DNA of 61,878 nucleotides, taken from an uncultured Bacilli bacterium. Lineage in GTDB: Bacteria > Bacillota_I > Bacilli_A > RF39 > UBA660. Numbering within the stretch: the stretch's first letter is position 1; the number at the start of each line of letters is the position of its first letter. The translations under genes and the position numbers were made by a program. Location of the stretch: contig CAKOIJ010000002.1 of assembly GCA_934086775.1 (NCBI GenBank), positions 1 to 61,878 on the forward strand, given 5' to 3'. This document shows positions 1 through 61,878 of this stretch, piece by piece. The notes under the pieces were generated by a model. It was not told the origin of the DNA. It worked only from the letters and a program-made list of their open reading frames with translations, and searched no databases.

Positions 1-1
1 T

Positions 2-514
2 AATACTTTATCAAGTACATATAATCTAACTAATTATAGTCATACAGTAAACTTTAAGATGTACCTAGGAACAAGTGATTCATTCGATACTCTTACATCA
101 TCAGGATGGTATACAGTAGAAAGAGGAACAACACCAGGCAAAACTGCAGCAGATAGTTATAATAACTCTGTTTCCTTTATAGGAGGCGTAGGACTTATGT
201 ATTCAAGTGATTATGGATACGCCGTGCTTGCAAGTGATTGCGTTAGAACAACTATAACATTTAAATATAATGAAACAGCAGCATGTTATAATAACAATTG
301 GTTATACCAAGGAAATAGCAAAAATCAATGGTTAATTAACCCTTCTGCTTCTGGCGCTAATTATGCTTTCAACCTTTTTAGAAACGGGTTTGTCAGCCTC
401 AACGCCGACGGCGTGGCGAATGCTTTGGCTTCTAGCCCAGTAATGACTTTATCAAATGATGTACTTGTAAATGGATCTGGCACTAAAACTGATCCTTATG
501 AGATAATAAATTAA
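2..514 (+). CDS. 3' part of a secreted DUF6273/DUF1566-like (lectin-fold-like) protein; 5' end lies outside the window
   Basis: The frame of ORF 59..514 stays open back to nt 2. The C-terminus (GLMYSSDYGYA ... QWLINPSASGANYAFNLFRNGFVSLNADG ... SPVMTL ... DPYEII) parallels the C-terminus of ORF 10073..11347. Confidence 0.5.
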   Translation, partial: NTLSSTYNLTNYSHTVNFKMYLGTSDSFDTLTSSGWYTVERGTTPGKTAADSYNNSVSFIGGVGLMYSSDYGYAVLASDCVRTTITFKYNETAACYNNNWLYQGNSKNQWLINPSASGANYAFNLFRNGFVSLNADGVANALASSPVMTLSNDVLVNGSGTKTDPYEIIN

Positions 515-517
515 TAA

Positions 518-546
518 GTGCAAGTAGTACAAAATCTTGCACTTTT
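518..546 (+). terminator. Intrinsic terminator candidate
   Basis: gtgcaag / cttgcac stem followed by tttt, directly after the stop at 514. Confidence 0.5.
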
Positions 547-590
547 GCATTTTAAAAAGATATTTGGTATAATTATCAGACGGAGGACTT

Positions 591-1031
591 ATGAAAATAA
601 TTCTAATTGAAAATGTAAAGGGAACAGGCAAGAAAGATGAAATCAAAGAAGTAAAAGATGGATTTGGTACATTCTTAATAAAAAATAAAAAAGCTGTTCT
701 ATATTCTAATAAAAGTAAAGAAGTTTTAAATAATGAATTAAAAGAAAGAGAACTAGAATACAACTCTCTAGTTTCAGCATGCAAAGAAATAAAAACGAAA
801 TTAGAAAAAGAAGATTTAATATTTAATGTAAAATCTGGAAAAGACGGAAAAGTATTTGGAAGCATAAGTTCTAAAATGATAAGTGAGAAATTAAAAGAAA
901 AAGGCTATGATGTAGACAAAAAGAAGATAGAAGCAGAAAACATAAATACATTAGGAAGCCACATAGTAAAAATAAACCTACATAAAGAAGTAGTTGCAAA
1001 CTTAACTGTAACACTTAAGGGTGGTGAGTAA
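591..1031 (+). CDS. rplI: 50S ribosomal protein L9
   Basis: MKIILIENVKGTGKKDEIKEVKDGFG N-terminus, 146 aa, conserved position upstream of dnaB. Confidence 0.9.
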   Translation: MKIILIENVKGTGKKDEIKEVKDGFGTFLIKNKKAVLYSNKSKEVLNNELKERELEYNSLVSACKEIKTKLEKEDLIFNVKSGKDGKVFGSISSKMISEKLKEKGYDVDKKKIEAENINTLGSHIVKINLHKEVVANLTVTLKGGE

Positions 1032-2376
1032 CTTGGCAAGAGTTGAACCTCAAAATAAAGAAGCAGAAATGAATGCTATTGGCTGTGCATTTTTAAACAA
1101 AGAAGCACTAGACAAAGTGTGTGAAGAACTAACAAGTAACATGTTTTATGATAATAAAAATTCTAAAATATTTGAATGTCTTCAAAAATTAAGAGAAAAA
1201 GAAGTGCCTATTGATCTAACGACAGTATCAAACGAACTTGAAAAAACAGAAGGAAACTCAGTTAACAGTGAATACCTAACAGAAATACTTGATTTAGTTG
1301 CAACGCCAGCAAATGTAGACTATTATATTAACATAATATTTGAAAAATACATATTAAGGACTTTAATTAATAAATCTACGAATATAATAGAAGACTGCTA
1401 CAACGAAAAAGAAGATTTGGATTCAATTGTTGAATCAGCAGAAAAAAGCATTCTAGAAGTTAACACAGGAAGACATATTAAAGAAATAAAATCAATTCAA
1501 GAAATATTAAACAAAGCACAGCAAGAACTAGAATTTCTTGCTAAAAATGGTGGGGATGTAACTGGAGTACCAACAGGTTTTATAGATTTAGATAGAAGAA
1601 CAACGGGATTACATCCAAATGAGCTAATAATAATTGCAGGACGTCCAGGTATGGGTAAATCAGCCCTTGCAATTAACATGGCTACAAATATGACTATAAA
1701 CCACAAAAAATCAGTGGCACTATTTAACCTAGAAATGGGAGCAACACAAATTGTAAACAGAATGTTTTCGTCAGTTGGACAAATTGACTCTCTTAAATTA
1801 AAAACAGGTAAAATGCAACATGAAGACTGGAAAAAATATAATGAAACACTAAGTTTGCTAGCAGATACAAAATTCTACATAGATGATACCCCAGGAATAA
1901 CTGTTTCTGAAATGAGAAGAAAATGTAGAAGACTTAAAAATAGTGATAAAGGACTGGACTGTATAATTATTGACTATTTGCAATTAGTATCAAGTTCAAG
2001 CAAATATTCAGGACAAAGAACAAACGAGGTAAGTGAAGTATCAAGAGATTTAAAAAAACTAGCTATGGAATTAGAAGTACCAGTCATAGCCTTAGCGCAA
2101 TTATCTCGTGGAGTTGAACAAAGAGAAGATAAACGTCCTTTAATGAGCGATTTAAAAGAATCAGGTTCAATCGAACAAGATGCAGATATCGTAATGTTTT
2201 TATATTGCGAAGATTATTATAAATTCAAATCAAAAGATAGACCAACACTTTCACCAACGGAATTAATAATAGCAAAACATAGAAGTGGAAGTACTGGAGT
2301 AATAGATTTAATGTTTGAAAGGAGTTATACTAATTTCAAAAATGTCTTAAGAAGTGAGGAAAATAACAATGAATAA
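1021..2376 (+). CDS. dnaB: Replicative DNA helicase DnaB
   Basis: N-terminal PQNKEAEMNAIGCAFL motif, Walker A GRPGMGKSA, LAQLSR and DADIVMFLY motifs. The start may be TTG 1033 rather than GTG 1021. Confidence 0.95.
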   Translation: MVSNLARVEPQNKEAEMNAIGCAFLNKEALDKVCEELTSNMFYDNKNSKIFECLQKLREKEVPIDLTTVSNELEKTEGNSVNSEYLTEILDLVATPANVDYYINIIFEKYILRTLINKSTNIIEDCYNEKEDLDSIVESAEKSILEVNTGRHIKEIKSIQEILNKAQQELEFLAKNGGDVTGVPTGFIDLDRRTTGLHPNELIIIAGRPGMGKSALAINMATNMTINHKKSVALFNLEMGATQIVNRMFSSVGQIDSLKLKTGKMQHEDWKKYNETLSLLADTKFYIDDTPGITVSEMRRKCRRLKNSDKGLDCIIIDYLQLVSSSSKYSGQRTNEVSEVSRDLKKLAMELEVPVIALAQLSRGVEQREDKRPLMSDLKESGSIEQDADIVMFLYCEDYYKFKSKDRPTLSPTELIIAKHRSGSTGVIDLMFERSYTNFKNVLRSEENNNE

Positions 2377-3850
2377 TAAAAGTATATATTGGGCTATAGT
2401 ATCAATTATATTACTAAGTAGTCTAATATTTATACTAGGAACAGGTCGTAAAAGTCTTGAAAATGAACCAATGACTGTTTATGAAGTGTACCTAGATGGA
2501 AATTCTCTTGGAATAATCGAGGATGAAAAAGAACTTTATAGTTTAATTGACAAAGAGCAAGAAACTTTAAAAAAGAAATTTGGAGTAAACAAAATATATG
2601 CACCAATAGGTTTAGAAACTACTAAACTTCTAACATATAAAGGAGAAGTAGAAAAAGCATCAAGTGTATACGAAAAATTAAAAGACAAAGCGGAGTTTAC
2701 TATAAAAGGTTATGAAGTAACTATTAACTATGATGAAAAAAACAACATAAAACTAAATGTACTTAAAAAAGAAGATTTTGATGAAGCAGTTGATAACACT
2801 ATAAAAGCATTCGTTGATGAAAAACAATATGAAGCTTACTTAAATGGTAAACAAACAGAAATAAAAACTACAGGTTCAACTATTGAAAACGTAAAAATAG
2901 GCGAAGACATTAGTGTAAAAGAAAAATATCTTAATGCAAAAGCAGAAATATTTACAGACGTAAACACACTAAGTAAATACTTATTATTTGGAACAACTGA
3001 ATCTCAAGGTACTCACATAGTTACTGGAGGAGAAACAATATCAGACATAGCGGATAAATACCAGTTAAGTACAAAAGAGTTTTTAATAGTTAACCCATCA
3101 ATAACAGGAGAAAATGCTCTTTTATTTGCAGGTCAAACAGTAAACATAGGATTAATTAATCCTAAAATAAGTATAGTAGTAGAAAACACCCTAATAGAAG
3201 ACAAAAATGTGGACTATAAAAGAGAAATAAAATATGATAAAAAATTAATGGTAGGTACTACTTACACAGAACAAAAAGGACAAGATGGTCTAAACAGGGT
3301 AAAATACTATACAGAAACAATAAATGGACAAATAACACAAGTTGTACCAATGTCATCTGAAGTTATAACACCAGTTGTAAATGAAGTAGTTATAAAAGGT
3401 GGTTTATCTAGTAACTATCTAGGAGATACAGGTGCATGGGCTTGGCCAACTAACCCAGGATACATGATAGTTTCTACATTTGGATATAGATGGGACCCTG
3501 TATATAAAAATCCTGATGGTTCTCCAAAACGTGAATTTCACAGAGGAATAGACATTTGTGGTACTGGTTTTGGATCTCCAATTTATGCAGCAAATTCAGG
3601 AACAGTTATAAAGGCAACATACCACTATGAAATGGGAAATGTAATATATATTGACCATGGGAAGGGATATGTTACAATATACATGCACATGACTAAATTT
3701 GCATCGAACATTAAAGTAGGATATGCAGTAGAAAAAGGAGAACAAATAGGATATATGGGTTCAACAGGTAAAAGTACTGGAACACACGTAGACTTCAGAG
3801 TAAAATATAATGATGAATACATTGACCCACTACTACTAAATTACAGATAA
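2369..3850 (+). CDS. Membrane-anchored LysM / G5 / M23 metallopeptidase
   Basis: N-terminal TM helix, LysM (HIVTGGETISDIADKYQLSTKEFLIVNP), a G5-like segment, and M23 motifs HRGIDI and HVDFRV. ATG 2369 follows a GAGGA RBS; the track start 2354 is GTG. Confidence 0.85.
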   Translation: MNNKSIYWAIVSIILLSSLIFILGTGRKSLENEPMTVYEVYLDGNSLGIIEDEKELYSLIDKEQETLKKKFGVNKIYAPIGLETTKLLTYKGEVEKASSVYEKLKDKAEFTIKGYEVTINYDEKNNIKLNVLKKEDFDEAVDNTIKAFVDEKQYEAYLNGKQTEIKTTGSTIENVKIGEDISVKEKYLNAKAEIFTDVNTLSKYLLFGTTESQGTHIVTGGETISDIADKYQLSTKEFLIVNPSITGENALLFAGQTVNIGLINPKISIVVENTLIEDKNVDYKREIKYDKKLMVGTTYTEQKGQDGLNRVKYYTETINGQITQVVPMSSEVITPVVNEVVIKGGLSSNYLGDTGAWAWPTNPGYMIVSTFGYRWDPVYKNPDGSPKREFHRGIDICGTGFGSPIYAANSGTVIKATYHYEMGNVIYIDHGKGYVTIYMHMTKFASNIKVGYAVEKGEQIGYMGSTGKSTGTHVDFRVKYNDEYIDPLLLNYR

Positions 3851-4602
3851 TGAAAATAGCAGTATTAGGAAGTGGTTCAAAAGGAAACTCTACATATATA
3901 GATTTAGGAAATAAAAAGATCTTAATAGATGTAGGGTTTTCCTATAAACAAATCAAAGAAAAATTAAAAATAATAAATGTAGATCCAAAAGAAATATCTG
4001 CGGTATTAATAACACATGATCATAGTGACCATACATATGGTTTAAAAGTATTTCTAAAAGAAGTAAAACCAGATTTATTCATAACTCCTGAAGTTGAAAA
4101 AGAAGTACTTGGTTTCTCGTATGAAAAAAGTATATATCTAACTGATGAAAACTACTACTATGGTTCACTTTTCAAAACAATACCAACAAGTCATGATGCA
4201 ATAACTTCTAACGGTTACCTAATAGAAAACAATGAAGAAAGTTTGGTATATATAACTGATACAGGTTATATAAATTTAAGGCATGTAACGTATTTAAAAA
4301 ACAAAAATTACTATATAATAGAAAGTAATCACGATACAGAAAAACTAATAAAAGGACCTTATCCTGAATACTTACAAAGAAGAATACTTTCAGATAAGGG
4401 ACACTTATCAAATGAATTATGTGCGGGTTATCTGAGCAGACTAATTGGAAAAGATACCAAAAAAGTAGTGTTGGCCCATTTATCTGAAACAAATAACACG
4501 GAAGAATTAGCGCTTACAACGAACAAAAGAATACTAAAAGAAAATGAAATAGATTTTAAAGACATAGTATGTGCTAGCGAAGAAAAGGTATTGATAATAT
4601 GA
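3850..4602 (+). CDS. yycJ: MBL-fold metallo-hydrolase, YycJ/WalJ-like
   Basis: ITHDHSDH metallo-beta-lactamase motif, ~250 aa, conserved position upstream of rlmH. Confidence 0.75.
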   Translation: MKIAVLGSGSKGNSTYIDLGNKKILIDVGFSYKQIKEKLKIINVDPKEISAVLITHDHSDHTYGLKVFLKEVKPDLFITPEVEKEVLGFSYEKSIYLTDENYYYGSLFKTIPTSHDAITSNGYLIENNEESLVYITDTGYINLRHVTYLKNKNYYIIESNHDTEKLIKGPYPEYLQRRILSDKGHLSNELCAGYLSRLIGKDTKKVVLAHLSETNNTEELALTTNKRILKENEIDFKDIVCASEEKVLII

Positions 4603-5036
4603 TAAAAATAGTATGTGTAGGAAAAATAAAAGAAAAATATTTATTTGATGCAATAAATGATTACTTAACGAGACTCACAAAATATCATAAAGTAGAAATT
4701 ATAGAACTAAAAGATAGTGATATTCAAAAAGAAAAAGAAGCTATTCTAAGTGTAATAAATAAAAATGACTATATAATCAGTATGGCAATTGAAGGAAAAG
4801 AGTATTCATCTTTAGAATTACATTCTAAAATAGAAAATTTACTAATAAATGGAAAATCAAATATTACCTTTATAATTGGTGGAAGTGATGGAATACATAA
4901 AGAAATTAAAGAGATTTCAAATGAACTAATGTCTTTTTCAAAACTAACATTTCCACATGGAATATTTAGATTACTTCTATTAGAACAACTTTATAGAATT
5001 TTCAAAATAGAAAACGGGGAATCGTATCACAAATAG
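4599..5036 (+). CDS. rlmH: 23S rRNA (pseudouridine1915-N3)-methyltransferase RlmH
   Basis: MIKIVCVGKIKEKYLFDAINDYLTRL SPOUT-type N-terminus and IGGSDG motif, 145 aa. Confidence 0.9.
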   Translation: MIKIVCVGKIKEKYLFDAINDYLTRLTKYHKVEIIELKDSDIQKEKEAILSVINKNDYIISMAIEGKEYSSLELHSKIENLLINGKSNITFIIGGSDGIHKEIKEISNELMSFSKLTFPHGIFRLLLLEQLYRIFKIENGESYHK

Positions 5037-5062
5037 AAGTGCCTTAGGCACTTCTATTTCCT
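5035..5062 (+). terminator. Intrinsic terminator after rlmH
   Basis: agaagtgcc-tta-ggcacttct perfect 9-bp stem followed by a T-rich tract. Confidence 0.7.
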
Positions 5063-5139
5063 TTCTGTAAAATAATACTTAGTAATATAGAAAAAACTAC
5101 ATAAATATGTTATAATTATTACCGTAAGGGAATAAAATA

Positions 5140-6018
5140 ATGGGAAAGATAAATAAAAAAAATACAATAAATTTAATTTTGTTAATACTAGGGTGTTTCT
5201 TATCAGCAATAACATTTAATATTTTATGTGCTCCACAAAACTATGTAACTGGAGGAGTAACAGGTATTGGTGTAATATTTGATTACTTATTTAACATACC
5301 AGTATCAAAAGTATTACTAATAGGAAACATATTACTATTAGTAATAGGAATACTTGTACTAGGTTTTAAAGGAACAGCGCCATCAATTTTAGGAACAATT
5401 GTCTATACACTAGCAATATATATAACAGAAGGAATAAACTCCAGCTTAAATATTAACTTAAATTCAGTATTCCTAGATGTTGTAGTAATTGGTATACTTT
5501 TTGGAGTAAGTAGCACTATGATATACCTAGCCGGATACTCATCTGGTGGTTCTGATATCTTAGCACTAATATTTAAAGAAAAATTTAAAATTCCAATGGG
5601 AAAGTCACATCTAATAATAAATGCAATTATTTTAACACTAGCAACATTTGTATTTGGAATAAGGATGTTAGTAATAGCCCTACTAATAAAATTTATTGAA
5701 AGCAGGCTAATAGATAACTTCCTAATAGGAATAAGTGATTCCAAAGTATTATTTATAAATACAAAAAATGAAGAAGAAATAAAAGATTACATAATTAACA
5801 AAGCAAAAAGTGGTGTTAGTGTAGTAGATGTAAAAAGTGGATACAAGAATGAAAAAATAAGTCTGCTAATGTGCGTAGTACCAACTGAAAGATATTTAAA
5901 ACTTAAAGAAGAAATAATAAAAATTGATAAAAAAGCATTTATAACAGTGCTAGACTCATACGAAGTATATGGAGGGACAAACAGGTATAAATTGCCACTT
6001 CACGATTTAAGAATATAG
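5140..6018 (+). CDS. YitT-family membrane protein (C-terminal DUF2179-type domain)
   Basis: Multi-pass hydrophobic N-terminus plus a soluble C-terminal domain ending in VLDSYEVYGG, typical of the YitT family. Confidence 0.75.
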   Translation: MGKINKKNTINLILLILGCFLSAITFNILCAPQNYVTGGVTGIGVIFDYLFNIPVSKVLLIGNILLLVIGILVLGFKGTAPSILGTIVYTLAIYITEGINSSLNINLNSVFLDVVVIGILFGVSSTMIYLAGYSSGGSDILALIFKEKFKIPMGKSHLIINAIILTLATFVFGIRMLVIALLIKFIESRLIDNFLIGISDSKVLFINTKNEEEIKDYIINKAKSGVSVVDVKSGYKNEKISLLMCVVPTERYLKLKEEIIKIDKKAFITVLDSYEVYGGTNRYKLPLHDLRI

Positions 6019-6045
6019 AAGTATAATTTAATTAGGAGGTAAAAA

Positions 6046-6732
6046 ATGAATTTAATAGAAGTAAAAAACGTTTATAAACAATATAAAAATGGTGTAACAG
6101 CATTATCTGATGTAAGCCTTTCAGTACCAAAAGGCTCTTTTGTCTTTATAATTGGTTCAACAGCATCAGGAAAAAGTACCCTAATAAAATTACTTTATAG
6201 ACAAGAAAAACCTTCAAGAGGAGAAGTCTATGTAGGTGGAATAAATGTAGCAAAACTAAAAAATAGAAAAGTATACAAATTAAGAAGAAAACTGGGAATA
6301 GTATTTCAAGATTATAAGTTACTTCCAAATCTAACCGTTTATGAAAACGTTGCCTTTGCATTAGAAATATATGGATTACCTGAAAAATTAGTAAGGAAAA
6401 AAGTCATGAATGCAATTGAAAAGGTTGGATTAAAAGAAAAGTTTAGAAGTTATCCTGACGACTTATCAGGTGGAGAACAACAAAGAGTATCGATAGCAAG
6501 AGCAATAGTAAACAGTCCAAAAATATTAATATGTGATGAACCAACAGGTAACTTAGACCCAGCAACATCAATGGGAATAATGGAAATAATTAACAAAATA
6601 AATGAAGATGGAACAACAGTAATAATGGCAACACATGACAAAGATATAGTTAATGCATACAAAAAAAGAGTAATCAAAATCTCAAAAGGCATAGTAACTG
6701 GTGACAAAGAGAAAGGTGGTTACATAGAATGA
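6046..6732 (+). CDS. ftsE: Cell-division ABC ATPase FtsE
   Basis: Walker A GSTASGKST, signature LSGGEQQRV, Walker B ILICDEP; overlaps ftsX by ATGA. Confidence 0.9.
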   Translation: MNLIEVKNVYKQYKNGVTALSDVSLSVPKGSFVFIIGSTASGKSTLIKLLYRQEKPSRGEVYVGGINVAKLKNRKVYKLRRKLGIVFQDYKLLPNLTVYENVAFALEIYGLPEKLVRKKVMNAIEKVGLKEKFRSYPDDLSGGEQQRVSIARAIVNSPKILICDEPTGNLDPATSMGIMEIINKINEDGTTVIMATHDKDIVNAYKKRVIKISKGIVTGDKEKGGYIE

Positions 6733-7628
6733 ACAAATTAAGAATAATTAAGAACAATATAAAAGATGCTTTCAAAAGTGTGTTTAGAAACTTTTCCTTA
6801 AGTGTAGCAAGTGTATCATGTATATCAATTACACTCGTTTTAGTAGCAGTTGCTATTTTGTTAAAAGAAAACGTAAATAACTTCACAAATGATATAGAAA
6901 AAGATGTAACAATAGTAGTATATATAACAAAAGAGAGCACTGAAGAAGACAAATCAGCTTTAAAAACTAAAATAGAATTATTAACTAATATAGATAATAT
7001 AACATTTATGTCAAAAGAAGAAATAAAAAAAGAAATGAGCAAAGATTCAGAAGAAATAGGAAAAATACTTGATGAATATAATGAAGAAACTAATCCATTA
7101 TTAGATGAATACCTAGTAAAAGTAAAAGATGCAGAGAAAATAAGTATAACAGCAAAAGAAATACAAAATATGGCTAATGTTTACCAGGTTAAATATGGAG
7201 AAGGAATGGTAGAAGAATTAGTTAAAATATTTGACATAGTAAAGAAAATTATGATTATTGTTGTTATAGCTCTAGTAGTAGTAACTGCTTTTCTAATAAG
7301 TAATACTATTAAAATATCAATAAATAGTAGAAAAAGACAAATAGAAATAATGAGGCTAGTAGGTGCATCTAATACATACATAAAACAGCCATTTTTTATA
7401 GAAGGTATAATACTAGGAATATTGGGTAGTATCCTTCCGATAATAGGTGTATCATATGGTTACATATATCTATATAATAAAATGAATGGAATACTATTCA
7501 CAGAAGTAATAACATTAATAAATCCTGACAAAATATTACTATCTATAATACTAATAACATCCTCAATAGGTATAGTAGTAGGTGCGCTTGGATCAGCAAG
7601 AGCAGTAAGGAGGCATTTAAAAATATAA
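6729..7628 (+). CDS. ftsX: Cell-division permease-like protein FtsX
   Basis: TM1, a large extracellular loop and 3 C-terminal TM helices; translationally coupled to ftsE. Confidence 0.85.
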   Translation: MNKLRIIKNNIKDAFKSVFRNFSLSVASVSCISITLVLVAVAILLKENVNNFTNDIEKDVTIVVYITKESTEEDKSALKTKIELLTNIDNITFMSKEEIKKEMSKDSEEIGKILDEYNEETNPLLDEYLVKVKDAEKISITAKEIQNMANVYQVKYGEGMVEELVKIFDIVKKIMIIVVIALVVVTAFLISNTIKISINSRKRQIEIMRLVGASNTYIKQPFFIEGIILGILGSILPIIGVSYGYIYLYNKMNGILFTEVITLINPDKILLSIILITSSIGIVVGALGSARAVRRHLKI

Positions 7629-8839
7629 TGAAAAAAACGAAAATACTAATTATATTATTGATGTCTTTCATAATAATATACCCTAGTTCATTAGAAGCTG
7701 CTAGAAGAACATATGGAGATTTACTAGATGAATTAGCTGCTCTAAAAAAAGAAAAACAAGACAAAGCAAATAAAAAAGCACTTACAGAAAAAGAATACAA
7801 TAATGTATCAACGAACATTCAAGAAACTGACAACAAAATAAATGAATTAGATTTACAAATACAAGAAACAATAAAAAAAATAGAGGATTTAAATGTTCAA
7901 ATAAATAATAAAAAGTCAGAAACAAAAAGTATTTTAGTATTTTTTCAAGTATCAAATGGAGAAAAATCATATCTAGAATACATATTTAAAGCAAAATCGT
8001 TTACAGACTTCATTCACAGAGTATCTGTAGTTGATGAATTAAGTAGATATAACAAAGAACTTATAAATGAAATGAATGATTTAATAAAACAAAACAACAT
8101 ATTACAAGAAGAACTAGAAAAACAAAAAAATGAAGAAGAAAAAGAAAGAAAAACGTTAAAAGGACAATTGAATAGTTTGGGAACACAAATAAATAAATTA
8201 TATAATTTAGGACTAGATCTAGATGGGGAAATAAAAGATTTAGAAGAAGAAGTAACAAAATATAAAAACAGAGGTTGTAAAAAAAGAAGTGACATACTAG
8301 CTATATGTGGTAAAACTACAAACATCCCGTATGACACAGGTTTTATAAGGCCAGTACCTGGAGACATGATATCAAGTAGATATGGAATAAGGAAAAGCCC
8401 AATAACAGGTAAAATAGAAGGACATACTGGAACAGATATAGCGGTGGTAGGATCCAAAGAAGGTGCACCAATATATGCAGCAGCTGATGGTGTGGTTTAT
8501 AAGAAATATAAAGTCAACTGTGGAGGACAAATGTTAGTTCTTCATCATAATATAAAAGGACAACCCTATACAACGATATATATGCATCTATTAAGTTTTG
8601 GGGATTATGATGTAGGAGATGTAGTATCAAAGTATGATATTATAGCTTATATGGGCGGAGGACCTACAACAGCAACAAAATTTGGAAATCCTGGTTCATA
8701 TGATGGTTGTTCTACTAATACCCATCTTCATTTCACAATAGCTAAAGGACATATAAGTTTATCAGGATACAGAAATTATATAGTAAATCCAGAAAACTAC
8801 GTATATTTCCCATACAGATTTTCAGGAAGAACGTGGTAA
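7628..8839 (+). CDS. Secreted coiled-coil M23 peptidase (EnvC/PcsB-like FtsEX partner candidate)
   Basis: Signal peptide, ~200 aa K/E-rich coiled coil, C-terminal M23 motifs HTGTDI and HLHFTI; start overlaps the ftsX stop. Confidence 0.8.
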   Translation: MKKTKILIILLMSFIIIYPSSLEAARRTYGDLLDELAALKKEKQDKANKKALTEKEYNNVSTNIQETDNKINELDLQIQETIKKIEDLNVQINNKKSETKSILVFFQVSNGEKSYLEYIFKAKSFTDFIHRVSVVDELSRYNKELINEMNDLIKQNNILQEELEKQKNEEEKERKTLKGQLNSLGTQINKLYNLGLDLDGEIKDLEEEVTKYKNRGCKKRSDILAICGKTTNIPYDTGFIRPVPGDMISSRYGIRKSPITGKIEGHTGTDIAVVGSKEGAPIYAAADGVVYKKYKVNCGGQMLVLHHNIKGQPYTTIYMHLLSFGDYDVGDVVSKYDIIAYMGGGPTTATKFGNPGSYDGCSTNTHLHFTIAKGHISLSGYRNYIVNPENYVYFPYRFSGRTW

Positions 8840-8840
8840 A

Positions 8841-9758
8841 ATGTCATATACAAGTAATATAAAAAATGAAATTCTTAACTTAGAATACTCTGAAACAGAA
8901 CTCATATCAGAATTATCAGCGATAGTAAATATAAGTGGTGAAATAACTAAAAATGAATTTTCTATATATACAGAAAACATAGGAGTATCCAGAAGAATAT
9001 ACAAATTAATAAAAGATTTATTTGGAGTAGAAGTAAACATAGAAAAAGAAGAAATAAATAGACTTAATAAAAACTATCTTCTTCACATAAAAGTAAAAGA
9101 TGCAGAAAAAATACTAAAAGCACTAAACATAATAGATGAAAAAGGTAGAAGAAAATATAAACCTGATAAATTCTTATGTGAAAATGTTGAAGAAAAAAAA
9201 TCTTATTTAAGGGGTGCTTTCCTAATATGTGGAAGCGTTAACGACCCAAAAACAAGTAGATATCATCTTGAATTTATAATAGACAATAAAATAATAGCTG
9301 AGTACATAAATGACTTATTAAATGAGCTTAACTTCAGTAGTAAAATACTAAAAAGAGAAAAACATTTCATGGTTTACATAAAAGAAAGTGAAAAAATAAG
9401 TGACTTTATAAAACTACTTAATGCTTATAATAATTTATTTTATTATGAAGATATAAGAATATATAGAGATCATAAAAATATGACTAATAGACTAAACAAT
9501 TGTGAACAAGCCAATATAGATAAAATAGTTTTTTCTTCGAATGAACAATTAGAAAACATAAAAAAACTAAAAGAAAGAGAAGACTTCGATCTATTAGATG
9601 ATAAAATAAAAGAAATATGCTTATATAAAGAAAAATATCCAGAAAGCTCTATGCAAGAACTTGCAGAAATAATGTCTATTGAAACAAATAATAAAATAAC
9701 TAAAAGTGGTGTTAATCACAGATTTAGAAAAATTAAAGAAATGGTTAAAGATAAATAA
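8841..9758 (+). CDS. whiA: DNA-binding protein WhiA
   Basis: MSYTSNIKNEI N-terminus, LAGLIDADG-like middle (YLRGAFLICGSVNDP), C-terminal HTH (SGVNHRFRKI). Confidence 0.9.
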   Translation: MSYTSNIKNEILNLEYSETELISELSAIVNISGEITKNEFSIYTENIGVSRRIYKLIKDLFGVEVNIEKEEINRLNKNYLLHIKVKDAEKILKALNIIDEKGRRKYKPDKFLCENVEEKKSYLRGAFLICGSVNDPKTSRYHLEFIIDNKIIAEYINDLLNELNFSSKILKREKHFMVYIKESEKISDFIKLLNAYNNLFYYEDIRIYRDHKNMTNRLNNCEQANIDKIVFSSNEQLENIKKLKEREDFDLLDDKIKEICLYKEKYPESSMQELAEIMSIETNNKITKSGVNHRFRKIKEMVKDK

Positions 9759-9765
9759 CCATTTC

Positions 9766-9996
9766 TTATTTTATTCTAGGATAAGGTTCTATAGTATTAG
9801 TAATTCCTAAAATATAATCTGTACTAGTATTATAATAAAAAGCTAGCTTTTTTAATAGTTCTAAAGGAATCCCTATCTTCTCAAGTTCATACTTACTGTA
9901 ATTGCTTTGATCAATTTTAAAAAGTTCAGCAATATCTTTCTGCGTTAAATCTTTATCTTCTCTTAAATCTTTTAATCTATTCATTCTCTTCACCAC
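9766..9996 (-). CDS. XRE-family HTH transcriptional regulator
   Basis: LKDLREDKDLTQKDIAELFKIDQSNYSKYE helix-turn-helix, 76 aa; divergent from ORF 10073. Confidence 0.8.
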   Translation of the reverse strand: MVKRMNRLKDLREDKDLTQKDIAELFKIDQSNYSKYELEKIGIPLELLKKLAFYYNTSTDYILGITNTIEPYPRIK

Positions 9997-10026
9997 TTTA
10001 ATTATAAAATAGGTAATTTATAACTA

Positions 10027-10055
10027 TTGACAATTAGGTAAATATTACCTATAGT
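10027..10055 (+). promoter_or_regulatory. Sigma-A-type promoter with an embedded palindromic operator candidate
   Basis: TTGACA (10027..10032), 17-nt spacer, TATAGT (10050..10055). The spacer contains the perfect palindrome AGGTAAATATTACCT (10036..10050), and a half-site AGGTAATTTA lies at 10011..10020. Confidence 0.45.
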
Positions 10056-10072
10056 TTATACTAGGTGATGAT

Positions 10073-11347
10073 ATGAAGAAGTATACTGCAATAATTACGA
10101 TGTTGATAAGTTTCTTATTATTAACATTTTATTTAAAAATTACTAAAGAAGAAAATAATAAAGAAATATCTAACATAGAAAAGATGTTAGAAAAACCAGA
10201 AGGTATAGAAGCTTATACCTTAGATAATGAAAAAACTACAATATCTTATGAAAACTTAATTAACTATTATACTTTAGATAAAATAACATGTAAGAATGGA
10301 ACTATTGCTACTTTTAATAAAATTGATAATTCAGTAAGTTTATCTAATATACATATGCCTGATTATTGTACAATGAACTTTACTGATAAAACATTATATT
10401 CACATTTAATGAAAGACAATAGTACTATAAAAACAAGGACGGACTTTAGCAGTACATATACAGAAACAAATACTAACACATTATTTAAAAGTACAGAAAG
10501 TATAGCAGGAAGCACACCTGTTACAGTATATTATTTTAGTGGAAATGCTAAAAATAACTGGGTTAAGTTTGCTGGTTACTACTGGAGAATAATAAGAACT
10601 AACCATGATGGAAGTGTGAGACTACTTTATTCAGGAACAAGTCCTGATACAACTGAGGGATATATAGGTACAAGTGCATTTAATACAGAATTTAATAGTC
10701 CTAAATATGTAGGATATATGTATGGAAGTGCAGATACTACATTAAATGAAGCAATAGCTAATACAAATAATAGTACAATAAAAACATATATAGATAACTG
10801 GTATAGTACAAACCTATCAAGTTACTCAAAATATATAAGTACAGAAGCAGTATACTGTAATGATAGAGAAGTAGAAGGTGGGACCTATAACACCGGGAAT
10901 ACGGAATTCTACTATGTTGCATACATAAGACTAAATACAAATAATCTGCCAAGTTATAATTGTGAAAACTCAAGAGATGCATTTTCGGTAAGTAACAGTG
11001 AAGCAATACTCAAATATTCGATAGGACTTATGACAGCAGATGAAATAACGTTTGCTGGAGGGTATAGATATACAAATTTATCTAGTCCATATACATGGTA
11101 TTATACAAATAGTAAGGGTTCAAGTATAACAGAAAGTATCTACTGGTGGCTGGGGTCAGCAGATTACTGGGATGGTGATTCTGCTCGTTCGTGGCATGCG
11201 GACGGTTCTGGCTATCCTGGTTACCTCGGTGGCGGAGGTGTTAGATATTCGCTTGGTGTAAGACCAGTTATTAGCATTAAAGGAGATGTTATATATTCTT
11301 CAGGAAATGGAAGTGCTGAAAACCCATACACAATAAAAGAAGTATAA
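10073..11347 (+). CDS. Membrane-anchored/secreted DUF6273/DUF1566-like (lectin-fold-like) protein
   Basis: N-terminal hydrophobic anchor. C-terminal YWWLGSADYW ... SWHADGSGYPGYLGGGGVRYSLGVRPVISIK matches the W..S...W...G...VRPV pattern of this fold. Paralogous to ORF 2..514. Confidence 0.6.
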   Translation: MKKYTAIITMLISFLLLTFYLKITKEENNKEISNIEKMLEKPEGIEAYTLDNEKTTISYENLINYYTLDKITCKNGTIATFNKIDNSVSLSNIHMPDYCTMNFTDKTLYSHLMKDNSTIKTRTDFSSTYTETNTNTLFKSTESIAGSTPVTVYYFSGNAKNNWVKFAGYYWRIIRTNHDGSVRLLYSGTSPDTTEGYIGTSAFNTEFNSPKYVGYMYGSADTTLNEAIANTNNSTIKTYIDNWYSTNLSSYSKYISTEAVYCNDREVEGGTYNTGNTEFYYVAYIRLNTNNLPSYNCENSRDAFSVSNSEAILKYSIGLMTADEITFAGGYRYTNLSSPYTWYYTNSKGSSITESIYWWLGSADYWDGDSARSWHADGSGYPGYLGGGGVRYSLGVRPVISIKGDVIYSSGNGSAENPYTIKEV

Positions 11348-11384
11348 TGTTAACAACTAAGCAATTATTAACACATAAAAAACT

Positions 11385-11421
11385 AATGTTGATAAATCTA
11401 GTTTTATCAACATTTTTCTTT
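11385..11421 (+). terminator. Intrinsic terminator
   Basis: aatgttgataaa / tttatcaacatt 12-bp stem followed by tttttcttt. Confidence 0.7.
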
Positions 11422-11471
11422 ACAAAATAAATTAAATAGTATAAAATACATACCAAAGGAGTAGTTGTATT

Positions 11472-12374
11472 ATGGATAATAATGAAATACTATTTGTTAA
11501 CGGTATAGTAAAAGAATTAATAAATTTCTCAAAAACTGAATACAAATTATTAGAAATATTAATTAATCTGGAAATTAAAGAAAAAGTAGATACTCCAGAA
11601 TATGATGAAATAATAAAAAAATACAGATTTTTAGAAGAAGTAATTGATGGAGAAATAAATAAATTAAATACAAGTAAAAGAATAACTTTTGCTGATAACA
11701 TAATAATGGGCCTCATGTATAAAATATGTGATGACCCTATTAAAGAAAGGAATATTGAAGCTTTAACTGTTCTTCGTCTTAATAAAAGAATAGATACTTT
11801 GCAAACTATAAAAACATCAAAAAACAAAGAGATAGATAAGCTAATAGAAACAATAAGACTATCTCAAGCATATGATATGATAAACTCAGTATTATATTAC
11901 CTGCATGATTACTCGAATTTAGATAATAATAATGAATTAAAAAACAAACTAATAGAATATAAATACAATCTTTCCTACATAACATTTGTAACAGAAGGAG
12001 CAATGTTAAACATAAAATACAAAAAACCAGAAAAATTAGTTTTAATAGGTGAATATTATATGAAAAAATATGCTAAAAATTTTAGAAATATTACTTTTGA
12101 AGAAGATACTTATCTAAGTATATTAATAGATAAAATTAAAAGAATAATTAATTACACAGAAAAAGACTTGGAAGACATAGAAACTTTAGAAGAATTAGCC
12201 ATATCACTAGCGCACATAAAAGCAGCATCATTAAGACTAGATGAAGAACTAATTAACAAAATTAATAAAAGTGTCGCAGCAAAAACAGAAAAAGTTGCTA
12301 GTCTTTTACAGAGTACTTTATATAGCGCTATAAAAGAAAAACATAATGTATACTACTTAAAAAAGGTTCTCTAA
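11472..12374 (+). CDS. Hypothetical protein (helical, K/E-rich, no recognised motif)
   Basis: 300-aa ORF preceded by an AAGGAG RBS; no family recognised by eye. Confidence 0.45.
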   Translation: MDNNEILFVNGIVKELINFSKTEYKLLEILINLEIKEKVDTPEYDEIIKKYRFLEEVIDGEINKLNTSKRITFADNIIMGLMYKICDDPIKERNIEALTVLRLNKRIDTLQTIKTSKNKEIDKLIETIRLSQAYDMINSVLYYLHDYSNLDNNNELKNKLIEYKYNLSYITFVTEGAMLNIKYKKPEKLVLIGEYYMKKYAKNFRNITFEEDTYLSILIDKIKRIINYTEKDLEDIETLEELAISLAHIKAASLRLDEELINKINKSVAAKTEKVASLLQSTLYSAIKEKHNVYYLKKVL

Positions 12375-12388
12375 AAAAGAACCTTTTT
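12361..12388. terminator. Bidirectional terminator shared by ORF 11472 and clpP
   Basis: aaaaggttct / agaacctttt stem flanked by A and T runs, overlapping both convergent stop codons. Confidence 0.65.
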
Positions 12389-12953
12389 ATAATACCTGAT
12401 CAACTAATCCATATTCTAAAGCTTCATCTGCATCTAAAAAATAATCTCTCTCAGTATCTTTAGTAATCTTACTTAAACTTTTACCAGTATTAAGAGATAA
12501 AATTTTGTTTATCTTCTTTTTAAGTTTAATAATTCTTTCAGCAGCAATTTTAATTTCGGTAGCTTGTCCACTTGCACCGCCAAGGGGTTGATGAATCATA
12601 ACCTCACTATTTTTAAGTGCAATTCTCTTTCCCTTTTCCCCGCTACTTAAAAGGAAAGCTGCCATAGATGCACACATACCAACACAAATAGTAGAAACGT
12701 CACTTTCAATAAAATTCATAGTATCATAAATAGCCATTCCGGCCGTAACAGAACCACCAGGGCTGTTAATATATAGGTAAATATCGTCGTTGCTTAAACT
12801 ACTAAGATAAAGAAGCTCACTAACAACTAAATTAGCAGTTTCATCAGTAATCTCACCACTCAAAAAAACAATCCTATCCTTAAGAAGCCTACTATAAATA
12901 TCAAAAGCTTTATACATCCCATCTTCCTTATCAACAATTGTTGGAATAATCAT
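12387..12953 (-). CDS. clpP: ATP-dependent Clp protease proteolytic subunit ClpP
   Basis: IPTIVDKE...[15 protein letters not shown], catalytic-Ser context [17 protein letters not shown] motif. Confidence 0.95.
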
Positions 12954-13059
12954 ATTAAATCACCTATAAATATATTTACGAAAAAAATAAAAAAATATAC
13001 AAATAATAAGGCAAAAATCTAAAAATTTGATATAATATATATGAAAGTAGGTGCTATAC

Positions 13060-14709
13060 ATGAATAATGACATAATAGTAGATATTGAAAATGTAGGTTC
13101 GGTGGTACTAAAAGAAGGAACTACTATAGAAGAAATAATAAATAAACAAAATTTAGAAAATGAAATAATTGCAGCCTCGATAAATGGAGAAGTAGTCGAG
13201 CTAGATTATAAACTTTATGAAGATACAAAAATAAAACTAATAGACTTAAAAAATATAAATGGCGCTAGAATATATAGAAGTGGTCTTAAATTTCTCTATA
13301 TAACTGCTGTAAAAGAATTATTTGGAAGTGGCACTAATGTTGAATTAAAACATTCATTAGATAAAGGAATATATACCAGAATAAATATGGATGTAAATGA
13401 AAAAACAATAAATGAAATAAAAAATAAAATGCTAGAACTATCAAAAGAAAATAAAAGAATAAAAAAAGTTCAGGTACCAAGAAAAGAAGCACTTAGCTAC
13501 TTTAAAAATATCAAAGAAAATGAAAAAGCAAGTATCTATGAGCAAATGTCAGATGAAGTAGTAACACTTTATAAATTACTAGACTACTATAACTATTTTT
13601 ATTCCCAAATGCCAGTCAGCACGAAAATATTAAATAAATTTGATTTAACTTTAACTAAAGATGGAGCAATAATTCTTGAATATCCAGAAAGAGAAAATTT
13701 GATTATTCCAAAATATACCCATATAGAAGGAGTATTAAACGTATTTAAATTATATTCAAATTGGTCAAAATTATTAGGTGTCAATTATGTAGGAGAAGTA
13801 AATGATATAGTAATAGATGGCAAAATAAAAGAATTTATTGAACTTAATGAAATTAAACAAAATAGTGATTTAAATAATGTGGCAAACACAATTGAAAACA
13901 ATATTGACAAAATTAAAGTGGTCTTAATTGCGGGTCCATCTAGTTCAGGAAAAACAACAACCAGTAAAAAATTATCATTATACCTTAAAAATAAAGGAAT
14001 AGACACATTTGTACTATCAACTGATGATTTCTTTTTAGAAAGAAAAGACACACCTAAAGATGAAAATGGTAACTACTTATTTGACATACCCGAAGCAATA
14101 GATATTAACCTATTTAATCAAAAATTAAATGATTTACTAAATAAAAAAGAATGTATGTTACCAACATATAATTTCCTAACTGGAGAAAAAGAATACAAAG
14201 GAAAACCAGTTAAAATAAAAGAAAATGAAATAATTATAATAGAAGGAATACATACATTAAATGAAAAATTAACTTCTAGTATAGATAGGAAAAATAAACT
14301 TAAAATATATATTAGTCCATTCACCCCACTGGGACTAGATAGACACAATCATGTATCAACCCTTGATATTAGGTTAATAAGAAGATTAGTAAGAGACTAT
14401 AGAACAAGAGGTTATAGTGCTTCCGAAACTCTTAAAAATTGGCAAGTAGTAAGAAAGAGTGAAGAAAAATATATATTCCCTTACCAAAAAGAAGCAGACA
14501 TAGTTTTAAATACAGCACTAATATACGAATTGGGTGTACTTAAAACTTATGCAGTACCACTATTATATTCAGTAAAAATGGATGATGAATATTATGGTGA
14601 AGCATTAAGAATAATTAACTTTTTAAGATATTTCTTAAACATTTCTGAAAGTGATGTTCCAAGTACTGCTGTATTAAGGGAGTTTATAGGTAATGGATAT
14701 TTTGAATAA
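13060..14709 (+). CDS. TGS-like domain fused to a uridine kinase/phosphoribulokinase-family P-loop kinase
   Basis: Walker A GPSSSGKTTTSKKL. The N-terminal ~60 aa has a TGS-like beta-grasp pattern (ASINGEVVELDYKL). ATG 13060 follows an AGGTG RBS. Confidence 0.7.
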   Translation: MNNDIIVDIENVGSVVLKEGTTIEEIINKQNLENEIIAASINGEVVELDYKLYEDTKIKLIDLKNINGARIYRSGLKFLYITAVKELFGSGTNVELKHSLDKGIYTRINMDVNEKTINEIKNKMLELSKENKRIKKVQVPRKEALSYFKNIKENEKASIYEQMSDEVVTLYKLLDYYNYFYSQMPVSTKILNKFDLTLTKDGAIILEYPERENLIIPKYTHIEGVLNVFKLYSNWSKLLGVNYVGEVNDIVIDGKIKEFIELNEIKQNSDLNNVANTIENNIDKIKVVLIAGPSSSGKTTTSKKLSLYLKNKGIDTFVLSTDDFFLERKDTPKDENGNYLFDIPEAIDINLFNQKLNDLLNKKECMLPTYNFLTGEKEYKGKPVKIKENEIIIIEGIHTLNEKLTSSIDRKNKLKIYISPFTPLGLDRHNHVSTLDIRLIRRLVRDYRTRGYSASETLKNWQVVRKSEEKYIFPYQKEADIVLNTALIYELGVLKTYAVPLLYSVKMDDEYYGEALRIINFLRYFLNISESDVPSTAVLREFIGNGYFE

Positions 14710-14722
14710 AAGGAGAAAAAGA

Positions 14723-15727
14723 ATGATAAGAGTAGCGATTAATGGCTTTGGTAGAATAGGAAGATGTGCTTTAAGACAAATAATGGATAGAAAAGATATG
14801 GAAGTAGTAGGAATAAATGACTTAACAGACAGTTTAACGCTTGCCTATCTTTATAAATATGACTCTGTTCACAGAACACTAAATAGTAAAGTTGCATGTG
14901 AAGATGACTACATAGAAATAGATGGTAAAAAAATAAAAGTCTTTAGCGAAAGCGATCCAAATAAATTACCATGGGAAGAATTAAAAGTAGATATCGTACT
15001 TGAGTGTACTGGAGCTTTCACATCCAAAGAAAAAAGTATGGCTCACATAAACGCAGGTGCAAAAAAAGTTCTCATCAGTGCGCCAGCAAAAGACGAATGT
15101 AAGACAATAGTTTATGGAGTAAATGAAAAAATAATAGATAAAGAAGACATAGTATTAAGTGCAGCATCATGTACAACAAACTGCTTAGCACCTGTACTTA
15201 ACTTACTAAATAAATGCTTTATAGTTGAAGCAGGATTTATGTCTACAGTTCATGCCATAACAAATGATCAAGAAACACTTGATATTCCACACAAAAAAGG
15301 AATAGAAAGTAGACGTGGAAGAGCAGCTTCACTTAACATTGTACCAACCTCAACTGGAGCTGCAAGTACTATAGGAAGAGTAATACCTGAATTAAATGGC
15401 AAATTAGAAGGAGCCTCATACAGAGTGCCAGTAGGAGACGGAAGTTTAATTGATTTAATGGTTAATGTAAAAAAATCAGTTACACCAGAAGAAGTAAATG
15501 ACATGTTTAAAGGAAACGCATCTGATGTAATAAAAATAGTAAATGTTCCACTTGTAAGTTCAGACATAATAGGTACAACAGAAGGAGCAATTGTAGATGG
15601 ATTACTTACAAAAACAATTAATACTAATGACTTACATATTATAAAAGTATCAGCTTGGTATGATAACGAGTGGGGTTACACTAGTCAAATGCTTAAAACA
15701 GCGCATTATTGGTGCAAAAAGTACTAA
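14723..15727 (+). CDS. gap: Glyceraldehyde-3-phosphate dehydrogenase
   Basis: MIRVAINGFGRIGR and active site SCTTNCLAP, WYDNEWGY. ATG 14723 follows AAAGGAG; the track start 14693 lies inside the upstream gene. Confidence 0.95.
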   Translation: MIRVAINGFGRIGRCALRQIMDRKDMEVVGINDLTDSLTLAYLYKYDSVHRTLNSKVACEDDYIEIDGKKIKVFSESDPNKLPWEELKVDIVLECTGAFTSKEKSMAHINAGAKKVLISAPAKDECKTIVYGVNEKIIDKEDIVLSAASCTTNCLAPVLNLLNKCFIVEAGFMSTVHAITNDQETLDIPHKKGIESRRGRAASLNIVPTSTGAASTIGRVIPELNGKLEGASYRVPVGDGSLIDLMVNVKKSVTPEEVNDMFKGNASDVIKIVNVPLVSSDIIGTTEGAIVDGLLTKTINTNDLHIIKVSAWYDNEWGYTSQMLKTAHYWCKKY

Positions 15728-15954
15728 AAATGTGCTTTTTTAATTTGACTAAATTAGAATTAGGTAAAAAAACAGACTAAAATGGCATGAACAAAATGAA
15801 AAAATAAAAAAAGTATTAATAGAAAAATATTTAAATAATAGAGGGCAAAATTAAAATTAACCTAAAAAAATTATCAGTAAACTTTGTGTATATAAATGAA
15901 TAAATTTAATTCAAAACAGAATATTAATAGTATAATAATTATAAGGTGAGTAAA

Positions 15955-17088
15955 ATGCAAACACTAAAAGATATAAATTTAGAAAACAAAAAAGTGATAC
16001 TAAGAGTAGACTATAATGTAAGTATTAAGGATGGTAAAGTAATAGATAATAATAGAATAAAAGCATCACTGGAAACAATAAATTATTTATTAGAAAAAAA
16101 TGCTAAAATAATTATTATGTCCCATTTAGGCAAAGTAAAAACCAAAGAAGATTTAAATAACTCGTTATTGCCAGTAAAAGAAGAATTAGAAAAACTTCTT
16201 AACAAGAAAATTTACTTTAGCAGTAAATTAAAAGGAAAAGAACTGGAAGAATTAGTAAAAAACCTAAAAGAAAAGGACATATTACTTCTAGAAAACACAA
16301 GGTTCATGGACTATCCTGACAAATTAGAAAGTAACTCAAATGAAGAATTAGCTAAATACTGGGCATCTTTAGGAGAAGTATTCATACTAGATGCTTTTGC
16401 ATCATGCCATCGAGAGCATACATCAACTTATGGAATAAGCAAATATTTACCACATGCAGTAGGGTTTCTAGTGTTAAAAGAAATAGAGGAATTAAAGAAA
16501 ATAAAAAATGAAAATAAAACGCTTTTATTAGGAGGAGCGAAAGCAGAAGACAAAATAGGGGTAATAAAAAATCTATTACCTACAACAGAAAAAGTATTAA
16601 TAGGAGGTAGAATGAGTGCAACTTTCCTAAAAAGTGAGAATATTAATGTTGGTAAAACATTAGTAGAGGATAACCTACTTGAAGAATGTAAAAAACTAAT
16701 CAAAACAAGCAAAATAGTACTTCCTATAGATGTTATAACAGAAAATGGTATAAAAGAAATAGGACATATTAATAATGATGAAACAATATATGATATTGGA
16801 CCTGAAACAATTAACATGTTTAAAAAAATGTTACATAATAGACCATTGATAATTATTAATGGAACTATGGGAAAATATGAAGATGATAATTATGAAAATG
16901 GTACAAAAGAATTGTTTAACTTTCTAAAACAAACAAAAAGTAAAGTAGTAGTTTTGGGTGGAGATGCAGGAGCAGCATCAAGAAAATATAACTTTACACC
17001 TAGTTACTTATCTACAGGTGGTGGAGCATCACTTGAATACCTAGAAGGAAAATCATTAAAACCTTTAGAAATAATGGAGGCAAAATGA
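15955..17088 (+). CDS. pgk: Phosphoglycerate kinase
   Basis: VILRVDYNV, IIMSHLGK, GGGASLEYLEGK motifs; ATG 15955 follows AAGGTGA. Confidence 0.95.
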   Translation: MQTLKDINLENKKVILRVDYNVSIKDGKVIDNNRIKASLETINYLLEKNAKIIIMSHLGKVKTKEDLNNSLLPVKEELEKLLNKKIYFSSKLKGKELEELVKNLKEKDILLLENTRFMDYPDKLESNSNEELAKYWASLGEVFILDAFASCHREHTSTYGISKYLPHAVGFLVLKEIEELKKIKNENKTLLLGGAKAEDKIGVIKNLLPTTEKVLIGGRMSATFLKSENINVGKTLVEDNLLEECKKLIKTSKIVLPIDVITENGIKEIGHINNDETIYDIGPETINMFKKMLHNRPLIIINGTMGKYEDDNYENGTKELFNFLKQTKSKVVVLGGDAGAASRKYNFTPSYLSTGGGASLEYLEGKSLKPLEIMEAK

Positions 17089-17774
17089 AAACGATAATCC
17101 TAAATCATAAAAGTTATTTAAGTTATGAAGAAGTCAAAAAGTACAAAGAAGAAATAGAAAAAATAAAAACAAAAGAAAACATAGTTTTAATGCCAAACAT
17201 TGCATATTTATCTATGTTTAATAATTCAAAACTAAATATAGGAAGTCAAAACTTTTATAGTTACAACTATGGTTCTTATACAGGAGAAATATGCTTAGAA
17301 AGTTTAAAAAGTATGAACATTAAATATACTTTGGTTGGACATCCAGAAAGATTACTTCTTAATTTAGATACATACATAAAAATAAAAGATAAATTGTTTA
17401 GAAGTTTAAATATGAAATTTCAAACAGTACTATGTATAGGTCATGATGAAAATATTAAAACAATTAAAAGAGAATTAAAATATTACTTAAGAAATATTGA
17501 ATACGATTCTTTAAAAAATTTAATAATTGCCTACGAACCAGCAAATAAAATAGAAGGAGAAGTAGTTAACTTAAAAAATATACAAAACACATATAACTAT
17601 ATAAAAAAATATATAAATAAACATTTTGAAATTGATATTCCTATCATATATGGAGGTTCTGTAAACAAACTAAATATCAATGATATTCTAAAAATAACGG
17701 ATGGAGTATTAATAGGAAAAATCTCGTTAGACATAAATGAAGTAAAAGATATACTAAAAAATCTAGATTACTAG
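17085..17774 (+). CDS. tpiA: Triosephosphate isomerase, divergent
   Basis: NHK (Asn/Lys), SYTGEI, VGHPER (His), AYEP (Glu) and IYGGSV are all present in TIM order; position is after pgk. The loop-6 sequence is atypical. Confidence 0.75.
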   Translation: MKTIILNHKSYLSYEEVKKYKEEIEKIKTKENIVLMPNIAYLSMFNNSKLNIGSQNFYSYNYGSYTGEICLESLKSMNIKYTLVGHPERLLLNLDTYIKIKDKLFRSLNMKFQTVLCIGHDENIKTIKRELKYYLRNIEYDSLKNLIIAYEPANKIEGEVVNLKNIQNTYNYIKKYINKHFEIDIPIIYGGSVNKLNINDILKITDGVLIGKISLDINEVKDILKNLDY

Positions 17775-17782
17775 ATTTTTTT
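17760..17782 (+). terminator. Intrinsic terminator overlapping the tpiA stop
   Basis: aatctag-atta-ctagatt stem followed by ttttt. Confidence 0.55.
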
Positions 17783-17886
17783 GCATTTAATGAACAGAAT
17801 TAATCACTTTGCACAAAAAATAATATTTTAACTAATTTTATTTTTATAATGAATTTATTAAAAAGAATAATGAAAGAGGAAACAAA

Positions 17887-18639
17887 ATGAAGAAAAAAAT
17901 TTTAGTAGTAGATGATAACAAAGTAATGGTTGAAATGTTGAAAGAGTTTTTTTCACAAAGTGGGAATATTGAAGTAGCAGGTACTGCATTTAATGGTGAG
18001 GAGGCATGGGAAAAAATAGAAAAAACAGATTATGATTGCATTTTACTAGACTTAATCATGCCAAAAAAAGATGGAATATATGTATTAGAAAAAATAAAAG
18101 AAAATAATTTAAAAAGAAATATAATAGTAATTACTAGTTACAACGAACAAGAAACAATTAGAAATGTAAGTGAATTTGGAGTAAGATACTTTGTATTAAA
18201 ACCATTTGATCTAAAAGATTTAGAAAAAAGAATAATAGCTGTCTGTAAGGAAAGAAGTCCAGAGGTAATAGATTTAAAATTAAATGAATTACAAATTAAA
18301 ATTTCTAAAATACTTCACGAACTAGGTATACCTTCACATATAAAAGGATACCAATACATAAGAGATGCAATTTCAATGGTTTATTCAAATGAAGGTTTAA
18401 TAGGTGGAATAACTAAGGAATTATATCCAGAACTTAGTAAAAAATATAGTGCTAGTGTAACAAGAATAGAAAGAGCTATTAGACATGCAATAGAAGTATC
18501 TTGGAACCGAGGGGACTGGAACTTAATGGAAGAAATATTTGGCCATTCAGTTGACATAGATAAAGCAAAACCAACAAATTCAGAATTCATAGTAACAATT
18601 GCAGATAAAATAAGACTAGACAAAATAAAAATTAGCTAA
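17887..18639 (+). CDS. spo0A: Sporulation master response regulator Spo0A
   Basis: REC domain (ILVVDDN ... LLDLIMPKKDG) plus the diagnostic Spo0A C-domain HIKGYQYIRDAISMVY ... RIERAIRHAIEVSWNRG ... KAKPTNSEFI. Confidence 0.92.
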   Translation: MKKKILVVDDNKVMVEMLKEFFSQSGNIEVAGTAFNGEEAWEKIEKTDYDCILLDLIMPKKDGIYVLEKIKENNLKRNIIVITSYNEQETIRNVSEFGVRYFVLKPFDLKDLEKRIIAVCKERSPEVIDLKLNELQIKISKILHELGIPSHIKGYQYIRDAISMVYSNEGLIGGITKELYPELSKKYSASVTRIERAIRHAIEVSWNRGDWNLMEEIFGHSVDIDKAKPTNSEFIVTIADKIRLDKIKIS

Positions 18640-18692
18640 CTCTTTAAAAAAAATGAAACATGTGCTAGAATATATCTAGGTGAAAAGAATTA

Positions 18693-20201
18693 ATGAAAAA
18701 AATTATATTATTAATATTAGATGGATATGGAATAAATAAAAGTGATTATGGAAATGCTATAAAAGAAGCGAAAACACCAGTGATGGACAAACTATTAGCA
18801 GTATATCCTCATTCAGAACTAGAGGCAAGTGGTTTAGAAGTTGGTCTTCCTAAAGGTCAAATGGGAAATTCAGAAGTTGGACATATGACCATAGGAAGTG
18901 GAAGAATAAATCCTCAGGCTTTATCATATATAAATGACAAAATAAAATCAAAAGAATTTTTTAAAAATGAACTACTTAACGAAACAATGGATTATGTTAA
19001 TGAAAATAGTAGCACTCTTCATTTGATAGGTTTACTTTCAGATGGTGGGGTACATTCTAGTATAAATCATTTCTATGCAACACTAGCTGCAGCTAAACTT
19101 AAAAAAGTAGAAAAAGTAGTATTTCACTTTATTACAGATGGAAGAGATACTCCAAGGACTAATGGAATAAAATATGTAAATGATTTCATGGAAAAAGCAA
19201 AAAAACTTAATACAGGAGTAATAGGCACAATAAGTGGAAGATACTATGCAATGGATAGAGATAACAGATGGGAAAGAATAAAAAAAGCATATAATGCTAT
19301 AGTTTATGAAAGTGGAAATGTATTTCCAAACGAAAACATATGCTTTAAAGAACACTATAAAAGAGATATAACAGATGAATTCATAAACCCAAGTATAATA
19401 AATCCTTCTTGTACTATAAAAGAAAAAGACGCAGTTATATTCATAAACTTTAGACCCGAAAGAATGAAAGAATTAATAGATGCTCTAACAGATCCTAATT
19501 TTAAAATGTTTAAAACAAAGCATTTTGAAAAAACTAAATTCATTTCACTATTTAAAATACACAAAAATGTACCATACGCCTTTGATGTAGAAAGACCAAA
19601 AGATACATTAGGAGAATATTTAGATGAACTTGAATTTAACCAAGCAAGAATAGCAGAAACAGAAAAATATGCTCATGTGACTCATTTCTTTGATGGAGAA
19701 AAAGACATAAATAGTCCAAGAATAGAAAAATTCTTAGTACCAAGTCCAAATGTACCGACATATGACATGAAACCAGAAATGAGTATAGGCGAAGTAACAG
19801 AAACTGCCTTAAAAGAAATGGAAAACGACTATGACTTCATACTAATTAATTTTGCAAACCCTGACATGGTAGGTCACACTGGAAATTACAAAGCAGTCGT
19901 AGATGCAATTGAAATAACAGATTTCTGCATGGGTAAAATATATGAAAAAGCAAAAAGTCAATTCTATGAACTATTAATAACAGCAGATCATGGTAATGCA
20001 GAAAAAATGCTTAATAAAGATGGAACTCCAATAACTAGCCACACAACTAGTAAAGTACCATTCATAATATGTAATGATGAATACAAATTAAAAGAAGAAG
20101 GTTCCTTAAAAGACATTGCACCTACTATAATAGACATGTACGAAATTAAAAAACCAACCGCTATGACCGGAGAAAGTTTAATAATAAAAAATGAAAACTA
20201 A
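18693..20201 (+). CDS. gpmI: 2,3-bisphosphoglycerate-independent phosphoglycerate mutase
   Basis: LLILDGYG, GNSEVGHMTIGSGR, NFANPDMVGHTG, ITADHGNAE motifs. Confidence 0.95.
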   Translation: MKKIILLILDGYGINKSDYGNAIKEAKTPVMDKLLAVYPHSELEASGLEVGLPKGQMGNSEVGHMTIGSGRINPQALSYINDKIKSKEFFKNELLNETMDYVNENSSTLHLIGLLSDGGVHSSINHFYATLAAAKLKKVEKVVFHFITDGRDTPRTNGIKYVNDFMEKAKKLNTGVIGTISGRYYAMDRDNRWERIKKAYNAIVYESGNVFPNENICFKEHYKRDITDEFINPSIINPSCTIKEKDAVIFINFRPERMKELIDALTDPNFKMFKTKHFEKTKFISLFKIHKNVPYAFDVERPKDTLGEYLDELEFNQARIAETEKYAHVTHFFDGEKDINSPRIEKFLVPSPNVPTYDMKPEMSIGEVTETALKEMENDYDFILINFANPDMVGHTGNYKAVVDAIEITDFCMGKIYEKAKSQFYELLITADHGNAEKMLNKDGTPITSHTTSKVPFIICNDEYKLKEEGSLKDIAPTIIDMYEIKKPTAMTGESLIIKNEN

Positions 20202-20712
20202 TGAACTTTATAATGTGCGTGAGTTACCTTTATCTAGCAATCTAGATTTAAGAAAAGCACAAATGAAAGTACTTGCTAATATAGAGTTAACTAATAAAGA
20301 CAAAGTAATATTAGGTAGAGATAAAACGGTAAAACAAATAGGAAACTATATATTAAAAGAAGACCACGTCTATCGCTTAGTAGATGAAGAAACATATAAC
20401 ATATATCTAAAAAGTGGTTACATATACGGACATAACAGCACTGATGAATATGAAGAAAATGGTAAAACATATAATAACAATAAAGGAGTAGATTGGTACC
20501 TTGGAGGAGCTTCATTAAAATATGGAACTATTCTTCTAGAGTGCCCAGCATATAAAGAATACTTTACACCTAGTTATGATTTTGGCTGTCATTTGGCATT
20601 TAATCCAAATGTAAGACACATGAAATCTTCAGGTTACAAAAATCCTGTACCTTTAGAACTGGTAAAAGTAATTAACTTAAAAGAAGAAAATATCATGTAT
20701 AACAAAAGGTGA
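20191..20712 (+). CDS. Hypothetical protein
   Basis: 173-aa ORF overlapping the gpmI stop by 11 nt; occupies the position usually held by eno. No motif recognised. Confidence 0.4.
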   Translation: MKTNELYNVRELPLSSNLDLRKAQMKVLANIELTNKDKVILGRDKTVKQIGNYILKEDHVYRLVDEETYNIYLKSGYIYGHNSTDEYEENGKTYNNNKGVDWYLGGASLKYGTILLECPAYKEYFTPSYDFGCHLAFNPNVRHMKSSGYKNPVPLELVKVINLKEENIMYNKR

Positions 20713-20715
20713 AAA

Positions 20716-21498
20716 TCATTCACCTTTTTTAAGTATATCCATTACATGACTACTCGTACCTAAAAACTCATATCTTTCGCAAACACTTAAATGGTATTTT
20801 AAATATAAATTAAACTCCTCTTCACTTAGATTATTAATATCTCTTCTAAAATAATCGGTAAGCCCATCTTGGCTAATAATTTTTACTCTCTTCAAATCAC
20901 ACATATCCTTATAATAATCGATATTTTCTAATCTAACAAAACTATATAAATCATCTTCTTTAGAAACAACCTTAAAATTATTATTAACCAAATCATTTTC
21001 AAAAGAATGAATAATATTTTTATCTAAAAAACCATGTTTAAAAATAGCATAATCATTCATATAATAACTAATAAAAATATACCCGTTTCCTTTTAAAACT
21101 CTTTTAGCCTCCATTAAAGCCTTAATTTTCTCTTCATCACTAATAAGATGATACATTGGTCCAAACAAAATAACCACATCGAAACTTTCATCACCGAATT
21201 TTCTCAAATCGGTAGCAGTTCCCAAAAAACTTGGAATATCAGGATAATTATTTCTAAGTACCATTAGATTATGTTTAACAAGTTCTACACTAGTAACATT
21301 ATAACCTAAACTAAATAAATACCCAGAATATCTTCCTGTTCCAGCACCTACATCTAAAACCTTAGGGTTATTAAACTTCTTTAAATATTCTAAAATATAA
21401 TATACAGCAGTATTAAATTCTACTATTCCATGTCTTCTAGTAAGCCTCTTATCTTCATTAAATTTATTATAATAATTAATTAAATTTTTCTCATTCAT
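20716..21498 (-). CDS. Class I SAM-dependent methyltransferase
   Basis: VLDVGAGTGRYSGYL SAM motif I and DVVILFGPMYHL motif. Confidence 0.8.
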   Translation of the reverse strand: MNEKNLINYYNKFNEDKRLTRRHGIVEFNTAVYYILEYLKKFNNPKVLDVGAGTGRYSGYLFSLGYNVTSVELVKHNLMVLRNNYPDIPSFLGTATDLRKFGDESFDVVILFGPMYHLISDEEKIKALMEAKRVLKGNGYIFISYYMNDYAIFKHGFLDKNIIHSFENDLVNNNFKVVSKEDDLYSFVRLENIDYYKDMCDLKRVKIISQDGLTDYFRRDINNLSEEEFNLYLKYHLSVCERYEFLGTSSHVMDILKKGE

Positions 21499-21584
21499 AA
21501 TATCACTAGAAATATAATATCATAAATCTTGACTAAATAATATATTTTGTTATATACTTTACTTATTAAAAAGGAGATGAAATA

Positions 21585-23150
21585 ATGAATAAATTTTATG
21601 TAACAACACCTATCTATTACCCAAGTGGTAAATTTCATATAGGAACAGCTTACACAACTTTGCTAGCAGATGTTCTTGCAAGATATAACAGACAAAAAGG
21701 AAAAGAAGTAAGGTTTCTAACTGGAATGGATGAACATGGTGAAAAAATTCAAAAAAAATCAGAAGAAGAAGGAATATCGCCACAAGAATATGTAGATAAA
21801 ATGGCTAACTCTGCAAAAGAACTATGGAAAAAACTAAACATATCAAATGACGATTTCATTAGAACTACAGATGAAAGACATGTACTATCTGTATCAAAAG
21901 CATTTGAAATATTATATAATCAAGGAGACATATATTTAGGAAAATACAAGGGTAAATACTGTGTGCCTTGCGAAACATTCTACACTGAAAGTCAATTAGT
22001 AGATGGTAAATGTCCTAGTTGTATGAGAGAAGTTAAAGAAGTAGAAGAAGAAACATATTTCTTTAATATGAAAAAGTATGAAGAAAAATTAAAAAAATTC
22101 TATGAAGAAAATCCAGACTTCTTAGTTCCTGTTACAAAAAAGAATGAAATAATGAATAGTTTTGTAAATGTAGGAATAGAAGACCTATGCATATCAAGAA
22201 CAACATTTAACTGGGGAATACCAGTACCAAATAACCCAAAACATGTCATGTATGTATGGCTTGATGCACTACTAAATTATGTAACAGCATTAGGATACTT
22301 AAGTGATGATGAAAGCTTACTAAACAAATTCTGGCCAGCAGATGTTCAAATAATTGGTAAAGACATATTAAGATTTCATGCAATATATTGGCCAATATTT
22401 CTAATGGCTCTTAATTTACCAATTTCTAAAAAATTATTTGTCCATGACTTCATAATGATGAGAGATGGCAAAATGAGCAAAAGTAAAGGTAACGTAATAT
22501 ATCCAGATGTACTTGCAGATGCATATGGTGTTGATGCAGTAAGATATACTATTCTTAAAAGTCTTCCTTATGGACAAGATGGAGAATTCACTCCAGAGTC
22601 ATTTATAGAAAAATATAATACTGACCTATGTAATGATTTAGGAAATCTAGTGAATAGAACAATAGCAATGATTAATAAATATCAAGAAGGAATTATAAAA
22701 CTATCAAATACAAAAACTACTTATGATGTTGAACTTAATGCTTATATTACAAATGAAATAAACTTATATGAAAAAGAAATGGAAAATATCAATATTCAAA
22801 ATGCTATATCTCATATACTTAACATAGTTTCAAGAACAAATAAATATATTGATGAAACAAGTCCATGGGTACTCTATAAAGAAGAAAAATATGATGAATT
22901 AACAAGTGTTATGTTTAACTTATACGAAGCAATAAGAAAAGCAGCAATACTATTTGTACCTTTCATACCTGAAACAAGTTTAAACATATTTAATCAACTT
23001 GGGCTAAAAGAAAATCAAACAACATTTGAAAGTCTAACAAATTCAGTAGATCTAGAAAATAATAAAGTTATAGAAAAAGGAATTCCTTTGTTTAACAGAT
23101 TAGATCCAAGTATAGAAGTAGATAGGCTTAAAGATTTAATGAAGAATTAA
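21585..23150 (+). CDS. metG: Methionyl-tRNA synthetase (short form)
   Basis: PIYYPSGKFHIGTAYT (HIGH), CxxC...CxxC zinc knuckle, KMSKSKGN. Confidence 0.95.
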   Translation: MNKFYVTTPIYYPSGKFHIGTAYTTLLADVLARYNRQKGKEVRFLTGMDEHGEKIQKKSEEEGISPQEYVDKMANSAKELWKKLNISNDDFIRTTDERHVLSVSKAFEILYNQGDIYLGKYKGKYCVPCETFYTESQLVDGKCPSCMREVKEVEEETYFFNMKKYEEKLKKFYEENPDFLVPVTKKNEIMNSFVNVGIEDLCISRTTFNWGIPVPNNPKHVMYVWLDALLNYVTALGYLSDDESLLNKFWPADVQIIGKDILRFHAIYWPIFLMALNLPISKKLFVHDFIMMRDGKMSKSKGNVIYPDVLADAYGVDAVRYTILKSLPYGQDGEFTPESFIEKYNTDLCNDLGNLVNRTIAMINKYQEGIIKLSNTKTTYDVELNAYITNEINLYEKEMENINIQNAISHILNIVSRTNKYIDETSPWVLYKEEKYDELTSVMFNLYEAIRKAAILFVPFIPETSLNIFNQLGLKENQTTFESLTNSVDLENNKVIEKGIPLFNRLDPSIEVDRLKDLMKN

Positions 23151-23194
23151 AAATTGGGTTGAAATATTTAAAATAAGTGGTAAAATATTAAATA

Positions 23195-23395
23195 GTTAAA
23201 TGTTTTGATTAGGACACGACTAATAATAATTATTTACTAAGCGAATTGTGTATGGTGAAAGACAATTAAATAACTTATTAGTTACTACCTATGAACAGGA
23301 CTCGAAAGATGTTCCCGGAGAAATTCTCCGTTATTCAAATAAAGTTAAAAATGGATGGTACCGTGTCAAGCACTCCTTTAAAGGGGTGCTTTTTC
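23195..23395 (+). promoter_or_regulatory. T-box riboswitch leader (Thr specifier) of thrS
   Basis: GGTGAAAG GA-motif region, ACU ACC Thr codons at 23284..23289, T-box AAATGGATGGTACCGTG (23349..23365), terminator agcactcc/ggggtgct plus T run (23369..23395). A candidate promoter TTGAAA-16-TGgTAAAAT lies at 23159..23186. Confidence 0.85.
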
Positions 23396-23422
23396 ATTTA
23401 ACAAAAAGAAAGGATGATAAAA

Positions 23423-25186
23423 ATGATAAATATTAAAGAAAACGAAAAACTAAGTGTAATGAACCACTCATGTGCCCATTTACTAGCGCAAGCAGTTCAG
23501 CACTTATACCCAGATGCTAAGTTCTGGGTAGGACCAGTTATTGAAGAAGGCTTTTACTATGACATTGATTTAGGAGATAATGTCATAAAAGAAGAAGACC
23601 TAGAAAAAATAGAAAAAGAAATGAAAAAGATTTCTAAAGATGGAAAAAGAATAGTAAGACACGAACTTACTAAAGAGGAAGCTTTAGAAAGATTTAAAAA
23701 TGATCCATATAAAATAGATTTAATTAGTAGAATGGATGAAAATAGCACTGTAATTAGCTGTTATACACAAGGAGACTTCACTGACCTTTGTAGAGGCCCT
23801 CATGTTGAAACAGTAAAAGAACTAAAATACTTTAAACTTCTAAAAGTAAGCGGAGCATACTGGAAAGGTGATTCAAAAAACAAAATGCTTCAAAGAATAT
23901 ATGGAGTATGCTTTGATAATGAAGAAGATTTAAACGTTTATCTCACAGAACTTGCAGAAGCTAAAGAAAGAGATCACAGAAAAATAGGTAAAGATTTATC
24001 AATATTTATGACTAGCGACTTAGTCGGTAAAGGAATGCCTTTATGGCTTCCTAATGGTGCTATTATAAGAAAACAACTAGAAAATTATATCTATGAAAAA
24101 GAAAGAAAAATGGGATACTTACATGTGTATACACCATGTGTTGGAACAACTGAACTATATAAAACAAGTGGACACTGGGATCACTATAAAGAAAATATGT
24201 TCCCAATGATGAAAGTAGACGATGAAGAATTTGTACTTCGTCCAATGAACTGCCCACATCATATGCTAATTTATGCAAATGACTTACACTCTTATAGAGA
24301 CTTACCAATAAGAATAGGCGAATTTGCAACAGACTTTAGATATGAAGCTTCTGGTGCAGTAAAAGGTCTAGAAAGAGTAAGATGCATGTGTCAAAATGAT
24401 GCTCACTTATTTGTAACTCCTGAACAAATAAAAGAAGAATTTAAAAAAGTAGTATCACTAATACTTGATGTATATAAAGACTTTGGTTTCAAAAACTATA
24501 GTTTCAGACTTTCATTAAGAGACCCAGAAGACAAAGAAAAATATTTTGATGACGATGAGATGTGGAATACTGCAGAAGACAAACTAAGGGAAGTATTAAA
24601 TGAATATGGATGCTCATACAAAGAAGCAATTGGAGAAGCTGCATTTTATGGCCCTAAACTAGATGTTGAAGTAAAACCAGCAGTAGGACCAGAAGTAACG
24701 CTTTCTACTTGTCAATTAGACTTCTTACTTCCTAGAAGATTTGACTTATCATATATAGACAAAGATGGTTCAAAGAAAACTCCAGTAGTTATTCACCGCG
24801 CTATATTTGGAACATTTGATAGATTTACTGCATTCCTAATGGAAGAAACAAAAGGAGCTTTCCCACTATGGTTATGCCCAACTGAAGTTAATATAATTCC
24901 AGTAAACAATGACTATCACTTAGAATATGCAAAAGAAGTTTATAAAGACTTAGACGAGATGAATGTAAGAGTTAACCTAGATGATAGAAATGAAAAACTA
25001 TCATACAAAATGAGAGAAAGTCAAACAAAGAAAAATCCTATAACATTAATATTAGGAGATAAAGAAGTAGAAAATAATACTATTAGCTATAGAAAATTTG
25101 GTAGTACTGAAACATATACTCTTCCAAAAGAAATATTTATAAAAACATTAAAAGAAGCTATTAGTACAAGAAAACAAAACATATAA
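23423..25186 (+). CDS. thrS: Threonyl-tRNA synthetase lacking the N-terminal TGS domain
   Basis: HSCAHLLAQAV editing-domain motif within the first 25 aa, class II motifs (FRYEASG, GPKLD). ATG 23423 is better spaced from the GAAAGGA RBS than ATG 23414. Confidence 0.93.
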   Translation: MINIKENEKLSVMNHSCAHLLAQAVQHLYPDAKFWVGPVIEEGFYYDIDLGDNVIKEEDLEKIEKEMKKISKDGKRIVRHELTKEEALERFKNDPYKIDLISRMDENSTVISCYTQGDFTDLCRGPHVETVKELKYFKLLKVSGAYWKGDSKNKMLQRIYGVCFDNEEDLNVYLTELAEAKERDHRKIGKDLSIFMTSDLVGKGMPLWLPNGAIIRKQLENYIYEKERKMGYLHVYTPCVGTTELYKTSGHWDHYKENMFPMMKVDDEEFVLRPMNCPHHMLIYANDLHSYRDLPIRIGEFATDFRYEASGAVKGLERVRCMCQNDAHLFVTPEQIKEEFKKVVSLILDVYKDFGFKNYSFRLSLRDPEDKEKYFDDDEMWNTAEDKLREVLNEYGCSYKEAIGEAAFYGPKLDVEVKPAVGPEVTLSTCQLDFLLPRRFDLSYIDKDGSKKTPVVIHRAIFGTFDRFTAFLMEETKGAFPLWLCPTEVNIIPVNNDYHLEYAKEVYKDLDEMNVRVNLDDRNEKLSYKMRESQTKKNPITLILGDKEVENNTISYRKFGSTETYTLPKEIFIKTLKEAISTRKQNI

Positions 25187-25224
25187 GGTGGAATATTTCC
25201 ATCTTTTTTAGAAAGTAGGAACTT

Positions 25225-26007
25225 ATGACAAGATTAGATATAGAATTAGTAAATAGACAAATTTGTCAGACAAGAAGTAAAGCACAAATGGAAATAAAAA
25301 ATTCCAATATTTTAGTAAACGGGAAAATAATTATAAAGCCTTCTTTTGATGTAAATATTGAAGATGTTATTACTCTTAACCATGAAGTACTAAAATATGT
25401 TTCCAGAGGCGGACTAAAATTAGAAAAAGCAATACTTGTATTCAAAATAAACTTAACTAATAAGATTATGCTAGACATTGGAGCGTCTACTGGAGGTTTT
25501 ACTGACTGCGCACTAAATAATAAAATAAAAGAGGTAGTTTGTGTTGATGTAGGAAGTAATCAATTAGATGAAACAATTAGAAATAACGAAAAAGTACACG
25601 TATATGAAAATACTGATATAAGAAAATTTGATAACCCTCTTTTATCAAATATAGATATAGTGACAATAGATGTTTCATTTATCAGTGTAACAAAAATAGT
25701 AGATAAATTAAATATTATAAATGCAAAAGAAATAATTTGTCTAATAAAACCTCAATTTGAATGTGGGAAAACTATTGCTGATAAATATAAAGGAATAGTG
25801 CTTGATAAAGAAGTTCATGAAAAGGTAATAAAAAATGTCGTTAACTCCTTTAAAGAGATAAACTACAACTTAAAAAACATAACATTTAGTCCAGTAAAAG
25901 GTGGTAACGGAAATATAGAATACTTGGCATACTTTACAAAGGAAGAAATTAATAACACTATTAATTTTGAAGATTTAGTCAGTACTACTTTTAAAATAAT
26001 GAAATAA
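25225..26007 (+). CDS. tlyA: TlyA-family rRNA 2'-O-methyltransferase (hemolysin A-like)
   Basis: S4 domain (RLDIELVNRQICQTRSKAQ), YVSRGGLKLE, DIGASTGGFTDC, IKPQFE motifs. Confidence 0.9.
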   Translation: MTRLDIELVNRQICQTRSKAQMEIKNSNILVNGKIIIKPSFDVNIEDVITLNHEVLKYVSRGGLKLEKAILVFKINLTNKIMLDIGASTGGFTDCALNNKIKEVVCVDVGSNQLDETIRNNEKVHVYENTDIRKFDNPLLSNIDIVTIDVSFISVTKIVDKLNIINAKEIICLIKPQFECGKTIADKYKGIVLDKEVHEKVIKNVVNSFKEINYNLKNITFSPVKGGNGNIEYLAYFTKEEINNTINFEDLVSTTFKIMK

Positions 26008-26024
26008 TTAACAAGATTTAATTA

Positions 26025-26053
26025 AAAAAGAGTCTCAACAAGAGACTTTTTAA
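26025..26053. terminator. Bidirectional terminator between tlyA and the convergent HTH gene
   Basis: aaaaagagtctc-aacaa-gagacttttt stem-loop with flanking A/T runs. Confidence 0.6.
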
Positions 26054-26319
26054 TTATCTAATAAATCTTCTATATTACATCCTAAAACTCTTGCTAATTT
26101 ATATAATGTTTCGCCTTGTACCTTATTTATATCATTTCTTCTTTGCACATACATCTGAATTGAACGAAGTTTTACATCGGCTAATTTTGTTAGTTTACTT
26201 TGAGACAAACCACTTGCTTGTCTTGCTATTTTTAAATTTGAAATTTCTTTGTTATGAAAATATGTATTTGCAATATCAAAAAATTTAGTTATATCTGCTT
26301 CATGCAAGGATAAATACAT
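26050..26319 (-). CDS. XRE-type HTH domain protein
   Basis: C-terminal LKIARQASGLSQSKLTKLADVKLRSIQMYVQRRNDINKVQGETLYKLARVLG helix-turn-helix. Confidence 0.65.
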   Translation of the reverse strand: MYLSLHEADITKFFDIANTYFHNKEISNLKIARQASGLSQSKLTKLADVKLRSIQMYVQRRNDINKVQGETLYKLARVLGCNIEDLLDN

Positions 26320-26370
26320 GTTTAAGACTTCTTCTATTGGGAAGTACTTATTAATTTTATAAAAAGAATA

Positions 26371-26499
26371 TCATTTTGCTTGTTGGTAATGCTTAAGTAC
26401 AATAAAACCAAAACCATAATCATTATGAACTTTACTATTATGATAATAAGGCTTCTCAATAATATCTTTTAAACCATGATATATAATTATCTTTGACAT
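26371..26499 (-). pseudogene. 42-codon N-terminal remnant resembling the DUF3990 family
   Basis: My translation is MSKIIIYHGLKDIIEKPYYHNSKVHNDYGFGFIVLKHYQQAK*. It fits the YHG...P...DFG.GFY...QA pattern of DUF3990 N-termini, but family members are roughly 150 aa. Below the 60-aa track cutoff. Confidence 0.35.
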
Positions 26500-26632
26500 A
26501 CTATCCTCATTCGATTAATACAATCATATCGTTGTGATGATATAAAGCCGAGACGTTTCTGTATTAAATAATAATATTTCTAGATAAATCTACCACACTA
26601 TAGTATAATATAAGAAAAGAGGAGGGTTAACA

Positions 26633-27106
26633 ATGGAATATTTAGATGTTTATGATGGAAACAAAAAGAAGACAGGAAAAATTATAGTAAGGGGTGAAAA
26701 ACCAAAAGAAAATGAACATATTTTATTATCAATAATTTTTATTAAAAATAGTGAAGGAAAATACTTAATTCAAAAAACATCAAAAGAAAAAGGCGGACAT
26801 TATAGTTCTACTGGGGGACATGTCGGAAGTAATGAAGACTCTAAAACAACAATACTAAGAGAGTTAAAAGAAGAATTAGGTCTAATAGTTAATGGTGATG
26901 AAATCAAATATGTAGGAGACATTTTTTTAGGAATTCCAATTGCAGATGTATACTATTTGGAAAAAGACATTACTTTAAAAGATTTAAAATTACAAAAAGA
27001 AGAAGTTGATGAAGTTTCATATATGACTAAAGATGAAATACTAAATTTAATTGACAATGAAAACTTTACTAAGTCACACGGTAAAATACTAAAAAAATAT
27101 TTTTAA
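26633..27106 (+). CDS. NUDIX hydrolase
   Basis: Nudix box GGHVGSNEDSKTTILRELKEELGL. Confidence 0.8.
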   Translation: MEYLDVYDGNKKKTGKIIVRGEKPKENEHILLSIIFIKNSEGKYLIQKTSKEKGGHYSSTGGHVGSNEDSKTTILRELKEELGLIVNGDEIKYVGDIFLGIPIADVYYLEKDITLKDLKLQKEEVDEVSYMTKDEILNLIDNENFTKSHGKILKKYF

Positions 27107-27149
27107 AATTAATCCGTTGACAAATAGATACCATTGTTATAAAATAAAA

Positions 27150-27385
27150 TTATCAAAACGAAGAAAAAGAGAAGTAAAATTATATTTTATTTAAGAGAGC
27201 TAACGGATGGTGAAAGTTAGTAATAAAAATAATTTGAATAACACTTTGGAGTGCTTTTCTGAAATTATAAAGTAGGGAAAGCCGTATAGATGCGTTAAAT
27301 CTTAAAGTGATCTATTGATATAGATAAATTAGGTGGCACCGCGGAAGCAGTATTTCGTCCTTTTTTGGATAAATACTGCTTTTAA
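27150..27385 (+). promoter_or_regulatory. T-box riboswitch leader (Asn specifier) of asnS
   Basis: AGAGA and GGATGGTGAAAG elements, AAU AAC A specifier context (AAC at 27240..27242), T-box AAATTAGGTGGCACCGCGG (27326..27344), terminator aagcagtattt/aaatactgctt (27345..27381). A TTGACA -35 box lies at 27117. Confidence 0.85.
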
Positions 27386-27407
27386 TTTATAAGAAAGGAT
27401 GGTAAAT

Positions 27408-28793
27408 ATGAATTACACATATTTAAAAGATTTATTTGAAAACGAAGAAAAATTAATAGGAAAAGAAATTACACTAAAAGGATGGATTAGAAATCATAGA
27501 CCTCAAAAAGAATTTGGTTTTATAGATTTTTCTGATGGTACAAGTTTTAGACATTTACAAGTGGTGTATACAAGTGAAATAGAAAATTTTGAAGAACTCT
27601 CTAAATTACATAATGGTTCAAGTATTAAAGTGGTGGGAGAATATATTAAGTCAGAAGGTTCAGGTCAAGAATATGAATTGAAAGCAAAAATGATAGAACT
27701 AATAGAAGATTGTCCAGAAGATTATCCACTTCAACCAAAAAAACATAGCATGGAATTTCTAAGAAGCATTGCATATTTAAGACCTAGAGCTAATACTTTC
27801 CAAGCTGTATTCAGAGTAAGAAGTGTTGCAGCTTATGCAATACATAAGTATTTTAATGAAAATAATTATATATATGTTCATACACCTCTTTTAACAACAG
27901 CGGATTGTGAAGGTTCTGATCAAATGTTCAAAGTAACTACTTTGGATTTCGATAATTTGCCAAAAAAAGATGGGAAAGTCGATTTTAGTAAAGATTTATT
28001 TAATAAAAAAACTTTTATTACTGGTTCAGGCCAACTTCATGGAGAAACTTTTGCTCTTGCATTCAGCAAAATCTATACCTTTGGGCCAACATTTAGAACA
28101 GAAAACTCAAATACCAAAACGCATGCTAATGAATTTTGGATGATAGAACCTGAAATAGCCTTTGCAGACATTAATGACTTGATGGATATTGAAGAAGATT
28201 TCTTGAAATATATTGTTAAACATGTATTGGAGGAGTGCCCAAATGAAATTGAATTTTTTGACAAATTTGTAGAAAAAGGATTAAAAGAAAAACTTGAAAA
28301 AGTAGTAAATAGTAAATTCGTTAGAATAGATCATAAAGACGTAATAGATCTTTTAATTAACAGTGGCGAGAAGTTTGAGTTTACCCCATCATATGATGAT
28401 GACATTGCAAAAGAACATGAAAAATGGCTTACAAAACACTTTAATGGACCAGTATTTGTTAAAAACTGGCCAAAAGATATAAAAGCTTATTATATGAAAC
28501 TTAATGAAGATGGTAAAACTGTTGCAGCAGTTGATTTAGAAGTGCCAGGTTCTGGTGAACTTATGGGTGGTTCACAAAGAGAAGAAAAACTAGACATTTT
28601 ATTAGCGCGTATGGAAGAACTTGGAATAGATAAAGAACCAATCGACTGGTATTTAAATTTAAGACGTTATGGAGGATGCATTCATTCAGGATTTGGAATG
28701 GGATTTGAAAGACTTATTATGTATCTAACAGGAATAGAAAATATTAGAGATGTAATAGCATACCCTAGAACTCCAAACAACTGTTTATATTAA
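27408..28793 (+). CDS. asnS: Asparaginyl-tRNA synthetase
   Basis: OB-fold N-terminus, class II motifs (FRTENSNTKTHANEFWMIEPE, GFGMGFERL). ATG 27408 is properly spaced from the AAAGGA RBS. Confidence 0.93.
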   Translation: MNYTYLKDLFENEEKLIGKEITLKGWIRNHRPQKEFGFIDFSDGTSFRHLQVVYTSEIENFEELSKLHNGSSIKVVGEYIKSEGSGQEYELKAKMIELIEDCPEDYPLQPKKHSMEFLRSIAYLRPRANTFQAVFRVRSVAAYAIHKYFNENNYIYVHTPLLTTADCEGSDQMFKVTTLDFDNLPKKDGKVDFSKDLFNKKTFITGSGQLHGETFALAFSKIYTFGPTFRTENSNTKTHANEFWMIEPEIAFADINDLMDIEEDFLKYIVKHVLEECPNEIEFFDKFVEKGLKEKLEKVVNSKFVRIDHKDVIDLLINSGEKFEFTPSYDDDIAKEHEKWLTKHFNGPVFVKNWPKDIKAYYMKLNEDGKTVAAVDLEVPGSGELMGGSQREEKLDILLARMEELGIDKEPIDWYLNLRRYGGCIHSGFGMGFERLIMYLTGIENIRDVIAYPRTPNNCLY

Positions 28794-28797
28794 TAAT

Positions 28798-28828
28798 AAC
28801 CATAGCAAATTTATTGCTATGGTTTATT
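28798..28828 (+). terminator. Intrinsic terminator after asnS
   Basis: aaccatagcaa / ttgctatggtt 11-bp stem followed by a T-rich tract. Confidence 0.65.
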
Positions 28829-28918
28829 TAATAGTTTATTTTATAACAAAATCTTTTAATTTATTCATATTTGCTGTATAATATAAACATTAAAAAGCAA
28901 AAATAGGAGTTGATAACT

Positions 28919-31324
28919 ATGTATAATTTTGATGAAGTAGAAAAAAAATGGCAAGAGTACTGGGAAAAACATCACACTTTTGAAGTGAAAAATGAAGGTA
29001 AAAATCCATATTACTTATTAGTTGAATTTCCATATCCAAGTGGTAGTGGCCTTCATGTAGGACATGTAAGAAGTTACACTGCTTTAGACTCAATGGCCAG
29101 AATGAAAAGAATGCAAGGATATAATGTATTGTTTCCTATGGGATTTGATGCTTTCGGAGCACCAGCAGAAGAATATGCTCTTAAAACACATACTCATCCC
29201 AAAGATGTCACTAAAGAATGTATAGATCACTTTAGAAATCAAATGAAAAGAATGGGCTTTGGTTTTGACTGGACAAGAGAATTTGCGACAACAGATCCGG
29301 ATTATTACAAATGGACACAATGGCAATTCTTACAATTTTTTAAACATGGAATGGCTTATAAGGATACAGTACCGGTAAACTGGTGTCCAAAATGTAAAAG
29401 TGTATTATCTAATGAAGATGCAGCTGGCGGGGTATGTGAGAGATGCGGCACTGAAGTTATACAAAAGGAAAAAAGTCAGTGGATGCTTAAAATGAGTTCA
29501 TATGCAGAAGATTTGCTTAAAGGTCTGGATGATACTCATTTTGCAGAAAAAGTTAAACTTGGTCAAATAAACTGGATAGGTAAATCAAGTGGAGTAGAAC
29601 TTGATGTTAATATAGTTGGTGGAGGCAAGTTTAGCGTTTTCACAACTTGTATTGAAACAGTATACGGAATTACTTTCTTCGTAATTGCCCCTGATGGCAA
29701 ATTAATAAAAGAATTAATGCCTAGAATTGAAAACAAAGAAGAAGTAGTAAAATACATAAACGAAACCGCAAAAAAATCAGACATGGATAGAACAGAACTT
29801 AACAAAGGAAAAACAGGTGTAGAATTAAAAGGATTAAAAGCAATAAATCCAGTTAACGGAAAAGAAGTTCCTATATTTATAGGTGACTTTGTATTAGGTG
29901 CATATGGCACAGGTGCTGTTATGGCTGTTCCTTCTCATGACCAAAGAGACTTTGAGTATGCTACAGTTCATAACATACCAATGATAAAAGTTATCGAAGG
30001 CAAAGATACTACTAATGAAGCATTTGAAAAAGGTGAGTACCTTGGTAAGGGATGCAAACTAATAAATTCAGAAGAATTTACTGGATTGACAGTAGAAGAA
30101 GCAAAAGAAAAAATAACTAAATACCTAGAAGAAAAAGGAATAGCAAAAAAAGTAAACAATTATAAAATGAGAGATTGGATATTCAGTAGACAAAGATTCT
30201 GGGGAGAACCAATACCAATGATAAATTGCCCAGAATGTGGATGGGTACCTATGGATGAAAAAGACTTACCTCTTTTACTTCCAGATGTTGCTGAATATGA
30301 ACCAACTGAAACTGGAGAAAGTCCTCTTGCTAAAATATCTGAATGGGTTAACTGTAAATGTCCAAAATGTGGTAATGATGCTAAAAGAGAAACAGATACT
30401 ATGCCACAGTGGGCTGGAAGTAGCTGGTATTTTCTAAGATTTATGGATGCCCATAACAATAAAGAATTTGCTAGTATGGAAGCAATGAAATACTGGAATA
30501 AAGTAAACTGGTACAATGGTGGAATGGAACACACTGCAAGACATCTATTATATGCAAGATTTTGGGTACAAATGCTTTATAACTTTGGTTTAGTTCCTAA
30601 CAAAGAAATGATAGACATAAGAGTTAGTCACGGAATGATACTTGGTAACAATCATGAAAAAATGAGTAAAAGTAAAGGTAATGTAATAAATCCAGATGAC
30701 ATAGTTAAAGAAGTTGGAGCAGATGCTTTAAGAGTTTATGAAATGTTTATAGGTGATTACCAACAAGATGCAGTTTGGTCAACTGACTCTTTAAGAGGAT
30801 GTAAAAGATTTTTAGACAAAATTGTTAGAATGGGTGAAAAAGTAGTAGAAAGTAATAAAATAAACGATGAGGTATTAATAAATAAAACGATTAAAAAAGT
30901 TACAGAAGACTTACTTACTCTTAAATATAACACAGCAGTTTCTTCATTAATGATTTTATCTAATGAACTAGATAAAAATGAAACAATTTCTAAAGAAGAA
31001 TACAGAATATTACTAACATTACTTAACCCGGTAGCGCCTCACATAACAGAAGAGCTAAATGAAAAATATAATTTAGGTAAACCAATATGTGAAAGTGAAT
31101 GGCCAAAATATGATGAAAGTAAAATAGTAGAAAAAACTGCGAAAATTGCTGTACAAGTAAATGGTAAACTGAGAAGTACAATCGAAGTGGAAGCAGACAC
31201 TCCAAAAGAAGAATTAATAAAACTTTCTAAAGAACTAGACAATGTAAAAAAACATATTGATGGAATGACTATAATTAAAGAAATAGTAGTGCCTAATAAA
31301 ATTGTTAACATTGTAGTTAAATAG
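28919..31324 (+). CDS. leuS: Leucyl-tRNA synthetase
   Basis: PYPSGSGLHVGH (HIGH), CP1 editing domain, KMSKSKGN. ATG 28919 lies 9 nt after AGGAG. Confidence 0.95.
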   Translation: MYNFDEVEKKWQEYWEKHHTFEVKNEGKNPYYLLVEFPYPSGSGLHVGHVRSYTALDSMARMKRMQGYNVLFPMGFDAFGAPAEEYALKTHTHPKDVTKECIDHFRNQMKRMGFGFDWTREFATTDPDYYKWTQWQFLQFFKHGMAYKDTVPVNWCPKCKSVLSNEDAAGGVCERCGTEVIQKEKSQWMLKMSSYAEDLLKGLDDTHFAEKVKLGQINWIGKSSGVELDVNIVGGGKFSVFTTCIETVYGITFFVIAPDGKLIKELMPRIENKEEVVKYINETAKKSDMDRTELNKGKTGVELKGLKAINPVNGKEVPIFIGDFVLGAYGTGAVMAVPSHDQRDFEYATVHNIPMIKVIEGKDTTNEAFEKGEYLGKGCKLINSEEFTGLTVEEAKEKITKYLEEKGIAKKVNNYKMRDWIFSRQRFWGEPIPMINCPECGWVPMDEKDLPLLLPDVAEYEPTETGESPLAKISEWVNCKCPKCGNDAKRETDTMPQWAGSSWYFLRFMDAHNNKEFASMEAMKYWNKVNWYNGGMEHTARHLLYARFWVQMLYNFGLVPNKEMIDIRVSHGMILGNNHEKMSKSKGNVINPDDIVKEVGADALRVYEMFIGDYQQDAVWSTDSLRGCKRFLDKIVRMGEKVVESNKINDEVLINKTIKKVTEDLLTLKYNTAVSSLMILSNELDKNETISKEEYRILLTLLNPVAPHITEELNEKYNLGKPICESEWPKYDESKIVEKTAKIAVQVNGKLRSTIEVEADTPKEELIKLSKELDNVKKHIDGMTIIKEIVVPNKIVNIVVK

Positions 31325-31451
31325 AAACAATTATTTAAAAGGATAAATTAACTTTTATTCTTTTTATTTAACTATTAAGCAGCAATAAGTTTTAAAAAAA
31401 CTTGATTTTGCCATAAGTTATGCTAAAATTGTAATCAAAGAAGGAAATAAT

Positions 31452-31880
31452 ATGATTAAAAGAATAGAAAAAAATAACAAAATATTTAAAAGTAGTGAAT
31501 TTCAAAAAGATAAACATAAATTTTTTAGAATACTACAAAATTTGAGTAGTGAAAATTTAGAACTTTACAGTGATGAAGAGAACTATGTGTTATGTAGAAG
31601 CGAAAAACAGTTATCTACTTGGATATGGACAAAAGATAATTTTGATAGACACTTATTGCCAGAAATAGAAAGCGCTATAGATAAATATAGATTAGATTTT
31701 GATACTAGATTTACCTGTAAAAAAGAATTATATAATTTATTAAAACAAGATGACTACAAGTACTTAGGAAATTATTATTTTGAAATGGGATATCTAGTAT
31801 GCTACGAAACAATTAAGCCAAAAAAAGTTGATGGTAAGTCCGCTTTAGCAAAAATAAGTGATATATATGTGTTGACGTAA
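31452..31880 (+). CDS. Hypothetical protein, possibly a truncated gene
   Basis: 142-aa ORF. Its TAA stop (31878..31880) is the only interruption before the in-frame tlyA-like remnant. Confidence 0.35.
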   Translation: MIKRIEKNNKIFKSSEFQKDKHKFFRILQNLSSENLELYSDEENYVLCRSEKQLSTWIWTKDNFDRHLLPEIESAIDKYRLDFDTRFTCKKELYNLLKQDDYKYLGNYYFEMGYLVCYETIKPKKVDGKSALAKISDIYVLT

Positions 31881-31901
31881 TTCGCTTATAATGAATCTAG
31901 A

Positions 31902-32204
31902 GAAATAAATGGAAAAGAAATCATATGCCTAATAAAACCACAATTTGAATGTGGTAAAGAAGTAGCAGATAAATATAAGGGAATAACATTAAATAAGGAA
32001 GTGCACGAAGAAGTAATAAAAAACGTAATAAATGAATTTAAAAAAATCAACTACTACTTAAATCAAATTACTTCGTCTCCAATAACAGGAGGAAATGGTA
32101 ACATAGAATACTTAGTATATTTAACTAGTGAAAATAAAAATTCAAAAATAAATATAAAAGATTTAGTAGAAAAAACTTTCGAAAAATTAAAATCAAAGGA
32201 GTAA
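31902..32204 (+). pseudogene. Remnant 3' copy of a tlyA-like gene (C-terminal ~95 codons only)
   Basis: Translates to KEIICLIKPQFECGKEVADKYKGITLNKEVHEEVIKNV...GGNGNIEYL. It aligns with the C-terminus of intact TlyA (25726..26007), about 65 of 92 residues identical by hand alignment. There is no N-terminal S4/SAM part. Confidence 0.7.
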
Positions 32205-32207
32205 AAA

Positions 32208-32786
32208 ATGAAATATTTAGGGTCAAAAATAATAGAAACAGAAAGAACAAAGTTAAGACCAACAATCGAATCAGACTTAATCACACTATGGAAAATGTTA
32301 GGAGATAAAGAACTTTCTAAATACTATTTAGTAGGAAAATATAATGAAGATTGGGAACAAGAGAAAAAATGGCAATATAAAAAATTAGAAAATGCGTTAA
32401 ATATGAATGTCTTCCAGTGGACAATAGTTTTAAAGGAAACTGGGGAAGTAATCGGCCAAATTTGCTGCCAAAACATAACAGATAAACCAGACACCATAAG
32501 AGACTTAGGATGGTTTATAGATAGAAAATATCAAGGGAAGGGCTTAGGTAGCGAAGTATCAAAAGCAGTAGTCGACTATATGTTTGAAGAGGTAGAAATA
32601 GATAAAATTGAGACGTCTGCTGCTGTAATTAACCCAGCATCTTGGAAACTAATGGAAAAAATGAACTTTAACAAAACAGGAAAATCTATAAATACCAAAT
32701 ACACTTTCCTAAATGAAGAAATAAAATGCGTATGCTATGAAATTACAAGAGATGAGTACATAAATAGAAAGCATCTAAAAAAATGA
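32208..32786 (+). CDS. GNAT-family N-acetyltransferase (RimJ/RimL-like)
   Basis: TERTKLRP N-terminus and QGKGLGSE acetyl-CoA binding motif. Confidence 0.8.
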   Translation: MKYLGSKIIETERTKLRPTIESDLITLWKMLGDKELSKYYLVGKYNEDWEQEKKWQYKKLENALNMNVFQWTIVLKETGEVIGQICCQNITDKPDTIRDLGWFIDRKYQGKGLGSEVSKAVVDYMFEEVEIDKIETSAAVINPASWKLMEKMNFNKTGKSINTKYTFLNEEIKCVCYEITRDEYINRKHLKK

Positions 32787-32903
32787 TATAGTGCTAAGAG
32801 GGGAAAATTAGATTGATGTTCAGAAGAGAATTACTACAAAAGCATAAAATATTATATTATTTAAGTGATTATAATTTTTATTTAATTTTTTGGTATAACA
32901 ATT

Positions 32904-32927
32904 ATATGGTATCTTAAGATACCATAT
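32904..32927. repeat. Perfect 24-nt palindrome
   Basis: atatggtatctt|aagataccatat; no clear T tract follows. Confidence 0.5.
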
Positions 32928-33040
32928 TACCTTTAAATATTATGTATCAATACATTAATTTATGATTTTCTCCCGAAATTGAAAACAAATTTTTTACAAA
33001 AATTAATCATTAAAAATGGCAAAAACATGTGAAAAAACAT

Positions 33041-33069
33041 TTGACAAACAGGAAAATATATGATACTCT
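33041..33069 (+). promoter_or_regulatory. Candidate promoter of the queC-like operon
   Basis: TTGACA (33041..33046), 17-nt spacer ending in TGa, TACTCT (33064..33069). Confidence 0.45.
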
Positions 33070-33099
33070 TTAAACAGAAAAGGCGAAAATAAATCATAA

Positions 33100-33358
33100 T
33101 ATGATATTTGCAGTTTAAGTTGCGCAAATGTTATTGTGAATTTTGATTAGTGTTAATCATTAAATACATTAATATTAGAGATTTAGATTGAGATATCATA
33201 ATTATATGATGTCTCTTCTTTTGGATATTAAACAATATTTGTAGTTAAAGTTGCACAAATAATTAATATCGCAAATATAATATTAATGTTTTTATTAGAT
33301 TTGCATAAATATTTGATGAGTTTGATTGGGAATATTGCGAGAGACAATATTCCCTTTT
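33100..33358 (+). promoter_or_regulatory. Tandem structured leader: two copies of a covarying hairpin, each followed by an intrinsic terminator
   Basis: Hairpin 1 is ATTTGC-agtttaagttgc-GCAAAT (33106..33129) and terminator 1 is gagatatcata/tatgatgtctc+ttctttt (33190..33222). Hairpin 2 is ATTTGT-agttaaagttgc-ACAAAT (33237..33260) and terminator 2 is gggaatattg/caatattccc+tttt (33328..33358). Confidence 0.6.
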
Positions 33359-33381
33359 CAAATATTAGAAGGAGGAAACTT

Positions 33382-34041
33382 ATGAAAAAAGCAATTATTG
33401 CTATTAGTGGAGGAATTGATAGTGCAGTTGTAGCGGCTTTAGCAAAAAAAGAGGGGTATGATTTATATTTTTTAACTGTAGATTATGGTCAAAAGAATAT
33501 AAAAAAAGAGTTACAGAACTCAAAGGCATTAGCAAAAAAATTTGGAGTTGTGGAACATAAAATTATTGATATGAAATGGTTGGGAGATTTAGGCAATTCA
33601 ATAACAACAGACATTAATATTCATTTTGAAAACGTATCGGACGATTTTATATATGTTCCATATAGAAACACGTGCATTATATCAGCATGTGTAGCATGGG
33701 CTGAAACAATAGATGCCGATGTAATATATACTGGTAGTGATGGGGGACCATTTGTGTGTCCTGATAATAGCCCAGAATATTACAAGAGTATAAATGACCT
33801 TGTTTCGATGTCAACAAAACTAAACACAAAAATTAAAGTAGTTGCACCACTTAATTACAGCGATAAGGCAGATATCATAAAAAAAGGATTAGAATTGAAT
33901 TTACCATTTGAAAACACTTGGAGTTGCGTTGTAAGAGATGATAAGGCTTGTGGTATTTGTAAACCATGTAGAGACAGAATAGAAGGATTCAAAAAAGTAG
34001 GAGTAAATGATCCTATAGAATACCTTGAAGGAGGAAAATAA
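33382..34041 (+). CDS. queC: QueC-family PP-loop ATPase (7-cyano-7-deazaguanine synthase-like)
   Basis: AISGGIDS PP-loop, VDYGQ, VPYRN, C-terminal Cys cluster SCVVRDDKACGICKPCRDR. ATG 33382 follows GGAGGA; the track start 33286 would place terminator 2 inside the CDS. Confidence 0.8.
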   Translation: MKKAIIAISGGIDSAVVAALAKKEGYDLYFLTVDYGQKNIKKELQNSKALAKKFGVVEHKIIDMKWLGDLGNSITTDINIHFENVSDDFIYVPYRNTCIISACVAWAETIDADVIYTGSDGGPFVCPDNSPEYYKSINDLVSMSTKLNTKIKVVAPLNYSDKADIIKKGLELNLPFENTWSCVVRDDKACGICKPCRDRIEGFKKVGVNDPIEYLEGGK

Positions 34042-34704
34042 ATGAAAAGTAAAGAAACAACAAATCAATTTTATTCAAAAATATTTCTTTTTATATCCAT
34101 ACTATTTGTAGCGTGTATACTAATATCCAATATACTCGCTTCAAAGATAATAAATATATTTGGTTTTTCGATGACTGGAGGAGTACTAGTATTTCCTATA
34201 ACATATATTTTAGGAGATGTAATTACAGAAATTTATGGCTACAAGAATTCAAAAAAAATCATTATTTATGGATTTATCTGTAATTTACTAATGGTATTAT
34301 TATTTGCACTTGCAATAAAGCTTCCTTACCCAGATTACTGGCAAAATCAAGAAGCATTTATATCAATATTAAGTAATACACCAAGATTACTATTGGCTTC
34401 TTTTATAGGATATTTAGTTGGTGGTTTATCGAACTCATATATTATGGAATACATAAAAAACAACTCTAAAATTAAACATTTATGGTTCAGAACAATACTT
34501 TCAACTATAGTTGGTGAAAGCCTAGATACCTTTATATTCTTAATGATAGGATTTTATGGCACAATGAAAACAAACAACTTATTGCCTATGATTTTTTATC
34601 AATCTTTAGCTAAAATATTGTATGAAACTTTATTTACGCCAATCACATACAAAGTAATCACATACATTAAAAAGAAAGAAAAAAGCTTGAATTATGTACA
34701 CTAA
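34042..34704 (+). CDS. yhhQ: YhhQ/Vut_1 (DUF165)-family queuosine-precursor transporter
   Basis: Six hydrophobic segments and VFPITYILGDVITEIYGY, VGESLDTFIFL motifs typical of the family. Starts 1 nt after the queC stop. Confidence 0.8.
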   Translation: MKSKETTNQFYSKIFLFISILFVACILISNILASKIINIFGFSMTGGVLVFPITYILGDVITEIYGYKNSKKIIIYGFICNLLMVLLFALAIKLPYPDYWQNQEAFISILSNTPRLLLASFIGYLVGGLSNSYIMEYIKNNSKIKHLWFRTILSTIVGESLDTFIFLMIGFYGTMKTNNLLPMIFYQSLAKILYETLFTPITYKVITYIKKKEKSLNYVH

Positions 34705-34718
34705 AAAATGGTGATAAT

Positions 34719-35504
34719 ATGAAGAAGGAAAAAAAGAAATACAAAATAAGTGTAGTTATATGTGTGGCAGATGATTTGAGAATAAAAAATATGTTAGACA
34801 GCATTAATGAACATTGTGAGGTACTAATAGTTCTTAATGGGGCTACGCATCAATTAAAAGAAATCATAAATTGCTATGACTCAATGGATAGATTTGAATT
34901 AAACACAATTGAAATCGAAGAAAGAAATCTTAGTAAAGCTCGTAATTTAGGAATGATAAATGCAAAATACGATAAAGTAGTATTTTATGATAGTGATTGT
35001 ATTATGACAAAAAATGCTTTGCAAAACTATGATAAATATTTAGACAAATATTTATTAGTTGATGGTCAAGTAAATTTTAAAAGTGATAATTTTCAAAGCA
35101 AAATAATTAGTGTCCAAAGATCAATGGGGTTGCCAGGATACGCATTATGTCCATCAATAGGAATAAACAAAAAAATAAAAGACAAAATAGAATATTATTT
35201 TGATGAAGATATAAAATGGATAGAAGATTCAGAACTAAATGTACGTGTTCAAAACAAAAACATTAAAATAGGCTTTATAAATGATTTAACTTGTATCCAC
35301 GATAATTTGACATTTAGACAAGATTTAAAATCTGCTTATAGATATGGTACAGGTGTTAAAACAGCAAGTAGAAAAGGACTTCATAAAAAAAGTCCTAATG
35401 CAAATTGGAATTTAATAATTCCTTGTGTAAAAAAGAATATTTTAACTGGGGTTTATTGTATATTATGGAATATAGTATATTGTGTAGGTTATTACACAAG
35501 TTAG
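34719..35504 (+). CDS. Family 2 glycosyltransferase
   Basis: ISVVICVADD N-terminal beta-strand and the YDSD (DxD) motif. Confidence 0.75.
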   Translation: MKKEKKKYKISVVICVADDLRIKNMLDSINEHCEVLIVLNGATHQLKEIINCYDSMDRFELNTIEIEERNLSKARNLGMINAKYDKVVFYDSDCIMTKNALQNYDKYLDKYLLVDGQVNFKSDNFQSKIISVQRSMGLPGYALCPSIGINKKIKDKIEYYFDEDIKWIEDSELNVRVQNKNIKIGFINDLTCIHDNLTFRQDLKSAYRYGTGVKTASRKGLHKKSPNANWNLIIPCVKKNILTGVYCILWNIVYCVGYYTS

Positions 35505-35513
35505 GGAGGTAAA

Positions 35514-37157
35514 ATGAAAGTTTTAGGATTAAATGGATGGACAGAAAGAGGACACGATGGTGGAGCTAGTTTAATTGTGGATGGCAAATTATTGTTTTCT
35601 ATAGAAGAAGAAAAATTAATTGGAAAACGTCATGCCTACGATACTTTACCATTAGAATCAATAAAAGCATGTTTAAATGCGGGTAACATAACATTAGATG
35701 ATATTGACAGATTTGTCATAGGTTGGGATTTTGAAAAAATTTATAAAATGCTTGGGAAAGAATTTTTAACTAAAGAGGAAGTATCTAAAATTTTGTTTAA
35801 TAATAACAAATATGCAAATAAATTAGAATACTTAGAGCATCATAAAGCACATGCTTATAGTGCATTTATACCATCAAATTACGAAAAAGCGCTTGTATTA
35901 ATTGTAGATGGACAGGGTGAATATATGGGAACAACTTTATATTTGGCCGATAGAAACAAAAATGACTTGAAATTAATGATGGAAACACCGGTATCAATTG
36001 GATACTTTTATGCCGGAATTACAAAACAAATTGGTTTTAAAAGTGGAGAAGAAGGAAAGACTATGGGACTTGCTTCGTATGGAGAGCCTATATATGCAGA
36101 TGAATTAAGAAAACTAATATATTTAAAAGAAGATGGAAGTATAGGATGTGTATTTCATATAGATAAAATTAGCAAAGATGAAGAAGATGCAACACTTCAA
36201 AAATGGGAAAAATTATTATCAAAAATTATACCAAAAAGAGAAGGAAAAATAATTAATATAACTGAAGATATAATACCATATGCAAATCTAGCACGCTCTG
36301 CCCAAAAAGTAATAGAGGAATTGATGACTGGAATAATAAAAAAATACGTTAAAGAAACTGGTGTTCATAACGTTTGCATAGCAGGAGGTGTGGGTCTTAA
36401 TTGTCCTACTTCAACTGCCGTTGAAAAATTAAAAGAAGTAGATGGAGTATTTATACAACCTGCAGCAAATGATGGAGGTATATCATTAGGTGCCGCAATT
36501 CAAGGTGCACTTGATCTTGGAGATAATGTAAATATTGAAATGATACCTTATCTAGGAAATAAATTTTCTCAAGAAATAATTGAAAGTGAACTTCAAAAGA
36601 AAAATTATGAATACAAAGTATATGACAATATAGAAAAAATAATTGCAGAATTAATTTATGAAGGAAAAATAGTAGCAAATTACCAAGGACGCTTAGAACT
36701 AGGACCAAGAGCTTTAGGTAATCGTAGTCTGCTAGCAAGCCCTGAAAAATATGAAACTTTAGTTAGAATGAATGAACTAAAAGGAAGAGAAGTTTGGAGA
36801 CCTCTAGCACCTGCAGTTTTATATGACAAGCAAGAAATGGTGTTTGATTCAAATATATTTTCACCTCATATGACAAAAAACTTTAATGTGTTAAATGAAA
36901 TGAAAGATAAATTAGAGGCAATTACTCACGTTGATGGTACAGCGCGTATTCAATCAGTTACGAAAAAATATAATGAATTATTTTATAATATAATAAATGA
37001 ATTTTACAAATTATCAGGTATTCCAGTAGTTATAAATACATCCTTTAATGTAAAAGGAGAGCCAATTGTTAATACTCCAAGCGAAGCAATAGATAGTTTT
37101 GAAAGAATGAATTTAGACTATTTATCAATAGGAAGATGTTTAGTTAAAAAGAAATGA
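35514..37157 (+). CDS. NodU/CmcH/TobZ-family carbamoyltransferase
   Basis: MKVLGLNGWTERGHDGGASLIVDGKL, EHHKAHAYSAF, GGVGLNC, GPRALGNRSLLASP, NTSFNVKGEPIV motifs. Confidence 0.85.
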   Translation: MKVLGLNGWTERGHDGGASLIVDGKLLFSIEEEKLIGKRHAYDTLPLESIKACLNAGNITLDDIDRFVIGWDFEKIYKMLGKEFLTKEEVSKILFNNNKYANKLEYLEHHKAHAYSAFIPSNYEKALVLIVDGQGEYMGTTLYLADRNKNDLKLMMETPVSIGYFYAGITKQIGFKSGEEGKTMGLASYGEPIYADELRKLIYLKEDGSIGCVFHIDKISKDEEDATLQKWEKLLSKIIPKREGKIINITEDIIPYANLARSAQKVIEELMTGIIKKYVKETGVHNVCIAGGVGLNCPTSTAVEKLKEVDGVFIQPAANDGGISLGAAIQGALDLGDNVNIEMIPYLGNKFSQEIIESELQKKNYEYKVYDNIEKIIAELIYEGKIVANYQGRLELGPRALGNRSLLASPEKYETLVRMNELKGREVWRPLAPAVLYDKQEMVFDSNIFSPHMTKNFNVLNEMKDKLEAITHVDGTARIQSVTKKYNELFYNIINEFYKLSGIPVVINTSFNVKGEPIVNTPSEAIDSFERMNLDYLSIGRCLVKKK

Positions 37158-37166
37158 GAATAAGAA

Positions 37167-38063
37167 ATGATAAAAGAAATAATAGATAATAAACAATGGG
37201 ATGATGAAATATCTAAATCGGAAGATTGTACATTTTATCAATCTTCAAATAACAGAGGATTATGTGAATTTAATGGAGCAAAAACTTATTGTATAAAATA
37301 CCAAGGTGAAGAATCCAAAATACTTGCAATGGTTGCAGTGTACCCAAGTTTTATTAGTATACCTTTTGGACCAATAATATATGGAAAACAAGATGAAAAA
37401 GAGTTATTAAATTTCCTAAACATAGTTCGAAGAAAATTTAGATTGCCAGTAAAGTTTTGCCTTTTTAATGAAAAAATTGATAACTATAGTTGGATTCAAA
37501 ATAATGCTAGAAATGTTTGGAATTTCACAACAGCGTTGTTAAATGTTGATTCTGACATTGATACTATAAAAGCAAGATTTAATCAAAATAGAAGAAGAAT
37601 AATTAGAAAGGCACTTGTTAATTTAAAAGATTCTATTATAAGTATGGATAAAAATAATGCAGAATTATTTTACAAAATGTATAGTGAAAGATTATATACA
37701 ACACATGGAGAGGTAGACTTCACTTCAAATGAATTGCTAAATATGTTAAGAAACGAAAATGTAAATTTATATATGTGTATTTTAAATAGTAAACCCATAG
37801 CGGGGATAGTCACATTTAAATTTAATGATACATTGATTACTAGGTATAATTGTACGGATACTAAATATCTTTCATTAAATCCAAATTCATATTTAGATTA
37901 TTACTTAATTAATAAAGGGATTAAAGATCCAAATCTAAAATACTATGATTTCAGTGGAATATCAGAAGAAACTTCCAATGAAACAAAGCTAAAAAATATA
38001 GATAGATATAAATATTCATATGGACCTAATTTAATAAAAAAATATAATTGGTATATGTTTTAA
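37167..38063 (+). CDS. FemAB-like / GNAT-fold (Acetyltransf_6-type) transferase
   Basis: ~300 aa two-lobed pattern with FYQS, NQNRRRIIRKA and NPNSYLDYY segments, as in FemX/FemAB-like proteins. The donor substrate is unknown. Confidence 0.6.
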   Translation: MIKEIIDNKQWDDEISKSEDCTFYQSSNNRGLCEFNGAKTYCIKYQGEESKILAMVAVYPSFISIPFGPIIYGKQDEKELLNFLNIVRRKFRLPVKFCLFNEKIDNYSWIQNNARNVWNFTTALLNVDSDIDTIKARFNQNRRRIIRKALVNLKDSIISMDKNNAELFYKMYSERLYTTHGEVDFTSNELLNMLRNENVNLYMCILNSKPIAGIVTFKFNDTLITRYNCTDTKYLSLNPNSYLDYYLINKGIKDPNLKYYDFSGISEETSNETKLKNIDRYKYSYGPNLIKKYNWYMF

Positions 38064-38244
38064 AAATTAAATATGCAATAAAATAGAAAGTAATATTTGA
38101 TTGGTATTGCTTTTTATTTTTATTAATAAATCTATATTATTAATTTTCATTGTATAAAAACAAATATATATTGAGATAAAATGGTATTTAAAAAGTATAC
38201 TAAGTGAACAATCATCACAAGTGTAATTAATTTTATACAAAGCA

Positions 38245-38273
38245 TTGACTTTGTGTACTTTATATGGTATAAT
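38245..38273 (+). promoter_or_regulatory. Strong sigma-A promoter
   Basis: TTGACT-17-TATAAT. Confidence 0.65.
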
Positions 38274-38301
38274 TTTAAACAGTTAAGGGGGAAATGAAAA
38301 A

Positions 38302-39483
38302 ATGATTAAATTAGACAAAAATCCTAATCCTACTAAAGATCAACACTTTATGGTAGATAAGGAAATGTTAGAATTAATTTATGATTCAGCAAATATTCAA
38401 GATGGTGAATCAATTGTTGAAATAGGTGGAGGAGCTGGTGCATTAACTGATTATTTAGTACAAGGTAATAACCACGTTACAGTAATTGAAAAAGATCCAT
38501 ATTATGCAGCATTATTAAAAAGCAAGTATGCTAGTAAAAATAATGTTGAGGTTATAGAGGGAGACGCTTTACAATTTAACTACCAAAATTATGATAGATT
38601 GGTAGCTAATCTTCCATATACAATTACTGAATCATTTTTAATTAATTTAGCAAGTACAGGTGCTTTAGATTATAATCCGAATAGTAAAGATGGTTCTTTA
38701 TTAAAAAGTGTAACACTAGTTTTATCTCAAAACTCAACGAGAAAAATGTCGGCTCCAGTTCAGATAACAGAAGGAAAATCAAGACACATAAACCAAGAAT
38801 TTGGAATTATGAGTATGATTTGCAAAGTGTTTTGTGATTTAGATATCATCTCTGCTATTCCAAGCGAGGCATTTTATCCTGCACCCGCTGTGACATCTTT
38901 TGTAGTTAATTTAACACCAAAAAAAGAAAAAACAACGGTCGATAGAATTATCCGTGAAATGTTAATGGATAAAAAATCAACGCGTTCATCTATTAAAAGA
39001 ATTTATCAATTAATGCTTACTCGAGGGGAAATTTATAAATTAAATAAACACAAAAATAATTTTACAAAATCAATGAGTGGAAGTTTTACCTCAAAACTAA
39101 TTGAAGATAGCAATGTTTATGATTTAAATCACGCACAAATATCACAATTAGTTCAAGATTTAATTAGAAATGATATATCAATTAAATCAAAAAATGCTGG
39201 GCGCACAAATTCTTACAGAGAAGATGATTACACAAGATATTTTGAGGGTAATACCTTTGTATATAATTCTGACGATTTAATTGATGAATACGATGATGAA
39301 TATGAACAAGAGCAAATTTTCAAAGGTATCAAATCTAAATTTGAAAGAAAATATGATTACATGTTTGATGAAAGAATATATGAATTATTATTACACAGAG
39401 GATTAGAGTATATTGATCCAATTGAATTTCAAGAAATGTTAGGAAATTCAAAACAAAACAACTTGACTTTGAGAAAAAAGTAA
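38302..39483 (+). CDS. Erm/KsgA-family rRNA adenine N6-methyltransferase homolog with a long C-terminal extension
   Basis: DQHFMV, VEIGGGAGALT (SAM motif I), VIEKD, ANLPYTITE (motif IV), then ~190 extra residues including an acidic DDLIDEYDDEYEQEQ stretch. Confidence 0.75.
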   Translation: MIKLDKNPNPTKDQHFMVDKEMLELIYDSANIQDGESIVEIGGGAGALTDYLVQGNNHVTVIEKDPYYAALLKSKYASKNNVEVIEGDALQFNYQNYDRLVANLPYTITESFLINLASTGALDYNPNSKDGSLLKSVTLVLSQNSTRKMSAPVQITEGKSRHINQEFGIMSMICKVFCDLDIISAIPSEAFYPAPAVTSFVVNLTPKKEKTTVDRIIREMLMDKKSTRSSIKRIYQLMLTRGEIYKLNKHKNNFTKSMSGSFTSKLIEDSNVYDLNHAQISQLVQDLIRNDISIKSKNAGRTNSYREDDYTRYFEGNTFVYNSDDLIDEYDDEYEQEQIFKGIKSKFERKYDYMFDERIYELLLHRGLEYIDPIEFQEMLGNSKQNNLTLRKK

Positions 39484-39494
39484 ATAGAAATATA

Positions 39495-39524
39495 GAATTG
39501 GACAATTTGCTCCAATTCTTTTTT
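39495..39524 (+). terminator. Intrinsic terminator
   Basis: gaattgga / tccaattc stem followed by tttttt. Confidence 0.7.
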
Positions 39525-39547
39525 ATTTAACGTTCTTAAATGTTAGG

Positions 39548-39577
39548 TTGCAGGCACAGTTAACCATATGATATAAT
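39548..39577 (+). promoter_or_regulatory. Sigma-A promoter
   Basis: TTGCAG-18-TATAAT with an upstream TG (extended -10). Confidence 0.6.
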
Positions 39578-39601
39578 AATTAAAGAAAGGAGAAAGATAA
39601 A

Positions 39602-40393
39602 ATGGAATTTATTAATGACCCTAATTATTATGATCAACATTTTTTAATAAATGAAAATGTGATTGAAAAATTTATTGAAATTTCAAACCTTAATAAAGAT
39701 GATATCATAGTAGAAGTAGGTCCTGGTCAAGGAATACTTACAAAAAAAATAGCACCTAAAGTAAAAAAAGTATACTGTATTGAGCTTGATACAAGATTGA
39801 AAACATTTTTAGATGAGATATGTAACGAATATAAAAATATCGAGATAATATATAACAATGTACTAAACACTTTTATTCCAAAATGTACAAAAATCATTAC
39901 TGCGCTTCCATATAGTATAGTTGAACCATTTATGAATAAGATGCTTAAATGTGAATTTGATGAATTGATAATGATTACTGGAAAAAGATTTGCAGAAAAA
40001 GTTATGAAAAAAGAAATAAATCGTCTTAGTTTAATGGTTAATTGCTTTTTTGAGTTTGAAAAAATTATGGATATTACACCAGATAATTTTTCTCCGAGAC
40101 CTAGAGTATTATCTTCAATGATTAAACTAAAACCTAAGAAAAATTTAACTGATTTCAACGATATGATTTTTAAAAGATTATTTTTAATGAAAAACAAAAA
40201 AATTAAAAATGGTCTAGTCGAGTGTTTAATTATAAATAAATATTGCAATACACAAAAAGAGGCAAAAAGTATCGTGGCAGAACTAAATTTACCTGAGGAT
40301 CTATTAGAAACCAAATTTGAGGTGTGCTCAAATACAGATTTGGCAAATTTATATAATGAAGTAAACAAATTGTCGAAAAGAAAAACCAACTAA
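39602..40393 (+). CDS. Erm/KsgA-family rRNA adenine N6-methyltransferase homolog (second paralog)
   Basis: DQHFLI, VEVGPGQGILT, CIELD, TALPYSIVEP motifs; 263 aa, Erm-like size. Confidence 0.75.
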   Translation: MEFINDPNYYDQHFLINENVIEKFIEISNLNKDDIIVEVGPGQGILTKKIAPKVKKVYCIELDTRLKTFLDEICNEYKNIEIIYNNVLNTFIPKCTKIITALPYSIVEPFMNKMLKCEFDELIMITGKRFAEKVMKKEINRLSLMVNCFFEFEKIMDITPDNFSPRPRVLSSMIKLKPKKNLTDFNDMIFKRLFLMKNKKIKNGLVECLIINKYCNTQKEAKSIVAELNLPEDLLETKFEVCSNTDLANLYNEVNKLSKRKTN

Positions 40394-40499
40394 TTAGTTG
40401 GTTTGTATAACACTCTATTCTGTTTTAGATTATAAATACTATAAATGTTTTAATATGTTTTTAATATTTTATAAACACGATTATGTAAAGATAAAAAAT

Positions 40500-40528
40500 T
40501 TGCAAAAGCATCACAAGTGTGCTATAAT
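40500..40528 (+). promoter_or_regulatory. Sigma-A promoter with an inverted repeat around the -10 box
   Basis: TTGCAA-17-TATAAT. AAGTGT (40515..40520) and ACACTT (40533..40538) bracket the -10 box. Confidence 0.6.
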
Positions 40529-40559
40529 AAGTACACTTTTTGTATTAGAGGGGGAAACT

Positions 40560-42407
40560 ATGGAAAATATAGTAAGAGAAGACAAAAGACAAGAATTAAA
40601 CAGAAAACTAACAGGTGTAATTCACGAAGATAGAATTTGGGAACAATGGTATGATCAAAAAATATTTGATTTACAATTACCAAAAATGTCACAGAAAGAC
40701 TATCTATTCAAATGTATAGGTGATGACTTAAATCGTATTATGATTAACAACAGAGGTTTAAAAAAATACACTGTAGAAGAATTCTATAATATGGTTATAG
40801 ATTATGAAAAAGCATTTAGCAAAATGAATCTTAATAAAGAAGATGTAATATGCACTATAGGACTTACTACTCCAGAAATGTATGCTATAAAATATGCTGC
40901 TACATCATTAGGATTAATAACTTGTAACCTAAATGTTCTAGATATGGGTGTAACTGATGATGGAAAAAACAGACTCTACAATCAACTTTCAAACGTTAAT
41001 CCAAAAATGATATTTACTTTAGACATTCTAGAAGACAAAATATATAAAGTAATAAATGACGAAAGGTTCAGAGATGCAGTAAAAGTATCAATGCCATTAA
41101 CTGCTTCTACAAAAGCGCTTAATCCAGAAAGAGCAATATTTAATTTAAAAATGTTAAAAGACTATCTATCTGGTAAAAAAATAAATTACAAAATGAAATT
41201 AAGTGATTTCCTAGAATTAGGAAGAAATGTAAATATGGAAGAAATAAATGAAATATATGAAGAGAAACTTCCTTGTAATATTTCATTCACAAGTGGAACA
41301 ACAGGAGTAAATAAAGCAGTGTTAATATCTCACGATGCCAATAATGCATTAGCATTTCAACAACAAGTAGGAAATTTTGGATTCGAAAGAGGCACAAAAC
41401 ATTTAGCACTAGTACCACCTTTCCTAGCATTCTGGGATGCAGATATAGTTCACGCTGCACTTGTTCAAGGAGCTGAAAACATCATCGAGCTATTCCTTGA
41501 TTACAAAAAAATACCAGGATACTTTAAAAAATATGATATTAACCTAGGAATATGGAGCCAATATCTATGGAGTTCATTAGAACTACTAAGTGAAAAAGAT
41601 TTAAAAAGAGTAAAAGAAAATTTGAAATTAGCAATAGTAGGTGGAGAAAGATGTGAAATAAACGCAGCTGAAAAATTTTACAACAAAACTGGAGTACTTC
41701 AAACAACAGGATATGGTGCTTCAGAAGTAAACACAACTTTTAGTTTTGCACATCCATACTGTAAAAAAATCGGAACAGCCGGAATACCTATGCCATATAA
41801 TAACGTTAAAATAACTGATGCTTCATTAAATGACGTAACATATGGTGTAAATGGTAAACTATTTATAACTGGCCCTACTCTAATGAATGGATACTACAAG
41901 AGAGAAGACTTAACCGAAAAAGCAATATACGTTGATAAAGACGGAACAAAATGGTATTACACAGGAGACTACGCAGTATTAGATAAAGATGGTTGCCTAA
42001 CAATACTTGATAGATATAGTGAACCTATAACTATTAAATCAAATGGAAAGACTGAACAAGTTAACAAATTAGATATTGTTGAAAAAATAAAAAAAGATAG
42101 GAATATCAAAAATTGCAAAATGACATTTAATAATGAAAAATTAGTACTTCACATATCATTAGATGACTTTTATAGCATTCCAGAAGAAGAAAAAATAGAA
42201 AGCATTATAAAAACTATAAAAGAAAACCTAGATCCAAAATACTATCCAAATATAATAAATGTTCTAGAAGAATTACCACGTACATCAGTAGGAAAAGTAG
42301 ATTACAAGTCTTTAGAAAAAATGGGACAAAATCTTACAATCAACTTGGATGAAAAAACTAAATTAGTAATAGTAAAAGAAGAACCAAAAAAATTGAAAAG
42401 GAAGTAG
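40560..42407 (+). CDS. Adenylate-forming enzyme (acyl/aryl-AMP or CoA ligase superfamily)
   Basis: SFTSGTTGVNKAV, TGYGASE, YYTGDYAVLDKDGCLTILDR, PRTSVGKVDYKSL core motifs. ATG 40560 follows GAGGGGG and the promoter at 40500, so the track start 40398 is rejected. Confidence 0.8.
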   Translation: MENIVREDKRQELNRKLTGVIHEDRIWEQWYDQKIFDLQLPKMSQKDYLFKCIGDDLNRIMINNRGLKKYTVEEFYNMVIDYEKAFSKMNLNKEDVICTIGLTTPEMYAIKYAATSLGLITCNLNVLDMGVTDDGKNRLYNQLSNVNPKMIFTLDILEDKIYKVINDERFRDAVKVSMPLTASTKALNPERAIFNLKMLKDYLSGKKINYKMKLSDFLELGRNVNMEEINEIYEEKLPCNISFTSGTTGVNKAVLISHDANNALAFQQQVGNFGFERGTKHLALVPPFLAFWDADIVHAALVQGAENIIELFLDYKKIPGYFKKYDINLGIWSQYLWSSLELLSEKDLKRVKENLKLAIVGGERCEINAAEKFYNKTGVLQTTGYGASEVNTTFSFAHPYCKKIGTAGIPMPYNNVKITDASLNDVTYGVNGKLFITGPTLMNGYYKREDLTEKAIYVDKDGTKWYYTGDYAVLDKDGCLTILDRYSEPITIKSNGKTEQVNKLDIVEKIKKDRNIKNCKMTFNNEKLVLHISLDDFYSIPEEEKIESIIKTIKENLDPKYYPNIINVLEELPRTSVGKVDYKSLEKMGQNLTINLDEKTKLVIVKEEPKKLKRK

Positions 42408-42463
42408 TTTATATTTCCTTTTTATTATGCTATAATTACCATAGTAGAAAGGTATGTGATTAT

Positions 42464-44665
42464 ATGCAAAATGGTATATTCTTTTCAATAATTAGTTTAC
42501 TATATTCCATAATGACAATAATAATATTTTTTAAAAAAGAAAAAAATAAAACATCTGAAAACAAAATATATAGTATGTTACTAATAACGAATCTAATAGG
42601 ATTATTAATAGAAATATTTCCAACAACATTGGCAATAAGAGGAATAATACACGTTAACGAGAATGTATTAAAGTTATTCCTAAGACTTATCCTAATATAT
42701 ATATTTAGTTGGACATTACTCTTTACTTATTATGTAGTTATAGTTTCTATTAAAAAAGAAACAACTAAAAAGCTATTAAAAAGTATAGGTATAGTTGTAG
42801 GAGTAATTTCAGATATGCTATTCCTTTTATTACCAATAGAATACTACATAAATAATGGTGCCGCCTATTCCTATGGAACTTCGGTTAAATTATTATATCT
42901 AGTAAGTGGCTCATTAGTATTGTTTTGCATTGCTTTACTAATAATTAATTTTAAAAGAATCAAAGAAAAATCATATTACCCTTTAATTATATTTTTATTC
43001 TTAGGTATCATTGTAATAGGAATACAATATAAACACCCAGAATTAACACTAATGCTATCATTGCACACATTTGTAACTTGTCTTATGTATCACACCATTG
43101 AAAATCCTGATATGAAATTAATAAACGAACTTGAACTTGCTAAAAATTCAGCAGAAAAAGCAAATCGTGCAAAAACTGAATTCCTAAGTAGTATGTCACA
43201 CGAAATAAGGACGCCTCTAAATGCCATCGTGGGCTTATCAGAAATAATAAATAAAACAGATGATATAAAAGAAATACACGAAGACTCTAAAGATGTTGTA
43301 AATGCAAGCTATACATTGCTTGAAATAGTTAATAGCATTCTAGACATAAGCAAAATAGAAGCAGGAAAAATGGAAATAGTAAAAGTAAACTATAATCCAA
43401 AAGATGAAATAAAAAAATTAGCAAAACTTCTTGAAACTAGAATTGGCTCTAAATCATTAAAATTAAATGTTAATATCGACAAGAACTTACCTAGTGCATT
43501 TTATGGAGACCTAAACAAAATTAAACAAATAATTTCAAACTTATTATCAAACGCAATAAAATATACCGACTCTGGTAGTGTAGACTTAAATGTAATCGCA
43601 CATAACAAAAATAATATATGTAATTTAGAAATAACTGTCAAAGATACAGGACGTGGAATAAAAGAGGAACAACTAAGTCATCTATTCACAAAATTTGACA
43701 GATTAGAAGAAGATAAAAACACATCCATCGAAGGAACAGGTTTGGGCCTCGCAATAACAAAAAGCTTAGTAGAAATGCTTGGTGGTACAATAAGTGTTGA
43801 TAGTTCCTATGGAGTAGGAAGTACATTCACGGTATTAGTGCCAGAAGAAATCTCTACTGCTATAATAAACGAAGAAGAAACAAAAGAAATAACCAAATAC
43901 AATGGAGTAAAAGTACTAATTGTAGATGACTCAAAACTTAACTTAAAAGTTGCTGAAAAAATACTAGGCGAATATGGTCTAAAATCAGAAACAGCGATAA
44001 GTGGTGAAGAATGCATAGAAAAAATCAAAAACGGAAACACATATGACATAATATTTATGGATATAATGATGCCAAACTTAAGTGGTGTAGAAACATTTAA
44101 AGAACTTAAGAAAGATGAAAACTTTAATATTCCAGTAGTCGCACTAACAGCCGACGCAATGGAAGGACAGAAAGAAATGTATCTAAAAGAAGGATTCATA
44201 GGATACTTATCAAAACCAATTGAAAGAACAGAACTAGAAGCATTCTTAAAAAAAGAACTAAAAGGCAAAGAGACAAAAGAAATTACCCTCAAAAAAGAAG
44301 AAATTAAAGTTGATGAAGGCAAAGAAGAAATACTCGAAAAAGCAGGAGTAGACTTAAAAGAAGTAAAAAAACTATTCACAAATCTAAATGAATTAATATT
44401 TGAAATTCAGACTTATATATCAGAAAGTATAAAAGTACGAAAAGAATTAGAAGAGTACTATAATAATAAGGATACAGAAAATTACGAAATACTAGTACAC
44501 AGATTAAAAAGTGAAAGTAGAACTTTTGGACTTATGAAACTAGGAGACTTATTTGAAATTCATCAAAACAAAGCAAAACAAAATGATTGGGACTATATTA
44601 ATAAGGAATACAAAAACTTAATGTCTGAATATGATAAAGCAATAAGCGTGTTAAGCGAACTATAG
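42464..44665 (+). CDS. Hybrid sensor histidine kinase (multi-TM sensor, HisKA, HATPase, REC, HPt)
   Basis: Six or more TM helices, H-box SHEIRTPLNAI, G-boxes DTGRGI / GTGLGLAI, REC VLIVDDS...FMDIMMP, C-terminal HPt HRLKSESRTFG. Confidence 0.85.
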   Translation: MQNGIFFSIISLLYSIMTIIIFFKKEKNKTSENKIYSMLLITNLIGLLIEIFPTTLAIRGIIHVNENVLKLFLRLILIYIFSWTLLFTYYVVIVSIKKETTKKLLKSIGIVVGVISDMLFLLLPIEYYINNGAAYSYGTSVKLLYLVSGSLVLFCIALLIINFKRIKEKSYYPLIIFLFLGIIVIGIQYKHPELTLMLSLHTFVTCLMYHTIENPDMKLINELELAKNSAEKANRAKTEFLSSMSHEIRTPLNAIVGLSEIINKTDDIKEIHEDSKDVVNASYTLLEIVNSILDISKIEAGKMEIVKVNYNPKDEIKKLAKLLETRIGSKSLKLNVNIDKNLPSAFYGDLNKIKQIISNLLSNAIKYTDSGSVDLNVIAHNKNNICNLEITVKDTGRGIKEEQLSHLFTKFDRLEEDKNTSIEGTGLGLAITKSLVEMLGGTISVDSSYGVGSTFTVLVPEEISTAIINEEETKEITKYNGVKVLIVDDSKLNLKVAEKILGEYGLKSETAISGEECIEKIKNGNTYDIIFMDIMMPNLSGVETFKELKKDENFNIPVVALTADAMEGQKEMYLKEGFIGYLSKPIERTELEAFLKKELKGKETKEITLKKEEIKVDEGKEEILEKAGVDLKEVKKLFTNLNELIFEIQTYISESIKVRKELEEYYNNKDTENYEILVHRLKSESRTFGLMKLGDLFEIHQNKAKQNDWDYINKEYKNLMSEYDKAISVLSEL

Positions 44666-44672
44666 GAGTAAT

Positions 44673-45080
44673 ATGAAACTAGAAAATTTAAATTATATTA
44701 GAATTGAACAATCTAAATTTGAAAAAGAACTTGAAGAAGAAACTAATAAATATTTATATCATTTCATAGTATGCAAAATGACTGATGGACAAATAGTCAA
44801 AGTTGATAACTATAATAATTTAGATGAATTAGAAAGTAGTAATATCGATTGCAAATTTTATGTAGAAAAGATACATTATTATAAAGATAAAGACAATCCT
44901 CATAAAGAATATGGTAGTGCATATCACATACAAAATATAGGATACTTCTATATCGGTGGAATAGTTGAAAATGAAAAAGTAAATACTGATGAATTAAAAG
45001 CGCTTATCGCTGACTATGAAACAAAATATAAGATGACATCTCTAGACAAAGATACGGAATTTTTAAACAGAAACTTATAG
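44673..45080 (+). CDS. Hypothetical protein
   Basis: 135-aa ORF 7 nt after the kinase stop; no motif recognised. Confidence 0.4.
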   Translation: MKLENLNYIRIEQSKFEKELEEETNKYLYHFIVCKMTDGQIVKVDNYNNLDELESSNIDCKFYVEKIHYYKDKDNPHKEYGSAYHIQNIGYFYIGGIVENEKVNTDELKALIADYETKYKMTSLDKDTEFLNRNL

Positions 45081-45194
45081 CTTTTTATGTAAAGAATTGA
45101 TGTAAACAGGAAACCTAAAAATGTTTTCTGTTTATTTATTTTTATAAGGAAAAAACGTATGTCAACTTTACACAAAATTTCTTTCAAAAAGGGG

Positions 45195-45223
45195 TTGATT
45201 TTTACACAAAAGTATCATATAAT
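45195..45223 (+). promoter_or_regulatory. Promoter of the S10 operon
   Basis: TTGATT-17-TATAAT. Confidence 0.6.
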
Positions 45224-45351
45224 TATATGCGTATGACTGCGAGGAAGCGCGAGGTTGCTGATACACCCGGTTAAGTTGTTAAAACTTGATTTAATATCAG
45301 GTAATTCGTGCCGAGCTAGTCTATTTGAAATAGGCGAAGGAGGGTAAATAT
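45224..45351 (+). promoter_or_regulatory. Structured, locally GC-rich 5' leader of rpsJ
   Basis: Nested complementary segments (ctgata/tatcag enclosing aagtt/aactt; ctattt/aaatag) in an unusually G+C-rich stretch between the promoter and the RBS. Confidence 0.4.
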
Positions 45352-45660
45352 ATGGCTAAAGAGAAAGTTCGTATCAGATTAAAAGCGTATGATCACAGAG
45401 TTCTTGATAAAGCAGCAGGTAAAATTGTAGATACTGTTAAACGTACAGGTGGTATAGTTTCTGGACCAGTTCCACTACCAACTGAAATAGATAAAATCAC
45501 AATCTTAAGAGCTGTTCACAAGTATAAAGATTCACGTGAACAATTTGAAATGAGAACACACAAAAGACTAATTGATATTGATAGTCCTAGTAAGGAAACA
45601 GTAGATGCATTATCTCACTTAGACTTACCTAGTGGAGTAGATATCGAAATCAAATTATAA
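45352..45660 (+). CDS. rpsJ: 30S ribosomal protein S10
   Basis: Sequence, size and first position in the S10 cluster. Confidence 0.97.
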
Positions 45661-45682
45661 GATTTAGTAGGGAGGAAAAACA

Positions 45683-46462
45683 ATGAAAGGAATCTTAGGA
45701 CGTAAAGTTGGAATGACAGAAGTCTTCACAACTGACGGAAAACTTATACCAGTAACTGTAGTTGAAGTTGAACCTAACGTAATAACTCAAATCAAAACAG
45801 TTGAAAAAGATGGGTATAACAGTATTCAATTAGGTGCTTTTACAAAAAGAGAGAAAGTATCTAACAAACCAGAAATGGGACACGTTAAGAAAGCTAATAC
45901 TACACCTAAGCGCTTCTTAAAAGAAATTAAAGGATTAGATATTGCTAACTATGAAGTTGGGCAAATAATCGGTGTAGATGTATTCGAGGCTGGAGAACTT
46001 GTTGATGTAACAGGTACATCAAAAGGTAAAGGCTTCCAAGGAACAATAAAAAGACATAACTTCAGTAGAGGTCCAATGTCACACGGTTCACATTATCACA
46101 GAGCAGTTGGTTCTCGTGGACCAATGAGACCAATGAGAGTCTTAAAAGGAAAGAAATTACCAGGACATATGGGTAACGAAACTGTTACAATTCAAAACCT
46201 TGAAATCATAGCAGTTGACGTAGAAAATAGTTGCTTACTAATAAGTGGTAACGTACCAGGTCCTAAAAAAGGATATGTTCTAGTAAGAACAGCTATCAAA
46301 AATGGCGGTAAAGTAGAAGCTAAAGAATTAGTTTCATATGTAGTTGAAGAAATAGTTGAAAATAACGAAGTAGTAACTGAAGAATTAACTGAAACAGTAG
46401 AGAACAATGAAGTTATTACAGAAACTACAGAAAATACTCCAGAAAAGGAGGAGACTGAATAA
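45683..46462 (+). CDS. rplC: 50S ribosomal protein L3 with an acidic C-terminal extension
   Basis: [13 protein letters not shown]-terminus; ~50 extra C-terminal residues rich in E/T/V/N. Confidence 0.95.
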
Positions 46463-47085
46463 TGGCAAAAACAAATGTAATAACTCTAAAAGGAGAAAAC
46501 GTTAAAGATATAACACTTAATGATAGCATTTGGAACATTGAAGTAAATGAAATCGTATTATCAAATGCAATTAAATTACAATTAGCATCATTAAGACAAG
46601 GAACACATGATACTAAAGGAAGAAGTGAAGTATCAGGTGGTGGAAGAAAACCTTGGAGACAAAAAGGAACTGGACGTGCTCGTCAAGGTACAATAAGAGC
46701 TCCTCACTGGGTAGGTGGTGGAATAGTATTTGGTCCAACACCAAGAAGTCACAGTTTCAAAATGAATAGAAAAGAAAGACGTTTAGCTTTAAAAAGTGCG
46801 CTTTCAGATAAATTCCAAAACAATGGTTTATGTGTAGTAGATAGTTTAGAAATCACTTCACCTAAAACAAAAGAATTTAATAGTACATTAGAAGGTTTAA
46901 AATTAAATGGTAAAACATTAATAATAACTGATGGAGAAAATGGTAATATAGTACTTGCTACTAGAAATATGCCAAACTTATATGTTATTGAACCAACTAG
47001 TGTAAACGTACTAGATTTAGTTAGTGCTGACAATGTTCTAATTGATGAAGCTAGCGTAGCAAAAATAGAGGAGGTGCTTAAATAA
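46462..47085 (+). CDS. rplD: 50S ribosomal protein L4
   Basis: GGGRKPWRQKGTGRARQG motif, gene order. Confidence 0.97.
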   Translation: MAKTNVITLKGENVKDITLNDSIWNIEVNEIVLSNAIKLQLASLRQGTHDTKGRSEVSGGGRKPWRQKGTGRARQGTIRAPHWVGGGIVFGPTPRSHSFKMNRKERRLALKSALSDKFQNNGLCVVDSLEITSPKTKEFNSTLEGLKLNGKTLIITDGENGNIVLATRNMPNLYVIEPTSVNVLDLVSADNVLIDEASVAKIEEVLK

Positions 47086-47354
47086 TGAATATTGAGATAA
47101 TCAAAGCACCAGTAATAACTGAAAAAACAAATAATTTAAGTAGTAATAACGTATATGTTTTCAAAGTTGACAGAAAAGCAAACAAAACAGAAATTAAACA
47201 AGTAATTGAAAACAAATGGAACGTCAAAGTTGAAAGTGTTAACACTACTAATACAAAAGCTAAAAGAAGAAGAGTTGGAAAATATACTGGGTATACAACT
47301 CCATATAAAAAAGCTTATGTAAAACTTAAGGAAGGCTCTACAATAGAGTTTTAG
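47085..47354 (+). CDS. rplW: 50S ribosomal protein L23
   Basis: Size, ITEK motif, gene order. Confidence 0.95.
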   Translation: MNIEIIKAPVITEKTNNLSSNNVYVFKVDRKANKTEIKQVIENKWNVKVESVNTTNTKAKRRRVGKYTGYTTPYKKAYVKLKEGSTIEF

Positions 47355-47366
47355 TAGGTGATTATA

Positions 47367-48200
47367 ATGGCAATAAAGAAATATAAACCAATAACAAACG
47401 GTACTAGAAATATGAGTACTCTAGTAAACGAAGAAATCACTCATAGTACTCCAGAAAAAAGTTTATTAGGAAAACTAAAAAGTAAAGCTGGAAGAAACAA
47501 TCAAGGTAAAATCACTGTAAGACATAGAGGCGGAGGAGTTAAAAGAAAATATCGTCTTATCGATTTCAAAAGAAATAAAGATGGCATTATTGGAACAGTA
47601 ACTAGTATTGAATATGATCCAAACAGAAGTGCAAACATTGCATTAATAACTTATGCTGATGGAGAAAAAAGATACATAATCGCACCTCTTAACTTAAAAG
47701 TTGGAGATAAAATTGAAAGTGGAGAAAATGTGGATATCAAGGTTGGTAATGCACTTCCACTTATGAATATTCCAGTTGGTACAGTAGTACATAATATCGA
47801 ACTTAATCCTGGCAAAGGTGCTCAACTTGCAAGAAGTGCAGGTTCAAGCGCGCAAATACTTGGAAGAGAAGGAAAATATGTATTACTAAGATTAAAATCT
47901 GGTGAAACAAGAAAAGTGATGGGAGTATGTCGTGCAACTATCGGAACAGTTGGTAACTTAGATTATGAACTAGTTCATTTAGGAAAAGCAGGACGTAAAA
48001 GACACATGGGATGGAGACCTACAGTTCGTGGTAGCGTTATGAACCCTAACGATCACCCTCATGGTGGTGGTGAAGGTAAAGCACCAGTTGGACGTAAAGG
48101 ACCTATGACACCTTGGGGTAAACCAGCACTTGGATTAAAAACACGTAAAACAAAAAAAGCAAGCGAGAAATTAATTGTATCTCGTAGAAAGAAAAAATAG
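47367..48200 (+). CDS. rplB: 50S ribosomal protein L2
   Basis: [25 protein letters not shown] 47367 follows AGGTGA. Confidence 0.97.
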
Positions 48201-48217
48201 AGAAAGGATTTGTTAGT

Positions 48218-48484
48218 ATGTCAAGAAGTTTAAAAAAAGGACCTTACGTTTTTAATAGATTACTTAAAAAAGTTGAGAGTCTAAACGAAAGCGGTAAAAA
48301 GGAAGTAATAAAAACTTGGTCACGTCGTTCAACAATCTATCCTGATTTCGTTGGGCACACATTCGCAGTACACAATGGAAAAGATTTCATTCCAGTATAC
48401 GTAACTGAAGATATGGTAGGACACAAACTTGGTGAGTTTGCATTAACTCGTAAGTTCGGTGGACACGCTGGCGAAAACAAATAG
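48218..48484 (+). CDS. rpsS: 30S ribosomal protein S19
   Basis: [10 protein letters not shown], gene order. Confidence 0.97.
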
Positions 48485-48495
48485 GAGGGTAAATT

Positions 48496-48837
48496 ATGGA
48501 AACTTATGCAATACATAAAGGTGCCATGATCGCACCAAGAAAAGCTAGAATGACACTTGACCTAGTAAGAGGCAAAAGTGTTAAAGAAGCCAGAAATATA
48601 TTATTAACAACTAATACAAAAGCTAGTCGTTTAATAAAGAAAGTTCTAGATAGTGCAGTAGCAAACGCTGTTAACAATTTAGGACTTAAAGAAGAAGACT
48701 TATTCGTTAAAGAAACTTATATTAACGAAGGAGTAACATTAAAAAGAAGTAAAATCGCATCACGTGGAAGCGTTGACAGACGTGATAAAAGAACAAGTCA
48801 CATCTTTGTAAAAGTTAGTGATGGGAAGGAGGACTAA
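48496..48837 (+). CDS. rplV: 50S ribosomal protein L22
   Basis: Size and gene order. Confidence 0.95.
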   Translation: METYAIHKGAMIAPRKARMTLDLVRGKSVKEARNILLTTNTKASRLIKKVLDSAVANAVNNLGLKEEDLFVKETYINEGVTLKRSKIASRGSVDRRDKRTSHIFVKVSDGKED

Positions 48838-48840
48838 GCT

Positions 48841-49518
48841 ATGGGTCAAAAGGTAAGTCCAGTCGGACTAAGAATTGGTATCAACAAAGATTGGGAAAGT
48901 AAATGGTATGCACCAAATAAAGACTTTTCAAAATACTTAAATACAGACATTAAGATTCGTGAATATTTAGAAAAAAATCTTAAAGGTAGCTCAGTCGCTA
49001 GTGTTGTTATCGAAAGAAACAAAAAAAGAACAAATATTATAATCAATACTTCTAAACCAGGTGTAGTAATTGGACGTGGTGGTGAAGAAATAGAAAAGCA
49101 CAAGAAAGCACTTGCAAAATTAACTGGAGAAGAAATATACTTATCAATAGTAGAAATCAAACAACCAGATTTAAATGCTGCACTTGTTGCAGAACAAATT
49201 GCAATGCAAATTGAAAATCGTGCTTCATTTAGAGTAGCACAAAAGAAAGCTATTAGAAACACAATGAAAGCAGGAGCAAAAGGTATTAAAACTCTTGTAT
49301 CTGGACGTTTAAACGGAGCAGAAATAGCAAGAAGTGAAGGATATAATGAAGGAACAGTACCTCTTCACACTTTAAGAGCAGATATAGATTATGCTCATAA
49401 AGAAGCTGACACAATTTACGGAAAAATTGGTGTAAAAGTATGGATCTATAAAGGAGAAATATTGCCTGCTAAAGGAAATAAGGGAGGTAAGAAAGATGTT
49501 ATTACCAAAGAGAACTAA
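48841..49518 (+). CDS. rpsC: 30S ribosomal protein S3
   Basis: [13 protein letters not shown], gene order. Confidence 0.97.
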
Positions 49519-49930
49519 ATATAGAAAACCTCATAGAGTTAGCTACGAAGGAAAAAGTAAAGGTAAAAACAAATTATCTTATGGAGAATTTGGACTAGTT
49601 GCTAAAGAAGGTGCTTACATAACTGCAAGGCAAATCGAAGCAGCTCGTGTAGCAATGACAAGAGAAATGAAGAAGTCTAAAAGAGGTAAAGTATACATTA
49701 ACATATTCCCTCATTTAGCAAGAACAAAGAAACCTTTAGAAGTTCGTATGGGAAGCGGAAAAGGTAACGTTGAAGAGTGGGTAGCAGTAGTAAAAGAAGG
49801 TAAAATCATGTTTGAAATGGGTGATGTTACTGAAGAAACAGCTAGAGAAGCATTTCGTTTAGCTGGACACAAACTACCTATTAAAACTAAATTCATAAAG
49901 AAAGAAGAGGTGGAAACTAATGAAAACTAG
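49496..49930 (+). CDS. rplP: 50S ribosomal protein L16
   Basis: [11 protein letters not shown], gene order. Confidence 0.97.
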
Positions 49931-50114
49931 TGAAATAAGAAAAATGTCTACTGAAGAAATTAACAAAAAAATAGTTGAACTTAAAGCTGAACTATGGAAT
50001 TTACGCTTTAGTAGTGCCACTGGTACTTTAGAAAAACCTCATAGAATAAGAGAATTACGTCACGACGTTGCTAGACTAAAAACTGTACTTAACGAACGTA
50101 AGGAAGGTAATTAG
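49920..50114 (+). CDS. rpmC: 50S ribosomal protein L29
   Basis: Size and gene order. Confidence 0.93.
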
Positions 50115-50122
50115 GAGGAACT

Positions 50123-50380
50123 ATGGAAAAGACTAAAGAAACAAGAGTTGGAAAAGTTGTAAGTACAAATATGGATAAAACAATAGTTGTTTTAACAGAA
50201 ACTTACAAAAATCACCCACTATACAAAAAAAGAGTAAAATACTCTAAAAAATATAAAGCACATGATGAAGAAAACAAAGCAAAAGTAGGGGATACAGTTA
50301 AAATAGTAGCTTGCCGTCCTCTATCAAAAACAAAAAGATATGTATTAGATAGCATTATTGAAGAAGCTATCATACTTTAA
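50123..50380 (+). CDS. rpsQ: 30S ribosomal protein S17
   Basis: Size and gene order. Confidence 0.95.
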
Positions 50381-50399
50381 GAAAGGAACGTGAGTATTA

Positions 50400-50768
50400 A
50401 TGGTACAACCAGAAAGCCGTTTAAAAGTTGCCGATAACTCAGGTGCAAGAGAAATCTTAGTAATTAGAGTACTTGGTGGATCTTTTGTAAGAAGCGGAAA
50501 TATTGGAGACGTTGTAGTAGGAACTGTTAAAAAAGCAATACCTAACTCAAACGTTAAAAAGGGAAAAGTCGTAAAGGCTGTTATAGTTAGAACAGTTCAA
50601 GGTGTAAAAAGACCTGACGGAAGCCATATCAAATTTGATGACAATGCTTGTGTTCTAATTAAAGATGATAAGAGTCCTGTAGGAACACGTGTTCTAGGAC
50701 CGGTTGCTAGAGAACTTCGTGATAAAGATTTCATGAAAATCGTGTCTCTTGCACCAGAAGTATTATAG
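50400..50768 (+). CDS. rplN: 50S ribosomal protein L14
   Basis: [12 protein letters not shown] motif. Confidence 0.97.
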
Positions 50769-50780
50769 GAGGGGTACTAG

Positions 50781-51041
50781 ATGAAAATTAAAGTTGGAGA
50801 TAAAGTAAGAGTAATTACTGGTTCAAACAAAGGTAAAGAAGGAAAAGTATCAAAAGTTTTAAGAAACGAATCTAGAGTTATAGTTGAAGGTGTAAACATC
50901 GTTAAAAAACATGTTAAACCTAATAGAACTAACGAAACAGGTGGAATTCTTGAAACTGAAGCTCCTATTCATATTTCAAATGTATTTGTTCTTTCTGAAG
51001 AAAAGAAAGAAAACAAAAAATCTAAGAAAGAATCTAAATAG
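50781..51041 (+). CDS. rplX: 50S ribosomal protein L24
   Basis: [21 protein letters not shown] motif. Confidence 0.95.
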
Positions 51042-51052
51042 GAGGAAATAAC

Positions 51053-51592
51053 ATGGAAACATTAAAGAAAAAATATAATGAAGAAATAACTCCTGCTCTT
51101 ATAGAAAAATTTGGATACACTTCTAAAATGGAAGTTCCAAAACTAGAAAAAATCGTACTTAACATGGGTGTAGGAGATGCAACTACTGATTCTAAATACT
51201 TAGATGCTGCTGTTAAAGAATTAACTGTAATCGCTGGACAAAAACCAGTTGTTACAAAAGCTAAAAAATCAATCGCAGGATTTAAATTAAGAGAAGGAAA
51301 CAAAATTGGTTGCAAAGTTACACTACGTGGAGAAAGAATGTATGTATTCTTAGAAAAACTAATTAACATAGCATTACCTCGTGTACGTGACTTTAGAGGA
51401 ATCTCAAAAGGAAGTTTTGATGGAAGAGGAAACTATACTTTAGGAATTAAAGAACAACTTATATTCCCAGAAGTAGACTACGATCAAGTAATTAAAACTA
51501 GAGGTCTTGATATTGTAATAGTAACAACTGCTAATACAAATGAAGAAGCTTTAGAATTACTAAGTGGTTTTGGTTTACCTTTCAAGAAATAG
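51053..51592 (+). CDS. rplE: 50S ribosomal protein L5
   Basis: Size and gene order. Confidence 0.97.
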
Positions 51593-51604
51593 GAGGTCGA
51601 AGTA

Positions 51605-51790
51605 ATGGCAAAAACAAGTAAAAAAGTTAGTCAAAAAAGAGGTAGCAAATTTGCTGTAAGAAATTACACTAGATGCGAAAGATGTGGAAGACCTCACGGA
51701 GTATTAAGAAAATTCGGACTATGCCGTATTTGCTTTAGAGAACTAGCTTACAAAGGACAAATACCAGGCGTTAAAAAGTCTAGTTGGTAA
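51605..51790 (+). CDS. rpsN: 30S ribosomal protein S14, zinc-binding type Z
   Basis: 61 aa with CERCGRP...CRIC. Confidence 0.95.
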
Positions 51791-51808
51791 GAAGGGAGGA
51801 CTATAGTA

Positions 51809-52204
51809 ATGGTAAACGATATAATAGCAGATATGCTTACAAGAATACGTAATGCATCTCAAATGAAATATACAAGTGTTGAAGTACTTGGTTCTAAAAT
51901 GACAAAAGAAATCGCTACAATTTTAACTAATGAAGGATATATTGAAGGTTTTGAAGTTGTAAAAGACGGAGCAGCCGAAAAATTAGTGTTGAACTTAAAA
52001 TATGGTGCTAAAAAAGAAAGAGTTATAACAGGACTTAAAAGAATCAGTAAACCTGGTTTAAGAGTATATGTTAAAGCGGAAGAAGTACCTAAAGTTTTAA
52101 ATGGTTTAGGAATAGCTATAGTATCTACTTCAAAAGGAATAATGACAGATAAGGAAGCAAGAAAAGAAAACTTAGGTGGAGAAATTCTTGCGTACATATG
52201 GTAA
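51809..52204 (+). CDS. rpsH: 30S ribosomal protein S8
   Basis: [13 protein letters not shown] motif. Confidence 0.97.
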
Positions 52205-52213
52205 GGAGTTATT

Positions 52214-52750
52214 ATGAGTAGAATAGGTAAAAGAGTATTAGTAGTACCAGAAGGTACAACAGTAGAAGTTAACGGTAGCGAAGTTAAAGTAACAGGTAAA
52301 TTAGGAAGTATGACTCTTTCAGTAAAACCTGGAATCAATGTAGTAGTTAGTGATGGAAATGTAACTGTAACAAGAGATAATGACTCTAAAGAATTAAGAA
52401 GTTTACACGGAACAACAAATGCAAACATAGCAAATATGATAACTGGTGTAACAGAAGGATTCAAAAAAGAATTAGAAATCAATGGTGTAGGTTATAGATT
52501 CCAATTAGCAGGAAACACATTAACAATTAGTGCTGGTTATTCTCATCCAGTAAAAATGGAAGCTCCAGAAGGAATTAAACTAGAGAGTCCAAGCCAAACT
52601 GAATTAACAATCAGTGGTTATGATAAACAAGCTGTAGGAGAATTTGCGGCAAAAGTTCGTAAAGTACGTGGACCAGAACCATACAAAGGTAAAGGTATTA
52701 AGTATAAAGATGAACACATAAGACGTAAGGAAGGAAAGAAAGCTGCATAG
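52214..52750 (+). CDS. rplF: 50S ribosomal protein L6
   Basis: MSRIGKRVL, gene order. Confidence 0.97.
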   Translation: MSRIGKRVLVVPEGTTVEVNGSEVKVTGKLGSMTLSVKPGINVVVSDGNVTVTRDNDSKELRSLHGTTNANIANMITGVTEGFKKELEINGVGYRFQLAGNTLTISAGYSHPVKMEAPEGIKLESPSQTELTISGYDKQAVGEFAAKVRKVRGPEPYKGKGIKYKDEHIRRKEGKKAA

Positions 52751-52760
52751 GAGGTAAATT

Positions 52761-53114
52761 ATGATAAAGAAAGAAAGTAAAAATGTAAGTCGTTTAAAAA
52801 GACATGCACGTATCAGAAAGAACTTGTCTGGTACAACTGTTTCTCCAAGACTTAATATATTCAGAAGCAACACAAACATTTATGCTCAAATTATAAATGA
52901 TGAAACTGGTGAAACTTTAGTAAGTGCCTCTAGTTTAGAAATGAAACTAAACAAATGTAACATTGAAACTGCTGAAAAAGTAGGAACAGAAGTTGCAAAA
53001 CGTGCTTTAGAAAAAGGTATTAAAAGTGTAGTATTTGACCGTGGTGGTTATGCATACCATGGAAAAGTTAAAGCACTTGCAGATGCAGCTAGAGAAGCTG
53101 GACTAGAGTTTTAG
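52761..53114 (+). CDS. rplR: 50S ribosomal protein L18
   Basis: Size and gene order. Confidence 0.95.
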
Positions 53115-53130
53115 GAGGGACTGTTAAGAA

Positions 53131-53661
53131 ATGGAAAATAATAAAAAAGAAAGAAATAACAAAAGAGAATTCGTTAAAAAAAGTCCTTATGAAGAAAAGG
53201 TAATCTCAATTGGTCGTGTATCAAAAACAACAAAAGGTGGACGTACAATGAGATTTACTGCTACAGTTGCTGTAGGTGATAGAAAAGGAAAAGTAGGTTT
53301 AGGAACAGGTAAAGCTAATGAGGTTCCAACTGCAATATCAAAGGCTATTAAAGCTGCAGAAAAGAACATAATAAAAGTTAACTTAGTAGAAAACAGAACT
53401 TTAAGTCACGAGGTAATCGGAACTTGTGGTGCTGCAAAAGTATTAATTAAACCCGCAAAAGAAGGTAGTGGAATTATTGCCGGTGGACCAGTTCGTAATG
53501 TGTTAGAACTTGCTGGCGTAAAAGACATAGTTTCTAAATCGCTAGGAAGTAACACACAAATAAATACTGCTAAAGCTGCAATGGATGCGCTTAAAAAACA
53601 AAGAAGTGCTAGCCATATAGCAAGTTTACGTGGTAAAACAGTAGAGGAGATTATAGGATAA
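53131..53661 (+). CDS. rpsE: 30S ribosomal protein S5
   Basis: [13 protein letters not shown] motif. Confidence 0.97.
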
Positions 53662-54104
53662 TGAAATTAAATGAATTAAAAACAAATCCTGGGTCAACTC
53701 ATAGAAGAAAAATAGTAGGTAGAGGACCAGGAAGCGGATTAGGAAAAACAAGTGGCCGTGGAGAAAAAGGTCAAAAAGCTCGTTCAGGAGCAAGCATTAA
53801 ACCTTGGTTTGAAGGTGGACAAAATCCACTATATAAAAGAATACCAAGAAGAGGATTTAACAATGCAAGATTTACTATAAGATATGCAGTTGTAAATGTA
53901 TCTGATTTAAATAGATTTGAAGATGGTACAGTTGTAACTCCAGAATTATTAAAAGAAACTGGACTAGTTAAAAAAAGTTTAAGTGGAATTAAAATTTTAG
54001 GAAGCGGAGAACTTACAAAAAAATTAACTGTTAAAGCAAATATATTTACTAGTACTGCAATCTCAAAAATAGAAAGTAATGGTGGAAAAGCAGAGGTGAT
54101 TTAG
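53661..54104 (+). CDS. rplO: 50S ribosomal protein L15
   Basis: MKLNELK...[11 protein letters not shown]. The start overlaps the rpsE stop (TAATG). Confidence 0.97.
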
Positions 54105-55361
54105 ATGTTTTCAACATTTAAGCAAATATTTAAGAAAACTAATAAAGACCTTAAAAACAGAGTGTTTTATACTATAGGTGCCTTATTCATATTCGCTTTA
54201 GGAAATGCAATAACTGTACCAGGTATGAAAGCTATAACAAAAGATTTAGGATTTCTAGAATTATTAAATGCAATGAGTGGTGGAGGACTGAAACAATTTA
54301 GTATATTTGCTTTAGGTGTAATGCCTTACATTACTGCATCAATATTGCTTCAAGTACTTCAAATGGATTTAATGGGTATAAATTACTTCAAAGAATTGAA
54401 AGAAATGGGAGAAGAAGGTAGAAGAAAAATAAACAAAATAAATAGGTATCTAGGTATAGGTTTTGCTCTTATCGAAGGTTACATCTATTCAATAATGTTT
54501 ATGGGTAAAACTGGAACTCCACTTGAGTATGTTGAGATTAGTTTAATACTAACAGCAGGAACAGCATTTTTACTTTATTTAGGAGACCAAATAACTAATA
54601 AAGGACTAGGTAATGGTATAAGCCTAATAATAATGGCCGGTATCATAAACACAGTACCAAGAATGATGATCGAAGCCTATGGTAGTTTAGTAACTGGAAG
54701 TTCAAATACTTTTTTAGGAATTCTATCATTTATAATATTCATATTACTATATGTAGGAATTATAGTTGGAGTAATATATGTACAAGAGGCTGAGAGGAAA
54801 ATACCAATTCAGTATTCAAATAGAAGTGCAGGTGCTTACAAAGCAAATTCTTCATTCTTACCATTAAGAATAAATTCTGCTGGAGTAATGCCAGTAATAT
54901 TTGCATCAGCTGTACTTGCAATACCAACAACTCTAACATACATAGTAAAAAATGAAAGTTTTAACTTATTTGTTAACAAATATTTAACTACAACTACACC
55001 AATAGGATTTGTTGTATATATCTTACTAATAATAGCATTTACATACGGATACACTTTCGTGGCAGCAGTAAATCCAGAGGATATATCGAAGAATCTAAAC
55101 AAACAAAATGGATACATTCCAGGAATAAGACCAGGAACTGAAACAACAAAATATATTTCTAAAGTCTTATCTAGAATAACATTTATGGGAGCAATATTTA
55201 TAGCTGTTATAGCTGCAATTCCAATTGTATTCAGTTGGGTTTCAGATATGCCAAGCATTGTTAGTTTAGGTGGAACAAGTATACTAATTGTAGTTGGAGT
55301 ACTATTAGAAACATATAAACAACTAGAAAGTTCAGTAGCATCTCGTGCTTATAGGAGGTAA
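54105..55361 (+). CDS. secY: Preprotein translocase subunit SecY
   Basis: 10-TM pattern, GVMPYITASI motif, position in the spc operon. Confidence 0.97.
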   Translation: MFSTFKQIFKKTNKDLKNRVFYTIGALFIFALGNAITVPGMKAITKDLGFLELLNAMSGGGLKQFSIFALGVMPYITASILLQVLQMDLMGINYFKELKEMGEEGRRKINKINRYLGIGFALIEGYIYSIMFMGKTGTPLEYVEISLILTAGTAFLLYLGDQITNKGLGNGISLIIMAGIINTVPRMMIEAYGSLVTGSSNTFLGILSFIIFILLYVGIIVGVIYVQEAERKIPIQYSNRSAGAYKANSSFLPLRINSAGVMPVIFASAVLAIPTTLTYIVKNESFNLFVNKYLTTTTPIGFVVYILLIIAFTYGYTFVAAVNPEDISKNLNKQNGYIPGIRPGTETTKYISKVLSRITFMGAIFIAVIAAIPIVFSWVSDMPSIVSLGGTSILIVVGVLLETYKQLESSVASRAYRR

Positions 55362-55363
55362 AA

Positions 55364-56023
55364 ATGAATATCATTTGGATTGCTCCACCTGCCGCAGGCA
55401 AGGGAACATTTAGTAGTTTATTAAAAGAAAAATATGGATTTAATCATATCAGTGCTGGGGATGTTTTAAGAGAGCAAGTAGCACTTGAAACAGAAATAGG
55501 AAAAGAAGTAAAAGATGTAATAGAAAAAGGAGAAATGGTTAACGACAATTTAATGAAGAGACTTATAGAAACAAAATTAAAAACTCTTAACCTTGAAATT
55601 CCGTTTATGTTAGATGGATATCCTAGAAAATTAAATCAAGCACATGATTATGAAGAAATATTAAAAGGACTAGGATTAAATGTTGATAAAGTAATATTTA
55701 TTAACATCGACAAGGAAACTGGTTTAAAAAGAGTACTTGGAAGGAGAACTTGTCCTGTATGTAAAAAAGGTTATAATGTTTTAACTGGTTATAACAAACC
55801 AAAAGAAGAAAACATGTGTGATGACTGTCATGTACCTCTTACCAAAAGAAGTGATGACAATAGCGAGTCATATGAAAAAAGATACGATATCTACATGGAA
55901 GAAACAAGACCAGTAATCGAGTATTACAAAGAACAAGGAAAACTAATTACTATAGATGGTAAAATTGAACCAGAAAAAACACTTGAAGATTTAAAAAGTC
56001 TTCTAGGAGTAAACAATGATTAG
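55364..56023 (+). CDS. adk: Adenylate kinase (zinc-lid type)
   Basis: P-loop PPAAGKGT; lid CPVC...CDDC. Confidence 0.95.
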   Translation: MNIIWIAPPAAGKGTFSSLLKEKYGFNHISAGDVLREQVALETEIGKEVKDVIEKGEMVNDNLMKRLIETKLKTLNLEIPFMLDGYPRKLNQAHDYEEILKGLGLNVDKVIFINIDKETGLKRVLGRRTCPVCKKGYNVLTGYNKPKEENMCDDCHVPLTKRSDDNSESYEKRYDIYMEETRPVIEYYKEQGKLITIDGKIEPEKTLEDLKSLLGVNND

Positions 56024-56762
56024 TACTAAAACTGATAGTGAAATAAAATTAATGCGTTACGCCGGCAAAGTTGCATATGATTTGCTTGAACTTATGGAAA
56101 CTATAATAAAGCCTGGCGTAACAACTAAGCATTTAGATGATGTTGCAAAAGAGTTTATAATAAGTAAAGATTGCTACCCTTCATGTCTAGGATTTGAAGG
56201 ATATCCTGCTAGCATATGTACATCCGTAAACGAAAGTGTTGTACATGAAATACCTAGTAAAAGAAAACTTAAAGATGGAGACATAATTACCATTGATGTA
56301 GTTGTTGAATACAAAGGGTACATGGCTGACACAGCAAGAACATATAAAGTAGGGAATGTAAAAAAAGAAGTAGAAGACTTACTTATTCACACAAAAGAAG
56401 CTTTATACAAAGGTTTAAGTGTAATTAAACCTGGAATAATCTTAAATGAAGTGTGCAAAACAATTGAAAATGTTGCAAAAGAATATAATTATGGAGTAAT
56501 AAGAGAACTAACTGGGCATGGAATAGGAAAAGAAATGCACGAAGATCCTTACATACCAAATTATAGTAATAATGAAAGCAACATGGTACTAAAAGAAGGT
56601 ATGACACTTGCAATTGAGCCAATGTTTAGTTTAAAAGGAAGATATGTATGGCTTTTAGAAGATGACTGGACAATAGTTACTCAAGACAAAAGTCCGGCAG
56701 CGCACTTTGAACACACCATAGTTGTAACAAAAAATGGTTATGAAATATTAACAGGAGAGTGA
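56016..56762 (+). CDS. map: Type I methionine aminopeptidase
   Basis: Metal ligands in the DVVVEYKGYMADTA, GHGIG, LAIEP and EHT contexts. Confidence 0.95.
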   Translation: MISTKTDSEIKLMRYAGKVAYDLLELMETIIKPGVTTKHLDDVAKEFIISKDCYPSCLGFEGYPASICTSVNESVVHEIPSKRKLKDGDIITIDVVVEYKGYMADTARTYKVGNVKKEVEDLLIHTKEALYKGLSVIKPGIILNEVCKTIENVAKEYNYGVIRELTGHGIGKEMHEDPYIPNYSNNESNMVLKEGMTLAIEPMFSLKGRYVWLLEDDWTIVTQDKSPAAHFEHTIVVTKNGYEILTGE

Positions 56763-56766
56763 ATAA

Positions 56767-56982
56767 ATGGCTAAAGATGGATATATTGAAACAGAAGGAA
56801 AAGTACTAGAAATAATCCCAGGGGGAGACTTTAAAGTAAAATTAGAAAACGGTCATATTGTAGAAGCCCGCGTTTCTGGAAAAATGCGTCTTAACTTAAT
56901 TCGTATTCTTCCAGGTGATACAGTATTACTAGAAATTCCAATTTGTGATTTAACACGTGGGCGTATAATATATAGAAAGTAA
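56767..56982 (+). CDS. infA: Translation initiation factor IF-1
   Basis: 71 aa S1-like sequence, gene order. Confidence 0.95.
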
Positions 56983-56993
56983 TGGAGGTATGA

Positions 56994-57110
<117 letters not shown>

Positions 57111-57122
57111 TAGGAGGTAATT

Positions 57123-57488
57123 ATGGCACGTATTAAAAATATTGATTTACCAAAAGACAAAAGAATAGTTATAGGATTAACTTATATCTATGGAATTGGT
57201 CCTTCAAGAGCTAAGAAAATCTGTGAAGTGGCTAATGTAAGTGAAGACATCAGAGTTAAAGACTTAACAAATGAACAAGTTAACGAATTAAGAAAAGCAT
57301 GTGATGCTTATGTATTAGTTGGTGACTTAAAACGTGAAGTTGAAATGAACATTAAAACAAAAATGGAAATCAACTCATATCAAGGTACTAGACACAAAAA
57401 AGGTCTTCCAGTAAGAGGACAAAGAACAAATAGAAATGCTAGAACTCGTAAAGGTAAAGCTAAAACAATAGCAAATAAGAAGAAATAG
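57123..57488 (+). CDS. rpsM: 30S ribosomal protein S13
   Basis: [10 protein letters not shown], gene order. Confidence 0.97.
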
Positions 57489-57500
57489 GAGGTTAATATA

Positions 57501-57884
57501 ATGGCATATAATAGAAGAAAAAGAAAAGTCAAGAAGGATATTACTACTGGTGAATGTCATATACATGCAACATATAATAACACTATAGTAACTATCACAG
57601 ATGAAGAAGGTGGAGTAATTAGTTGGGCTTCAAGTGGATCTATTGGATACAAAGGAAGCAAAAAGAAAACTCCATTTGCAGCAGGACAATCAGCAGAAGC
57701 TGCAGGAAAAGCTGCATACGATATGGGACTTAGAAAAGTAGCTGTATTCGTAAAAGGTATAGGTGGAGGAAGAGAAACAGCTATCCGTTCTTTAGGAACT
57801 GCTGGACTTGAAGTAACATCAATTACAGATGTAACACCAATACCACATAACGGTTGTAGACCACCTAAGAGAAGACGTGTTTAG
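57501..57884 (+). CDS. rpsK: 30S ribosomal protein S11
   Basis: [15 protein letters not shown] motif. Confidence 0.97.
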
Positions 57885-57899
57885 GAAAGGGGAATTATT

Positions 57900-58850
57900 A
57901 TGTTAAGATTTGAAAAACCAGATTATAAAGTTGTAGAATATGATGAAAACAATTTTTATGGAAAATTTGTGCTTGAACCATTAGAAAGAGGTTTCGGTAC
58001 AACAATTGGTAATGCTTTAAGAAGAGTTATGTTGTCGAGCCTACCAGGAAGTGCGGTTAAATCAATCAAAATAGATGGAGTACTTCATGAATTTCAAAAA
58101 ATAGACGGAGTTAGAGAAGACGTAACTGAAATCGTTCTTAATCTAAAAAAACTAGTATTAAAGAAATTTACAGAAGAAGACAAAAAACTATATTTAAAAG
58201 CAGATAAAGAAGGAGCAGTAACTGCTGGAGACATAGCTCCAGACTCTGATGTTGAGGTAGTTAACAAAGATTTAGTAATTTGTAACTTATCAAAAGGTGG
58301 AAGCATAAATATGGAGATCGTTGTATCTAACGGTCGTGGATATGTGGATGCTAAAATAAATAGAAAAGAAATGAAAAACATCGAAGTTGGTGTAATACCA
58401 GTTGACTCTCTTTATAGTCCAATTGAAAGAATAAGTTATGAAGTAGAGCCAGCACGTGTTGGACAAAGTGAAAACTATGATAAATTAGTTATGGAAGTGT
58501 ACACTAATGGTGCAACTACTCCAGAAGAAGCAATCGCTTTAGCTAGTAGAATATTAATGGAACACTTTGACATCTTAACAAAACTTAACAAAATAGCTGA
58601 TATGACAGGTCTTTTATCTGACAAAGAAGAAGATCCAATTCAAAAAACATTAGAAACACCAATAGAAGAATTAGACCTTTCTGTAAGAGCATACAATTGC
58701 CTTAAAAGAGCAGGACACCATACATTACAAGATTTAACATCTTTAAGCGAAGGTGAAATGATGAAAATAAGAAATCTAGGCAAAAAATCATTAAAAGAAG
58801 TAATAGATAAAATAAAAGATATGGGACTAAAGTTCCGTGATGAAGATTAG
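57900..58850 (+). CDS. rpoA: DNA-directed RNA polymerase alpha subunit
   Basis: LERGFGTTIGNALRRVMLSS and C-terminal LDLSVRAYNCLKRAG. Confidence 0.97.
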   Translation: MLRFEKPDYKVVEYDENNFYGKFVLEPLERGFGTTIGNALRRVMLSSLPGSAVKSIKIDGVLHEFQKIDGVREDVTEIVLNLKKLVLKKFTEEDKKLYLKADKEGAVTAGDIAPDSDVEVVNKDLVICNLSKGGSINMEIVVSNGRGYVDAKINRKEMKNIEVGVIPVDSLYSPIERISYEVEPARVGQSENYDKLVMEVYTNGATTPEEAIALASRILMEHFDILTKLNKIADMTGLLSDKEEDPIQKTLETPIEELDLSVRAYNCLKRAGHHTLQDLTSLSEGEMMKIRNLGKKSLKEVIDKIKDMGLKFRDED

Positions 58851-58859
58851 GAGGTACTT

Positions 58860-59204
58860 ATGGCATTATATAGAAAATTAAACAGAGATACTAAAAAAAG
58901 AAGAAGTATCCTATCTGGTTTAACAAAAACTGTATTAACAAATGGAAAAGTAGAAACAACGGAAGAAAGAGCTAAAGAAGCAAGAAAATACGTTGAAAAA
59001 ATGATTACTTATGCAAAAAAAGGCGATCTAATGTCTAGAAGAAAAGCTTTAGCATTTCTAGAAAACGACACCGAAACTGTTAAATACTTATTTGATACAC
59101 TAGCACCAAAATATGCTGAAAGAAATGGTGGCTACACTAGAATAATCAAACTAACTGAAAGAAGAGGAGACGATGCTTTAATAGTTAGTTTAGAATTAGT
59201 ATAA
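58860..59204 (+). CDS. rplQ: 50S ribosomal protein L17
   Basis: Size, GGYTRI motif, gene order. Confidence 0.95.
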   Translation: MALYRKLNRDTKKRRSILSGLTKTVLTNGKVETTEERAKEARKYVEKMITYAKKGDLMSRRKALAFLENDTETVKYLFDTLAPKYAERNGGYTRIIKLTERRGDDALIVSLELV

Positions 59205-59211
59205 TTAAATT

Positions 59212-59234
59212 CTCTAGGAAACTAGAGTTTTTTT
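59212..59234 (+). terminator. Intrinsic terminator ending the alpha operon
   Basis: ctctag-gaaa-ctagag stem followed by ttttttt. Confidence 0.65.
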
Positions 59235-59338
59235 AAATTAAAATAAAGAACACTGTAAAACTTCATGAAAATTAAAAAGAATTACTTTAATAAAAAAGTA
59301 AATTATGATATTATTATATATAGAAAATAGGTGATAAT

Positions 59339-60520
59339 ATGAAAGACAAAAAAATAAATAAACAAAAAGATAAAAAGAAAAATAGAACAGCAACTTTTAA
59401 TTTAATAGAAGTGATAATCATAATTATAATGACGAGTTTAATTGTAGGGGTATCTACAGGAGTGGTAGTTTATAAAAATTATAATGAAATAGATAAACGA
59501 ACTAGTAAGGATGAAGACAAAGACTATTTAAAGGAACTTGAAACAGCATATAAAAACATATTAAATAGTTACGTTGAAAAAGTTGATGAAAAAGCACTAA
59601 CAAATGCGGCCATAGAAGCAATGTATAGACATCTAGGAGACCCATACACTAGTTATCTAGACCAAGATACTACTAGTGACCTAATGGACCGTTTAAATGG
59701 TGAATATAGTGGTATAGGAGTGGAAATTCAGAAAATAGATGAAGGAGTGCTGGTTACTAATATTTTTGATAACAGCCCTGCAGAAAAGGCTGGGATGCTT
59801 ATTGGTGACCTAATAATTAAAATAAATGGCGAAGATGTAAGAAATAATACGGTGAAAGAAGTATCCGAAAAAATAAAGACAAAAGAACCAGTAAGAATCA
59901 CAGTTTATAGGAGTGGAATAGAAAAAGAAATTACAACAAAAGCTCAAAATGTAACAATAACATCAGTTATTAAAAACAATTATGAAGGTGTAGGATACAT
60001 AAAAATATCAACATTCTCAAATAATACATATACTCAATTTAAGGCAGCACTAGAAAGCCTAGAAAATGAGGGAATTAACAGTCTAGTAATTGACGTAAGA
60101 AATAATGGTGGTGGTTACTTAAGCCCAGCTGTAGAGATAGCAGAATTGTTTATAACAAAAGGAAAAAATATATATGGTTTAGAGTCAAAAGAAACAAAAG
60201 AAATGTATAAAGACAAAACAAACGATAAACGAGATTACAAAATAGTTATTCTTACTAACAGTGCTACCGCATCTGCTTCAGAAATTTTAACTGCGGCACT
60301 CAAAGAGAGTTATGGTGCCATAATAGTTGGAACAACAACATATGGAAAAGGGACTGTACAAGAAACTAGTACACTTGAGTCTGGCGGAATGGTAAAATAT
60401 ACTACGGCATACTGGTTAACCCCTGACGGAAATAAGATAAATGGAATAGGAATAAAACCTGATTTTGAAATTGACGGAGAAGAAAATCAATTCACAGAAG
60501 CAATAAACAGAGCAAAATAA
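59339..60520 (+). CDS. S41-family C-terminal processing peptidase (PDZ-containing)
   Basis: TM anchor, PDZ (SPAEKAGMLIGDLIIKING), RNNGGGY and SATASASE catalytic contexts. Confidence 0.85.
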   Translation: MKDKKINKQKDKKKNRTATFNLIEVIIIIIMTSLIVGVSTGVVVYKNYNEIDKRTSKDEDKDYLKELETAYKNILNSYVEKVDEKALTNAAIEAMYRHLGDPYTSYLDQDTTSDLMDRLNGEYSGIGVEIQKIDEGVLVTNIFDNSPAEKAGMLIGDLIIKINGEDVRNNTVKEVSEKIKTKEPVRITVYRSGIEKEITTKAQNVTITSVIKNNYEGVGYIKISTFSNNTYTQFKAALESLENEGINSLVIDVRNNGGGYLSPAVEIAELFITKGKNIYGLESKETKEMYKDKTNDKRDYKIVILTNSATASASEILTAALKESYGAIIVGTTTYGKGTVQETSTLESGGMVKYTTAYWLTPDGNKINGIGIKPDFEIDGEENQFTEAINRAK

Positions 60521-60538
60521 TAGCTCTGTTTATTTTTT
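60505..60538 (+). terminator. Intrinsic terminator
   Basis: aaacagagc / gctctgttt stem followed by attttttat. Confidence 0.65.
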
Positions 60539-60603
60539 ATTAAGAAAATATATATTATTTTAAAAAAATATGATATAATTATAACTAGTGAAAGAGGTTA
60601 CCT

Positions 60604-61128
60604 ATGAAATTAGAAATTGGTGACGTAATCAAGATTCACTGTTATAAACACAATGGGATGATTTATAAAACATGGGATAAAGCTGTAGTGTTAGGAATTA
60701 CAGAAGATTACTTGGTTTTAGGAAACAACAATGTTTTAGTAACAAAAAAAGATGGTAGAAGTTGGCATACAAAGGAACCGGCAATAATGTTCTTTTATAA
60801 GGATAGATGGTTCAATATTATAGCCCAGCTCAAAAATAACGGATTATTTTACTACTGTAACATAGCAAGTCCGTATGTAATTGATAATGGTGTGATCAAA
60901 TATATTGATTACGACTTGGATTTAAGAGTATTTCCAGATGGAGCCTTCAGAGTACTTGATAGAAACGAATATAACTATCATAAAAAACTTATGAAATATC
61001 CGTATGAAATTAACGAAATTATAAAATATGAATTAACGTCGTTAATAGAAATGAAGAGGAAAGAAGTTAGACCATTTAATAAAGAAATAGTAGATTATTA
61101 TTTTAGAATCTATCAAAAGATTAAATAA
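60604..61128 (+). CDS. DUF402-family protein (nucleoside tri/diphosphatase-like)
   Basis: IKIHCYKHNGMIYKTWDKAVVL ... YIDYDLDL pattern typical of the DUF402 / UPF0374 family. Confidence 0.7.
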   Translation: MKLEIGDVIKIHCYKHNGMIYKTWDKAVVLGITEDYLVLGNNNVLVTKKDGRSWHTKEPAIMFFYKDRWFNIIAQLKNNGLFYYCNIASPYVIDNGVIKYIDYDLDLRVFPDGAFRVLDRNEYNYHKKLMKYPYEINEIIKYELTSLIEMKRKEVRPFNKEIVDYYFRIYQKIK

Positions 61129-61246
61129 ATAGTAATCTTTTTTCTTTTTTAAGCATATATTAAACTGTGATATAAGTGGCCAAGATACTAAAAATAGAGA
61201 AAATTAAATTTTTTTTAACAAAATTCAATTTTTTTTCAAAAAAGAC

Positions 61247-61275
61247 TTGCAATGTCGAAAAAATGGTGGTAATAT
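61247..61275 (+). promoter_or_regulatory. rRNA operon promoter candidate P1
   Basis: TTGCAA-17-TAATAT with TGg (extended -10). The spacer carries TGTCGAA. Confidence 0.5.
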
Positions 61276-61380
61276 ATTACCCGTTGGTTGCAAAAAGCCA
61301 ACAAAAATACTCAGAAAAAACAGTATTTGACACTATTTGTCGAATAATGTAAAAAAAGTTAAAAAAATTAAAAAAAAGTG

Positions 61381-61409
61381 TTGACTTTAAGTTCTGAGTT
61401 TGATATATT
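61381..61409 (+). promoter_or_regulatory. rRNA operon promoter candidate P2
   Basis: TTGACT-17-TATATT preceded by long A tracts (UP-element-like). Confidence 0.55.
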
Positions 61410-61529
61410 ATATAAGCAACCACGAAAAGTAGTAAAAAACTGGTTGTGAAATGATCTTTGAAAACTAAGTAAAATGAATGAGTTTTAGTTAGGATATAAA
61501 CGAAATCAATTCCAAAATCGAATAGATTT

Positions 61530-61878
61530 TTTATTGAGAGTTTGATCCTGGCTCAGGATTAACGCTGGCGGCATGCCTAAGACATGCAAGTCGAACGGAA
61601 CACCCCACTGAAATCTGAATGAAGTCTGAGAGCTTGCTCAAAGATGGAATGACGGTGGACGTGGATTCTGTGTTCAGTGGCGAACGGGTGAGTAACACGT
61701 GGGTTACCTGCCTCTAAGTTGGGGACAACAGTTGGAAACGACTGCTAATACCGAATGTGATAGAAATATTAAAGGAGCCTTAAAGCTTCGCTTAGAGATG
61801 GGCCTGCGGCGTATTAGCTTGTTGGTGGGGTAATGGCCTACCAAGGCAACGATGCGTAGCCGGACTGAGAGGTTGAAC
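61530..61878 (+). rRNA. rrs: 16S ribosomal RNA, 5' ~350 nt (runs off the window)
   Basis: TTATTGAGAGTTTGATCCTGGCTCAG 5' end, GTCGAACGG, GGCGAACGGGTGAGTAACACGTGGG, GGAAACGACTGCTAATACCG. Confidence 0.97.

Follow-up and report, generated by a model that had tools for sequence, protein, structure and literature searches.

A leader-gated operon of uncultured gut Bacilli that may direct assembly of a streptothricin-like small molecule on a 7-deazaguanine base

The window analyzed here, 61,878 nucleotides of a contig from an uncultured Bacilli bacterium, contains five plus-strand genes separated by 0, 14, 9, and 9 nt, exactly as an earlier note on this DNA had read them. The first (33286/33382-34041 in the ORF list; likely start ATG at 33382, preceded by AGGAGGA at 33370-33376) encodes a QueC-like PP-loop ATPase of 219 aa. 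It is followed by genes for a Vut_1/YhhQ-family protein, by homology a 7-deazaguanine precursor transporter (34042-34704, 220 aa), a small GT-A glycosyltransferase, GT2 (34719-35504, 261 aa), a NodU/CmcH/TobZ-type O-carbamoyltransferase (35514-37157, 547 aa), and a predicted double-GNAT, aminoacyl-tRNA-dependent transferase, referred to below as Fem-like (37167-38063, 298 aa). Profile searches against Pfam and NCBIfam confirmed all five families proposed in the note. A promoter and a leader of ~300 nt can likewise be read from the sequence ahead of the genes, and a terminator scan gave zero plus-strand terminators between 33215 and 39494, in agreement with the absence of a terminator inside the five-gene run. 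As had also been stated, folE, queD, and queE are missing from the window by tblastn, and no TGT or QueF domain is present among the scanned ORFs; no QueA domain was detected among the window ORFs scanned by profile search. The operon carries neither a dedicated exporter nor a sugar deacetylase or aminotransferase that could supply an amine for the Fem-like enzyme. Although the five-gene set stands, the unit was drawn too small, because two KsgA-like methyltransferase genes at 38302-40393 belong to it, and the full cluster in the window spans about 33041-40393.

The operon promoter (33041-33069, plus strand) consists of a -35 element, TTGACA, at 33041-33046, a 17-nt spacer, and a TG-extended -10 element, TGaTACTCT, at 33061-33069. 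It was not listed by the consensus scan because its -10 hexamer matches at only 3/6 positions, and related loci (L007, L013/L103, L104, and L033) have comparable TTGACA/TTGACT promoters in the corresponding position. The plus-strand leader comprises two units. Unit 1 (33093-33221; covariance model R1, 42 bits, E 0.0028; fold z-score -3.1) contains a sensor hairpin, with a stem at about 33101-33134 and the core TTTGCAGTTTAAGTTGCGCAAAT at 33107-33129, then a spacer that includes a second, degenerate hairpin, and finally a terminator detected by the terminator scan at 33190-33215 with a T-run; its 5' arm, AUAUGAUAU, is able, as judged by eye, to pair with AUAUCAUA of the terminator 5' arm. Unit 2 (33224-33362; R1 59.7 bits, E 5e-6; fold z-score -3.8) contains a sensor hairpin at 33236-33261 with the core TTTGTAGTTAAAGTTGCACAAAT at 33238-33260, a spacer, and the terminator GGGAATATTG/CAATATTCCC at 33328-33354 with TTTTC (inverted repeat I23). 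The 23-nt motif occurs in 2 copies in the leader, versus 0.00 expected from 100 shuffles, and the 12-nt loop of the sensor hairpin, AGUUAAAGUUGC, is nearly invariant. Across aligned units, pairing amounts to 90% for the terminator state and 96% for the antiterminator helix, with both partners changed in 14 and 4 pairs, respectively; the antiterminator is the global minimum-energy fold in 13 of 19 units. Whole units often occur in tandem, and most of them have two similar hairpins. Matches to the covariance model are confined to cluster loci, and the motif was not found in three divergent versions of the cluster (L001, L004, and L009). No Rfam family matches the leader sequence or the loop motif, none of the preQ1-I, II, and III riboswitch models matches the leader, and no description of it was found in the literature searched. 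The earlier note had claimed a structured leader; the structure is borne out, and the alignments go beyond that claim in indicating a two-state terminator/antiterminator element specific to these operons. Judged by sequence comparison, the leader is a conserved, specific, and previously undescribed RNA switch. Its two tandem copies would control transcription of the operon, with each sensor hairpin competing with the antiterminator for the hairpin's own 5' arm, and stabilization of the hairpin by a 7-deazaguanine-type ligand or a protein would free the downstream terminator and turn the operon off.

The QueC-like enzyme (33382-34041) represents a distinct subfamily. It matches Pfam QueC with E 2e-50, scores 145.6 against TIGR00364, under the NCBIfam cut-off of 150.3, and shares about 28% identity, estimated by eye from the alignment, with Bacillus subtilis QueC (3bl5). 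The divergence of its motifs proved to be real and family-wide in the alignment of relatives, in which YGQKN and GPW/F-x-CPDNSPE stand in place of the canonical YGQRH and DFSGYPDCR. More than 115 relatives share 52-80% identity, while identity to canonical QueC does not exceed 40%, and the subfamily was found only in these clusters. The enzyme is predicted to activate the 7-carboxylate of 7-carboxy-7-deazaguanine (CDG), giving a nitrile or an amide. The YhhQ/Vut_1-type identity of the second gene product is substantiated by Pfam (Vut_1, E 2e-48) and by TIGR00697 (137.4, cut-off 50.95). The QueC-like and Vut_1 proteins are fused as one ORF in L011, and their reading frames are continuous, with no gap, in L083. 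Of the distinct loci, 13 encode FolE/QueD/QueE and 9 encode Vut_1, and none encodes both; the transporter therefore appears to stand in for the FolE/QueD/QueE of other cluster members, which would make the QueC substrate de novo, a role that goes beyond the identity claimed at first. As the QueC step precedes preQ0, pairing or fusion of the enzyme with a transporter implies that what is taken up is CDG or some other compound from before that step.

Assignment of the third gene to GT2 is weak (Pfam PF00535, Glycos_transf_2, E 1e-9; a weak PDB match to 5tze, "glycosyl transferase," E 0.0013). The carbamoyltransferase contains both the Carbam_trans_N and Carbam_trans_C domains (E 4e-41 and 2e-61) and matches TobZ (3ven), its closest relative, over the full length with E 6e-90. 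The substrate of TobZ is an aminoglycoside. For the Fem-like protein, matches to Acetyltransf_6 and FemAB are weak (E 7e-6 and 1.5e-5), and phmmer against the PDB matched 9wqw and 9wqy only. Its AF2 model (pLDDT 91) finds its best structural matches in Sbb17/Sba18 with streptothrisamine (E 5e-19, TM 0.78-0.81), with FemX/FemA ranking behind them, while sequence identity to Sbb17 is only 19%. In antibiotics of the streptothricin type, Sbb17 and Sba18 attach an amino acid to the amino sugar.

Downstream lies a gene for Rrn393, with its own strong promoter (TTGACT-17-TATAAT with TG, 38245-38273, promoter scan), a coding sequence at 38302-39483 (393 aa), and a terminator at 39494-39519, all within a plus-strand unit at 38245-39519. 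Rrn393 is a KsgA-like rRNA adenine-N6 methyltransferase (RrnaAD, E 1e-31) with a C-terminal extension of roughly 150 residues, and it scores under both the KsgA and the Erm equivalog cut-offs of NCBIfam. Its SAM motif and NLPY are invariant across relatives, and its fold is nearest to KsgA/Dim1, ahead of ErmC', which points to 16S rRNA. It is followed by Rrn263 (39602-40393, plus strand, 263 aa), a second KsgA/Erm-family methyltransferase (RrnaAD, E 4e-38) that scores 158.9 against TIGR00755, under the cut-off of 171, is also under the Erm equivalog cut-off, and has A/S-LPY in place of NLPY as motif IV. The methyltransferase genes are apparently separate, constitutive transcription units. Rrn393 is encoded in nearly every related cluster, upstream of the leader in several of them, and such clusters also house each of three relatives chosen at 56-61% identity; orthologs of Rrn263, 47-68% identical, adjoin the cluster in L002, L004, L007/8, L009, L010, and L083. 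On the other side of the operon, the C-terminal about 100 codons of a tlyA-like gene remain at 31890-32204 (plus strand), in frame past the stop of orf142; this second copy of an rRNA 2'-O-methyltransferase gene shares 61% identity with the intact TlyA encoded at 25225-26007 in the window. In L007/L008 and L083 the cluster is flanked by TlyA-like genes that are intact. The cluster is accompanied by as many as three genes for rRNA methyltransferases (Rrn393, Rrn263, and TlyA-like). The known methylations by KsgA and TlyA sensitize ribosomes to kasugamycin and capreomycin and do not protect them, and the constancy of Rrn393, equal to that of the core biosynthetic gene, is also compatible with a function that is biosynthetic, regulatory, or RNA-directed.

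A gene-neighborhood comparison, set in advance as a test that could refute the earlier note, revealed about 22 distinct loci in uncultured Bacilli and Erysipelotrichaceae where the QueC-like gene is kept with those for GT2, the carbamoyltransferase, and Rrn393 in shuffled order (identities of 65-80%, 60-73%, and 58-78% for the QueC-like, GT2, and carbamoyltransferase orthologs, respectively), often together with a Fem-like gene (31-45% identical). The adjacency of the genes is not fortuitous. Around this core, variable tailoring genes encode a DegT aminotransferase, an NDP-sugar transferase, an FAD oxidase, methyltransferases, DcsG-like ATP-grasp enzymes, GT2-radical SAM fusions, and a radical SAM/SPASM enzyme with an S66 peptidase, a diversification that resembles secondary metabolism. 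No description of the cluster was found in the literature searched. The linkage in about 22 loci makes the idea of a pathway that would glycosylate, carbamoylate, and aminoacylate a 7-deazapurine well founded, and among the three products envisaged by the note, i.e., a small-molecule nucleoside, a Q-like tRNA base, or an envelope decoration, the small molecule is favored.

We consider it somewhat more probable than the opposite that the window holds the leader-gated operon of a larger conserved cluster that makes a small molecule on a 7-deazaguanine base, following a logic parallel to that of streptothricin/BD-12. In the route proposed, the functions are taken from homology, and the step order and chemistry are inferred. 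Vut_1 would import a 7-deazaguanine precursor, most likely CDG, from the gut environment, while FolE, QueD, and QueE would make it from GTP in other family members. The QueC-like enzyme would then adenylate the 7-carboxylate and convert it into the nitrile (preQ0) or, like RoyL, an amide; GT2 would join the base to a sugar, probably an amino sugar; the TobZ-like enzyme would O-carbamoylate the sugar; and the Fem-like enzyme would use aminoacyl-tRNA to aminoacylate an amine of the intermediate, in the manner of Sbb17/Sba18 acting on streptothrisamine. The route would yield a guanine mimic bearing a carbamoylated sugar, for which binding to the 30S subunit is predicted. Both KsgA-like methyltransferases have a promoter of their own and lie beyond the control of the leader; they would methylate rRNA adenines so that the ribosomes of the producer are spared. 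The most likely product we infer is, therefore, a streptothricin-like glycosylated, carbamoylated, and aminoacylated 7-deazaguanine targeting 30S, with rRNA methylation as self-protection.

The lack of an exporter in the operon would also suit a metabolite that stays in the cell, such as a cofactor, a signal, or a storage form of salvaged 7-deazaguanine, whose precursor Vut_1 would salvage and whose synthesis the leader would govern in a manner resembling feedback control of a metabolic pathway. The KsgA-like genes would then be linked for another reason, e.g., as regulators binding the leader hairpins, for which ErmC, which binds its own mRNA, is a precedent. Such a non-antibiotic metabolite is unlikely, if still worth considering, as it leaves unexplained up to three rRNA methyltransferase genes, the invariant catalytic motifs of Rrn393, and the streptothricin-like enzyme set. 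A glycosylated, carbamoylated 7-deazaguanine might instead end in tRNA or rRNA, either because the host TGT inserts a queuosine-like base that is then decorated or because the KsgA-like proteins guide these reactions to the small ribosomal subunit. The missing exporter, an RNA-binding methyltransferase as constant as the QueC-like gene, and a Fem-like enzyme predicted to handle tRNA agree with this; QueH is encoded near the cluster in at least one host, which therefore uses queuosine in tRNA, and vertebrates galactosylate or mannosylate queuosine in tRNA, with one of the enzymes belonging to the GT2 family. However, no TGT/DpdA-type base-exchange domain was found in or near any cluster locus compared, the tailoring genes vary strongly among close relatives and one version rides on a conjugative element, as is typical of secondary metabolism, the Fem-like and carbamoyltransferase proteins are nearest to enzymes of small-molecule antibiotics, and the methyltransferases form separate, apparently constitutive units, all of which make hypermodification of RNA a rather improbable outcome.

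Two further readings have very little probability in our judgment. Every gene family here has housekeeping members: FemAB and GT2 enzymes typically serve cell-wall synthesis, and typical queuosine genes under riboswitch control include queC and yhhQ. A QueC/YhhQ pair for ordinary queuosine-tRNA salvage and an unrelated GT2/carbamoyltransferase/FemAB module for envelope decoration might have come together by chance. This is already contradicted by the linkage retained despite rearranged gene order, and the cluster-restricted QueC-like subfamily, the lack of a known preQ1 riboswitch, and a Fem-like fold nearer to antibiotic enzymes than to FemX also speak against it. Equally hard to credit is an anti-phage or DNA-modification system akin to Dpd, type IV CBASS (Cap9), or Qat (QatC), systems that use QueC-like proteins; the window protein is weakly similar to Cap9 (9nto, E 6e-10) and QatC, and one cluster version lies inside a conjugative element beside a toxin gene. 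Against this, a DpdA, TGT, or Cap10 partner, a cyclase, and an effector are lacking, PADLOC gave only generic matches (one QueC and one methyltransferase-domain), no relatives were found on viral contigs, and the accompanying enzymes are typical of small-molecule tailoring.

The favored small-molecule pathway has its closest parallel in streptothricin and BD-12 (glycylthricin) of Streptomyces, with which it would share a common plan, in which a base that mimics guanine is N-linked to a sugar, the sugar carries an O-carbamoyl group, and a Fem-like, aminoacyl-tRNA-dependent transferase adds an amino acid; the Fem-like protein of the window is nearest to Sbb17/Sba18 in both sequence and fold. Streptothricin targets 16S rRNA helix 34; streptolidine mimics guanine at C1054 of 16S rRNA, and A1196 is contacted by the carbamoylated sugar (PMC10187937). 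In BD-12 a Fem-like enzyme puts glycine on the sugar amine (PMC10156733, PMC12945691). The L011 and L083 variants add an FAD oxidase and an aminotransferase, recalling the FAD enzyme Orf1 of BD-12 (PMC10156733). In contrast, the base here would be a 7-deazaguanine supplied via the QueC-like enzyme instead of streptolidine, genes for streptolidine and beta-lysine are absent, and the hosts are uncultured Bacilli of the gut with low GC content. Known resistance to streptothricin acts through acetylation, whereas the candidate resistance determinant here is a KsgA-like methyltransferase; the latter resembles Erm/KsgA producer self-resistance in its RrnaAD family, its intact SAM site and NLPY, and its separate unit adjoining biosynthetic genes, although both window proteins fall under the Erm and KsgA equivalog cut-offs.

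Huimycin and dapiramicin, glycosylated preQ0 compounds of Actinomycetota, share the 7-deazaguanine core, the FolE/QueD/QueE/QueC pathway, decoration by a glycosyltransferase and methyltransferases, and the absence of a nucleic-acid insertion enzyme (bioRxiv 10.64898/2026.04.15.718813). They belong to another phylum, their glycosyltransferase is of PF13439 instead of GT2, and a carbamoyltransferase, a Fem-like enzyme, rRNA methyltransferases, the exchange of pathway for transporter, and this leader, all present here, are not reported for them. RoyL of roseomycin A, a peptidyl 7-deazapurine, is by its description likewise a divergent QueC homolog in a secondary-metabolite cluster; it activates CDG by adenylation and joins it to an amine, with no preQ0 made. 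The window protein similarly departs from the canonical YGQRH and GYPDCR, while the companions of RoyL, ATP-grasp and TauD, differ from the window genes. Queuosine salvage places the same two families, queC and yhhQ/queT, behind a transcription-terminating leader, namely a preQ1 riboswitch, and YhhQ imports preQ0 and preQ1 in Escherichia coli (PMC5372724); the present leader, however, fits none of the three preQ1 classes, and the QueC-like protein forms a separate subfamily. The leader would resemble terminator/antiterminator attenuators with a conserved binding hairpin, such as the PyrR binding loop, OFF riboswitches, and tandem-hairpin guanidine-II: it has a conserved hairpin in the place of an anti-antiterminator, whose 5' arm can pair alternatively with the terminator 5' half, its units are repeated in tandem, and most of them have two similar hairpins.

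The ORF list bore out the five packed forward-strand reading frames of the earlier note, with gaps of 0, 14, 9, and 9 nt, and Pfam and NCBIfam supported all five of its family assignments. The QueC-like gene (33382-34041, + strand), whose ATG stands behind AGGAGGA in a long ORF running from 33286 and is a start shared with homologues, is followed on the same strand by the genes for the Vut_1/YhhQ transporter (34042-34704), the GT2 glycosyltransferase (34719-35504), the TobZ-like carbamoyltransferase (35514-37157), and the Fem-like transferase (37167-38063). A promoter, with TTGACA at 33041 and a TG-extended -10 element, lies ahead of a leader of ~300 nt, and the proposed lack of an internal terminator agrees with a terminator scan that found no forward-strand terminator-like site in 33215-39494. 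The genes folE, queD, queE, queF, and tgt are indeed absent from the scanned ORFs of the window, as is queA. The window itself is chromosomal DNA of a low-GC (~28%) Firmicute, carrying genes for DnaB, FtsEX, WhiA, glycolysis, Spo0A, and several aminoacyl-tRNA synthetases, ribosomal-protein-sized ORFs, and the start of a 16S gene; its only Rfam matches, all outside the leader, are a T-box, the 16S start, and one tRNA. The T-box leader is full length (27152-27365, 147.9 bits) and precedes a class II aminoacyl-tRNA synthetase gene (tRNA-synt_2 with OB fold, 27399-28793), followed by that of LeuRS (28910-31324). Two sizeable forward-strand ORFs at 10073-12374 (424 and 300 aa) were without a Pfam hit at an E-value limit of 1e-5.

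We inspected contigs encoding relatives of the QueC-like protein, the Fem-like protein, or Rrn393, one of two KsgA-like methyltransferases encoded just downstream of the operon, together with four loci from metagenome-assembled genomes (MAGs) and loci found via the leader motif. The adjacency is not fortuitous, in line with the earlier note, since the same partners recur in ~22 distinct loci in varying order, and we are highly confident that the genes constitute one functional cluster. The conserved unit is larger than the five genes of the proposed transcription unit, and the two methyltransferase genes that belong to it lie directly downstream. Across the ~22 loci, the QueC-like gene is accompanied by those for GT2 (60-73% identity), the carbamoyltransferase (58-78%), Rrn393 (~390 aa, RrnaAD family, 52-78%), and often Rrn263 (~260 aa, 47-68%), the other KsgA-like methyltransferase. 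Relatives of the QueC-like protein number more than 115 (52-80% identity), the Fem-like protein has few homologues (18 clusters, 31-54% identity), and grouping the cluster versions at 90% identity still leaves more than 100. Each of three Rrn393 relatives picked at 56-61% identity was encoded within such a cluster, so Rrn393 is a dedicated component. Where a source is named, it is a MAG from a gut or rumen sample, assigned to uncultured Bacilli, Firmicutes, or Erysipelotrichaceae, and a scan of species-representative genomes with strict single-protein patterns gave four close loci, all MAGs. No close relative was found on viral contigs or in plasmid records, the latter yielding only distant QueC and KsgA homologues of <40% identity.

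Around this core the companions vary. Some loci contain the Fem-like gene, a Na+/alanine-family symporter, large methyltransferases, a TlyA-like methyltransferase, a radical SAM/SPASM enzyme with an S66 (MccF/LdcA-type) peptidase, a GT2-radical SAM fusion, or a DcsG-like ATP-grasp enzyme that is sometimes fused to the carbamoyltransferase; in the related loci L011 and L083, an NDP-sugar transferase, a DegT aminotransferase, an FAD oxidase, and a HAD hydrolase replace GT2 and the carbamoyltransferase. The GT2-radical SAM fusion joins a second glycosyltransferase to a QueE-like domain (GT2 with Radical_SAM/Fer4_12, ~575 aa; L009 12386-14107, L010 9994-11733, and also L034, L049, and L079), and we know of no characterized counterpart. 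The ATP-grasp domain is of the DcsG_N type, known from the D-cycloserine pathway, and in L009 (14142-16769), L103 (16658-19288), and L102 (7493-8467) it occurs either fused to the carbamoyltransferase or beside it; the L007 carbamoyltransferase has a methyltransferase as its fusion partner instead. Immediately after the cluster, the window encodes an AMP-binding (acyl-CoA ligase-like) protein and a hybrid histidine kinase (40398-44665); similar genes directly precede the leader in L049, L079, and L089, with 45% identity for the kinase and only 24% for the ligase, which could reflect functional linkage or shared ancestry. A ThrRS gene adjoins the cluster in L102 (12121-13884), and a ThrRS-TlyA pair lies 7 kb upstream in the window (23414-26007); this is probably conserved chromosomal context and, less likely, a resistant synthetase copy.

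The QueC-like protein clearly passes the Pfam gathering score (PF06508, 171.7 versus 22) but falls narrowly below the TIGR00364 equivalog cut-off (145.6 versus 150.3) and far under that of PRK11106, and its identity to canonical QueC proteins does not exceed 40%. Like the rest of its subfamily, it retains the SGGIDS PP-loop and the zinc cysteines (C-x8-CGICKPC). The divergence pointed out earlier extends to the whole subfamily, in which the canonical (D/H)YGQRH and DFSGYPDCR are replaced: at least 90% of its 116 members have YGQKN and G-P-W/F-x-CPDNSPE. Some loci also encode a second, more divergent QueC paralogue. FolE, QueD, and QueE are encoded within the cluster at 13 distinct loci and Vut_1 at nine, the window included, and the two sets never occur together. 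The Vut_1 protein matches TIGR00697 at 137.4 bits (cut-off 50.95, residues 17-211) and Pfam Vut_1 with an E value of 2e-48. In L011 (10001-11287), the QueC-like enzyme and Vut_1 form a single 428-aa ORF, joining a soluble enzyme to a membrane transporter, and in L083 (905-2188) their reading frames are continuous with no gap. The simplest reading of this gene distribution is that the transporter supplies the product otherwise made by FolE, QueD, and QueE, so its predicted cargo would be 7-carboxy-7-deazaguanine (CDG), or a compound still needing the QueC-like enzyme. CDG as the substrate of that enzyme is supported by its linkage to FolE, QueD, and QueE. The transporter known from Escherichia coli, YhhQ, acts on preQ0 and preQ1 (PMC5372724), and the QueC homologue RoyL forms an amide rather than a nitrile (bioRxiv 10.64898/2026.04.15.718813). 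Because such amide-forming homologues exist, the motifs differ, and the equivalog cut-off is missed, the product of the QueC-like enzyme could be a nitrile or an amide.

The leader is very likely a regulatory RNA switch. Most loci contain one to four tandem units of ~140 nt upstream of the QueC-like gene or of FolE-QueD-QueE-QueC-like genes, each made up of two hairpins, A and B, plus an intrinsic terminator; there are two such units in the window, and in both of them one hairpin is intact and the other degenerate. A covariance model built from 19 units matched the window at 33224-33362 (59.7 bits) and 33093-33221 (42 bits), and across 877 kb it gave 46 hits with E <0.01, all in cluster loci. 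A pattern scan of metagenome contigs had yielded 80 loci, most of those with a single match being chance hits, and a locus was counted as real only with clustered matches or a covariance-model hit. The 12-nt hairpin loop, AGUUAAAGUUGC, is almost invariant, and the closing pair of the hairpin covaries (CG 23, UA 27, UG 1, CA 1; next pair GC 51, UA 1). In the three-hairpin state, pairing reaches 90%, and 14 pairs show two-sided changes. Thermodynamic folding favors an extended alternative in 13 of the 19 units, in which hairpin A, through its 5' arm, base-pairs with the loop and 5' half of the terminator; this helix is 96% paired, with four two-sided changes (CG15/AU4, AU14/UA3, AU7/UA3/CG2, AU17/GC2), and the compensation in unit 1 of the window, AUAUGAUAU versus AUAUCAUA, matches it. 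Because both alternative states are paired with two-sided changes, we read the leader as a two-state terminator/antiterminator switch, in which whatever stabilizes the conserved hairpin would lead to termination; either a small ligand or a protein effector would fit. For the two nearly invariant hairpins themselves, RNAalifold gave inconsistent structures, and the few variants present fit either a 12-nt loop closed by Y5-R18 or an inner GYAG/UUGC helix.

At gathering thresholds, the leaders of the window and of seven related loci match no Rfam 15 family, including preQ1 classes I-III, and a search with E up to 10 of the window leader and a canonical tandem leader gave only noise-level microRNA and snoRNA hits. 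The leader is possibly a new class of regulatory RNA. The hairpin motif is absent from the divergent clusters L001, L004, and L009. Of these, L009 (~9000-9300) and L004 (4488-4687) keep a similar AAUAUUG-type terminator, and another element is repeated in L009 (..CCGAUAUUGUG.. / ..CCGAUAGUGA.. / ..CCGACAAGUGA..), which may represent a second type of leader.

The tailoring enzymes suggest what the pathway might make. The carbamoyltransferase has the two-domain architecture of Carbam_trans_N (Kae1-like) and Carbam_trans_C (YrdC-like), and it aligns over its full length (residues 1-546, E 6e-90) with TobZ (3ven), which carbamoylates an aminoglycoside sugar. The Fem-like protein scores just above the Pfam cut-off for FemAB (24.4 versus 24) and above that for Acetyltransf_6 (26.7 versus 22), and K282 is invariant within R280-Y281-K282, making it a candidate counterpart of the FemX catalytic residue Lys305. 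A PDB sequence search with it gave two hits only, both labeled "aminoacyl-tRNA-dependent peptide synthase". Its AF2 model (pLDDT 91) has a double-GNAT fold, and Foldseek placed it closest to Sbb17/Sba18 with streptothrisamine (E 5e-19, TM 0.78-0.81); FemX (6snr, 1ne9) and FemA (1lrz) matched with the same probability of 1.00 but ranked behind. In BD-12 biosynthesis, a Fem-like enzyme adds Gly from Gly-tRNA to the C2-amine of carbamoylated gulosamine (PMC10156733, PMC12945691). Streptothricin binds 16S rRNA, where streptolidine, a guanine mimetic, pairs with C1054 and the carbamoylated sugar contacts A1196 (PMC10187937), and N-glycosylated 7-deazaguanines such as huimycin and dapiramicin are of actinomycete origin (bioRxiv 10.64898/2026.04.15.718813). 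By analogy, a 7-deazaguanine whose sugar is carbamoylated and aminoacylated would closely resemble streptothricin in function.

Rrn393 (38302-39483, + strand) has its own promoter, better than any other sigma-70 match in the region, and a short 5' UTR that encodes no leader peptide. A terminator follows the gene, which in several relatives lies upstream of the leader. Rrn263 (39602-40393, + strand) also has its own promoter. Both proteins score below the equivalog cut-offs for KsgA (TIGR00755; 137.8 for Rrn393 and 158.9 for Rrn263 versus 171) and for Erm (NF000499; 102 and 115.3 versus 212). In Rrn393, the SAM motif EIGGGxGALT and ANLPYT are both invariant, and its model, with a partly ordered helical C-terminal extension, is nearest to KsgA/Dim1, which are 16S enzymes, while ErmC' appears only at rank 45. 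Rrn263 contains the RrnaAD domain, but its motif IV reads ALPY/SLPY, not NLPY, in all seven sequences compared, and replacement of the Asn suggests altered activity or specificity. Self-protection of the ribosome would be the most economical reading of the pair. Against it, the known KsgA and TlyA methylations sensitize rather than protect, Rrn393 is as constant as the core enzyme, and the window operon has neither an exporter nor an obvious source of the sugar amine. In L007 and L008 (1-20663), the whole cluster, including both KsgA-like genes and a TlyA-like gene, lies inside a conjugative/integrative element with ArdC, PrgI, a TraG-like ATPase, a PemK toxin, and serine and tyrosine recombinases, so the candidate resistance genes are mobile. 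In the window, the C-terminal ~100 codons of a tlyA-like gene (31890-32204) remain in frame behind an unrelated 142-aa ORF without Pfam match (31452-32204) and are 61% identical to the intact TlyA at 25225-26007; because intact TlyA-like genes flank the L007/L008 and L083 clusters, the window cluster may once have included a third rRNA methyltransferase. A RimJ/RimL-type GNAT acetyltransferase gene (32208-32786) lies directly upstream of the leader, and L010 has a small GNAT inside the cluster, although the upstream GNAT is not conserved across loci. Streptothricin resistance usually occurs via acetylation, and by that analogy the GNAT may be a second immunity gene.

Taken together, the product is probably a free small molecule, and we lean, with reserve, toward the whole model of a leader-gated cluster for a streptothricin-like 7-deazaguanine glycoside with a ribosomal target and methyltransferase immunity. 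A queuosine operon is ruled out by the different leader and the different QueC subfamily. Dpd, type IV CBASS, and Qat systems do not fit because no TGT-like partner (DpdA, Cap10, or QatD-type) accompanies the genes, a TGT-family domain being absent from every locus gene table. Nor does a defense system, since PADLOC found no system proteins, only generic hits, and viral contigs have no relatives. If the pathway did not make an antibiotic, a glycosylated, carbamoylated, and aminoacylated 7-deazaguanine might instead be installed on the small ribosomal subunit or on tRNA, with the KsgA-like proteins being RNA-targeting and the leader hairpins mimicking the substrate. We consider this very unlikely; if true, it would mean a new kind of RNA hypermodification as well as a new regulatory RNA. 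Mimicry of rRNA by the leader loop was considered for helix 45, helix 34, the 23S GTPase center, and A2058 and was rejected, the comparison by eye with rRNA sequences giving only weak AU-rich matches. Also bearing on RNA modification is a gene for QueH (epoxyqueuosine reductase) in L104 (18923-19486), 8 kb from the cluster and beside L11/L1 and NusG, by which that host probably also makes queuosine tRNA.

If the preferred model of a ribosome-directed glycoside is correct, clusters for such 7-deazaguanines form a large, diversifying family in common uncultured Bacilli of the gut and rumen; to our knowledge, the known 7-deazapurine natural products come almost all from actinomycetes. The scaffold would be new, with a logic akin to that of streptothricin, which is under re-examination against resistant Gram-negative bacteria, and the KsgA-like proteins would represent a new resistance determinant already present on a conjugative element. 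The exchange of transporter for pathway, together with the fusion, would predict a CDG importer of the YhhQ family and a QueC subfamily with altered chemistry. The leader would be a clean candidate for a new riboswitch or attenuator class, and its ligand is directly testable, given the two defined states and the narrow set of associated genes.

How the cluster relates to known systems can be stated as follows. Searches of full-text literature, aimed at this set of genes and at any related riboswitch, returned no description of the cluster or leader, and the words "carbamoyl" and "YhhQ" are absent from the text of a large-scale 7-deazapurine mining paper (bioRxiv 10.64898/2026.04.15.718813). 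Under the published rule for 7-deazapurine biosynthetic gene clusters, namely FolE, QueD, and QueE with or without QueC, tailoring genes, and no dpdA/TGT (Cediel-Becerra et al. 2026), thirteen related loci qualify locally, but the window would escape because the transporter replaces FolE, QueD, and QueE; if the model holds, clusters of this transporter type evade current mining rules. The cluster does not belong to any of the streptothricin, huimycin, toyocamycin, or roseomycin families. Streptothricin-class biosynthesis calls for streptolidine and beta-lysine genes, a guanidino-N-glycosyltransferase, a carbamoyltransferase, and an enzyme forming an amide on the sugar amine; of these, the cluster has counterparts only in the carbamoyltransferase and the Fem-like enzyme, no streptolidine or beta-lysine genes being seen here, and the likeness is one of shared logic, not class membership. 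In its workings, it is most like a 7-deazapurine natural-product cluster that combines streptothricin-type decoration with immunity by target modification.

Follow-up and report, generated by a model that had tools for sequence, protein, structure and literature searches.

We found that a hairpin repeated in the leader that precedes a queC-like (7-deazaguanine) operon is real and conserved, and is the sensor of an undescribed terminator/antiterminator switch. It was found in a window of 61,878 nucleotides (the whole stretch of DNA analyzed, from contig CAKOIJ010000002.1 of an uncultured Bacilli bacterium), where two copies of the form ATATTTGY-AGTTWAAGTTGC-RCAAAT lie between a sigma-70-like promoter and the QueC-like gene, with a terminator after each; the RNA-level leader of two complete sensor and terminator units in series, proposed in a preliminary description of this DNA, is supported. 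The best explanation, which we favor tentatively, is a two-unit cis-acting attenuator that would work as an OFF switch, with a 7-deazaguanine metabolite, the candidate ligand, bound directly by the RNA.

The sensor hairpins, their operon and their relatives

The features of the promoter, the hairpins and the regulated operon are as follows.

33041..33069, forward strand: likely promoter as read from the sequence, with TTGACA at 33041-33046, a 17-nt spacer and an extended -10 TGaTACTCT at 33061-33069
33101..33134, forward strand: sensor hairpin 1, P1 formed by 33101-33111 with 33124-33134, loop AGUUUAAGUUGC at 33112-33123
33236..33261, forward strand: sensor hairpin 2, P1 formed by 33236-33242 with 33255-33261, loop AGUUAAAGUUGC at 33243-33254
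33371..33384, forward strand: start of the QueC-like gene, with Shine-Dalgarno GGAGG at 33371-33375 and ATG at 33382, likewise read from the letters
33382..34041, forward strand: QueC-like protein (PF06508, E 1e-50; TIGR00364 145.6 bits against a cut-off of 150.3)
34042..34704, forward strand: YhhQ/Vut_1 preQ0/preQ1 transporter, second gene of the operon
34719..35504, forward strand: GT2 glycosyltransferase, third gene
35514..37157, forward strand: NodU/CmcH-type carbamoyltransferase, fourth gene
37167..38063, forward strand: FemAB/Acetyltransf_6-like protein, fifth gene; the regulated operon spans 33382..38063

The two hairpins form a 26-nt direct repeat (33104-33129 and 33235-33260; 88% identity) with its copies 131 nt apart, start to start, which confirms the spacing, sequences and positions first given for them. 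Their cores, ATTTGC-AGTTTAAGTTGC-GCAAAT (33106-33129) and ATTTGT-AGTTAAAGTTGC-ACAAAT (33237-33260), differ by a single stem pair, C:G to T:A, just as had been described; the stems too stand as read, but their length was understated, P1 really having about 11 pairs in hairpin 1 and 7 in hairpin 2. The hairpins have folding energies of -10.2 and -4.5 kcal/mol and are recovered by the covariance model R1 at 52.7 bits (E 5e-8) and 51.1 bits (E 1e-7), respectively. A third copy of ATTTGC, also noticed earlier, is found at 33299-33304. Transcription is expected to start at ~33076 from a promoter that the window scan did not list and whose -10 matches at only 3/6 positions; at 25-45 nt 5′ of the first hairpin, several relatives (L001, L002, L004, L005, L193, L197, L203, L207 and L259) have the same TTGACA-17-TGnTAnnnT arrangement.

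The gene downstream is queC-like, as first supposed, and in the related operons, which encode the QueC-like protein, YhhQ or QueD/QueE/FolE, a GT2 glycosyltransferase and a carbamoyltransferase, the QueC-like gene is always the first after the leader. Its product has diverged from canonical QueC, a paralogue that one relative (L207) encodes beside it and with which it shares 33% identity. Because the QueC-like protein retains the PP-loop and the zinc cysteines, and several operons with QueD, QueE and FolE have no other QueC, it is probably an enzyme. The operon may make a modified 7-deazapurine, and its pathway looks as if it leads to a glycosylated, carbamoylated 7-deazapurine and not to tRNA queuosine.

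Conservation of the hairpin 5′ of orthologous queC-like operons, which the preliminary description had called for checking, is borne out by 33 R1 matches of 42-56 bits from ~13 gut or rumen Bacillota assemblies, all from one clade of uncultured low-GC Bacillota with a modest number of independent lineages, and with several units that are recent duplicates. All of them (33/33) lie on the coding strand, at most 400 nt 5′ of genes whose QueC-like products are 65-80% identical to that of the window, and there is no match outside queC-like leaders in the ~681 kb searched on both strands. The hairpin-terminator unit occurs singly or serially, as two hairpins on one terminator or as duplicated dual units: two adjacent hairpins share a common terminator in L002, L005, L193, L197, L202, L203 and L207, and one-hairpin leaders are found in L004, L024 and L259. 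Duplications and deletions of units are also seen (L193 vs L194; L002; L202).

The leaders share a conserved sensor domain with a covarying structure and invariant unpaired nucleotides, as expected of a riboswitch. The loop of 12-13 nt is near-invariant, AGUU(A/U)AAGUUGC (also written AGUU(U)AAAGUUGC), with A1, G2, U3, U4, A6, A7, G8, U9 and G11 the same in all 25 distinct hairpins and U10 and C12 at least 90% conserved among them, whereas the linkers between hairpin and terminator (34-93 nt) are unalignable. The stem change between the two copies of the window, taken from the outset as covariation, recurs in these hairpins from ~13 assemblies: the closing pair of P1 is CG in 15, UA in 9 and UG in 1, the next pair is GC in 22 and UA in 3, and none is broken. 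The P1 covariation score of 0.291 (vs 0.165 for shuffles) was reached by 0/500 shuffles, and 83% of P1 cells are paired in the true register vs 27-63% when slid by 1-3 columns. Some stems are kept via G-U pairs and U-U internal loops. A loose pattern, ATATTTNNAGTTN{1,2}AAGTTGY, retrieved 120 stretches from metagenomes, all of them chance matches without a stem, while two tighter patterns retrieved 43 stretches from IMG/VR viral contigs, none with hairpin context, indicating that the motif is absent from IMG/VR.

That the repeat is due to chance, or to a recent local duplication, and has no function is an explanation with next to no probability, which these data have already refuted. AT-rich inverted repeats are indeed common at a genome G+C of 26-31% (a repeat search found 72 inverted pairs in 621 nt), and duplication and deletion of units do occur; however, a degenerate 24-mer of the hairpin has only 2 sites in the 61.9-kb window, even at 3 mismatches, where shuffles expect 0.00, and the motif is kept across proteins that are 65-80% identical while the linkers have diverged past alignment.

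Terminators and the mutually exclusive antiterminator

Each unit combines its hairpin with the following downstream elements.

33100..33200, forward strand: antiterminator 1, 33100-33121 (P1 5′ strand and loop) with ~33179-33200 (tail and 5′ arm of terminator 1)
33183..33189, forward strand: tail 1, UUAGAUU, complementary to nt 1-7 of the hairpin 1 loop (AGUUUAA)
33190..33222, forward strand: intrinsic terminator 1, called by the scan, a stem-loop of 11 pairs at 33190-33215 and then the U-tract UUCUUUU
33233..33337, forward strand: antiterminator 2, 33233-33249 (CAAUAUUUGUAGUUAAA) with 33320-33337 (tail and 5′ arm of terminator 2)
33321..33327, forward strand: tail 2, UUUGAUU, complementary to nt 1-7 of the hairpin 2 loop (AGUUAAA)
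33328..33358, forward strand: terminator 2, the GGGAATATTGCGAGAGACAATATTCCC stem-loop at 33328-33354 and then UUUU

The terminators claimed for both hairpins are thus present: terminator 1 folds at -13.2 kcal/mol (shuffles expect 0.1 such calls) and terminator 2 at -13.9 kcal/mol, the latter falling below the T-run rule of the scan because of its short T-tract. Terminators that adjoin the start codon have short or interrupted U-tracts in L001 and L003 as in the window, and terminator 2 does not sequester the GGAGG and ATG of the QueC-like gene. A GGGAATATTG...CAATATTCCC terminator homologous to terminator 2 is found in most related leaders, and homologous terminators lie between promoter and ORF in all of them, as in an attenuator.

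Within each unit, the tail and the terminator 5′ arm are complementary to the hairpin 5′ strand together with the adjoining 5′ half of the loop. The resulting antiterminator 1 is mutually exclusive with both hairpin 1 and terminator 1, and is the minimum-energy fold (-28.9 kcal/mol) of the transcript ending before the terminator 3′ arm; its duplex has -15.8 kcal/mol, vs a shuffled mean of -4.2 (z = -6.3) and -10.0 with the crossed partner. Antiterminator 2 is likewise the minimum-energy fold of the cut transcript (-23.8 kcal/mol), with a duplex of -13.8 kcal/mol vs a shuffled mean of -3.8 (z = -5.4) and -3.8 with the crossed partner. All antiterminator duplexes are 3.7-7 standard deviations stabler than those with shuffled partners, each hairpin is fitted better by its own terminator than by the other one in 4/5 two-unit leaders, and 18/18 units cut before the terminator 3′ arm fold into the antiterminator; the full-length units are bistable, falling either side of a small energy difference. 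In the antiterminator alignment, made with the terminator positions already known, 20 positions have 85% of their cells paired (39-47% in slid registers), 6 pairs have changes on both sides (e.g., CG/UA/UG, AU/GC/GU, AU/GC), and the covariation score was reached by 0/500 shuffles. RNAalifold, run independently on five short units, returned the antiterminator together with an inner hairpin of the P1 3′ strand and linker. The leaders therefore have a conserved, mutually exclusive helix that sequesters the terminator 5′ arm, the hallmark of an attenuator.

This is not the antiterminator of the preliminary description, which paired tcgcaaatat (33269-33278) with aatattgcga (33331-33340). That pairing has 6 contiguous pairs, is absent from the minimum-energy folds and sits in a genome-specific linker insertion, the equivalents in L001 and L003 having ~35-nt linkers without it; the conserved, covarying helix uses the hairpin 5′ strand and 5′ loop half, not the segment in the 33270s. 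The loop change from A5 to U between hairpins 1 and 2 is matched by a U-to-A change between their tails (UUAGAUU vs UUUGAUU). Loop-tail pairing that might form a preQ1-I-like pseudoknot comprises the same pairs as the extension of the antiterminator, and covariation cannot separate the two; tail 1 could be either an antiterminator helix extension or a pseudoknot strand.

The downstream pairing also bears on a DNA-level alternative, in which the inverted repeats would be operators, a dimeric repressor would bind two 24-bp palindromes 3′ of the promoter, and the covariation would be operator symmetry. A palindromic operator would show symmetric half-site changes like C:G to T:A, and there are two such sites 131 bp apart. 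However, the 5′ half-site and spacer covary with the downstream terminator arm, which is predicted by the RNA mechanism only; moreover, the asymmetric 12-nt "spacer" is the most conserved part and keeps one orientation to the gene in 33/33 matches, the G-U pairs and U-U internal loops of the stems are meaningless in DNA, and the sites lie 30-200 nt within the transcribed leader. We consider operators very improbable.

For the RNA switch, we infer in what order the strands exchange, that its polarity is OFF, and what its effector is, as follows. The small hairpin of each unit, with its AU-rich P1 and near-invariant 12-nt loop, would be an anti-antiterminator. By default, the single-stranded tail just 5′ of the terminator would pair with the 5′ half of the loop, and from this foothold the terminator 5′ arm would displace the P1 3′ strand, giving an antiterminator helix of ~17-20 pairs and polymerase read-through. 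An effector on the hairpin loop would instead keep P1 closed and leave the terminator 5′ arm free, whereupon the terminator would form and transcription stop. Such an OFF switch would amount to feedback repression by a candidate ligand that might be preQ0, preQ1 or the operon product, and serial units, or the dual hairpins on one terminator of the relatives, should sharpen the response. Loop nt 8-12 (GUUGC) are conserved and lie outside the antiterminator, and the only structural context that they have in common across all architectures is the closed hairpin. Since GUUGC takes no part in the antiterminator, we posit that the closed hairpin is the sensor state. A ligand bound to the antiterminator state, as in an ON switch, is disfavored, the nucleotides that face GUUGC there being unconserved.

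Three further structural candidates were rejected. A strand-swapped fold of the two hairpins as ground state conflicts with the closing pairs, which covary within each hairpin (GC:GC, GU:AC, UC:GA) and would be mismatched by the swap. Guanidine-II-like loop-loop kissing as a requirement would have only the self-complementarity of UUAA/UUUAA, and one-hairpin leaders exist. Mimicry of a tRNA anticodon loop, or a Tgt substrate (CAGUUAA vs CUGUUAA of tRNA-Asn), is without the U33-G34-U35 element.

The bistability of the units raises an alternative that dispenses with a dedicated effector, with polymerase speed or pausing (e.g., through GTP or NTP level) or temperature setting the outcome of strand exchange kinetically. 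Little energy separates the two folds, and which of them prevails must hinge on co-transcriptional timing; furthermore, the pathway begins from GTP, and FolE is present in several operons. Yet this would leave unexplained both the conservation across ~13 assemblies of GUUGC, which is paired in neither fold, while everything around it drifts, and the upkeep of a second hairpin that has no terminator of its own, and we regard it as improbable.

Comparison with known RNA systems

Three classes of preQ1 riboswitch are known (PMC11625349). The poor fit to preQ1-I noted by eye extends to all of them: no match to preQ1-I, -II or -III (RF00522, RF01054 and RF02680) was found when the window was scanned at gathering thresholds, when 32780-33420 was scanned at E <= 10, or in 17 related loci. 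More generally, Rfam 15 gave no known family for the window, for the leader at E <= 10 or for the 17 related loci, only chance microRNA-like hairpins on terminator 1. The sole T-box (RF00230) of the window is at 27152-27365, with none in the queC-like leader, and literature searches returned no fourth preQ1 or preQ0 class and no riboswitch reported with this operon.

PreQ1-I (e.g., of Bacillus subtilis queC) resembles the element in being a tiny sensor in a queC operon leader with an intrinsic terminator and an OFF switch, the polarity being inferred in our case, and possibly also in its order: P1 5′ strand, tail-pairing loop segment, conserved loop segment ending in C, P1 3′ strand, linker and tail. 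However, preQ1-I has 5 GC-rich P1 pairs and the present element 7-11 AU-rich ones; preQ1-I has an A-rich L3 in the P1 minor groove and a short P2 pseudoknot, whereas here the stretch on the 3′ side of P1 measures 11-60 nt, lacks conservation and is not rich in A; and the antiterminator is built from the P1 5′ strand and loop rather than from the 3′ tail as in preQ1-I. Moreover, the present units occur in tandem, an arrangement that a published listing gives as never found for preQ1-I, -II or -III (PMC9481103).

Guanidine-II (mini-ykkC, RF01068) has two similar small hairpins with conserved loops and a variable linker on one expression platform, like the relatives in which two hairpins precede one terminator. 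Its loops, however, are ACGR tetraloops, in contrast to the 12-13 nt found here, its Rfam model has no match in the leader or the 17 related loci, and its gene context is unrelated to this operon. On its own, one guanidine-II hairpin works poorly (PMC9481103), whereas single hairpins with their own terminator occur both in the window units and in the one-hairpin leaders. The two complete sensor and terminator units 5′ of one ORF are shared with tandem "pseudo-cooperative" riboswitches (e.g., TPP, c-di-GMP-I), and from two complete riboswitches in series a steeper, more digital response is expected (PMC9481103). The leaders differ from these tandems in a sensor of no described class, and in also having dual sensors on a single terminator and duplicated dual units.

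The pyr attenuators with their PyrR binding loops (RF00515) are similar in that a conserved anti-antiterminator hairpin is repeated on the transcript, each copy with its own antiterminator and terminator, and an effector on the hairpin favors termination, as we propose here. They differ in the loop sequence, with no match of RF00515 in the leader or the 17 related loci, and in their geometry, the pyr antiterminator sharing the hairpin 3′ strand whereas the one described here takes the 5′ strand and encloses the rest.

The candidate effector and its implications

As the effector, our first choice would be a directly bound 7-deazaguanine metabolite, with a PyrR-like RNA-binding protein as the main rival. 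The element may represent a riboswitch class that is both new and very small. A more specific and somewhat more doubtful reading would make the ~30-nt hairpin, whether or not the 7-nt tail pairing belongs to it, the fourth structural class of riboswitches that sense 7-deazaguanines, in which preQ0, preQ1 or a related metabolite would occlude the loop "toehold" and thus prevent strand invasion of P1; it would be the first such tandem or dual-sensor switch. A conserved cytosine lies immediately 5′ of the P1 3′ strand, and the specificity cytosine of preQ1-I occupies the same position, directly before the P1 3′ strand (PMC11625349). This shared position is a lead, not a test. Because orthologous operons that lack the motif have no known preQ1 riboswitch (Rfam search of the related loci), no argument from interchangeable riboswitches can be made for the ligand. 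A bare hairpin with a 12-nt loop would also be unusually simple for a metabolite aptamer, and it resembles a protein-binding site, for example the binding loops of PyrR, no less than it does an aptamer.

The same RNA switch could accordingly have a protein effector, a regulator that holds the anti-antiterminator hairpin with an affinity probably set by a 7-deazaguanine metabolite. In the Bacillus pyr operon, PyrR plus UMP acts at three binding loops, and repeated binding hairpins with a terminator for each are the established PyrR layout; in addition, the sensor is only a stem and an invariant, asymmetric loop of 12 nt, as protein-binding hairpins typically are, and a dimeric protein would be well served by paired hairpins on one terminator. 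The gene for the regulator could lie elsewhere in the genome, or the regulator could be a moonlighting enzyme of the operon such as the QueC-like protein, a divergent paralogue that is always encoded first after the leader. Against this, the QueC-like protein is probably an enzyme, as argued above; the operon of the window encodes only the QueC-like, Vut_1, GT2, carbamoyltransferase and FemAB-like proteins and no PyrR/PRTase-like regulator; and no recognizable RNA-binding domain was found in any operon protein or adjoining gene of the related loci examined, where the upstream neighbors of the operon differ in every genome. One-hairpin leaders and the failure of the Rfam PyrR model to match likewise count against a protein, which we regard as unlikely, though a serious contender.

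As a conserved sensor that precedes 7-deazaguanine operons and has no entry in Rfam, the hairpin can be tested directly as a candidate new class, and the alternative outcome would be a new PyrR-like RNA-binding regulator of 7-deazaguanine metabolism. If the reading as a fourth class is true, the hairpin would be among the smallest natural aptamers and would use an unusual route, toehold occlusion. The short sensor, the clean two-state design and the natural single, serial and dual versions lend themselves to studies of co-transcriptional strand displacement and to synthetic switches. For the uncultured gut Bacillota that carry it, the element flags an uncharacterized operon (QueC paralogue, YhhQ or QueD/QueE/FolE, GT2, carbamoyltransferase and FemAB-like protein), and knowing what the switch binds would give a pointer to the product of that operon.

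The queC-like leader and operon in the window

The segment 33040-33385 is the leader of a queC-like operon in DNA of 26-31% G+C. As a good promoter is readable upstream, we take the hairpins and terminators of the leader to be transcribed.

Features of the leader and operon in the window
33041-33069, forward strand: promoter read directly from the sequence (TTGACA at 33041-33046, 17-nt spacer, TGaTACTCT to 33069)
33190-33215 followed by TTCTTTT, forward strand: terminator 1, found by terminator scan (shuffles expect 0.1)
33328-33354 followed by TTTT, forward strand: terminator 2, folding at -13.9 kcal/mol, with a T-run below the length rule of the scan
33382-34041, forward strand: QueC-family protein (PF06508, E 1e-50; TIGR00364, 145.6 bits, just below the cut-off of 150.3)
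34042-34704, forward strand: YhhQ/Vut_1 queuosine-precursor transporter
34719-35504, forward strand: GT2 glycosyltransferase
35514-37157, forward strand: NodU/CmcH-type carbamoyltransferase
37167-38063, forward strand: FemAB/Acetyltransf_6-like protein

The repeat finder recovered a single 26-nt direct repeat (33104-33129 and 33235-33260, 131 nt apart), and a degenerate hairpin pattern with up to three mismatches finds these two sites only in 61.9 kb, where shuffles expect 0.00; downstream of each hairpin copy lies a stem-loop with a T-run. The repeat finder, pattern search and shuffles thus bear out the repeated hairpins and terminators of the preliminary description, and its general idea of a tandem leader acting as a riboswitch or attenuator was also right. 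The antiterminator pairing that it proposed for unit 2 does not stand, as it sits in a linker insertion peculiar to the window genome and is unused in the predicted folds. This long linker (33271-33304) contains an extra GCAAAT...ATTTGC hairpin, including a previously noted third ATTTGC copy, that is missing from the short unit-2 linkers of two related loci (L001, L003); the unit-1 linkers of the same loci, which are long, contain similar copies, UUGCAU(U)AAU.

We take 33382, with GGAGG 7 nt upstream, as the true QueC-like start; an in-frame ATG at 33286, which would add 32 codons across terminator 2, has no ribosome-binding site and was rejected as an ORF-listing artefact. A perfect 24-nt palindrome (ATATGGTATCTT/AAGATACCATAT, 32904-32927), 3′ of a GNAT acetyltransferase gene (32208-32786), is probably a bidirectional terminator insulating the queC-like promoter. 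Elsewhere in the window, a T-box leader (27152-27365, 147.9 bits) lies upstream of a 464-aa ORF (27399-28793) and not directly upstream of leuS (28910-31324), and the 5′ end of a 16S rRNA gene (61530-61878) runs off the window end.

As an expression platform, the element is a classical terminator/antiterminator attenuator. Judged by its sequence, the sensor fits none of the described families: the models for preQ1-I, -II and -III, PyrR, guanidine-II and T-box do not match the leader, and their defining sequence features are missing from the sensor. With Rfam 15, the window leader gave no match, whether at gathering thresholds or with E relaxed to ≤ 10. Three preQ1 riboswitch classes were counted in a 2024 review (PMC11625349); our full-text literature search turned up neither a fourth class for preQ1 or preQ0 nor any account of this leader, and riboswitches go unmentioned in a 2026 preprint mining 7-deazapurine gene clusters.

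Distribution and architecture of the element

Relatives were gathered from species-representative genomes and metagenomic contigs by alignment of QueC-like homologues. The same hairpin is found in leaders of QueC-like genes 65-80% identical to that of the window (loci L001-L005, L024, L193-L200, L202-L205, L207-L209, L257 and L259), labelled uncultured Bacilli, Clostridium, Erysipelotrichaceae or 'Muribaculaceae' and sampled from human, Hadza and rumen sources; every example is from one clade of uncultured organisms. A covariance model of the sensor hairpin, built from 25 distinct hairpins, yields 33 matches (42-56 bits) in 681 kb of collected sequence, all on the coding strand and at most 400 nt upstream of a QueC-like start, with the next match at 21 bits (E 0.8). 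This confinement to QueC-like leaders, together with the null shuffle expectation and the covariation described below, disfavours a chance repeat. The motif was found neither in more distant orthologues (54-56% identity, L006-L013) nor in Ignavibacteria, and these have no known preQ1 riboswitch either. The hairpin-terminator linkers range from 34 to 93 nt and are unalignable, whereas the loop AGUU(A/U)AAGUUGC is almost invariant; on sequence comparison, this is the mark of purifying selection rather than of recent common descent.

Forms of the leader
Form i, hairpin-terminator, hairpin-terminator: window, L001, L003
Form ii, one hairpin-terminator alone: L004, L024, L259
Form iii, two hairpins (hpA, hpB) with one common terminator: L005, L197, L203; L257 (hpB decayed)
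Form iv, the dual unit of form iii, duplicated: L002, L193, L202
Form v, single unit, then dual unit: L207

The contigs L193 and L194 encode an identical QueC-like protein, and L194 (3829-3990) lacks one whole dual unit of hpA, hpB and terminator relative to L193 (3680-3990); its remaining hpA carries a G2-to-T change in the loop. Recombination between the repeats adds and removes units, and the range of forms, including this loss, indicates that the minimal working module is a single hairpin with its terminator.

Degenerate versions are also seen. At L257 (2905-2935), hpB is broken by a deletion, with hpA and the terminator intact, and L211 (2800-3000) has only motif remnants, with no terminator, before a QueC-like gene 78% identical that is not followed by GT2 or carbamoyltransferase genes. 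In two related operons, L201 (~3050-3250) and L206 (~95-290), the ACAATATT... 5′ strand and the GAATATTG...CAATATTC terminator are retained, but the loop is another and shorter one (TTCAGCCG or TCGACC) and a conserved TGCAATCCGA comes after it; L206 also keeps a remnant ATATTTGTATAAGTTG. This may represent either sensor variation or sensor decay.

Base-pairing and the proposed switch

The two loop-proximal pairs of P1, the sensor stem, vary as CG 15, UA 9, UG 1 and as GC 22, UA 3, with no broken cell. P1 covariation scores 0.291, with column shuffles at 0.165 (0/500 reach 0.291), and 83% of cells pair in the true register versus 27-63% when slid by 1-3 columns. The antiterminator is one nearly continuous helix. 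Its 5′ side consists of 12 nt that cover the P1 5′ strand and its flank, together with loop nucleotides 1-8; its 3′ side, complementary to this, consists of the 8-10 nt that immediately precede the terminator (the tail) and the terminator 5′ arm. Across 19 units 85% of its cells pair (slid registers, 39-47%) in an alignment that leans towards structure, having been assembled from hairpin and terminator positions. Six pairs have changed on both sides, including CG/UA/UG, AU/GC/GU (never broken), AU/GC and loop A5/U5 with tail U/A, and none of 500 shuffles reaches the covariation score. Covariation in both helices, and the restriction of the motif to the coding strand upstream of QueC-like genes, disfavour a DNA operator.

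With RNAfold, the antiterminator is the minimum-energy fold in 18/18 units cut just before the terminator 3′ arm, while full-length units give either hairpin plus terminator or antiterminator, two outcomes that differ by a few kcal/mol. From a MAFFT alignment of five short units, RNAalifold returns the antiterminator with an inner hairpin from the P1 3′ strand and linker. Duplex energies lie 3.7-7 standard deviations below shuffled partners, and in 4/5 two-unit leaders each hairpin fits its own terminator better than its neighbor's (window: -15.8 and -13.8 kcal/mol matched, -10.0 and -3.8 crossed).

Accordingly modeled, the element would be a two-state switch, with P1 (segments 1:2) and the terminator (4:5) formed in the OFF state and the antiterminator (1:4) around a 2:3 hairpin in the ON state. 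As the antiterminator is predicted to win before the terminator 3′ arm exists, read-through would be the default, and termination would need something to keep the hairpin closed; a kinetic attenuator working without any effector seems improbable to us. Since loop and P1 5′ strand belong to one unbroken stretch of the antiterminator helix, pairing would begin between the tail and the 5′ half of the loop, which is exposed; strand exchange would then open P1 from the top, and an effector on the loop would block that initial pairing. The invariant GUUGC (loop nucleotides 8-12) is unpaired in both states and has a constant structural context in the closed hairpin only; hence the effector would bind the hairpin state, predicting an OFF switch, with both polarity and toehold pathway drawn from this model. 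In dual units, both hairpins melt into one long helix in the predicted ON fold, so that termination would require both to be locked, which should sharpen the response, as should two complete units in series (PMC9481103).

Candidate effector and operon product

The operon concerns 7-deazaguanine, the QueC-like gene being accompanied by YhhQ in the window and by QueD, QueE and FolE in L193, L197, L202, L207 and L257, and partly for this reason we tentatively favor, at a little under even confidence, a riboswitch whose RNA directly binds a 7-deazaguanine metabolite. Also counting for such binding, RNA-binding domains are absent from the operon proteins, conservation does not extend to the flanking genes, and a conserved cytosine directly precedes the P1 3′ strand, the position of the preQ1-I specificity cytosine (PMC11625349). 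Loop-tail pairing would, by analogy, also give the preQ1-I pseudoknot order of elements. Two points weigh against direct binding: as metabolite aptamers go, the sensor is a very simple one, and the arrangement of hairpins and terminators in tandem precisely matches the protein-dependent pyr attenuators. A protein-dependent switch is the main alternative, with a somewhat lower probability.

The first gene after the leader is a divergent QueC paralogue (window 33382-34041; L207 3001-3660; L257), only 33% identical to the canonical QueC directly following it in L207 (3660-4343) and L257 (both within 3001-4343); the paralogue scores 145-149 bits with TIGR00364 and the canonical copy 160.4. It may catalyze another step or serve a second function. 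In the operons compared (window 33382-38063, L193, L197, L202, L203, L207, L257, L259), 7-deazaguanine genes (QueC-like, YhhQ or QueD/QueE/FolE) are joined with the GT2 glycosyltransferase and NodU/CmcH-type carbamoyltransferase, the latter sometimes fused to a methyltransferase, and the set further includes a FemAB-like protein and a Na/alanine symporter. We saw no tgt, queA or queF among these genes. The product of the operon looks like a glycosylated, carbamoylated 7-deazapurine rather than tRNA queuosine.
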